A stretch of 39,728 bases of DNA. Source: Ministeria vibrans ATCC 50519 (lineage: Eukaryota > Protista > Filasterea). The notes below the pieces were generated by a model. That model was not told where the DNA came from and did not search any database. It was given only the letters and a program-made list of their open reading frames with translations. The stretch spans positions 1-39,728 of the forward strand of contig CALSCP010000716.1 in assembly GCA_943704425.1 (NCBI GenBank), given 5' to 3'. Shown here one piece after another: positions 1-39,728 of this stretch. The position numbers were made by a program, and so were the translations under genes. Position 1 is the first letter of the stretch. Every line of letters begins with the position of its first letter.

Positions 1-123
1 AGCAACAAACTCAGACTCTATCTGCCGCAACAGAAAATCTTCGTTTGGCCCACATCTCATACCACGTCACCATGTCTTTCACAACATTTGACGCCATCTT
101 CTTCAGACGAACACGCTCACTCA

Positions 124-177
124 CCCTAACCCTAGCCCTAGCCCTAGCCCTAGCCCTAGCCCTAGCCCTAGCCCTAA
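124..177. repeat. Interstitial telomere-like hexamer array CCCTAA-(CCCTAG)7-CCCTAA
   Basis: Nine hexamer units read directly. The flanking units are canonical CCCTAA (TTAGGG on the minus strand). Confidence 0.9.
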
Positions 178-336
178 CACCACACACACTCAACTGTACA
201 ACCCATACACGTACTGTTCGGCTTTGTGTCATCGCAGAAGGCGGCACACTGAGAACTTAATGCAGTGAGCACTGAGTAGGAGATTAGCTGACCTCTCATT
301 CGCCGAGATCACTTCAATTCACTGCACTCGCCCGCC

Positions 337-1135
337 ATGAACAACGTCTGCCAACTCACTCCAGTCACCAATGGAGGACGCCTGAGAGCCACTTCTGTCG
401 ACAGACGTGTTCTTTTGCAAACCAGAATCGAGACGGACGCGTCTCTGCTGACTTTGCGGCGTCGCGCGTGGCTTGGGTCCACGCTCAAGTGCTTTGCTTG
501 GATGAAGCTCGTGTCGCAGACTGTCCCTGGACTGCGCAGCAAGTTGATCTGTGGCGCCCGCGTCTACAGCGCCCGACACTTTGGGTTGTTTGAGGAGGAT
601 CAGCCAGTGTTCCTCTTCTGTGTCGACGTAGTCGGCGATGTCGTGTTTCCTGCGTCGTTTAGGGCTGTGGTTGTGAATGCGGTGGATAGTATGGGGCTTG
701 TGGTGGCTGCCCGGGCGCGCGTGGTGGGTTACGGTTCTTTTACTGTTCGTCACCCAAAAGAACAGATGCTACGGGCTCCTCTTGTTCTCTGCATGAGAAG
801 CGACACGTTCTGCGACGTTACCGACTCTGGACGACACATCAGGTAGGTGGATCAGCGTGTCGTCGCGGTAGCCCTTCTCTTCCAGCATCTGCAGCACACG
901 TCCCACGCTGGCGTCGCTCGTTCAGACACTCGTAGAAGTCCAGTTGGGCGTCCGAGTAGTTACCGGCCTGGCAGGTGCGCCCACTGCGGCAGTCGTCGCG
1001 CCCCTGCTCCGTCCCAATGTACGGAATGGGGCAGTTGTGATACGACAGCTGCGCAGCAAACGGCTTGCCCTGGGGCGTGTTGAGAAACTTCTCAAACGAA
1101 TTGGTCACGTACTGACTGTCGTCCTGGCCAACTGA
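337..1135 (+). CDS. Hypothetical protein, probably spliced; 5' end uncertain
   Basis: ORF 337-846 joins ORF 944-1135 in frame through a 43-nt GT-AG intron at 843-885 (cag|gtaggt...ttccag|c). No recognisable domain. Confidence 0.4.
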
Positions 1136-1213
1136 GCAAAGGAGAAGGAGAAGGAAAAGAAGAAAATATCGCTTCGGAGAAACACAGACAGAAAGAATTT
1201 TGGTTACAATGAT

Positions 1214-4200
1214 TTACTCTTCCTCCTCATTTACATTTCCCTCACTGGTACTCGTCTCCAGCTCGCCCACCACCACCGCCTCCTCATCCTCTTTATAACT
1301 CTTCGCCCACGTAGCCTCCTTCCGCTGCACCATCGCCACCATCACATCTTCTAAGGCTGTGGCCACGCCAGGGTCACGCTGTCGGTACTTGCCCCACAGA
1401 GCACAGACACGAGCGTACTCGTTGGAGGGCACGACGATTCGACCGCTTGTTACGCCATCCGAAAAGGTAAGCATGTAACTCACACAGACATCCAAGCGAC
1501 GCGCCCTCAACACAACCTCCTCCAACTCGCAAAGCTTAACGTCTACGGGTAATGTGGAGTCATCATCAGGGCTCCAAGCCCACACAGCAGCGAGCTTCCC
1601 AGTCAACAAATCAGCAAAAAAGAGGAGCAAGCCAAAAAAAACACAATCACCAAACAATACGAGTGGTGAGAAAGCCGTTACCACTGAAACGACCATAGCC
1701 GCCACACTGACAACGAAGCCTGCGACCGCAGCGCGTCCTCTCGGATGAAACGCAAGCAGGGTGAGAGTGTCACATGGACAGCCCTCCAGGAACGAATCGT
1801 CAAGTGTGAGGGGCATGCGTCTTTGCATCCAGCGCGTCAAAGAGATTGATAGCCCCGCACTGAAAACAATTGTCACAAGACCACATAAAAAAAGACCTAA
1901 GCTTTCGTAGAAAAGCGCCACAGAGCAGAATAGCAAGAAGACAATCGGAAAGACAAGCAACGCCATGGCCTTAACAAAGAAAGCGCCGAAATCATCGAGA
2001 CCAACTGCACGACCACGCGTCGACGTCGGCACCAGCATGGGACGGCGCGCGCTACGGCGGCACAACCAACTCACGAGCGGTGCCATATGAAGAAAGCTCA
2101 GCATCCAGATGACCCACCCGCTCTGACACCAGCGCCAGCGACTCTTCACAAACCCGCGCATAGTCTCTCCATACACATTCACGCTGAGGGACCAAGACAA
2201 CGCAGCACCCACAAGCCAAATCATGTTCGGGAACAAGAAGGAGATTGTCCCGAATGATTGGCGGAACAAACGGGTTACTCGCCTCTGAGAGATGTTTACA
2301 TTCAGCAGTGAGATGTTTCCCGACTCACAGCACGACACACGGGTATACGTTCGAGAAGGAGTAGGTGTATGCGCCGGCCGGAGAGGGAGATACCAATGCA
2401 TTCCTCCGTGCGCTCCACTCCGTCTGTCAGTACAGGGCGAAAAATACGTGATTTGCACCTCACCAGGCCTGGAAGTGTGCTCACCCAAGTCTTCTTGCTG
2501 GGAATAGAGTCTGTAATTCGGGTAGGTTGAAATATTTGTCCAGAAAAAAGCCAAGAGGACGGAACCCACACCAAAAAAGACAATGACCAAAGCCAAATGA
2601 CAGTAGGTGCGCATTGAATAAGCACTTTGATGGCCAAAATATGCAAACCCGGCGAACAAAAACACGAAAAAGCCAGAAAACATGTAAAAACCAAATACAC
2701 AATCGTGCTGTTGGCAATGCACAACAGTTTGCCAAATCCAGCACAAAAAAAACACAAAAGGAAGAATGCTAAGAAAGTTAAACACGGGCCAAGATAACGA
2801 CAGAATCACGTCAACACCATGCCAGAGTGCATCTGTCTCATGATGTCCACTCATTATGAGCGCGCTACGCAGCCTCACAAGCCCATCTGGAGGTGAAGGC
2901 TCGTAATCAGGTCGGTTAAATCGTTCGCGATATGGGAGATTAAAATTTTTCCTTCTCACGTTAATGAAGTTCGAAATGTGCTCCACTGTCACATCGCCAG
3001 CGTAAAAGGAGAGGGCCGACTCGATTTCAGGATCGCCGGCTAGTCGCAATTCACACGTCTTTTTCGCTGCAATACTACGGAGGTACGCACTCTCGCCCCC
3101 GAGAGCACAGATGAGAACCTCGTTGCGCTGCATGAGTGGGTAGGCACCAGCGCCCAATATCAGCGTACGAAACGATTCCACGTCGCTCCACTGTTCCACC
3201 AGTTCCAAAGCTTGCTTCAACAGTATTTCGCCAAAATCGCGTCGGTCTGGTGAAAGGTGGCCACCGAGCCCGCGAGAAAATACGACAAGCATGTGCTTGA
3301 ACACATATCGTTGCCTCCAAGCATCATTCGCCTCGAGATTGTTTTGATTGGCCTGATCAGTCTCGTCCTCCAAGTCGTCTCGCGTGTTGACTTTCATTGG
3401 AAGGGAGTAGGGCTCACACGAGAGTCTCTGTGTATGCTTCACATCCGCCCAAAAGTCCCATCGCCTTGCTCGGTCACGTTCCTTAGACGGGTTGAGAAAC
3501 AACAGACACTCTGCAAGGCGCTCGTCCACGGGCATGAGGTGACGATCATGATCATTGTCCACAACGGTAGTACTCGAGCGCACCAGCAAAAGCTCCGTGG
3601 CGAGAGTGCACAGCCGCTCGACCACAGCGGGCCGGCCAAGTTGGAACAGTTGGACAAGGACTTCGACCCACACGTCACTGTCACGCAGAGCGAGACGCAT
3701 CTCATCGTCAGTTGGGCTCTCGGCAATGTACAGGGCAGCGAGATACTCACACACACTGCGGTGCACTACGCGTACACTGCCCGACCACCCATCGACAAGA
3801 ATATTTGCTCGCACGAGAGAGTCAATGACAGGGGCGAATTCTATGGAATGACTCACGTCGGGGACACCCAGATCTACCAGAGCTGCTTTGAGATCGACTC
3901 GGTCCATGCTGCGCTGACCATCACGGATGAGGACAAACCCGACGGTGGTGATGAAGCGAAGCATATCATTGGGGGTAAGGAATGTGAGGCAGTCGGCATG
4001 AGCGCACGAAAGCAGGTCCTTCAGGTAGTCGTTAAGTAGGTCTGGAATGTCACGAGGCATGACCAAATTTGGATCAATTACCCGCTTCACCTTGTCAACG
4101 GTGCTATCAATGCGTCGCAATACGTAGTTTCCCACAAGTTGCACGAATCGCGGCGTGAACCTGGCATTTGGTAGATTATCCTCCATCACAAAGGTTACAA

Positions 4201-5696
4201 GGTTGGCGAGGTCTGTCTTTGGTAGATTGACGCGTCGCGCAAAAAACCATTCAAGTGTATCACGTAGAGACGTTGCCGACATTGGCACGAGTCGCATGCT
4301 CGTAGCAAGCGAGTGGGATTGATCAAGGGCGTTGCGGCAGGTGACAATGACGAAACGTTCGTATTCTCGTGTCCATTCGCGAAAGAGGCGCGCAAGCTCA
4401 TCGTGGGACTCGGGCTGCCGCAAGACGGCGTGAAGTTCGTCAAAGGCGTCGCAGAGAAACACAGCAGCATGCTCGTCGACACGTGTTTGCACGAGCTCGC
4501 GCACACTCGCGGAGAGTTCGGGACACTCGGCACAAATGTTGCGCACAAACTCATCGATCAGTTGCTGTTCCAGCTCGGCGGGCGTCGTGTTGGTGGTCAG
4601 CATGAGATTACCGAGTTCGACAAAGATGGGGAGAACCTGGTTGTCGTTGTAGTCACGGAGTTTGCGCGCGACGCTCAAGAGTGTCATCGTCTTTCCACTG
4701 CCAGACTCTCCAGAAAGCCATATGAGCGAGTCACTGTCCCTCGTCGTGACCTTCGACGCGAGTTCTTCGACAATGTTTTTGATATCGTGCTCATGACCAC
4801 CTACCATAGATGTGGCAGAAGTCGGCCAGGCATCGATGATGTTGTTGCCAGCAAATTCGCACTGACGGGCGACCTTGCCGAGCATGCTGTTCAGGCCAGT
4901 TTGGAGTTGCTCGCTGGGCGGTCGTGTGCTCGGCAGTGGGTGGCGGCGGTGCTGACCCATGCGAATGCTGCTCCCACGAACGTTACGAGCAGCGTCGGGC
5001 AGCTGAGCCGTCTCAAGCAGTTGGACGAGCACATTTGTGAGTGCATCAATGTCGAGTGGTCGTGCAGCGCCCGCAACAGACATATGAGCACTTTGATTGC
5101 GAAACTGTGAGCGAGCCGTTTTGGCGCTCTGCATGATGAGTGATGGGGTGTTGCGGAAATGCTGAAGAAAGCAGAGCATCACACTTGAGTCGGCGTCGGC
5201 GAATGAGGTGAGCGCAGCTTTCTGGCCAGTGACGAACACACGCAACACCTCGAAGCGATTGCGGCTCCATTGCGACGCATTGGTGTTGTTCGTGTCGATG
5301 GTGTGATTTACATGAGCGTTCTTGATTGCATTATACCACTGCTTGCACGTGTTGCAAGAGGGTGGGCGAGGTGCTGAGGAGAAAAGAAAAAGAAAGAAAA
5401 ATAATATCAACTCCACAGTGTGCCAGAAAAAAGAAAAAAGAAACCCCCGTCCCCGTACGGCCTTTCTTCTTGAGCGTCCCCGACGTGTGCTGTTTTTGAA
5501 CAAAGTGGACTTCCTCACACGTGCAGGGGGCATTGATGATGGCCCTTGTGCGCTCGTGGAAATCTTTTAAAAGATTGTCACAATAATCGACAAGCTCAAG
5601 GCAAGCCGAGTCAATCAAGTCGTTACACTCTTGGCGCGACATGTTGAGATTGTTGTCGTACGAGGTGATTGAGGTTGTACAAACAAGATTGATCAT
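1214..5696 (-). CDS. NACHT/STAND-family NTPase with a C-terminal multi-pass membrane domain (~1465 aa, 2 exons)
   Basis: Walker A SGESGSGKT, LPIFVEL strand, Walker B VFLCDAFDEL, sensor-1 FVIVTCR, winged-helix HRSVCEYLAA and WVEVL. About 9 hydrophobic segments lie in the C-terminal third. A phase-1 intron at 5374-5458 joins ORF 5331-5708 to the 1439-aa ORF. Start is ATG 5696 or 5642. Confidence 0.8.
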
Positions 5697-5717
5697 GATC
5701 GAATCCAACTAAGGAGT

Positions 5718-5860
5718 TATCCATCGAATTTCCATATAAATCCATGGTGGATTTCCATACCTGATCCATTCATAATGACATAATCCATCGTTTCAGCAAG
5801 CCCCTATCCATATGGAATTATGGATTGCGGTTTCCATCTTGGATTGCGGTTTCCATCCTG
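5718..5860. repeat. TCCAT-motif cluster including a tandem duplication of TGGATTGCGGTTTCCATC upstream of the NACHT gene
   Basis: Nine TCCAT copies in about 140 bp. The two tandem copies lie at about 5821-5857. Confidence 0.6.
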
Positions 5861-6124
5861 GGATGAAGAGATTGAACTCCAAGCGCAGTGTTCCGGTATC
5901 GAGGTGGACTTTGAAGATGCGTCATTGGGTAGTGTCCATTCCGGCGAGGAGACGGAAGAGAGTAGTGTGTGAGAGAAAGGAGAATAGAGTGAAAGAGAGA
6001 AAGTAAAAGAGAAAAGAGAGGGAGAGAGGTTTATCAAACCAGGGAAGTTAACACAGAGTTCATTCACGTAGCGGGCACAGGCAGCGCGATAGAGCACTGT
6101 GCAAGGGGCGGCGATATGACCCCT

Positions 6125-6295
6125 NNNNNNNNNNNNNNNNNNNNNNNNNNNNNNNNNNNNNNNNNNNNNNNNNNNNNNNNNNNNNNNNNNNNNNNNNNNN
6201 NNNNNNNNNNNNNNNNNNNNNNNNNNNNNNNNNNNNNNNNNNNNNNNNNNNNNNNNNNNNNNNNNNNNNNNNNNNNNNNNNNNNNNNNNNNNNNN
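6125..6295. other. Assembly gap (N run)
   Basis: N bases. Confidence 1.
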
Positions 6296-6297
6296 CT

Positions 6298-6630
6298 GGC
6301 TCTGCACAACGCTACTTCGGTCTTTCGTCCATTCAACCTGTCCAAAATGACTTCCACATTAAGCTCACGGCGACCGCCACGGGACTGACCGACCTGGCAG
6401 CTTCTATTGGACTACTCTTTAGCGACGGCGCCATCGCGGGCGCAGCCGTCTCTCTTCCGGCAACATCTGACGGCGCGGACGTTTGTGCGATGTATTACGA
6501 CATGTCGGGCGACTATGTCGACGACAAAGTGATTCGTGCGGGCGTCATGGTGCCCTATGGATCTTCATTCAGCGTTGACGGCGGCAAATGCTACGTCGTC
6601 TACAGTTCTTGTCAATCTGACACGATCTGA
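6298..6630 (+). CDS. 3' part of a gene (5' end in the gap) encoding a paralogue of the N-terminal domain of the neighbouring adhesion GPCR
   Basis: Hand translation: GSAQRYFGLSSIQPVQNDFHIKLTATATGLTDLAASIGLLFSDGAIAGAAVSLPATSDGADVCAMYYDMSGDYVDDKVIRAGVMVPYGSSFSVDGGKCYVVYSSCQSDTI*. It aligns colinearly with GPCR residues QHHFGES...LQCQ. This frame is not in the supplied ORF track. Confidence 0.75.
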   Translation, partial: GSAQRYFGLSSIQPVQNDFHIKLTATATGLTDLAASIGLLFSDGAIAGAAVSLPATSDGADVCAMYYDMSGDYVDDKVIRAGVMVPYGSSFSVDGGKCYVVYSSCQSDTI

Positions 6631-6915
6631 GTCGGACCGTCAGAAATATGGACGTTGCGTTATTATTATTGTTATGCAGCGCGTCGTATCGAATGAGTAT
6701 ATAAATACAATGCGATTGATTATTATTATTAGAAACTTAATGCTAACACCACGATTGTTATAAAATATTACTCAATAAACTCATGGACAAGGATTAAAGA
6801 AGAGAAAGAAGATAGAGAAAACTGTGGAAGTTAAGAATAATAATAATAATAATAATTATTATTATTATTATTATTCTTATTATTATTATTCTTATTATAT
6901 TAATTATGTTTGTTT

Positions 6916-7585
6916 TTACAGTCTAGTCTCTTGATCGGACTCGAGAATGGAAAGCGTTTGTTCGGAGAGTCGTCGTACAGAAACGTCAAGTCTCGCGAGA
7001 CCCGATGGTAACTTGCCCGTGTCCATTATTTCATCCACATCCAATGAGGGTGGCACATCGTTGAGGAATACGTCATGATGCTCCTCGTGTAGATTGTCCA
7101 GGTTGGATACAGCTTCCTCAAGTGAAAACGAGACTCGTGTCGATCCTGCCGTGCGCACCGACGGTTTGCTTGCCGTGTTGGTTGAGCCTGAGCTCATGGT
7201 ACGAGCGCCCGATGACTTGCTCCCCACTTTCTTGTGGTTATGTCGCTTATTGAAACCGCATCCCAACCGTTCAAGCCAGGCAACGTAGACAGTCTTCTTG
7301 CAGCAGAAGACGACGAAGAGCAGTGCTCCTTGTGACGCATTAAACACCACAAAGGGATACCAAAAGCCAAAGAGACCCGACGCCAGTGCCGCAAATCCAA
7401 ATGACCAAGTTAATCCCAAAGTAACGAAGAACGCCACAATGTAGACAAACATTCTTTTCTTGTCCTACGCAAAAACGGTACTATTATTAATACTATTATT
7501 ACTGTAATAATAATAATAATAATTGTTAGTATTATTATTATTATTATTATTATTCTGATTATTATTATTATTATTATTAATTATT

Positions 7586-7665
<80 letters not shown>

Positions 7666-10634
7666 CATAATTATTATTATTATTATTATAATAAAATAAT
7701 ATTATAATAATAATAAAATAATATTATAATAATAAATAATTATTATTACTATTGTTTTAATACTTTTGAAGTGGTCGCCTTGAGACTCGAACGAGATTGT
7801 GCGGCTGTGCGAAGCGATCGGATGGTCAAGACAAAGATGCAAATATTAAGGGTGAGCAGCAGGGCGACGGGAATGACAAAGAATCCAATGAGACCGCCAC
7901 GTGAGTCGAACCAGCAACGCGAGTCGGAACCAAGCTGCAGAGCTCGATTGGAGATGGAATCAACAATGACGGCGACCAGGGCTACGGTCAGGGGCACAAG
8001 CCAGGCAAAAGCAAAGTAGGAGCGGGTGCGACTGACATTGACCATTTGGACGCGCACGAGTAGTTTGTAGAGCTGATGAGAGAAGCAGAGCGTCCAGCAG
8101 AACTGGGCGAGAAGGAAAAAGTAGAGAAAAAAGGCACTGGTGCGACAGGCCGAAGTGTTGCCGGTGCGGTCAAGACCCACCAAGAAGACCAAATTGGTGA
8201 AGAAGATGGCCACACACAGATTCATGATGATGATCATTTGTGGCGTTCGGAGAGCCTTGAGGACAGTATAGGTGAGGAGCAATAGAGCTGCGCCCACCAT
8301 GGACAAGATGCTTCCAACATAAGAGAACACCACCAGTAGCGTCTGGCTTGTATCTGTGACAAAACGAGCGTCGAGGAGCACGGCAAAGTTGGTGAGATGG
8401 GTGCACTTGCACAGGCTCAGGGTGGTGCTGCTCTCGTTGGCGACGAGTGCACAACCGTCGTCGACCCAACTCTCGGTTAAGTGGCTCCACGATACGCACT
8501 GAGTTATGGTGCCGTCGGAAAGCTCCTCGTGGTGTGGCAAGCGGACAAGAACGGTGGCATTTTGTACGAGCTCAACTGACTGTGGCGAGGTTTGGACCCC
8601 AAAAGAGATGACGGCTGAATTGACACGCTGCTCGTTGGGGCTGGTCGAGAAGAAGGCAGAGCGCTCGTAGACAACAAAATGTGCTCGGTAGCAGGTGGAG
8701 CCGTTGAAACCAGGGGCACCGGCTGCAAGGAGGCTTGCACCAAACTCGCTTGGCACCAAAATAGACGTGTCAGATGTGTCCATGTCCGAGCGCGAATAAA
8801 GCCCACCCTTGCTGGCACCGGGTCCCAGCTCCAAGCCCGACTGGACAAATAGAGTCTGGGTGGCTGCCGATGCCGGCGGGTCACCACAGGTGTGAGTGCG
8901 CGACAGCGAATAGGAGAAAGTTTCGACAAGATCGCTCAGCGTGGACGTTGGAATGACGCCTGCTGCGTGCAGCCTAGCGAGGCTCTCGTCGCTCCAAATG
9001 TTCTCCAGTGAGCTCAAAATGAAAGCTTGTACACTGGTGTTGAGAGAAGTCGAAGTGTCCACGTAGTCAATGAGTAGCGACAAGACATCCATGATGGTGG
9101 TCGCGGCGTACGTGCTGTCCTCAACCTCAAGCCAAGCGTTGCTCCGCGTGGCATTGACCAGTGTGGCCCCCAAGTGCTGGGCGGTCGCCTCGCTGACCCT
9201 GGTCGTGGTAGTGTTGCTTATTGTGCTGCTGCTCAAGAGATCTTGAAGGGTTTGAACAAGACACACTGCCGACTGAGCTGGGGCGTTCTCGAGCACGCTG
9301 AGCAACGAAGTGGGAACCCCTGCGAACGTCGTGAGAGTGTGCTCCTGGCATAATTGAGTATTGTCCACAATGGAAATGGCACCGGTCACACCACCGGCAG
9401 ATGTAGTGCTGGCGAGTCGTTCGGCAAGCACATCAATGTTGCGCAGCGCCTGATTTGACGTTATTTTGAGATTGCCTGTGACCGTTTCAAAGAACGCGAA
9501 CGATTCCGGTGCAAGGCTGCGCAGTGCGCTGTTGGCGGCAAAGGTGAGACCTCCAACATTTTTCAAGACTGGTACATGGATCTGGGAGAGTCTGGCGTTG
9601 TCTTGGAACGAGACGGTGCCGAACACTTCCACAAGGCTGAGCATTCGAATGCTCTGCAATTGTGCATTGTCCGCGACCAAAAAGTCCCCATAGATGACAC
9701 TGAGCAGGGGTAGGGAGACGCTGATAAGCACAGGGTCTGTGATGGTGATCATAAGCGAGCCCATGAGGGAAGTACATGAGCGCAGCGACTGTATCTGAGC
9801 GACAGAAGTCAGTGTGATGTACGTGCCGCTGAGGCCGCACGACGTTGATATGGTAGTCTGGCAGAGTTCGCCTGTGGTTCCTGCCGAGCACACACACGCG
9901 TACTCGCCGAGAATGTCGTTGTTGCTGACACATAAACCACGATTAAGACAGGGTTGCGAGACGCACGAGGACTGTGTTGCCGTGTTTATGTTCGTCGAGG
10001 TGTCCGACTGCAACACCAGCTGCGCGCAAGTGGTGCCCGAGAAAAGCGCTGTGCACTCGCAAAAAAAGTCGCTTCCTTGCACACGACACGTACCACTGTT
10101 GACGCACGGGGACGATTCACAAGGATCGGTCGCTTGTGAGCGACTGCAGGGTGCTGTTGAACACTGACACTGCAACGAAATGATGACACAGCTTCCGCCG
10201 CCCGTGAGGTTAAAGGAGCCTCCAAAAGGCACTATGATACCCTGAAGAAGGTCGGGAGGGTGAGTGACATTGCCCGCAGGGTTGTAGTAGAAGGCACATT
10301 CGTTGTTGGCGAAGCTTGTGTCGGGCAAAGTCACAGCGCCACCGGCAATTTCGGGGCTGCCCGTAAATTCCACGGCAACAGTCGAGGCGGCGCCGAAGGA
10401 GCCACCGGCAATGAGAGTCTCGCCTTGTACGTGAAAGTCGTTGTCAATTGGCGTTACAGTGCTCTCGCCAAAGTGGTGTTGCATCTGGCTGTGTGCGAGC
10501 GAATACGGCGACTGCGAGCGAGGTTCTGCTGCTCCAAAGCAGAGCAGTTCAAATTTGATTGTTTTACTTGCGCTTGTCACGAGCAGAAGCGACGTCATAG
10601 CGAGGACTTTGACCAAAGGACTGTGGGCCAACAT
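6916..10634 (-). CDS. Adhesion-class GPCR (signal peptide, unrecognised N-domain, 2 EGF, receptor-L-like repeats, GAIN/GPS, 7TM; ~1139 aa, 2 exons)
   Basis: EGF repeats CESSPCVNSGTC...CECTALFSGTTC and CVSQPCLNRGLC...CVCSAGTTGELC. GPS motif CVSW...WVDDGC...CKCTHL|TNFAVLL. TM3 LAQFCW, ECL2 CW, TM6 LGLTW, TM7 FNASQG. Phase-0 intron at 7465-7763. Confidence 0.92.
7465..7763 (-). repeat. (TAA/TTA)n microsatellite-filled intron of the aGPCR
   Basis: GT...AG ends on the minus strand; the interior is almost entirely AAT/ATT repeats. Confidence 0.85.
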
Positions 10635-11090
10635 GATGGAAATGATGACGTGGTTTCTCACGAATAAAAAAAACTCCTGGGTATTCGTTTCGGAAGATCA
10701 AAATGATTGTTAATATTACAATGAGTCGTCAAGATCTGCTAGATCGCAATACATTCTAACCCCCCTCAAACGCCTCAGCACGGCACGGCACACATCCTGC
10801 GGACCTGCGCTAACTGATGCATAGAGACGACATGGACCATGGTCTCTTGCATCTTTCTCGAATATTCTGAGCTGTTTGTGTTGTCGCTCGGTTGATAATA
10901 ATATACATGCAATTGAAAAATAATATCTTCTTTGAGTTATCCTTCAATCTTCACTAATTCATTTATTCCTACCCCCAGTTGTCAATGAAGAACATTGTAA
11001 GACATAGTTGCTCTCTTATCCATGTGACACGTTCGTCTTGTTGCTCTGCAAAAACACAATTCTTGTCGTGTGTCGCCTCCTGGATATGAA

Positions 11091-12895
11091 ATGGCTTTGA
11101 GAGCGCAACTCACATCCCCCAGAGCCAGTGAGAGCGTATCCATACAACTCACTTGCACAGTCAGAAGAATGAGCACTCGGATGAAACGAAGATGAAACAA
11201 CACTTTTTTTTTTGCTACAATATTTTTTTTTCCTCTCTTTTGTCTAAATCTTCTTTCCCGTTTCGCAGGTTCTCCTCGGTATCGGGCTCTCCATACTTGC
11301 TGTGTGTACAGTGAACATTGTCTCGGCACAGTCCACGGTTGAGGTTGAAAGCTACAGTGGCTGGTATCACAACCTCGCTTCGCCGCAGACCGGAACTGTC
11401 GATAACGTCCTTGAACGTGTCGCACCGTCCGACTACGATGACGGTGTCTACAAACCGTCCGGTAGGTACCGTGGAAACCCTCGCACCATCTCCCAACGCC
11501 TCATGAATGGCACCGCGGGCCTTCCATCCGAACGCAACCGTACAGCCCTTTTGGTGAGATCATTATAAAAAATTTATGAATTGGTAGTAGGATTATTGGA
11601 AAAACATCCTCCCTCTCTCTCTTCTCGTTCCCTCATTTTCTTTCTCTTTCTCTCTCCCTTTAATTTTCCAACGCAGGTGTTCTTTGGACAACTGACTGTG
11701 ATGGAGATTGTCACCGTTCAGTTGCCTTCCTGTCCCACCGAATACTTCAACGTTCGAGTATGGTGTACCTCACGATCAAAAACAACAACACATTATATTG
11801 CAATATTAATGCGTCCTCTATCACACCTTGTTGGAACAGGTCCCTCAATGCGACGCGGAGCTCGATCCGGAGTGCGAGGCCGACGAAGACCATGCCAAAT
11901 GGTTGATCATGCACCGTTCGCGCTACCCCAGTCACACCGGTCAGGGGCCCAACAATCCTCGACAGCAACTCAATTCGCTCACCCCCTGGATCGACGGCGG
12001 TGTCATTTATGGCAACCGGCGAGGTGTCAGCGACGCACTGCGTAGCTTTCGCGGCGGCGAGCTTATCGTGCAAACTATCAACGGCGAAGAATACCCGCCT
12101 TTCAACACACCCGGTCTTCCTGCAGAAAACCCGGCTCCACCCACGCTCAACCGTCTACTCTCCCCGGCGCGCTTCTTTCGTTCGGGAAACGCCGCCCAGA
12201 ACGAAAACCCTATGCTCCTGAGCGTCAACCTTGTTTTCTTTCGAAACCACAATTACCACGCACGTCGTCTCGCGGCCCTCAACCCAACCTGGACGGACGA
12301 GCGCCTCTTCCACCGTGCCCGCCAGTGGGTCATTGCTGAACAACAACGTCTCATTGCCTATGAGTTTGTTCCTGCGTTTGTTGGCGAGGCGTTGCCCGAC
12401 TACCATGGCTATGAACCGGCCGTGTCCCCGGCTATCTCGCAGACCTTTCACGTAGCCGCCATGCGCTTTGGCCACTCACTCGTGCCTCCAGGTGTCTACC
12501 GTCGCTCTGCCACTTGCAACTTTCACACGACCACCAACGTGACCGGCACGCCCGGCAACATTGCCTTCCGCACCTGCAACTCCTTCTTCCTCCCCAACGA
12601 ACCCATTCTTGAATTTGGTCTTAATGACATTCTCATGGGCCTCGCCTCACAAATCGCCGAGCGCGAAGACCGTTTCATCGTCGAAGATCTTCGTGGCTTT
12701 GTCCAGGGTCCTCTCGAGCAGACACGCCGTGATCTTATGGTACAAACACTAATAACACGCGAGAGTGAAGAGGGAGAGAGAGATGAATTCTTGTCAATTT
12801 TCCCAGGTCCTTAACCTTCAACGTGGCCGCGATCACGGCGTACCCGACTACAACACCGTTCGCAAAGGTACATAAAAAAAACAAAAAAATGTAAA

Positions 12896-12928
<33 letters not shown>

Positions 12929-15900
12929 TATTTTATTATTATTATTATTAATTTTATTATCATTATTGTTCATTATGATATCGACTACAGCTCTTATACT
13001 ATTATTTTGATTGTTTTCATTTTCTTATTATAATAATGATCATTATTATTATTATTCTTTTTGCTTCGTACTCTAATAATATTACTATTATTATTATAAC
13101 TCTTATTATTATAATTAGTATACGTTTTATTATTATTAATTATTTTTATTTATTATTGTCATTACTTTTCTTTAATATAGCGTTCGGCCTGAGCGCAAAA
13201 GCAACGTTCGCCGATATTGCACCAAATGGAACAGAGTCGAGCGGGTGGGAGGCGCTTGCGGAAGTATACAACAACACCTTGGGCAACATCGACGTGTGGG
13301 CGGGCGGTCTGGTTGAGTCTGTGGGCGATCCCGGCGAGCTCTTTTCCCATGTCATTCTCGACCAGTTCAACCGCATCCGCAATGCTGATCGCTGGTGGTT
13401 TGAGAACAAGGCCAACGCATTGTTTACCGACGACGAAATTGCCATGATTCACAACACCTCGTTTGCTGATGTGATTCACCGTGTGACCACCATTGGCCAG
13501 GGCGAAATCCAAAAAGACGTCTTCTTCCATCTCGCAGGCGACCCGTGTCCCCAGCCCAAACAGCTCCATCCAGACGACATGGAACACTGCACCGAGGGTC
13601 ACGAACTTGATTTCTACAATGACACAGGTGGTCGTGCGACCACCGGAGCCATTCTGGCGTCCATTGCCTGTTGGCTACTGCTCAATATTGTTGGGATTGT
13701 CCTGGCGATCCACTGGGATCGACCTCGCGTCATGCGCGTACGTCGCTTTGTGTCGCGCTGCCTGACTCGCGCACCCGATAGCAACATTGAGCCAGTGCTA
13801 CGCGTGGCGGGCGTGGAAGCGAAGCTGTCACAAACCCATCGTGGCATGCGCTGCTTTGGAGTACTCGACATGTCGGGGTGCCAGGCAGTGCCGCTGTTCC
13901 TCGTTGCCGTCGACTCTGAATCTGGCGTGAATCTCTTTGATCTAGGCATGCAAGAGTGTGTGCGCACCATGCGCCCTCTTAACTATGTCGATTGTGGCAT
14001 TGTGGCATACCGCTGCGGCGTCGAGTCGAGCGGCGACCCGGCCGGCCTCTTCCTCCACGATCTGACCAGCCACGATCTCTACGTGCTGTTCAACTCGTAC
14101 GAGGACCGTGACGAGTTTGTCGCTGTGCTCGAGGGCATCTACTCCAACGCGGATGCTGGTCAGCTTAAGGTCGCGTCAAATGTGCTGGACCACGCGACAG
14201 CAAGCCGATGCAAGCGACCCACCGAGGAGCGCGAACGCGACATCAAAAAGATCATGATGGTCTCCAAAGACTCGAATTTGCTTACGTTTCTTGCAAACCG
14301 CGAACCCAACACGCCTCTTACCGATCAACTGATTGATCAGCATCTGAAAAACTTTGCTGACTCGACGGGCATCGACTCCATCACGTGGGAGGACCTCGAG
14401 CGTCTTTGCCGTCTGCTCACTCGCCAGGAGTTCTGCAAGGAGTTTGGCCTGCCTCAGAATGGCAGCTACTCGCGCCGCATTTGCGACATGCTGTCGCTCT
14501 CCAATGACCTCAGTCGCATATCCAAGTACTCGCTCATCCGCTTTTTTGCCACCATGGCGTCGCCCGACAAGGAAGAAAAGATGCGCTACATCTTCCGCAT
14601 CTACGACGACGACAACAGCGGTGAGTTGTACCGTCGCGAGCTCGAAGAGATGTTTCTGGCCAATCTCGCCGCCAACCACATCGACTTGCCCACTTCTTCG
14701 GACATCAAGGAGTTCTCCAAATTTCTCTTTTACCACGCGGGTGTCGACGACGACTGCGACTTTATGACGGCAGATCAGTTTGTCACGCTGGCCAATGACT
14801 CGGAGATTGAACGTACAATGCGTCGCGCGACCCTCTCCGCTGCCAAGACCAGACGAGCGCCAACAAACTCGCTGCAGATCCCCCGCGTTGTGTCCAGTGA
14901 CTCTTCAGCCATGGCCACTCTGCCGACGTCACTTATGCCAGCCACCATGCGGCACCATAGCATCTTCCACGAGGAGGACGACCCGCAGGTCGCCGACGAC
15001 GGCCCATCACACGAGTCTGTTGTGGTCAGACCCAACATTCGTGATGGCGACGACAACACCACTGCCACTTCTGCTGCTGCTGCTGCAACTGCTACTGCTG
15101 CCGCTACTGCTGCAAACCTGCGTGTGCGTCGCACAGTGACCATTCGCACAAAGTCACAGATTGTACTGAACGAAAATGGTTTCAGTGACGACGGTGACGG
15201 CGTCCAGGTGCCCGAGCCACACCAGCGCTCTCACTCGCGCGCTAGCAACACATTCAGCGACATGTTCACCAGCAGACGCAACTCGACGTCGCCTCTCAAC
15301 TCAGTCACACCGAGCCCATATCGTTTTTCCGAGTACACCGCACGCCCGTCTCGCAGCTCGTCAATCGCTACCCGCATTCGATCCTCCGTCTCGAAAGGCG
15401 TAGCGTGGTTGCGTGGCGCACTGCACGCAGCACGCGCTAAACGACGCGAGCGTCGCCTTGAAATTTTCTGGATCACCATCTACGTGGCTCTGATCAGCCT
15501 CATCTTCGTCGAGCGCTTCATCTTCTACGGCTATCTGCGCGAAAACCGTGGTCTCCGTCGCATCGCTGGGTTTGGAATTGCAGTCACGCGTGGCTCTGCG
15601 TCGGTCATCATGTTCACACTGGCACTCCTCCTCCTCCCCATGTGTCGCAACACCCTGGCCGTCGCCCGCACCACGCGCCTGCGCTTCGTCGTTCCCTTTG
15701 ACCGTGTTGTCGAATTTCACACTATTGTCGGTTGGACCTTTGTCATTGCTGCCCTTGTTCACAGTAAGCACATTAATGCCAACTACGAATAACAATAACA
15801 ATAATTATTATTATTAATTATAATAATAATAATTATTATTATTAATAATAATTTTATTTTATTATAATTATTATTATTAATTATTTTTTTATCATTGCTT

Positions 15901-16117
15901 TTAGCTCTTGGGCATTTGGTGAATTTTTATTCCATCCAGACACAACCAAGCGAAGATTTGTCCTGTCTGTTTCCGGCAGTGTTCCACTACTCATCTGAAG
16001 TCACCACCTACCAGTATTGGCTCTTTGGCACCATGACGGGCGTCACCGGTTTCCTTCTCGTCATTTCTGTTGTATCCTTTGTTGCCTTTCTCATTCCGTA
16101 CGAAAGAATCCCGCGAA

Positions 16118-16187
<70 letters not shown>

Positions 16188-16201
16188 CAAAAAAATATAA
16201 C

Positions 16202-16241
<40 letters not shown>

Positions 16242-16260
16242 TTAATATTAATATTAATAT

Positions 16261-16291
<31 letters not shown>

Positions 16292-17370
16292 TGTTTTAAC
16301 TCCTTCTTTGTCATGTCTCTAGGGCAATGCGTCGACAGTCATATGCTCTATTCTACTTCGTGCACACGACGATTGCGCCACTGATCTTTTTTCTGCTGTT
16401 CCTGCACGGATCGCTGCAGATTGTGCAACCGCCCTACTTCTGGTACTTTATTCTGCCCACCATGCTGCTGTATGTGTTTGATCGTCTGTGGACACTTGGC
16501 GTGCGCACACGACAGCTGCGTGTGGTACGTGCGGAAAAACACCCAAACAATGTGCTCGCGCTGTACCTCGAGCGGCCAGCCACCTTTGAGTTCAGTGCGG
16601 GTGCGTACATCCGTCTGGCGACCGAGAGCAATGGAACAGGTCGTCGCGAGTACCACCCCTTCACCCTGTCGTCCGCACCGCACGAAGACCACCTGTCGCT
16701 GCACATTCGTCAGGTGGGACGTTGGACACGCCAACTCTCATCGGGCTACTGCCAGGCGTCGCTCGACGAGAGTCCCATTTGGCCCAAGGAGTTCCCTCCC
16801 GCCTACATTGAAGGGCCCTTTGGCGGCTCCTCTCAAGACTGGTTTAAGTACGAGACAACCGTGCTAATTGGAGCGGGCATTGGCGTGACGCCCTATTCGT
16901 CGATTCTCAAGGACATCGTGCACAAAGCACACCGTGCTGCCGTACGCAAGGTGTACTTTGTGTGGGTGTGTCGTTCGCTCCAGCAGTTTGAGTGGTTTCT
17001 CGATGTGCTGCGCACGGTGGGCAGTGGCTCAGAGGCGTGTACCGTCGAGAGCCACATTTTCATTACGGGGGCCAAGCAGAGCAGTGACATCCGCACATTG
17101 CTGTTGTACGCCGCCGAACGCCTCTGCCAGGTTGCCAAGCGGCCGTCGCTGCTCACCGGCACCCACGCGTACACCAACTTTGGACGACCCAACTTCACCG
17201 AGTTCCTCGGCAGTGTGCTCTCACGCCACCAATACGACTCGAACTTATCCGTCTTCAGCACAGGGCCCAAGTCGCTCGTGCTCAACGTTGATGACTGTGT
17301 TCACCAGATCAACGCAAAGACCCACACTGCCGCGCGTCTCGTTCACTACCCCGAGGTTTTCAATTATTAG
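11091..17370 (+). CDS. DUOX: Dual oxidase (peroxidase-homology domain, TM, EF-hand region, ferric reductase TM domain, FAD- and NADPH-binding domains; ~1740 aa, ~8 exons)
   Basis: Phase-consistent exons 11269-11553, 11677-11757, 11840-12739, 12807-12867, 13181-15763, 15905-16097 and 16323-17370. The first exon (11091-11159) is tentative. Motifs: SGWYHNL, YDDGVY, RNRTALLVFFGQ, TGQGPNNPRQQLNSLTPWIDG, MRFGH, QRGRDHG, DRWWFEN, EF-hand DDDNSGELYRRE, TRGSA, haem His pairs, HPFTLSSAP, EGPFG, GAGIGVTPY, FGRPNF. Confidence 0.96.
16098..16322 (+). repeat. (AAT)n/(ATT)n-filled DUOX intron; similar tracts at 12868-13180 and 15764-15904
   Basis: Microsatellite tracts lie between GT and AG splice sites. 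Confidence 0.85.
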
Positions 17371-17489
17371 AGATCAAAAAAAAAATTATAATAATAATAA
17401 TAATAAATTTTAAGAAGAATACAGCAAGAATAACTAATAATCTTTTTTATTTCTGATTCATATCCCTCAAATCGGTTTTGGAGTCTGAT

Positions 17490-17685
17490 CGCTCCTGCTT
17501 GATCCTAAAATATTCTGCTCGTGCGGGACTGCGGGCAGGATTGCAGGATAAATCCTGGCAGGATCTCCGGACAGGTTTTTTGGAAGTTTTTTGCAGGATA
17601 AGTGCAGGATCAATTCCCGGATCCTTCTCGGATCCTATAATTCCTATTCAATCAATCTTTGCTCGCCTGTTTGCTCGCCTGACGG
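17490..17685. repeat. GCAGGAT motif cluster and a short tandem duplication in the DUOX-DUOXA spacer
   Basis: GCAGGAT at about 17535, 17543, 17558, 17593 and 17604. TTTGCTCGCCTG occurs twice at about 17658-17681. Confidence 0.55.
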
Positions 17686-17843
17686 TCTGAGTTGCCTCTT
17701 TGCATTTTATTTGCAGCCTCTAACTCCTCTAAGCGTCGAGTTAGGTTTGGTTGCACTTGCTTTGTTTGTTCAAGCAAGTTGTCTGTGTAGCAGAGCATAT
17801 TTGGAGCATATTTCAGAGCATTTTTGTGACAACCCAAACTAAA

Positions 17844-19997
17844 ATGGCATCCAGCTTTTGGGAGTCGTACTTGCATGGCACAAGTTGGTACATGGAACCA
17901 TGTAGCCCTCTGTCTGTGTTCGACCGTGGCGCGCCTCATCCAACGGCGTACTGTGAAAACCGGACCGCTTCGCCGTTTGTATGCAGAAAAAAAAAGCAGA
18001 ACAACGAACGGAAGATGAAGAGAGAGAGAGAGACGCGTGCGGACTGATGTCTGATTAGTGAATGAGGGGAAAGAGTGTGTAGAGGGTGTGGATGGGGGGG
18101 GGTGTGGAAGGCTGTTTCTTGTGCTCATCCGTGTGCTTTAGGACTATGACCTGGCCGGCATCACCGTGGCCTTTGTTGTTGTGTTTGCTGCAATGATTCT
18201 GGCCATTGCTTCGTGTGTGACAAAACGCCGACAGCTGGTGGTCTACCTTGCCATTGTTCTATATTTGGTCTTGGGCCTTGCAATTCTCAGTAAGGGTCCA
18301 AAATTAATATTAATTTTCGAAACGAACCAACCCTCGCGTTCCCTCCATGTCTCACTGCAGCTCCCAACTTTGGATACTCGTGGCATGTGGCCAAGGTACG
18401 CACGTCGACCGAGTATACGGCGTCGAATAAGACGGTTGATGTCGACATTGGCGTGTGGGTTGGCTTGCGGGGCTTCAATGTGACAATGAAGGGAGTCCCG
18501 GTGCAGCAACACAACGAGACCATTGACTATAACGAACGCTTTCTCTTTGGCGACAGTGCCGGAGTTGGTGTTGGATATGGCCCACAGGCTGGTGAGATCC
18601 GTCAAGAGACTCGACAAGCACACAATCGAGGAGTTCCCTATCCCATTCTGTACACATATACCCATGAAAAATTACAATAATAATAATATCGTCATCTTGT
18701 TTCATTCTCATGCTGCGCTTCCTGTTTTCCTCGCTATTTTTTCCCCCCCCCCCCCCCACCAACTGATCGATTTTTTTCTTTGTATTAATTGTCTAGGTAC
18801 ATTGCAGAGTACTTTCACTTTGACGTTCTGTTCATTCGGTGGGGCCGCTACTATCGTCTGGGTGGTTACTACGCCCAAATTCTTTTGTGGGCGGCGCTCC
18901 CCTTTTGGGCACTGGGAGGTTTTGTGGCGTTTGTGTCGCTCTCGACGGCCGCATGGTTCATTCTCGCGGCTGGTTCGCTCATGGTGTGTGCCACTGTCGA
19001 GTGGTGGGTCGAGGTGTTCAAGCCGATGCCTGATTTTAACATTCCCTTTCCGGGCGGCACGCTCTCGTTTGCCTTTGGCTGGTCGTTTCTGTTTTGCTTT
19101 GTGATGGGCATAATCACTGTCGTGGTCTGTTCCACAATGCTCCTCCTCCAGGCCATGGACCGCCTGCCCTTTACCGTCGGAAAATTCAAAAACAATGCGT
19201 CGCGGACCTTCAAGAAACTCGACGCGACAGCGCGCCCAGCGTATCACGACGTCCAGGAGTCGAATCGTCTGCGGCGTGAGGAGGAGAAAGTCAGACAGTC
19301 GGCCAAGGAGGGTACCAACGAGAACAGCCGCGAGTTTGTCTCGACTGCGGACACACGCAAACTGCCGTTTCTCCGCACTCTCACACGGCGTACGCGGCCG
19401 TCAGAGAATCGCTTCAACAAGACGGGGAGTCAGGAGCTCATCGAGTATCAGCCCCAACACAGCATTCGCCGCAACCCAACCAATAAATCCCGAGCCCAAT
19501 TTATTGTTCCGACCCCAGACTTTCCGCCGCCCCATGCCTACGATATTCTCGACGAAAGCGCCGCCACACGCGACTCTCCCATTCACTCGCCACAGCCGTC
19601 GCCCTACACTCAGAAAAGAAACGGATTTCCCAGCCTCCGCAACAATGAGGAGCAGCTCGCCACAATTGAGATGCAGGATCTTAACAAGCAAACCTCGTTT
19701 GCCGCCAAGGCTATATGGCGCTCCGACGGCTATACCGACTCTCCAGACGACGGTGTGGGCCGCTCGCTTGCAGTCAATCGGGCACTGGGTGAGCTGACCG
19801 CACACAATTCAGTCGCCGAGACGGCGGCTCCCCTTGCCCATGGCGACGGAGAGGCATATGCAATCCCTACTGAGGAGACAGTGGTGGATGGGATGCCACG
19901 CCCTACGACGAGTCCGCTGAGTCACAACACTGATCTCTCCCTCGACCTCTCCGATGATCCAGGTGCCGAAGAGAATGTCAATGTTTCAGCAGTATAG
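17844..19997 (+). CDS. DUOXA: Dual oxidase maturation factor (DUOXA/NIP family; 590 aa, 4 exons)
   Basis: Phase-consistent exons 17844-17978, 18142-18289, 18361-18649 and 18797-19997. Family motifs NFGYSW, DIGVWVGLRGFNVTMKGVPVQQHNETIDYNERF, RGVPYPILYIAEYF, WGRYYRLGGYY and FGWSF. Confidence 0.95.
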
Positions 19998-20331
19998 ACA
20001 AGAACTTTTTCTATTACAATAAAAAAATTATTATTATTATTACTATTAAATTTATTATTATTATTATAATAATATTTTATTATCAATTTGTATTAATATT
20101 AAGACGACCAATGTTTCAGTTTCCCTTAAGTACTGACACATTGGGAATTCTATAGCAATAACGCAGTTCTTAACAAGAAGCGACGGCAAATGGTTGAAAA
20201 CAAAAAGCCGGGCCAAACACAGTAACTTGGAAGTTGGAAGAGTCGTAGGGAAGAAAGCAATTTCATTGGTTTTCAGGTGTATCTTAACCCTTCCCATGCA
20301 TTATACACATTTGTGGTAACAATTTTTTAAT

Positions 20332-21322
20332 TCACTTCTTGGCGTGCGCCTTGTGCTTCTTTGCAGTGCGCTTCTTCGCACTGACAACATTTGCCTTGGA
20401 CGAGCCAGTCATTTCCACTGATGAGACTACCTTTGGTGCCTTCCTGGCGCCCTTTTTCTTCTTCTGCGACCCACTCGCGCCCTCTGCGTCACTTTCGCCG
20501 TGCTGCTCGTCATTGATCGTAAGGTCCTGCACCACAGACAACATACCGTTGCTCAATAATTATAGGTCACGCCGTGCAACGTACCATCTCGTCAAAGACA
20601 CCCTCGAGCACTTGGTGGACGCCGTCCCCTGCATTCTCATACTGGAAGTACCTATTTACCACACTGCTCACTACTCTCAACGTGTGAGTTGCAGTCTCTT
20701 CAGTGGCTCATCGCCGTACCTCTGATCTCGCCTTTGCGCTCCTTGAGCACCAGATACGAGTTGGTGTCGACCAGTGCGCCCTTCAAAAGCAATCCTATGC
20801 TCACCAGTCGTCAATGAAAACCATCCAAACCCTCCCCAGCTGCAACTCCAAACCTTTGAGATCCAGCGTCACTCCTGTCGGATTGTGTGCATCAACGAGA
20901 ACGCGCCCAATGCAGCCAATGTCGCCAGTCAAATTCATCTAGGTGCCAAACCAGTGTCATGTCGCGCGCTCACAGAGTATCGCACTCACTTCGCCATCGC
21001 TGGTTTCAACGAGAAATGACAACGTCTTGGACGGAGCACTTCCAGTGAGCTTCAATACGCCACCAGGAAGCTACACAACACAAAGGTCAACAACGCACTG
21101 TCAACCAAATCGAAACGCGTTTCTGGTGCGCTCCACCACACACTCCGCACCTTGTCCTCCCCCGCCGCGGCATCCTCGGTGCCACTGGCATCCCCCTCTC
21201 GGCCATCGTCGCCGGCGTCGTCTTCTGCTTTTCTCTTTGGTGTGCGTTTCGCTGGCAACTTGGAAACACTCTTCTTAGGCGATGAAGCGCCCTTTCTTCT
21301 TGCCGGCCTGTCCCCTTCGTTT
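20332..21322 (-). CDS. BIN4-like protein (topoisomerase VI accessory subunit family), multi-exon, 5' end lost in the nnn gap
   Basis: Hand-spliced core FLVETSDGEMNLTGDIGCIGRVLVDAHNPTGVTLDLKG...KGEIRVSSVVNRYFQYE...VLEGVFDE. It resembles plant BIN4 as I recall it (LVECEGDSIDLSGDMGAVGRVVV...LDLKG). Lys-rich tail and charged low-complexity N-terminal part. Confidence 0.62.
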
Positions 21323-21325
21323 NNN
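21323..21325. other. Assembly gap (3 N, true size must be larger)
   Basis: Two divergent coding sequences both run into it without start codons. Confidence 0.8.
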
Positions 21326-22168
21326 CGTTACTTGAGGACATCGTGGCAACAGTTCTGCGCCGATGGACTGCGCTGAACACAGCCGTCGCACACGTACCAA
21401 TGCGCCTTCGTCTGCTGCGCTGATTCCCGGTGTTGCTGTTGGGCGTCTGTAGGGATGGGGCGGAGCGGAGAGCCAGGAGAAGTTCTACTGGCTTCACGCC
21501 GTCATTGAAGAGTTTCTGCAGAAAGGTTGGCAGTGGCGCCACGCGTGCTGCTTCCTACTCACCCCCTTGCGCTGTGTAGACGAGGTGTTTGCGGACGAGC
21601 TCTCCGATTACATTGACGACATTGTCACAGAGGAGTTCCACATGATGTGCGAGGACAACAGCTGCGAGCAGGTGCGCTGCGGTGCATGTGAAACAGTGTT
21701 GTGACTCACTCGCTCCTCTCCGTCCCAAGGTTGCCCGTGTCCTCACCGCCAAACATGCGCTTTTGAAGCAAGGCAAGACGGACGAAATCAAAGAGTGGCT
21801 TGCCAAGGCTCAGGGACCTGCCAATGTGGCCGCTTCTGCCACCGGAAAGGTGATGAAATCGAGAGGGGGGGAGGGAGTGTCGGGGTCACGAATGACTGCT
21901 GACAGTGGGGATTGTTGCAGGATGACGAAGACGACGAGGACGACGAGTGTGATGCGGATGACGGCGGTGTTGATGAGGCTGACGAGGCGGCGTCTTCGCT
22001 TGCGAACGTGTCGGTTGCGGACAAGGGAAAAGGTACGCAAAGGGAAAGCACAAGTTCAGCACAAGGTGTAGCTTATATGTCGTATATGTAGAAGACGAGA
22101 CAGCTTCAGTGGTGGACGACGACGGGTGGACGACGGTGACGAAAAAGGGGAAGGGAAAGCGGAGATGA
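21326..22168 (+). CDS. TSR2: Pre-rRNA-processing protein TSR2 (WGG family), multi-exon, start in the gap
   Basis: Spliced translation RRWTALNTAVAH|GWGGAESQEKFYWL...DELSDYIDDIVTEEFHMMCEDNSCEQ|VARVL, then an acidic tract, then DDDGWTTVTKKGKGKRR*. Confidence 0.85.
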
Positions 22169-22482
22169 GCTGTGTTGCCGTGTTGTGGTGTATAATACGC
22201 ATTGGGGGGGGGGAAGGAGTCGGGATTGGAACGAAGATTGAACCTTCTTTTTGATTAATTCTAATAGTCCTGAGAATGTTTAGAACTTAACCTCATTCAC
22301 TATTAGCTGGTCACTGGGTACACTTTATGATGCTCGATTAGCTGCCGTTCAAACAAATGAAGAAGACCAAACAAATGAAAATCGAAAATTCGATATCAGC
22401 ATTCTATTCAAACTAAAAGAGGTCAAATTTCAATTTTAAAAAGTAAATTTTCATCTGTTTACTTTGTGTGACTTGTTGTACC

Positions 22483-23380
22483 ATGCGTAAAGGCGACAAA
22501 CTCCTCCGCATCGGCGCGGATCACTCGTACACGAAGACAAGATGTTTTCTCATGGCACACTTCAAATGACTTGCTTTGTCTTTTCCCTCACACAGACATC
22601 GGAAGATGCTGTTGCGCAGCCTCTGCACCGAACTTGTAAGAAACGAGCGAATCACGACAACGTGGGCTAAGGCGCGGGCCCTGAGGCCACACGCAGACAG
22701 AGTAAGAAGAGGACAAAGAGTTGCCCAAAAAAAAATGAGCCTCTCACTCCACATTCGCCTAACACTCCTCTTCTCTGCGCTCCTCTGCACCGTTTTGCGT
22801 GGCACCCGGCAGTGTATTACCCTTGCCAAGAGACAGACGGCGACAAACAACAAACTAGTACGCAATGGCACATTTGCGATGGTCCAACTCACTTTCCCTT
22901 TGCACTGTCTGTCTCTCATCAGATTTCCCTCAAATATGTCATGGACAAGTCGTGGTTGCCCAAAGTCCACTCGCTGGCTCTTCGGTTTGCCAAAAACCCA
23001 GGTGGCTATACGCGTCTCTTCAAGGTACACAAACAAGCGGATGTCGTAGATTATTGCAATTGCACTTACTCTCTTTCTTGTTTCGTTCTCCTTTCTCTAT
23101 CACTTTGTTCTTTCTTCTTTCTTTCTCTCTTTCGTCCTGGTAGGTTCTTCCACGCATGGGTGACCGAGCACGCATGGCTACTATTGAGTGGACCAAGAAT
23201 GACCTTCCTCCATTGCGTCCCACTCCTGAGACGAAACTCGCTCTGAAGGAGCAACTCACCACCCTCACCCAGAAACGTGTTGAGGCACGCACCACCACTG
23301 CAGCGAGCAAAGAAGCCGAAATTGCAGCTGCGCGTGAAATGCTTGTCCGAAGTGCCCTCACGCGCCAGTTTGACGTCTAA
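22483..23380 (+). CDS. MRPL17: Ribosomal protein L17 (bL17, probably mitochondrial), 5 exons
   Basis: HRKMLLRSLCTELVRNERITTTWAKARALR, ITLAKR, GGYTR and GDRARMATIE, separated by GT-AG introns. Confidence 0.9.
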
Positions 23381-23615
23381 ACATCTGACTTTTGTACCTA
23401 TACAATTTACTATTCCTACAGACCTTACTTTTACTCCCCCTCTCTCTGTCTCTCTGTTCATTTGATTTTGCGCCTCTTGCCTTTGTCGTGATCGCAACCC
23501 TTGCCAGCGATTCTGCTTTCCGCACTATACACACAAAGTCAGACGGTTAACTCAGAATTGTATTAATCATTCTAAAATCTAAATTATTATTATAATAATA
23601 AATAATTATCTTTCA

Positions 23616-24535
23616 ATGTCGGGCCCTACTTGCGACTACCACAAGCACGAGAAATGGGGAATACACAAGCTTAACGTGGACTCCTACGGAAACTCGTCTG
23701 GTTCGTACTCCCGTTGTCCCCTGACGCGCATTCTCACCGCCAGTGCACCCCGGCAGGAAACGTCAAGCGACAAGGCCACATCTTCTGCTCGCAGCACTGT
23801 GCCATGGCCTACGCACACGGCCCTGCGCCTGCTGTGACCGCCCACCCTTCAACGGCCGTCAAGCGACCCGCAACTTGTTCGGATTCGCCACAGAAACGCA
23901 AAAAGCCCGCTGTGCCATCCGCAGCGCCCTCCGCAGCGCCCGCGTCTGCTCCACCGTCTTCCGTGCCCCGGTCAGCGCCCGCCAGCGCCGCATCGGCCTC
24001 TCCGAAGGGCAGTGGTGGGCGTGGGGGTGGCGTGAAAGAGGTGATCGGCGACCTGTTCACCGCCACGACCAGCCTCGCCCACTGCATCTCGTGCGACATT
24101 GTGATGGGCGCAGGCATTGCGAAAATCTTCAAGTCCAAGTTTGGTGGTGTCGATGAACTGAAGAGACAAAGCGCAGCACAGGGACGACGCACAGGAGGGA
24201 CACTGTCACTTGCACGCGACGGGCGCCGCATCTACTACCTCATCACGAAAGAAGTCTACCGCGACAAGCCCACGTACGCCTCGGTGGAGGTATGCCACAC
24301 GAACACATTCACACACACGCACAGGGAACAAGTCAACTCGTTGTTCCTGTAGTCGTCCCTGAAGGAGATGCTCAAGCAATGTCGACAACAAGGTATTACA
24401 AGTGTGTCAATGCCTCGCATTGCCACTGGCCTTGACCGTCTCGAGTGGCCCCCCATCAAAGCGACACTCGAGCGCGTGTTCAACGACTCTGGCGTCCAGA
24501 TTATTGTCTACGAAATGCCTCCTCGACGGAAGTAG
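23616..24535 (+). CDS. OARD1: TARG1/OARD1-type macrodomain ADP-ribose hydrolase with an N-terminal Cys/His motif and Ala/Ser/Pro linker
   Basis: GDLF...SLAHCISCDIVMGAGIAKIFKSKFGGV...RDGRRIYYLITK...KPTY...SMPRIATGLDRLEW. Intron at 24290-24352. The first intron near 23676-23743 is tentative. Confidence 0.88.
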
Positions 24536-24638
24536 CTAGTAGCCTCTGTACAGTACAATTCAAGAAAGTATACACACATATACACATATATAGATACATA
24601 CACACGCAGTCGGTGTCACTCCTTTTAAATGTGTTTTG

Positions 24639-24872
24639 TTACGTGTCGCCACACAAGCTAGTAAGCTTGCGCACCGAGGCACAGGCGGGTCCGTAGTGGA
24701 TGCGGAAAAGTCGAATTGCTTGCGCAGCTGTACTCTGTGCCTCCCGTCCATTGCGGCTGTGTGCCCACAGCTCAGCCAGCTTCTCCAGCTCATGCGCAAG
24801 CTCAATTGACTCAGCACCAAAGGTCGCCTCAACTGCAACACACGATCGCTGCAACAGACGACCAAAAGAAAA

Positions 24873-24909
<37 letters not shown>

Positions 24910-26568
24910 TATTATTTTATTATTGTTATTATTCAATTATTAATAATTATTATTAGTATTATTCTATTAATTTTATTATTCTATTATTTTATTATTCTAT
25001 TATTTTATTATTCTATTATTTTATTATTGTTATTATTCAATAATTATTTATTAATATTCTATTAATTTTATTATTCTATTATTTTATTATTGTTATTATT
25101 ATTTTTTTCTCATTATTATTATTCTTATTATTATTCTTATTCTGATTATTATTCTTATTATTATTATTCTTATTATTATTCTTATTGTGATTATTATTCT
25201 TATTATTATTATTTTTATAATTATTATTATTATTATTATACGTACTTGGGCCAGCTCTGCGGCACTTTGGTAGTGCCCAAGAGCCGCATTCATCTCAGAC
25301 AGAGCGTCGCACGCAGCACCAACATCAATGTCAGTGGGGCAGAGCACACGCACACGCAACGCAAGTGCCTCCTCCACAAGCACCAAGGTAGCCGGAGAAG
25401 GGGCACTCGCACGAGCCACTCGAAGACGCTCTGCAGCCTCGACAAGCAGCCCACGCCGCTCGTCACACTCTGCGCGCGTCAGCTTATGCCCACACAGAGT
25501 GCACAGACTCAGCTCAGACAAGTCACAGTCGAAATCGACATCCTCGGCAGTGTGCTCGCCCTCAGGACACACCACACAGCGAATTTGTCGCAGACCCACA
25601 CCACCCGCGCACGCGTCACACTCACACACAAAATGATATTGTTGTTGCAAATGCTCTCGCCGTGCACGACGTCCCATGCGGCCCACCTGGGGTCCGTACG
25701 AGTGGCGCAGCACCGTCCCCGCACGAAGCTCCTCGGACGCGCGCACCTCGATGCGCGTTCCCTCAAAGCGCAGTGTCACATTCGGTCGACAGCCATGATT
25801 CAAAAACGAAGCAAGAGAGTACACACCCAACCCTACTTGCTCCTGAACTATAGCCGACGTGCCTGCCAGCGACCCAGACGCTTCAGCAGACACCGCAACA
25901 TTGTGACGCGTCACGGCAAATCCGTTTGCATACACGCGCCCAAGCTGATACACCAAATCCACAATGCACTCGTCCCGCAAGTCATGTCCGCACACCAATG
26001 AAAGTTCAGTAGCATCACGCACAACATTGCGAAACGTCTGATCGCTCAAATTCCCAATGTGCGCCTCAAGCGTCGCAATGACTTGGCATCCAGAATGAAA
26101 TCCGCCGTGGTCCAAGCAGACGCCGGCCGTCCGTGCTGCATCGGACGACAGCACATCCTGCTTCGCCACGGGCAACACAGCTGAAGCACCAAGTGCCAAG
26201 CTGCATGCGGGAGTCTCGGGTGTCGTTGTCGCTCTCGCCTGGGCCTGCGCGCACTCTTGATGGAGAGCCAGCGCAAGACGCATCTCGCGAGTGTATCGAC
26301 ACGCCGTCGTCTTCGTTGGCACGCACGCGACTGGATGTTCCGCCAGAAGCAAGGCACCTGCAGGTACATCACTATGCACGCACAAATGCCGTCCTTCACG
26401 GTCGCCCATTGCGCAAACGAGTGCTTCACAAATCGTCAACTCACACAAAGGTGCTTTTCCAAACCCTTCAAAGTTTGGCGGCGTCATCGCAGGCGCCCTC
26501 AGCTTTCTCTTGCACTCGCTCAAACGTGTCATAATTTTCAAAACGACATCATCTCTTTGATCCGACAT
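24639..26568 (-). CDS. SMYD-type (SMYD4-like) SET-domain lysine methyltransferase with a C-terminal TPR-like region (~510 aa, 2 exons)
   Basis: EGRHL...AGALLLAEHP, GLGVYSLASFLNHGCRPN, LRHSYGP and post-SET QYHFVCECDAC. AT-microsatellite intron at 24849-25245. Confidence 0.85.
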
Positions 26569-26959
26569 CGTACAATAAATTGTAATACTGTAAATTTCAA
26601 ATGTTATGACTAAAGTCATGGTAATATTGAACATATTGAACAATAAAATATTTTTTCTTCGAATTCTTCGTACGCTCGCTGTGAGAGCGTATTTGTGGGT
26701 CTATGGGCGCCCCATCTTTTTTGGAGTTAGTCCGTGGCGGAAGCATTGTATTACTCTCTTTTATGTGTGTATTACTATTTCTCTCTCTCTCTCTCTCCTT
26801 CTTTTCATTTATTCCTAATATTATTTTTCATCTTTATTTTGATATATTTTAGTATTGCGCTGCTCTTTGTTTTGTAAACTGTCTTGTTTTGACATTGAGT
26901 ACAGCTCTTGGTTCTCTATTTATTTTTCTTATTTTGTAAATGAGTCTCGATTGCAATAA

Positions 26960-28069
26960 TTACATACTGACCATGGACGGTTTCAAGTGCTCCGGTAAAC
27001 CGTAGAGTGCTTGTGCGCCGAGTCTATCCATAGGCGACACGCGAAACTCGTGTGTCCCGACGCCTGCGACAACATTGCAAAAGAGCATGACAATGATGAA
27101 AGTTGTGTCACACGTTGATTTCATACCTTCGTGAGGATACCCCATAATGGAGTACTTGTCAAACTTCGTCACTTGATAGTGCTCGTCCGTGTGTGCTCCC
27201 TGTTGGCTGCTGTGTAGTGCCTCGGGCCGCTCGTGCTCGTGGCGAAATCCTAGAATGTGTCCGAGCTCATGACAGAGCACTCCTTGACGATCCCAGTTGT
27301 CGCGCCCAAAGAAAAACCCCGGATAGATACGCAGCTGCCGTTTGTTCACCGGCTCGTGCGGAAGAAAAGCAACGGCAATGGCGCCTTTGAGCTTTGCGTG
27401 CGGATTTGCCTCGTAGCGCACAGGAAAGAGCGCCTCGGGCTCACTTGCAGACGCAGTCCATGGCACAAAGCGCACGTCACACACACCCCTCCATGTGGCA
27501 CAAGCACCCTCAAATTGTTGAACAAACGTGGCACGATGGGCGTCAGGGAACGTCTCAATCACAATCTGATAGGTGAGGTTGCGCCGACGGTCCTGCGACC
27601 AAATCGCTGCGGCATTGTATGGCGACGCATGATCCACCTGAGCAATGAGGGCCGTCGCCTTGTCCAGCGACTCAATCTGGTCCGGCAGCATGTCCCACTC
27701 AACCGAGTAGGTGCGTCGCAGTCGCGCTGACGCCGCCCCTGCGTCGCTGCTGTCGTGCGCCCGCTTCTTCGCCGCTTGTCTGCTGCTTTCCAGCTTGTCC
27801 GCCAATCCCTCCTTGTGCATCGTCCGCAACGACTTGACCAGCGCAGCAAATACCTCGGCGGGCTTCCCGTGCTGCGTAGCCGACGTCAGCGCCCGCATCA
27901 GCTTGACGTTCTGCAGCGTTCGTGACCTTGCTTCGAAAACGTCGTCAAAGGTCGTTTGCGACACAAATGCAGCGACATCCGAGGCAATCTGCCCCGCATC
28001 GCTATGCGTCAGTGCACTGACAAGCTCTCCTTGATTCTGCTCGAGCGCAATCGTCTCTGGATTTGACAT
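26960..28069 (-). CDS. Metzincin zinc metalloprotease (matrixin/astacin-like), no signal peptide
   Basis: HELGHILGFRHEH zinc motif, Met-turn DKYSIMGY, IAVAFLP and C-terminal SPMDRLGAQALYG. Probable 63-nt in-frame intron at 27064-27126. Confidence 0.88.
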   Translation of the reverse strand: MSNPETIALEQNQGELVSALTHSDAGQIASDVAAFVSQTTFDDVFEARSRTLQNVKLMRALTSATQHGKPAEVFAALVKSLRTMHKEGLADKLESSRQAAKKRAHDSSDAGAASARLRRTYSVEWDMLPDQIESLDKATALIAQVDHASPYNAAAIWSQDRRRNLTYQIVIETFPDAHRATFVQQFEGACATWRGVCDVRFVPWTASASEPEALFPVRYEANPHAKLKGAIAVAFLPHEPVNKRQLRIYPGFFFGRDNWDRQGVLCHELGHILGFRHEHERPEALHSSQQGAHTDEHYQVTKFDKYSIMGYPHEGMKSTCDTTFIIVMLFCNVVAGVGTHEFRVSPMDRLGAQALYGLPEHLKPSMVSM

Positions 28070-28242
28070 CGATTAAAATGAATGACAAGTTGACAAAAAT
28101 TCAAAATAGTTATGATCTAACAGTTACACAATGACTCAAACACGACTCAAAAGTCAGTTCATTCTCTTCCTGTCTCCTAGACTCGTGCTTGCCCAAGCCC
28201 AACCCTCCCGCAGGCTACCCCCGAGTGTCTCTGCCGCTCGGC

Positions 28243-29608
<1,366 letters not shown>

Positions 29609-29834
29609 CAATGTGGCCCTAATTAAATACACTTTCATACGCCCTCCTCTGTACAACCCGTTTTGTTCAAACGCCCCCCACTCACTGCCTCATACTGCAC
29701 CAGTGTTTAATAAAAAAGCGCGTGTTTATAATAATAAAAAGTTTAAAATAATATTACTCTCTCCCTCTCTCCCTCTCTCTCTCATCTCGCCCTCAATCTC
29801 TCCCTTTTACAGAGAGCGATCTCTCCTTTTACGC

Positions 29835-32800
29835 TCACGAGGTAAACATGACGTCAAAATGGTTTAACAGTGTCTCGAGAAAGGAGGACAGCTTGGGTGT
29901 GCTCTGGAAGGAGGCCAGGTCGTCATTGCGCGAGCGGATCAACGTCGGCCCAAACACCACGCAGATGTTGCGCACGTTCATCTTATTGCGGTCCGCCAGT
30001 GCCACCACGCGTAGCAGGTGTTGACCCAGATGTCGCAGCAGCACCTGGCTCATCGGTGGTAGCGTCGCCACAACCGCCCGTGCCGCACTCACGCGCTCCC
30101 GCTCTTCCTGAAACTTGTCCGCCTCCAGAATCGTCTCGTACACCATGTAGGGGAACAGCGGCTCGGATAGCTCGCGAAAGTACTGCTTCACCGCTCCACA
30201 CAGTGCGTGCACATCGTCCCACTGCGACAACGTCACGTTGCGTGTCTTCTTGCGATTAAACGCCGTCAGAATGGCCGTGACATCGCGCACACTCCCACTC
30301 AGTCGATACAACCCTTCCTCTTCCAGACCCCGTCGCTCAATCTCCTCAATGCACCGCACCACAAGAACAGGAAGCTCCGATACATGCACGTCCGCCGCAC
30401 GTCCACTCGGTCGCATCACCGACAGACGATCCGATGTGCCCAACTGACGCAACTGCTGCAGTCGACGTGACTCCATCGCTCGCTGGTTCGGCGTCAACGT
30501 TCGCTTCGTGCTCTTCGCTCGCGACAAAGCATCCTTGCCTGCCCCACCCGCGCCGCTACCACTGCTCCCACCACCCGCTCCACTTCCACCGTTGCTTCCT
30601 CCTGCTCCCCCTCCTCCTCCACTGCCACTGCCACTGACCCCGCCGTCAATCGCAGTGATTCCATCTCCGGCACCGAGTCGTCGGGGCGCCCCACTGTGTC
30701 GTCGGACCGTTGCACAGTACTCAAAGCTCTTCTCGGCAGTCGCTTCGCCACCGCTCCGCGTCGTCACCACCACAGGCTGGGATCCTCCACTGCCCGGCGG
30801 GACCATGCAACTGCATTCGCTTTCGCTGATCCACCGATGCTCTGGACACTCAACCATGCCAATCCGCACCGACAGCAAATCCTCGCCACTGCGTCCCAGC
30901 GCACTGCCCACCAGCGTAATCCATGTGCCAGGTGGTCCTGCATCCGGCTCCATCGTCGTCACATGCGGCGCTACCACTCCCGCCGCACGCGGCCGTGGCA
31001 TCTCCAGCAGAAACGAGCTCGTGCACCCTAACACCTTGTCGTGCAGGTTCGTCAGTGCCGTGTCCGCCAGTGGCAACAGCCCATCACGGAATGCCTCCGC
31101 CGCCAACGACGCAAGTCCCTGCACGCGCGTCTCAGACTCCGCCCGATTGCTACTGTTGTTGTCGGTGTTATGGTCGCCATTTTTTGCTTCCTCATCGGCA
31201 TTGGACGCGTCAAAGGACGACTCGGGTAGCGACAGTGGCGCCCGTCGCTGCAACAGCGTCAGCAACTGCAGCGAGTCGTCTTCAATCTCGCGTGTGTCAC
31301 GATGAAAGCCCATCATCACTTGCTTCAGCAACACCACATAGGACGCGTCGGTGAGCGGCGGAGTGCACGGGTGTCGCAGAAACGCCTGGACCATCTTCAG
31401 CATAGGCTGCACCCACTTGTCGTCGCGAATCGAGCCCACCAGACCAATGAGCACGTCCACTACCGCCGCAAACGTCTCGCTCGCCTCAAACACGCAGGCA
31501 AACGCAGCCACAAACTCAGTGTGCGCGTCACTCTCGTCAAACGATGACCCATGCTCCCCTTCGGCCGCATCGCCGCCGCCTCTCTCATCGATGGGTACCC
31601 CCGCGGCCATCTGCGATACGCTGCTGCTGCTACTGTTTTTGATATTGCTGCTGGCCTTGAACACAGCACTAGCACCCGCTCGATTCACCCCGACAAAGTC
31701 GCTCCCATGGTTGTTCGTGTTGCCTCCTCCTCCTCCCCCTCCTCCTCCAACGCCCCCGACACCATTTCCGTCGTTGGCCGACTGCTTGCGCTGCACCGCT
31801 TCACACGCGAGGCGCGACCAATGCTGGAAGAGCTCCTTGAACGGTGCCAACTCGGTTGCATACCCCGACTCATCAATGTACTCGATTGCCGCATCGTCGG
31901 CACCGCCGCGTCCTATAGCGCATTCAATGCCGTAAAAAGCCAGCACAACGGGCACAAGGCCATTCTCGTCCAAAAGGTTTCCATCGCCACGGCCACACAG
32001 ACGCGCCATAGCCGCCAGCAGTGACACCGATTCGCGTCGCGTCTGCCAGTAGCACACGCCTCGCAGCAGCACACTGACAATCACCTCCTCTGTCGTCCAC
32101 AGCGACGGTGTCTTGGCCGTGCGCCACACGCGATCCGCACACTTGAGTACCCATTCGCTCTCAAGCAACTCCGTCTCCAGCACCGCCAGCACAAAGTCCA
32201 GGCCCACATCAAAAACGTCCATGTGCGAACTCGACGCAAGCGCAAAGCCCACCTCGCACATGAGCTCGTAGCACTCGTGCGAATTGAGTCGCTGCTCCCG
32301 TACACATCGTACCAAAAGCTCCACTACCATGTCTGTCTTTTGACCTTGGCCGTCGCGCATCGAAATGAACAGCGCAAACACCAGTTTCTCCATGACGTCA
32401 AGAGAATAGTCGTCGCAGGTCAGTTGCTCAAACAAACTCAGCGCCTCGATGCTCAGCGACACGGACGCCAACGAGACAGCCCATTCCAGTGCCAGCGCTG
32501 CCCACTCCACTCGCAAGTTGGGTCGGTGCTCCTCGACCATGCGCGCAAGCTCAAGCAGCGTCGGCGGTCCCGCCTCAAATAGTCCCCGCTCGTTGCTCAG
32601 CAGCACACACACCTCCGAGTAGCCATTCTGCGCACTGCCTGCAAACAGCGAAATGTAGCGTGCTACCTGTTGCGCCGACTGCGGTGTGGTCCCCGCCACA
32701 GCACGTGTACTCTGATTGCGACGCGGTCCAAAGCACAAAGACGCTAGCAAGTTCGCCACACAGCCATTGGGAAGCTGCGCACGCTCGCACTGCACCGTTG

Positions 32801-35800
32801 TGCTGAAAGGATTCGGTCCAAACAACACCAGTGCATTCATGAGCAACAGTGGCATCGCGCCACACAACTCAAGGGGATTCTCGCGTGCCACATCCGAAAG
32901 CAGCTCAAAGGCAAACGCCTCCGTGTCCAGCGGCTCGCCGACAATGCTTCGGTCAGGTGTCGCGTCGCTCGCCTCCTTGTATTTGCGCAGGCGCGTTTCC
33001 ACGTCCTCCTTGACCGTAGGTTCCTCAGTTGAGGCCGTATGCAACTCTTTCACCAGCAGCGGCACCATAAACGACACGTGCGGCGTGCGAGCAATCGCCA
33101 GGGCAATGCGCCGTACCACGTCAATGGCGTGGCCGTCGCGCGGCGACGCACTCACCGCACTCAGGTAATGTGTCCGCAAAAACATAATCACCATGTTGAT
33201 GAGACCCCCACGACTGCTCATGAAGTTCTCCCATAGCGCCATCGCCGATAGCTCCGTCTCCGACGCCGTCACCGAGCGATATACAAGCATATAAAGCATC
33301 TCAAAACAATGGTCCAGCGGCGGTCCGGGCTCGCGCGGCAAGTCCTCAATCCACGGACCCAGCACCACCAGCATGGCGGCCTTGTCGTGCGCCGGAATCT
33401 GTCCTTGCAGACGCGTCGCCTCTTCGATCAGCGGCAAGGCAAGGTCCGGGCGAGCGCGCGCACACGCCTGAGAGTATTCGAGCACACTTGCATGGCGCAC
33501 CGCCTCGTACGGATGCGACAGGCACACAAGCGACGTGCCCGCATCAATACGCATTGCCGGATTGGGTTGCTTCGCAAGGGCACCCTGCAGACGCGCTGCA
33601 ATCGCTCGACTGCGCGCATCGCGACTGTTCGTGTGCAACAGTGCCGCATACAGTAGACGAGGCACGGGAAACACGTCCGCCCACGGGTCACACGTGTCGC
33701 GCACAACACTGTCCACAAGACTGCGCAGTGCAAGTACGCACGCATCGCTGTCGGCTGCATTCTCAGTGCCGTGAAAGGAGTGATGAAGCACGGCCGCAGC
33801 CACACCAGGATTGTGTCGTAACAGCTCCGAATGAGCACTCGCCACCTCCTCAATGACGCAGTATGAAGTGCCCGCAAGGGAAAATAGCCGTCGCTGCACC
33901 TCCGTCTCCAACTCGACATTCTCCAGCGGTCCACGCGCCAACACTTTCGTCAGCAGTTGCAATGCCGCTACCCCAAGACGCTCGGCGGGCGTCTCGCCCA
34001 CACCCACACCATCAATGCGGTCGTGCTCGCCAATACCAATGACGGTGCCGCGTCGTCGCCCGAGTACACGCAACTCGCTCAGCAGACCCGGTGTCGAGGG
34101 TGTCGTGACCGCAGCGCTCTCTATAGGCGCACCAGGTATCGACGTGACGCTGGACAGCGCCGAGCCTTCCGAGACGGGCTGGAGTGTTGTCGCACGTGTC
34201 ACTCGCTCACGGATGGCGGCACGTGACGACGCAGCAGACAACGCGCCGGCCACAGGCAAAGGTGACGCTCCCGTAGCTGCTGCAGCTGCAGCTGCCAAAT
34301 TTGAAGCGCTGGCTTGCTGCTCTTCGGTCAACAAGCTCCCCCGCTTTCGTTTTCCACCACTGACAATCGGTTCGCTGTCAAGCCCTCCACCAAGGTAGCT
34401 TGATGAGTGCGCCGAGCGATGCGCAGCACTGGCCTTGCAAGATGCGGGTCGTTCCATGTGATCAGCAATGTCAACAAGAATCGTCACAAACGACACAAGA
34501 ATGCGCTTGTCGATGGGCACGTCCGAGCGTTCAACAACGCTGCCACAGAGACGTGCCGCGTACGTGAGCACCTCCGACGGATGTGTGCGCAATTCGTTCT
34601 GAGACAAATTAGACCAGTTGGAGAAGGCGGCAAGCATCACACGACGACACTCAGTCTCGTCGACGAGCTCACGCTGCTCCATGGTGAAGGCCATCATCGA
34701 GTATAGGCGCAGCTCAAGACGTAGAATCTCCCAGAGAAACGCTTGCTGCTGTTGTTGCTGCTGCTGTTGTTGCTGTTGCTGTTGCTGCTGCTGCGACGAA
34801 GACAAGGACATGTCATCGGCGGTCATGGAGCGGCCGCGTCGGTCGCCAAAAAACCGCCGACTCGCCGACATGACAGCGTCACGCGCACTCTGATGTGTGC
34901 TGATCAGCGACGCGAAGAGCTCGTTCTCAATCTCGCTGCCATGCCCCAGCGCATACAGTGTCGTGTAGCAGAATTCAGAGACAATCTGAGGCGTAACCAT
35001 GCCAGTGAGGCGTGAAAAGTCCGGGCCACGCATGGCACTGCACATGAAAGCCAGACGACGTCGCCACGCCTCCACTTGCTCCTCGGATAGACGTGTGTCG
35101 TAAATAGGACGTGACGCAGCGCCCACGCCCATCGACGTCGATCCCCCGCCCCCTGCGACTGTTCCTGCGCCACTTGTGGCGTCCGTGACTGCGCCATCCA
35201 CAAGTGATGGTGCCACATTGATGGCCGATGCCATGGAGGTCATGCCGGGCGACATGGGTGGTCCTTCGGGAACAGAGCTAAGCATCGACGCACTCGTGCC
35301 AGGGCCACCACTGCCACCACCACCACCACTGCCGCCAGTACTGCTCCCTGAGGAGAGCACAGCATTGGTATTGCCGTAGATTTCGTGGCCACTGCCGTCG
35401 GAAAAGTAGGTGGAGCTGTCCAGGACAGTGTCAAAGGGGTTCCACATGGGCACGAGGGCTCGCCAGGCGAACATCAGCGCCGGTGCACATTTCTCCCAGT
35501 CGACTGTGGCGGCGTGGCGCAACGACGCAGCCCAGGCTTCGTCGCGTCGCTCGGGTTCGTCGGCAAGGGCACCTGTCGGCAACAACGTGCGGGAGGGTGT
35601 TGATGGAGGCAGAACCGTGCGGGAGACACGCTCGGGTCGGTCGAGGCGCTCCATGGGTGAGTCGGCAATGGTCTGGCATAGGGCAGCCGCCTCGAGGCGC
35701 ACCCAAATGTTGTTGTGGAGACCCACGAGAACACAGGCACCGTCGAGCGACGGTCGAATGCTCCACCACTCGCCGCGAAAGTCCACAAAGCGACCGGGAA

Positions 35801-38061
35801 AGGCGGTGTAGCGAGCTAGAGTGGTACGTACAATGGCGGCAAGACCATCAAAAACGGTCACAAGCAAGTCCTGGTCGCTAAAGTACGTCGTCGTGAGCAT
35901 TGCTTCGGTGAGGGCACGCACCGTGGGCGTAAAAAGAAGCTGGGGACAATCGGAAACATAGCGATGGAGCGACTCGAGCGCAATCGAGGGCAGCTCGGGC
36001 TCCGTCGCGTTGGCTGGGCTCTCGTACAGCAGCGTCACAATGCGTTGAACATGGGTTCGCTTTGTAGCCGGCTCGCCAATGTCAAACGAGGGCAGACAAC
36101 GCATGAGCGCCGTGTGGTTGGACGCGGGCGTGGACGTGTCCATGAGCATGGCAACGAGACACTGGCTCATCGAGTGAACAAAGCTCGAGCCGCGCAAATA
36201 GTTAGAGAGACGCGGCAGAACAAGCAGCACAAGTTCACGGTGTTCGTGCGTGAATGCCTTGGGATCGCGCAGCATTTCGAGGAGCTTCGCCTCGATGGGC
36301 TTTGGGTTCCTCTGGCCAACGGCAACGAGACAGTTGACAAGAAGCGCCCGCTCGTTGGTGTCCGCATAGAGCGGCGTCAGCTTCTTGGGCACAACCAAGT
36401 TGATGAGCGAGGCTGTCTGCTCGTCGAGCATGTCTCGGTGCTTGTCAGCCGCCTCGACGCTGAGCATAGAAAAGAAGCGGAAAACCAGCGGCAGCGTCGT
36501 GTTGCGGTGCTCCTTGAGTGCCTTCGCCAGCAGCTGCAGGTAGTCACGCGAGTGGCTCGTGTAAAATTCCGAGTCTCCCAGGCAGATCATCGAGCCCATG
36601 GCGTCCATGTTGAACGACGCTAGCTTGTCCTTTTTCTTGCCCCACCGCAGAAGCAGGTCAAAGACGGAGCGAAAGAGCGTCTGGAGGGCACCGACGTGCT
36701 CGGGCGACCACTTGTCGTTGAAAACGTGTGCGTCGAGAGTGTTCCAAAAGACAAAGCCGGGAGGGCGCGCGAGACGCTCGAGCAGCACAATGAGCAGGTG
36801 TGACAGTTCCTCGCGCATCCCCGAGCGTTCGGCCGTCTCCATTGCGCGCATGATGGCCTCCATGAGACGCCGCGCCGCGTGCACGCGAGACTCCGACTCA
36901 CTGCCAAAAATAAAGTAGGCAAACGGCATGTGCGTCATGATCATCTCCTCGACGGACACGTCACCCGACACAAAGTTGTGCAGGCGCGCACAGAGCACGT
37001 CGATAAACGAGTGCAGGTGCACATCGGCCGTGCACAAAATGCCAATGGTGTGGGCGGCGCACCTGACAAAGCTTGCGCTGTACGCTGTCGTCAGGCGCGT
37101 CACGGCAAACTGCAACAGCATCGGATTGAGACGCGCAATGGTGGCCGTGTCTTTTTCGAGCACTTGAAAGCACATGAGAAGCGTCTCGAGCACAACAAAC
37201 TCGGGCATGTCGCAATCGTAGTCGCGCACGGTTGTCGTCAGCAGAGTCCCTCGACGTGAAATCGAAGCACCGCTCGACGTGCCACTTGACTGATCGTTGC
37301 CACTCAGCGATGCCACCGAGCCGGCCTTCTTGCCAAGGCGTGAGGCAACGCCGAACCGACTCGACGACTTGACTGACGACGAACTTGTGCCGCTGCTGCT
37401 TGCACCCCCAATGCCGGTTGCGCCACCTGAGCCACCGCTACTGGCAACGCCGCCAGCCGCAGCCATCAGGCCGGCGGCCCCCGCATCGGCGGGCGCTGTG
37501 AGTTTGAGGCCGATCAAGACCAGTTCGGTTGTGACTAAGATGGGATGGTCGCGCACCATCGCCAGCAGAACCTTTTGAAGGGTTCTCAGCGTCTGTAGAA
37601 CCTCATACTCGTTGATGGTCGACGGAGGTGCAGCCTTCTCTGCCTTGGCAAGGTCGCCAACGGACATTTTCTGTGCACAAAGTGAGAGAGTTCATAAAAA
37701 ATAAAAAAAATAAAACAACGACTCGATTAAAGACGACATGTGCAACACAAAGCACCGCGAGTGGCAGCAGAGGCATGTGATAGCACAAAACACAAGGGGG
37801 GTGTGCCGCGGAGTCGCAAGCAGGACGGCAGGAACACGGGAGCGGCGGCAACAGCAATCGACGCCTTACCTTGGTTTTGGCGGGAACAATCGACTGCTTG
37901 TACTTGGCTATTCGCGCCTGCTGCTGCTGCTGTAGCAGCTCCGAGAACCGCTTGAGCGAGTGCCTGCAAGGCGGAAGCAGCCCGCGTTCGTCTTTCAGCT
38001 CAACAAGGACCGAACTCACCAAAACTTACCTGGCAAACTTCTCCTTCTCCTTGTCCACCAT
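29835..38061 (-). CDS. Large Furry/Tao3/Mor2-like helical-repeat protein with C-terminal IPT/TIG and RhoGAP domains (~2653 aa, 3 exons)
   Basis: Exons 38061-38030, 37963-37870 and 37670-29835. RhoGAP: PVLVVRCIEEIERRGLEEEGLYRLSG, KQYFRELSEPL, NKMNVRNICVVFGPTL. IPT: PHVTTMEPDAGPPGTWITLVGSALG...VVVTTRSGG...FEY. Furry-like motifs (ICLGDSEFY, ELLSDVA, MPLLLMNAL, LRVEWAALALEWA) are weaker evidence. Confidence 0.85.
34744..34794 (-). repeat. CAG/CAA repeat encoding a 17-residue poly-Gln tract
   Basis: Read directly within the 2610-aa ORF. Confidence 0.9.
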
Positions 38062-38412
38062 GGCAACAGACCAAACTGGAGAGAGGCAGAAGAAAAGTCC
38101 TGGTGTTGATTCTTGAGACTTGAAGGTTCCGCGACTGCAAAGATGTGAGAATAATTGTATTATTGTAATATAACTAATATTGTATAAACTATAATGTTTA
38201 CAGTTTAATGTATGTCTTTAATTTTATTTGGCGACAATTCAGATCGCAGAATGCACACCCAATTTTTTAGAATCGCAAAATGCACACTTATTATTCTCTA
38301 TTCTCTATTCAAATAATCAAATTATTTTTATTGTTATTATTATTCTTATTAGTATTATAATAATATTATAATTATTATTATTGTTGTTGTTTTTTGTGTT
38401 GCGTATGTCTTT

Positions 38413-38513
<101 letters not shown>

Positions 38514-38580
38514 CAAATTCATAGAAATAAATGAAATGAAAAGTTTACTCAAGGAGATAATACAAGAAAAATAAATAAAA

Positions 38581-39582
38581 TCATAATGAATTTTTCACTC
38601 TCCTTGTCTCAAACTGACAGAACATGTTGGAGATGAATGGGAAAGTGAACAGTTTCTGCAGCTTGGTTCGAGTGGTAGGATTGGTCTTGTGTGGCACGTG
38701 GATGAGATGTGCATGTGGCACCGTGTACCACGAGAAGCGCGCCAGGTAGAGTTGCTTGTGCCAGAGAACCTTGTCGAGCAGCATGGCACCGTGTGCCTCG
38801 GGCACCCGATGCTGTTTGAAGTCGCTCGTTCGCATGAGCCCGTACGGCTCAAACACCCACTGGTTGCATGTCGTGAGTGCCTCTTCAATTGTCGTCCATG
38901 GCATCACAAGGGGCAGCAGTTGAAAGTCGCCGAGACTCCAGCGTGTAAACTGGCTGAGTTCGTGACCATGACAGTAGTTGTCGCGGGGAACATCACACAG
39001 CTGATGCAATTGCGAGTCGGCTATGTCTCGCAAAAGCACCTCGGTGTGCTCCTCAATGGTCGTGTGCAATGTCGATGACGCACACTTCCACGGTGAAACC
39101 AACTGCTGCTTCCATGCTGACGCGAGAGTCTTAAACGACCAGTTGCGCGGTAACAGTGACAGCACCTCCTTTTCGCTGCAGTCTCGCACTTCAAACGAAG
39201 GCAGTGTGAAGATACACTTCTCACACAGTTCCGGTAGCGCGCGTGACAACTCCGCGTACGTCTCATTCGACGGCACAAAGTCCAGGTCCACATAGAGAAA
39301 GGAGTCTGTGTGTACCTTGTCAATGGCCATGTTTCGAATCGAATTGATTGGAAAGGACGACAGGAGCGGATCAGTGCCGGCCGGATGGTCACCAGGATTC
39401 ACAAAAAGCGCTATGAGGGTATTTCGGAATGACTCCTGCTCCTGCAGCAGCCACAGCCGTGCCTCGGCCGACTCGGCTGGTGTGCTGTAGAGTACAATAA
39501 CCGTAGGACCAGCCCAACGACGCCCATACTCCGAATCAAACTCTCGCAAGCCTTTGAGCCTCTCCAAAGTTCCCATACTCAC
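38581..39582 (-). CDS. Last exon of a GT49 glycosyltransferase (LARGE/B4GAT1-like glucuronyltransferase domain); the gene continues beyond the window
   Basis: FPINSIRNMA, FLYVDLDFVPS (DxD), LPSFE, FEPY, DKV and HLIHVPH. Splice acceptor cacag at 39583-39587. Confidence 0.85.
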   Translation of the reverse strand: MSMGTLERLKGLREFDSEYGRRWAGPTVIVLYSTPAESAEARLWLLQEQESFRNTLIALFVNPGDHPAGTDPLLSSFPINSIRNMAIDKVHTDSFLYVDLDFVPSNETYAELSRALPELCEKCIFTLPSFEVRDCSEKEVLSLLPRNWSFKTLASAWKQQLVSPWKCASSTLHTTIEEHTEVLLRDIADSQLHQLCDVPRDNYCHGHELSQFTRWSLGDFQLLPLVMPWTTIEEALTTCNQWVFEPYGLMRTSDFKQHRVPEAHGAMLLDKVLWHKQLYLARFSWYTVPHAHLIHVPHKTNPTTRTKLQKLFTFPFISNMFCQFETRRVKNSL

Positions 39583-39622
39583 CTGTGTGGTAATAAAAAA
39601 ATATGTTATTATATTATAGTAA

Positions 39623-39728
<106 letters not shown>

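Follow-up and report, generated by a model that had tools for sequence, protein, structure and literature searches.

The 39,728-nucleotide stretch of Ministeria vibrans DNA analyzed here (the window) contains two adjoining, convergent genes whose products share a domain: a minus-strand gene for an adhesion GPCR, and a small plus-strand gene that matches the N-terminal, membrane-distal domain of this receptor. As judged from sequence, the receptor-paralogue gene pair is real. We suggest that the small gene encodes a stand-alone secreted paralogue of the receptor tip, that the pair stems from an ancient inverted partial duplication, and that the small protein serves as a decoy or modulator for the receptor. 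For this explanation as a whole, we estimate a probability of about 0.45.

Results

Table 1. Features of the small gene and the adhesion GPCR gene (window positions)
Feature	Position	Strand	Remark
Run of N (assembly gap)	6125..6295	+	5' part of the small gene lies here
C-terminal 110 residues of the putatively secreted paralogue: codons 45-154 and TGA stop	6298..6630	+	3 of 4 Cys here
AATAAA, candidate polyadenylation signal	6774..6779	+	read from sequence; 144 nt past the stop of the small gene
GPCR exon 2: TM6-TM7, cytoplasmic tail, stop 6916-6918	6916..7464	-	ORF 6916..7452 and frame check
Inferred GT..AG intron of the GPCR gene, (ATT)n-rich, phase 0	7465..7763	-	read from sequence
GPCR exon 1 past the orphan domain: two EGF-like domains, receptor-L domain, GAIN/GPS, TM1-TM5	7764..10142	-	
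N-terminal membrane-distal orphan domain of the GPCR, paralogue of the small protein	10143..10565	-	frame of ORF 7749..10661
GPCR: likely ATG (10634) and signal peptide, MLAHSPLVKVLAMTSLLLVTSAS	10566..10634	-	ORF translation

The small gene and closure of the assembly gap

On the plus strand, 110 codons are open at 6298-6627, followed by a TGA stop at 6628-6630, as the preliminary description had reported. The assembly gap upstream was closed with a metagenome contig from ENA (L003), which represents the same locus and is 99.5% identical to window positions 6296-6847. Positions 1-402 of this contig have no match in the genome, and the true gap must therefore comprise at least 402 nt, not 171. 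The coding sequence at 273-737 of the contig (465 nt) corresponds to an intron-less gene for a protein of 154 aa (P0001). Hidden in the gap are the start codon, a signal peptide of 19-20 aa, the first approximately 24 mature residues and the first conserved Cys (in the motif FELLC). In-frame stops precede the ATG on the contig. The signal peptide is judged from the hydrophobicity of the N-terminus, MLSFLLTFAALSLSIPSSA, with a mean hydropathy of 2.25 over residues 1-11. Closing the gap and looking for such a peptide had been proposed beforehand, and both steps gave a positive result.

Downstream of the signal peptide, P0001 has no hydrophobic segment; it ends with QSDTI, and the stop codon follows directly after the domain. 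The mature protein consists of one beta-rich domain of about 134 residues with four Cys, likely to form two disulfides. As it lacks a TM segment, a GPI-like tail and any further domain, the small protein should be secreted and soluble. The start codon, the signal peptide and the stop straight after the domain speak for a stand-alone secreted paralogue, and not for the end of some longer protein. The preliminary description had considered whether the frame might belong to the C-terminus of a large, unrelated protein; this is ruled out by the start codon, the upstream stops and a homology that extends to the signal-peptide boundary. The earlier statement that the ORF stops right after the domain is borne out. 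Between its stop codon and that of the convergent GPCR gene lie 286 nt, AT-rich and non-coding, which lead into the GPCR 3' end.

The adhesion GPCR gene

The GTG start of the GPCR ORF at 10661 is an artefact of the bacterial code; the first ATG comes at residue 10. A GT donor at 7763 and continuity of the reading frame mark the predicted end of exon 1, with exon 2 in frame into TM6. The two exons were searched separately, as unjoined sequences. Pfam matches were obtained for 7tm_2 (1.6e-30), GPS (1.3e-9), EGF (7.5e-6, two stretches) and Recep_L_domain (7.7e-5). Exon 1 covers profile positions 3-198 of the 250 of 7tm_2 (PF00002), TM6-7 being encoded in exon 2. The GPS match (PF01825) lies at residues 721-762, where the translation CKCTHL/TNFAVLLD contains an intact predicted HL/T site and the tethered-agonist sequence ahead of TM1. 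With 7tm_2, a GAIN/GPS region before TM1 and adhesion domains N-terminal to GAIN, the predicted product qualifies as an adhesion GPCR, and by its domains (7tm_2, GPS with HL/T, EGF, Recep_L) the receptor looks functional. In filasterean, choanoflagellate and animal aGPCRs, too, GAIN/GPS and 7TM regions occur together with EGF and further extracellular domains (PMC12716839). The GAIN and 7TM region matches only animal aGPCRs of about 30% identity and metagenome proteins. As a side observation, a 2610-aa ORF gave no match when its N-terminal 900 residues were used as query.

Homology between the two copies

In BLASTP, the part of the small protein encoded in the window and the receptor domain have 40 of 109 residues in common (37%), with 3 gaps and an E-value of 1e-23; for the whole mature protein, identity is 38%. 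Smith-Waterman scores of 186 (window part) and 218 (full mature protein) compare with a mean of 28-29 (sd 5, maximum 63) in 2000 shuffles, so that z is 31 and 36, respectively, and the latter value rules out chance similarity. The earlier claim that the frame matches the GPCR's first extracellular domain over its whole length thus stands. The minus-strand site had been placed at about 10160-10495, which identified the right domain, but the frame was off by one base, and the domain spans 10143-10565.

The homology reaches the signal-peptide boundary in both proteins, which have the mature start KTxxFELLCxG in common. All motifs previously listed as shared fall in invariant alignment columns. 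Conserved Cys had been counted as three, which is correct for the visible part, but the total is four of four, because the fourth lies behind the gap. N-glycosylation sequons differ, with two in the receptor domain and none in the small protein. When the whole 29.7-Mb genome was searched in six frames for further copies, using the single protein as well as a two-sequence profile, exactly these two turned up.

Selection and age

Between the copies, dS is about 2.8 (saturated) and dN 0.68; the ratio is summed over both branches, so that constraint on the small copy itself rests on the integrity of its ORF and on two strain differences. At residues that are identical, four-fold sites agree in 6 of 24 cases, and codons are the same in 20 of 51, where codon usage predicts 18.4. 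Such random synonymous sites rule out recent gene conversion. Saturation at synonymous sites together with retained protein similarity argues for selection, as had been suggested earlier from the open frame, and the sequences indicate that the duplication is ancient and that the protein sequence has been conserved since. Across the small gene, the 154-codon frame is open, while each of the other five frames contains 5-8 stops. The codon-usage log-odds is +0.13 in the frame of the gene, and each of the remaining frames has a negative value; for further long ORFs of the window, the values are 0.12-0.27. Compared with the metagenome contig, 6298-6630 has two coding differences, both synonymous.

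An orphan domain

A Pfam search gave no match for the domain at E<=1 or E<=10. Profile searches of the PDB returned only weak nanobody and lectin matches with E>=0.018 (a nanobody the best, the rest 0.05-1.3), and the best score in the ESM Atlas was 0.76 for both copies, which is below the useful level. Among 1.84 billion representative proteins, a profile search found, besides the two proteins, only two MucBP repeat proteins and one low-complexity translation, all three of them false positives, and the only match of a word-based protein search was P0001. A scan of JGI metagenomes gave 125 pattern matches, of which none was confirmed. Orthologues of the pair were absent from the databases searched. 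The MucBP repeat was rejected as a candidate, as the E-values of the hits P0003 and P0005 are sums over 8-12 weak repeats, the hhalign probability is 3.6%, and there is no Pfam MucBP match. The immunoglobulin V-set was also rejected: the best match is the nanobody at E 0.018, Pfam gives no V-set match, and Ig domains are not top-ranked in fold searches. The domain had been considered at risk of belonging to a common known family, which these searches speak against; it is fair to regard it, on its sequence, as an undescribed orphan with two members that adjoin in one genome.

The structure model of the small protein has a pLDDT of 63.8, and that of the receptor domain (33.2) is unusable. According to the former, a low-confidence model, the domain is a beta-sandwich without convincing structural match. 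Foldseek against the PDB gave nothing at E<=0.001 (best E 0.38, TM 0.42), and the best match of a wide VIA search, with Z 6.8 (rmsd 3.4, 120 residues), is under the 7-8 noise level of the tool. The best-ranked matches of the low-confidence model are HALT-1, Fav, FraC and bryoporin (Z 6.8-5.3, 120-125 of 134 residues), and also the lectin of Sclerotium rolfsii (Z 5.1); the alignment begins past the N-terminal helix of actinoporins. However, sequence identity is 3-10%, and a Pfam match is lacking. We take an actinoporin or fungal fruit-body-lectin fold as a lead only.

Discussion

Our data suggest a model in which the 5' end of one of the genes, comprising start codon, signal peptide and first domain, was copied in an ancient inverted partial duplication, in either direction, and in which both copies have been under purifying selection since. 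The soluble protein has probably kept the binding specificity of the receptor tip, since polar residues (NDFH, LPxTS, CQ) are conserved besides structural ones. It would then be a diffusible competitor or modulator for the extracellular ligand of the receptor, in the way that secreted Frizzled-related proteins (sFRPs) act on Frizzled, and would tune the amount of ligand on the N-terminal fragment and hence tethered-agonist signalling. Taken on its own, the decoy or modulator mechanism is tentative and falls somewhat short of even odds.

The sFRPs are the closest analogy. They compete for ligand, and can bind Frizzled's own domain too. In both cases a separate secreted paralogue of the N-terminal domain of a 7TM receptor has a signal peptide, conserved Cys and no membrane anchor; here, the separate gene is homologous to the receptor at 38% identity (E 1e-23, z 36), and its product combines a predicted signal peptide with the lack of an anchor. 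However, the domain of the small gene is unrelated to the Frizzled CRD and is in no Pfam family, and the receptor is adhesion-class (7tm_2 and GPS). Unlike sFRPs, the small protein has a single domain, without an NTR-like second one, and its gene adjoins the receptor gene. Cytokine decoy receptors from separate genes, such as IL-22BP (versus IL-22RA1), osteoprotegerin and DcR3, are soluble ectodomain paralogues that sequester ligand. They, too, are stand-alone soluble paralogues of a receptor ectodomain under selection, but they differ in fold and receptor class, are found in vertebrates and have known ligands, whereas the role here is putative. The preliminary description had called the pair undescribed, which is appropriate for the domain, but not for the principle of a receptor with a secreted ectodomain paralogue, which is well known from sFRP/Frizzled and cytokine decoys. 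Domains of aGPCRs that also exist as soluble proteins are olfactomedin and rhamnose-binding lectin (latrophilins) and pentraxin (ADGRG4/ADGRD1), and the likeness lies in a membrane-distal aGPCR domain that is common to a small secreted protein. In contrast to the orphan domain with its two adjoining members in one genome, olfactomedin, lectin and pentraxin are large and widespread families.

Other readings of the locus have to be weighed. The small gene may be under selection as an independent secreted binding protein with diverged specificity and no receptor cross-talk, its position next to the receptor gene being a matter of history. A small secreted gene would have given its domain to a member of the large, domain-shuffling aGPCR family, or the receptor 5' end would have been copied and acquired a new function. 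At least 57 GPS-motif matches in the 29.7-Mb genome indicate a large and diversifying GAIN-domain/adhesion-GPCR repertoire, which makes domain capture plausible. The copies differ at 62% of their residues and in their sequons, and synonymous saturation implies ample time for divergence; at 38% identity, binding specificity could have diverged fully, and the genes may lie side by side simply as a trace of local duplication, not because of a common function. Moreover, many animal adhesion-GPCR domains, olfactomedin, pentraxin and rhamnose-binding lectin among them, also occur in unrelated soluble proteins with no regulatory effect on the receptor. The conserved polar residues of NDFH and LPxTS argue, though weakly, that a site has been kept and not only a fold. 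We consider an independent role doubtful, but a serious contender.

By analogy, the small protein might also bind the receptor tip as a homotypic partner, as a diffusible endogenous ligand or as a blocker of receptor-receptor adhesion. Paralogous domains often keep a self-association interface, as in the CRD-CRD dimers of sFRPs and Frizzled, and the tight linkage of the genes would fit, but the receptor-domain model with its pLDDT of 33 is unusable, and we regard homotypic binding as quite unlikely. A silent relic, that is, a duplicated fragment that is untranscribed or decaying, is very improbable. The gene has been called only on the metagenome contig, by a predictor of the prokaryote type, which would be compatible with a relic. 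However, the frame has remained open against the stops in all others, and although synonymous sites are randomised, the 38% identity, the four Cys, the start codon and the signal peptide have been kept; the gene-like codon usage and the synonymous nature of both strain differences also speak against decay.

The decoy or modulator reading and its alternatives matter because, to our knowledge, the natural ligands of most adhesion GPCRs are unknown, and we know of almost nothing on aGPCR regulation in unicellular relatives of animals. The pair is a directly testable candidate: with its 134 mature residues, the soluble protein is small and easily expressed, and no closer probe is available for the target of the receptor tip. 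Competition with the receptor, or binding to it, would point to decoy or ligand logic for adhesion GPCRs outside animals. Should the small protein bind the tip domain of the adhesion GPCR next to it, as a diffusible endogenous ligand or antagonist, which we consider unlikely, a lineage-specific domain would have given rise to a linked pair of secreted factor and aGPCR in a unicellular animal relative. Paracrine or autocrine aGPCR control would then have arisen outside animals, and the receptor would join the very small number of aGPCRs whose dedicated soluble protein ligand is encoded by an adjacent gene. If the small protein neither competes with nor binds the receptor, the locus still shows a member of a large aGPCR family that shares a lineage-specific domain with its neighbour by local duplication, and it adds an undescribed extracellular domain family.

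A secreted paralogue of the receptor's outermost domain

The + strand frame at 6298-6627, open for 110 codons and closed by a TGA (6628-6630), is the C-terminal part of a small gene whose product aligns with the outermost domain of the adhesion GPCR on the minus strand, with 40 of 109 residues identical, three gaps and an E-value of 1e-23 (BLASTP). The pairwise similarity is significant against shuffled sequences (z = 31 for the part in the window, rising to 36 when the whole mature protein is aligned; Smith-Waterman, 2000 shuffles), and each shared motif named in the preliminary description is an invariant column of the alignment. The observation made there is confirmed: the homology stands, and only the minus-strand coordinates were one base out of frame. 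The proposed search for further copies, run in six frames on the 29.7-Mb assembly, found exactly the two known ones, with the single protein and a two-sequence profile in agreement; this receptor is the only one to carry the domain.

The 5' end of the small gene is hidden by a run of N (6125-6295). A word-based protein search yielded a single relative, P0001, with 154 residues and 100% identity over 110 residues, encoded on the 956-nt ENA metagenome contig L003 (ERZ23497376). As L003 403-954 and window 6296-6847 show only 3 mismatches in 552 nt, the two in coding sequence both synonymous, L003 represents this locus in a strain that is nearly identical. Its positions 1-402 match nothing in the assembly, nor the window at low stringency, so the true gap spans at least 402 nt and not 171. 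This stretch includes a 49-codon open frame running off the 5' end of the contig.

The proposed gap closure uncovered an ATG, with in-frame stops 10 and 13 codons 5' of it, and the sought-after signal peptide, which is hydrophobic (residues 1-11 average 2.25 in hydropathy) and is followed by mature sequence; the N-terminus hidden by the gap reads MLSFLLTFAALSLSIPSSA / TKTGRFELLCTGLRQAPTLESSFSA. The mature starts align directly after each signal peptide (KTIKFELLCFG in the small protein, KTGRFELLCTG in the receptor), adding a fourth conserved cysteine to the three originally recognized. The small gene, with a start, a signal peptide, a domain of about 134 residues and a stop, is therefore complete and encodes a single domain. 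Its full 154-residue product contains no transmembrane segment, hydrophobic tail, EGF or GAIN domain, in keeping with the original view that the frame ends right after the domain.

Selection on the small gene

Between the small gene and the receptor copy, dS is 2.8 (saturated) and dN 0.68 (Nei-Gojobori), with dN/dS not separable between the two branches. Identical codons encode 20 of the 51 identical residues, compared with 18.4 expected from codon usage alone, and the four-fold sites of identical residues agree in 6 of 24 cases, as at random. The saturated dS and random four-fold sites speak for an ancient duplication, against recent gene conversion, and for protein similarity that is actively kept, which supports the earlier suggestion of selection. 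Across the FELLC codons the paralogues share 15 identical nucleotides (10539-10553 on the minus strand, L003 345-359), while synonymous sites elsewhere are randomized.

The frame of the small gene has no stop in 154 codons, compared with 5-8 in each of the five other frames, and its codon usage scores +0.13 bits per codon in log-odds (negative in the other frames; 0.12-0.27 in the window's long ORFs). Because the frame is open, codon usage is gene-like and protein similarity persists despite saturated dS, it is very improbable that the small gene is a silent relic. We show it to encode a single-domain paralogue, by its sequence secreted and under selection, of the membrane-distal domain of the receptor, whose gene lies tail-to-tail with it.

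An orphan domain

The domain, which the preliminary description did not recognise, is an orphan. No Pfam family matches it at E<=10, a profile search of PDB sequences gave nothing better than weak matches to nanobodies and lectins (best E 0.018), the ESM Atlas was uninformative for both copies (score 0.76), and JGI metagenome contigs contain no relative. Scanned in full with a HMMER profile, 1.84 billion representatives yielded P0001, P0002 (the receptor from another sample) and three false positives: two Gram-positive MucBP repeat proteins, whose E-values sum 8-12 weak repeats (hhalign probability 3.6%), and a low-complexity translation. The orphan status is partly due to the lack of sequenced close relatives of the organism, since the GAIN and 7TM region of the receptor finds only animal adhesion GPCRs of about 30% identity.

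AlphaFold2 predicts the small protein, from a two-row alignment, as an all-beta fold of ten strands plus a single short helix (pLDDT 63.8, pTM 0.63); the receptor copy reached pLDDT 33. With the small protein model, Foldseek found nothing at E<=0.001. A wide VIA search placed actinoporin-like sandwiches on top (HALT-1, Z 6.8, 120 residues aligned; then Fav, FraC and bryoporin), followed by a fungal lectin (Z 5.1) and also Cry34, TDH and Nakanori, a coherent set, yet with Z under the 7-8 that the tool gives as noise. An actinoporin/fungal-lectin-like fold is thus only a lead from modelling.

The receptor gene and its surroundings

Exon 1 of the receptor matches 7tm_2 (1.6e-30), GPS (1.3e-9), EGF (two stretches) and Recep_L_domain in Pfam, which was searched exon by exon, never with the exons joined. 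The translated GPS, CKCTHL|TNFAVLLD, has the canonical cleavage site and tethered agonist.

Features of the receptor gene
Feature	Position	Strand	Basis
First domain	10143-10565	-	frame of ORF 7749..10661
Start ATG	10634	-	predicted by inspection
Exon 1	from ATG 10634 to 7764	-	predicted by inspection
Intron, GT..AG, (ATT)n-rich	7763-7465	-	predicted by inspection
Exon 2, TM6-7 and tail	7464-6916	-	predicted by inspection

The stop codons of the convergent genes are 286 nt apart, and an AATAAA lies 144 nt 3' of the small gene's stop. Long (ATT)n/(AAT)n microsatellite tracts fill the receptor intron and the intergenic stretch (6835-6905).

A second ENA metagenome contig, L004 (ERZ23497388 scaffold_1712), carries the same GPCR and is 99.6% identical to window 10742-7729. 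The 2.4 kb that lie upstream of the GPCR on L004 (1-2393) are unlike the DUOX side of the window (10742 onward) and match repeated sequence on other contigs of the present genome (C2215 at 95% and 89%, C700 at 91%, and others). Either L004 is a chimeric contig, or in its sample a repeat or mobile element lies beside the promoter of the GPCR. In L004, a 1-nt deletion and adjacent substitution at window 8306-8312 (codons 784-786, TM1) split the GPCR ORF into an 808-residue product and a separate 7TM ORF. The cause may be an allele with a frameshift, or else an error of assembly.

Origin and function of the pair

The pair probably stems from an ancient partial duplication, in inverted orientation, that copied the 5' end of one gene, in either direction. 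If the secreted paralogue kept the binding specificity of the receptor tip, it could compete for or modulate the receptor's ligand, as sFRPs do. Judging from sequence and analogy, we give this reading as a whole, with retained specificity and a role as soluble competitor or modulator, a probability of roughly 45%. NDFH and LPxTS, polar motifs kept by both copies, are a hint of a retained site. Adhesion-GPCR tip domains commonly occur in soluble proteins too, and the small protein could well be an independent secreted binder with only its history in common with the receptor, a possibility that we rate somewhat lower. That it binds the receptor tip directly, as a homotypic ligand, seems unlikely.

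The small protein is a secreted paralogue of a receptor's tip domain much as sFRPs are secreted paralogues of a receptor's ligand-binding domain. Such pairings are a known kind (sFRP/Frizzled, cytokine decoys), so the claim of an undescribed receptor/paralogue pair holds for the domain family and not for the pairing. What is new is an undescribed family of two members only, immediately adjacent in the genome; new, too, is the host, which appears to be a non-animal lineage.

Genome context

According to a published survey, adhesion GPCRs whose extracellular part carries additional domains (EGF, furin-like and others) are found in filastereans, choanoflagellates and animals, and not in ichthyosporeans or corallochytreans (PMC12716839). 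Elsewhere in the window, the N-terminal 900 residues of a 2610-residue ORF (29835-37667, minus strand) were compared with the 8000 proteins that share most words with them, and none matches at E<=1e-10. The 29.7-Mb genome contains at least 57 GPS-motif matches above the Pfam cut-off, many in open frames of 1000-2600 residues, and thus a large repertoire of GAIN-domain and adhesion-GPCR genes, very large for so small a genome.

What the first reader, a model, noticed from the sequence alone, without database searches (positions are those of the whole stretch)
11091..19997. Complete animal-type DUOX and its maturation factor DUOXA side by side in an apparently non-animal genome
Seen: a full peroxidase-domain DUOX is followed about 470 bp later, on the same strand, by a clear DUOXA. 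Known: the DUOX/DUOXA pair is characterised in animals, where vertebrate copies are linked head-to-head. Inference: the compact genes, tiny introns and BIN4-like neighbour point to a protist. If so, the two-component H2O2 generator and its genomic linkage predate animals or were transferred together, here in a head-to-tail arrangement.
Basis: partly seen in the sequence, partly recalled or inferred. Interest (0 to 1): 0.88.

Follow-up and report, generated by a model that had tools for sequence, protein, structure and literature searches.

The report
DUOX and DUOXA in a filasterean
A single-celled marine relative of animals, most probably Ministeria vibrans, carries an expressed dual oxidase gene and its maturation-factor gene side by side, but two papers had already reported that this linked pair is older than animals.

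Summary
Window 11091-17370 (+) encodes an 8-exon, 1731-aa DUOX with a peroxidase-homology domain, EF-hand region and NOX core. After a 473-bp gap, 17844-19997 (+) encodes a 4-exon, 590-aa DUOXA. All introns are GT-AG. RNA contigs show all three DUOXA introns and one DUOX intron exactly as modelled.

The organism is not an animal. Its 55.9-kb mitochondrial contig uses TGA=Trp, encodes rps12 and rpl2, and matches published figures for the filasterean Ministeria vibrans.

The genome holds three DUOX and three DUOXA genes: a head-to-head pair on contig C307, this head-to-tail pair, and an unlinked set. The three DUOX form one clade, separated from all 25 animal DUOX sampled. That fits vertical descent with lineage-specific duplication.

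The main inference is already published. The linked pair has been reported in the choanoflagellate S. rosetta (PMC10282587, 2023) and in non-metazoan opisthokonts (PMC11721785, 2024).

New here:
- the occurrence in a filasterean;
- the threefold expansion;
- a derived tandem arrangement;
- unusual NOX-core features in the window's copy.

Verdict: a real, expressed new member of a known kind, of moderate interest.

The parts
11091..17370 (+). DUOX gene, ATG to stop: 8 exons (11091-11135, 11269-11553, 11677-11757, 11840-12739, 12807-12867, 13181-15763, 15905-16097, 16323-17370), 1731 aa
   Evidence: The model has seven GT-AG introns and a single terminal stop. It was guided by the paralogue on C307. 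Intron 16098-16322 is seen in an RNA contig, and RNA contigs end or begin at 15763 and 15905. Exons 1-5 rest on sequence and homology only.
11347..13524 (+). Peroxidase-homology domain, spread over exons 2-6
   Evidence: Pfam An_peroxidase matches in four exon pieces. The best solved relative of exon 4 is human DUOX1 7d3e_A at E 3.4e-59, ahead of peroxinectin and lactoperoxidase. The proximal His is kept; the distal His and distal Arg are absent.
14572..14697 (+). EF-hand region: one canonical calcium loop, and a degenerate first loop just upstream
   Evidence: Pfam EF-hand_7 and EF-hand_6; alignment with animal DUOX; weak alignment to the DUOX1 EF-hand region.
15454..16518 (+). Six-helix ferric-reductase (haem) membrane domain, crossing introns 6 and 7
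   Evidence: Aligns to DUOX1 residues 1042-1144 and from residue 1198 on. All four haem histidines are present, but there is one extra residue between the two in helix 5.
16519..17301 (+). FAD- and NADPH-binding dehydrogenase domain
   Evidence: Pfam FAD_binding_8 and NAD_binding_6. DUOX1 6wxr_A scores 263 bits against 155 for NOX2 and 111 for NOX5. HPFT and GIGVTP are kept; CGP reads TGP; the C-terminus is not ENF.
17371..17843 (.). 473-bp spacer between the DUOX stop and the DUOXA ATG; it holds the DUOX 3' end and the DUOXA 5' end
   Evidence: RNA contigs of DUOX stop at about 17306-17340. DUOXA contigs begin at 17669-17720. No RNA contig bridges the gap, whereas the DNA contig spans 16302-18657.
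17844..19997 (+). DUOXA gene, ATG to stop: 4 exons (17844-17978, 18142-18289, 18361-18649, 18797-19997), 590 aa, with a tail of about 270 aa after the last membrane helix
   Evidence: Model. All three introns are seen as GT..AG joints in RNA contigs of runs X7, X8 and X15, in one transcript contig covering 17669-20011. Pfam DuoxA scores 76 and 67 bits. Exon 3 matches DUOXA1 chains 7d3e_B and 6wxr_B at E 2.3e-13.
10635..11090 (.). Divergent spacer of about 456 bp between the DUOX ATG and the first in-frame ATG of the adhesion-GPCR gene on the minus strand
   Evidence: ORF 7749-10661 (-) carries 7tm_2, GPS and EGF domains. The GPCR start is read from the ORF translation and was not checked with RNA.

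Best explanation
The window is contig C716 of a 29.7-Mb genome that is most probably the marine filasterean Ministeria vibrans. It carries an expressed DUOX gene and, 473 bp downstream on the same strand, an expressed DUOXA gene.

This is one of three DUOX/DUOXA sets in the genome. The set on contig C307 is head-to-head, with the two ATGs 544 bp apart, as in animals and S. rosetta. The third set is unlinked (DUOX on C945, DUOXA on C1443).

The window pair and the C307 pair are each other's closest relatives for both genes. The likeliest history is therefore that an ancestral head-to-head pair was duplicated as a unit inside the filasterean lineage. In the window copy the DUOX gene was then inverted. 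That left it tail-to-head with DUOXA and head-to-head with an adhesion GPCR.

Inferred mechanism, by homology with the solved human and mouse DUOX1-DUOXA1 complexes:
1. The five-helix DUOXA binds DUOX in the ER and is needed for its exit to the cell surface, where the two stay together.
2. Calcium binding to the EF-hand region releases electron flow from cytosolic NADPH through FAD and two haems to extracellular oxygen.
3. H2O2 is released beneath the peroxidase-homology domain.

Shown here: gene structure, domain content, transcription and splicing, paralogy, and placement outside animals. Inferred only: the physical pairing, calcium control and H2O2 output.
For: - Domains: Pfam, exon by exon.
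- Gene models: open reading frames with only GT-AG introns.
- Expression: spliced RNA contigs in three runs, unspliced in a DNA run, with separate DUOX and DUOXA contigs.
- Best solved relatives: DUOX1 (203.6 and 263 bits, above every other peroxidase or NOX) and DUOXA1.
- Gene census: three DUOX and three DUOXA loci; C307 geometry.
- DUOX tree of 28 rows and 1481 columns: the three copies form one clade (SH-aLRT 99), C716 and C307 are sisters (100), and all 25 animal DUOX lie on the other side (99).
- DUOXA tree: C716 and C307 are sisters (100).
- Motifs: four haem His, HPFT and GIGVTP are kept.
- Organism: contig C1523 is 55,949 bp, 25% GC, uses TGA=Trp, and carries rps12 and rpl2. Its atp6 is 247 aa and its atp8 206 aa. 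Published values for Ministeria vibrans are 55.9 kbp, UGA=Trp, 247 aa and 206 aa (PMC7027106).
- Habitat: the stretch also occurs in seawater and algae metagenomes.
Against: - No biochemical evidence exists for this protein.
- The window's DUOX and its C307 sister are the derived copies. They have one extra residue between the two helix-5 haem histidines, TGP in place of CGP, a C-terminus unlike the ENF found in all 10 animal DUOX aligned, and only one canonical EF-hand. The C945 copy is canonical at each of these points except the first EF-hand loop, which is degenerate in all three copies. Activity and regulation could therefore differ.
- The DUOX tree is unrooted, made with the quick method, and has no NOX outgroup. 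It also lacks choanoflagellate sequences.
- The DUOXA tree is unresolved apart from the C716+C307 pair, so co-duplication of the third set is not shown.
- The organism's name rests on mitochondrial figures from a paper's table, not on a sequence comparison.
- The inversion is an inference; no breakpoint signature was found.
Confidence: 0.85

Rival explanations
1. The pair came from an animal by horizontal transfer, or the contig is animal contamination in the assembly.
For: All named close relatives of both proteins are animal proteins: Branchiostoma, tunicates, insects and sponges for DUOX, and a bivalve, sponges and a hemichordate for DUOXA. No unicellular holozoan appeared among the names I could look up. 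A preprint whose data set includes Capsaspora reports DUOX only in Metazoa.
Against: - The three copies form their own clade outside all 25 animal DUOX and nest in none.
- They lie on four contigs.
- The DUOX genes on C716 and C307 both have introns filled with A+T-rich repeats.
- DNA runs labelled with the coded organism A hold 87-97% of the stretch's words.
- Spliced transcripts of the pair occur in three runs of two coded organisms.
- S. rosetta is reported to have the pair too.
- A very old transfer from a stem animal cannot be excluded by an unrooted tree.
Confidence: 0.05
2. The window's DUOX is a diverged paralogue that no longer works as a calcium-activated H2O2 generator. It may have altered cofactor geometry, another electron acceptor, or a scaffold role, while the canonical C945 copy does the classical job.
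For: C716 and C307 share an extra residue (with a proline) between the helix-5 haem histidines, TGP for CGP, non-ENF C-termini and a lost distal Arg. C945 keeps the animal state at all of these. The branch leading to C716+C307 is long, at 1.16 changes per column.
Against: All four haem histidines, HPFT and GIGVTP are intact. The frame is open over 1731 codons. RNA contigs with DUOX intron 7 removed show that it is transcribed. It keeps a closely linked, co-diverged DUOXA. Both derived copies have been kept, which argues for selection.
Confidence: 0.15
3. The neighbouring DUOXA does not serve the neighbouring DUOX. The linkage is a leftover, and partners are swapped among the three sets.
For: The shared promoter of the ancestral arrangement is lost here. 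RNA contigs of the two genes are separate and have very different contig depths (contig depth is a poor measure of expression).
Against: DUOX and DUOXA of C716 and C307 are sister pairs in both trees. That is the pattern expected if each DUOXA co-evolved with its neighbour. In mammals the cognate pairs work best together (my own knowledge of Morand et al. 2009, which is cited in PMC11721785).
Confidence: 0.1

Closest known systems
Human and mouse DUOX1-DUOXA1 complex (PDB 7d3e/7d3f, 6wxr)
   Same: The domain order is the same: peroxidase-homology domain, an extra membrane helix, an EF-hand region, a six-helix haem domain, and an FAD/NADPH domain. It is the best solved match for every conserved exon. 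The DUOXA extracellular loop, including the conserved N-E-T-I-x-Y-N-E stretch, aligns to DUOXA1.
   Different: - About 180 residues longer, because of a Ser/Thr/Arg-rich insertion after the EF-hand region.
- Only one canonical EF-hand.
- Proximal His kept, where mammals have lost it.
- One extra residue in helix 5, TGP for CGP, and no ENF end.
- DUOXA carries a tail of about 270 aa.
- The genes are tail-to-head, not head-to-head.
Head-to-head DUOX/DUOXA pairs of sponges and of the choanoflagellate Salpingoeca rosetta (PMC10282587; PMC11721785)
   Same: A linked DUOX plus DUOXA outside or at the base of animals. The same genome's C307 pair has exactly this divergent arrangement.
   Different: The window pair is tandem on one strand. 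The organism is a filasterean, one branch further from animals. There are three copies of each gene.
Invertebrate and sponge DUOX (for example Oscarella pearsei P0044, Branchiostoma P0031)
   Same: 33% identity over 98% of the C307 query for the sponge protein, and 44-48% over the NOX part for chordate and insect proteins. The C945 copy shares the invertebrate-type motifs in the peroxidase domain.
   Different: The window copy departs from these motifs in the distal haem pocket and in the NOX core.
NOX5 (EF-hand NADPH oxidase without a peroxidase domain or maturation factor)
   Same: A calcium-regulated NOX core.
   Different: Scores much lower than DUOX1 (111 against 263 bits). It has no peroxidase-homology domain and needs no DUOXA.

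Membership tests
DUOX (dual oxidase) | N-terminal extracellular peroxidase-homology domain on the same polypeptide as the NOX core | tested here: met
   An_peroxidase covers profile positions 2-530 across exons 2-6, and one open spliced frame continues into the NOX core. The best solved match is DUOX1.
DUOX (dual oxidase) | Cytosolic EF-hand pair between the extra membrane helix and the haem domain | tested here: inconclusive
   One canonical loop plus one degenerate loop. The Pfam EF-hand_7 score of 23.5 is below its cut-off of 30. Calcium binding was not tested.
DUOX (dual oxidase) | Six-helix ferric-reductase domain with two pairs of haem-ligating histidines | tested here: met
   All four His align with those of animal DUOX. 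The helix-5 pair is one residue further apart in C716 and C307.
DUOX (dual oxidase) | FAD (HPFT) and NADPH (GIGVTP, CGP, terminal aromatic ENF) motifs | tested here: inconclusive
   HPFT and GIGVTP are present. CGP reads TGP, and the C-terminus ends in a Tyr-containing variant instead of ENF. Pfam FAD_binding_8 and NAD_binding_6 score above their cut-offs.
DUOX (dual oxidase) | Closer to DUOX than to other NOX subfamilies | tested here: met
   DUOX1 scores 263 bits against 155 for NOX2 and 111 for NOX5 over the dehydrogenase exon. The top 120 database hits are DUOX-architecture proteins by their Pfam content, and all that carry a name are DUOX or NAD(P)H oxidase (H2O2-forming). No tree rooted with a NOX outgroup was made.
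DUOX (dual oxidase) | Calcium-stimulated H2O2 production that depends on DUOXA | not testable with these tools
   Needs expression and an assay.
DUOXA (dual oxidase maturation factor, PF10204) | Match to the family profile above the curated cut-off | tested here: met
   76 and 67 bits against a cut-off of 23.3. 86.8 and 67.3 bits in the genome scan.
DUOXA (dual oxidase maturation factor, PF10204) | Five membrane helices with a large glycosylated loop between helices 2 and 3 | tested here: met
   Five hydrophobic stretches and three N-x-S/T sites in the loop, read by eye from the spliced model. The loop aligns to DUOXA1 residues 71-132. No topology predictor was run.
DUOXA (dual oxidase maturation factor, PF10204) | Physical complex with DUOX and requirement for its ER exit | not tested
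Conserved DUOX/DUOXA head-to-head gene unit | Divergent transcription from a short shared spacer | tested here: not met
   In the window both genes are on the + strand, 473 bp apart tail-to-head. The feature is met by the paralogous pair on C307, whose ATGs are 544 bp apart on opposite strands.

The most novel reading that the evidence does not exclude
The filasterean lineage did more than inherit the pair. It built a new variant module. In this reading, the duplicated C716 and C307 DUOX have a reshaped haem and NADPH site and work differently from animal DUOX, for example with a different product, redox partner or regulation. The window copy, now sharing a divergent promoter with an adhesion GPCR and followed by its own DUOXA, would be a receptor-coupled oxidant generator used on bacterial prey. 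A spliced antisense transcript over exon 6 would add a layer of control.
Probability: 0.1. Interest if true: 0.6.

Novelty: new member of a known kind. Interest (0 to 1): 0.35.

Why it matters
If the organism is Ministeria, the DUOX plus DUOXA two-part oxidase and its physical linkage date back at least to the common ancestor of filastereans, choanoflagellates and animals. That is one node deeper than the published S. rosetta case.

It also implies a loss in Capsaspora, if the report that DUOX is found only in Metazoa in a data set including Capsaspora holds.

One genome with a canonical set, a head-to-head derived set and a tandem derived set is a natural experiment. It can show how far DUOX-DUOXA pairing and co-regulation depend on gene arrangement. 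It also offers a free-living bacterivore in which to ask what DUOX did before there were epithelia.

It does not change the current picture of NOX evolution. It refines that picture.

Tried and rejected
- DUOXA exon 4 against the word-indexed protein collection, restricted to residues 1-130, gave no hit. With 138 candidates this says nothing. The full HMMER search with a profile of exon 3 then found 319 relatives.
- The protein atlas gave no usable hit for DUOXA exon 3.
- DUOXA exon 4 gave no hit against solved structures.
- An AU test of whether the three DUOXA copies can form one clade was still unfinished after 860 s and was dropped.
- A search for inverted repeats flanking the DUOX gene, as a trace of inversion, returned only matches between the ATT/AAT repeats inside introns.
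- The (CCCTAG)n run at 124-176 is not at the contig end, so I do not call it a telomere.
- I could not name the 18S sequence (contig C1833) because no reference set is at hand. The organism was placed by its mitochondrial contig instead.
- The species behind 'non-metazoan opisthokonts' in PMC11721785 could not be read, because its supplement is not held.
- Complex prediction, structure prediction and whole-protein database searches with the joined (spliced) models were left out. All searches were made exon by exon by reference. Joined models were used only inside scripts, for alignment and trees.
Domain coordinates in this report are therefore computed from Pfam hit positions.
Full report
**What is in the window**

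Scanning the open frames of 11.1-20.0 kb against Pfam gives the following on the + strand:
- four pieces of the animal haem peroxidase domain;
- an EF-hand;
- FAD_binding_8 and NAD_binding_6;
- two pieces of DuoxA (76 and 67 bits, cut-off 23.3).

The frames are broken by short A+T-rich stretches, largely ATT/AAT repeats, which are introns.

Guided by a paralogue with fewer introns, I built two models:
- An 8-exon DUOX model, 11091-17370. All seven introns are GT-AG (67-313 nt). It has one terminal stop and encodes 1731 aa.
- A 4-exon DUOXA model, 17844-19997. Its introns are 163, 71 and 147 nt. It encodes 590 aa.

The gap from the DUOX stop to the DUOXA ATG is 473 bp.

**Expression**

I laid contigs of four public runs on 14100-20050.
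- Three runs that behave as RNA (X7, X8, X15) carry one contig from about 17669-17720 to 20011 (the X15 contig ends earlier). All three DUOXA introns are removed at exactly the modelled GT..AG sites.
- One run shows DUOX intron 7 removed (16097 joined to 16323).
- DUOX contigs end at 15763 and begin at 15905, which are the modelled borders of intron 6.
- The DNA run X3 is collinear with the genome across 16302-18657.
- No RNA contig bridges 17340-17669, so nothing suggests a joint transcript.
They rest on sequence and homology.

**Which organism**

The genome has 29.7 Mb in 2860 contigs, and the window is the whole of contig C716. The stretch also occurs in seawater and algae metagenomes.

Contig C1523 has these properties:
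- It is 55,949 bp with 25% G+C.
- It carries 25 tRNA genes, including one that reads UGA, and it needs TGA=Trp to give long frames.
- It has a full-length bacterial-type SSU rRNA.
- It encodes rps12 (82 bits) and rpl2 (57.5 bits).

In the comparison table of PMC7027106, the one animal listed (Oscarella) has no mitochondrial ribosomal-protein genes, while all the listed unicellular relatives have them. I also hold it as established knowledge that animal mitochondrial genomes lack these genes. This is therefore not an animal.

The same table gives 55.9 kbp, UGA=Trp, 24 tRNAs, rps12, rpl2 and rpl14 for Ministeria vibrans, with atp6 of 247 aa and an unusually long atp8 of 206 aa. The contig's atp6 and atp8 frames are 247 and 206 aa. 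I therefore take the genome to be Ministeria vibrans, a marine filasterean, or a very close relative, with about 85% confidence. This is a match of figures, not a sequence comparison.

**The family within this genome**

Genome-wide scans find three DUOX loci (C716, C307, C945) and three DUOXA loci (C716, C307, C1443).
- On C307 the DUOX runs on the minus strand from 18385 to 12417 and the DUOXA on the plus strand from 18930 to 22299. This is the classical head-to-head unit, with the ATGs 544 bp apart.
- The C945 DUOX and the C1443 DUOXA each lie well inside long contigs and have no partner nearby.
- The window DUOX is 52% identical to the C307 copy over the columns kept in the tree. In a tblastn comparison it is 33-48% identical to C945.
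- The window DUOXA is 55-62% identical to C307's and about 31% identical to C1443's.

**Relatives elsewhere**

- Named relatives of the DUOX are all animal DUOX. Chordate and insect proteins are 44-48% identical over the NOX part. An Oscarella sponge protein is 33% identical over 98% of the query.
- A profile of DUOXA exon 3 finds 319 proteins in the 1.84-billion library.
- Of the 20 hits I looked up, the named ones come from a bivalve, the sponges Oscarella and Sycon, a hemichordate, arthropods and the red alga Compsopogon (an MMETSP transcriptome). The rest are unnamed contigs, most about 1.1-2 kb.
- In a tree of 28 DUOX (1481 columns, quick method), the three Ministeria copies form one clade (SH-aLRT 99). 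C716 and C307 are sisters (100), and all 25 animal sequences lie on the other side (99).
- The DUOXA tree resolves only the C716+C307 pair (100).

This fits descent from a gene present before animals, followed by duplication inside the filasterean line. It gives no support to transfer from any sampled animal group. The tree is unrooted and lacks choanoflagellates.

**How it probably works**

Every conserved exon has DUOX1 or DUOXA1 of the solved complexes as its best solved relative:
- 203.6 bits for the peroxidase exon, against 134.9 for the next peroxidase;
- 263 bits for the dehydrogenase exon, against 155 for NOX2;
- E 2.3e-13 for the DUOXA loop.

By homology, DUOXA should bind DUOX in the ER, allow its exit and stay with it at the surface. 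Calcium at the EF-hand region should then switch on electron flow from NADPH through FAD and two haems to oxygen, releasing H2O2 outside the cell. None of this is shown here.

The alignment adds a caution: the window copy and its C307 sister are the derived ones. They keep the four haem histidines, HPFT, GIGVTP and the proximal histidine of the peroxidase domain. But they differ in these ways:
- one extra residue, with a proline, between the two helix-5 histidines;
- TGP in place of CGP;
- C-termini unlike the ENF found in all 10 animal DUOX aligned;
- no distal Arg;
- one canonical EF-hand only.

No copy has a distal His; the invertebrate and sponge DUOX in the alignment lack it too. The C945 copy is canonical at the other four points. 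All three copies have a degenerate first EF-hand loop.

**The arrangement**

Head-to-head is the state reported for S. rosetta, sponges and vertebrates, and it is present on C307. The C716 and C307 sets are sisters for both genes. The simplest history is therefore duplication of the whole unit, then inversion of the DUOX gene in the window copy. This also placed the DUOX ATG about 456 bp from the start of an adhesion-GPCR gene on the other strand. I found no breakpoint signature, so the inversion remains an inference.

**What is already known**

- As of 2017, DUOX was said to be absent from cnidarians and choanoflagellates (PMC5372347).
- A 2022 preprint whose data set includes Capsaspora still reports DUOX only in Metazoa.
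- PMC11721785 (2024) reports head-to-head pairs in sponges and non-metazoan opisthokonts, and describes co-evolution of the two families.
- No paper in the library links DUOX with Ministeria, filastereans or Holozoa.

The central inference of the finding is thus published. The filasterean occurrence, the three sets, the tandem variant and the derived NOX core appear to be undescribed.

**Limits**

- Searches were made exon by exon by reference. Joined models were used only inside scripts.
- Whole-protein searches, folding and complex prediction with joined chains were left out.
- The scan had already noted the C307 head-to-head pair and several residue-level points on other readings of this genome. 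I checked those I reuse.

**Verdict**

The pair is real and expressed, and it sits in a non-animal. It is a new member of a known kind, with some lineage-specific twists, and is of moderate interest.

Noticed in passing
window 14139-14321: RNA contigs of runs X7 and X8 skip these 183 nt inside DUOX exon 6. The skipped piece begins CT and ends AC on the + strand, so on the minus strand it is a clean GTAAGA...AG intron. That suggests a spliced antisense transcript over the DUOX linker region, or a strain-specific in-frame deletion. The DNA run X3 contains the 183 nt.
   Followed up: partly
G000 contig C1523 (loci L017-L022): A mitochondrial contig of 55,949 bp with 25% GC, TGA=Trp, 25 tRNA genes (tRNA-Asp near both ends), rps12, rpl2 and several very long frames of 780-2050 codons. 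Its size and its atp6 and atp8 lengths equal the published values for Ministeria vibrans.
   Followed up: partly
G000 C307:12417-22299 (loci L009, L012): A second DUOX/DUOXA pair, head-to-head with the ATGs 544 bp apart. Its DUOX has only about two introns, against seven in the window copy. A 10-N gap lies in the shared spacer.
   Followed up: yes
G000 C945:129900-136000 and C1443:92900-94700 (loci L010, L013, L011, L014): A third DUOX, canonical in the haem-site spacing, CGP and ENF end, and a third DUOXA. They lie on different contigs and are unlinked. The intron between the last two DUOXA exons sits three codons away from its position in the window gene.
   Followed up: partly
proteins P0206, P0188, P0190, P0221, P0187, P0200, P0269: DUOXA-like proteins from the red alga Compsopogon caeruleus (MMETSP transcriptome) and from unnamed contigs, most 1.1-2 kb. 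They fall near the C1443 DUOXA in a poorly resolved tree. They could be DUOXA outside opisthokonts, or contaminants.
   Followed up: no
window 124-176: A (CCCTAG)n run flanked by CCCTAA units, about 120 nt from the start of the contig. It is a telomere-like repeat variant and may be subtelomeric.
   Followed up: no
window 1214-5533 (-), 7749-10661 (-), 26960-28069 (-), 29835-37667 (-), 38581-39582 (-): Neighbouring genes with animal-like domains: a NACHT NTPase of 1439 codons; an adhesion GPCR with EGF, receptor-L, GPS and 7tm_2 domains; a matrixin-like metalloprotease; a 2610-codon single-frame IPT/TIG plus RhoGAP protein; and a LARGE-type glycosyltransferase.
   Followed up: no
window 12868-13180, 15764-15904, 16098-16322 and other introns or spacers (7482-7748, 24874-25239, 38321-38512): Introns and spacers are filled with ATT/AAT/TAT trinucleotide repeats, while exons have 50-60% G+C. 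This makes exon borders easy to see, and assemblies break there.
   Followed up: no
G000 C1613:54215-56539 (locus L023): Another NOX-like gene. It has a 775-codon open frame that ends in ENF and carries an insertion of several hundred residues, including further hydrophobic stretches, inside the dehydrogenase domain.
   Followed up: no
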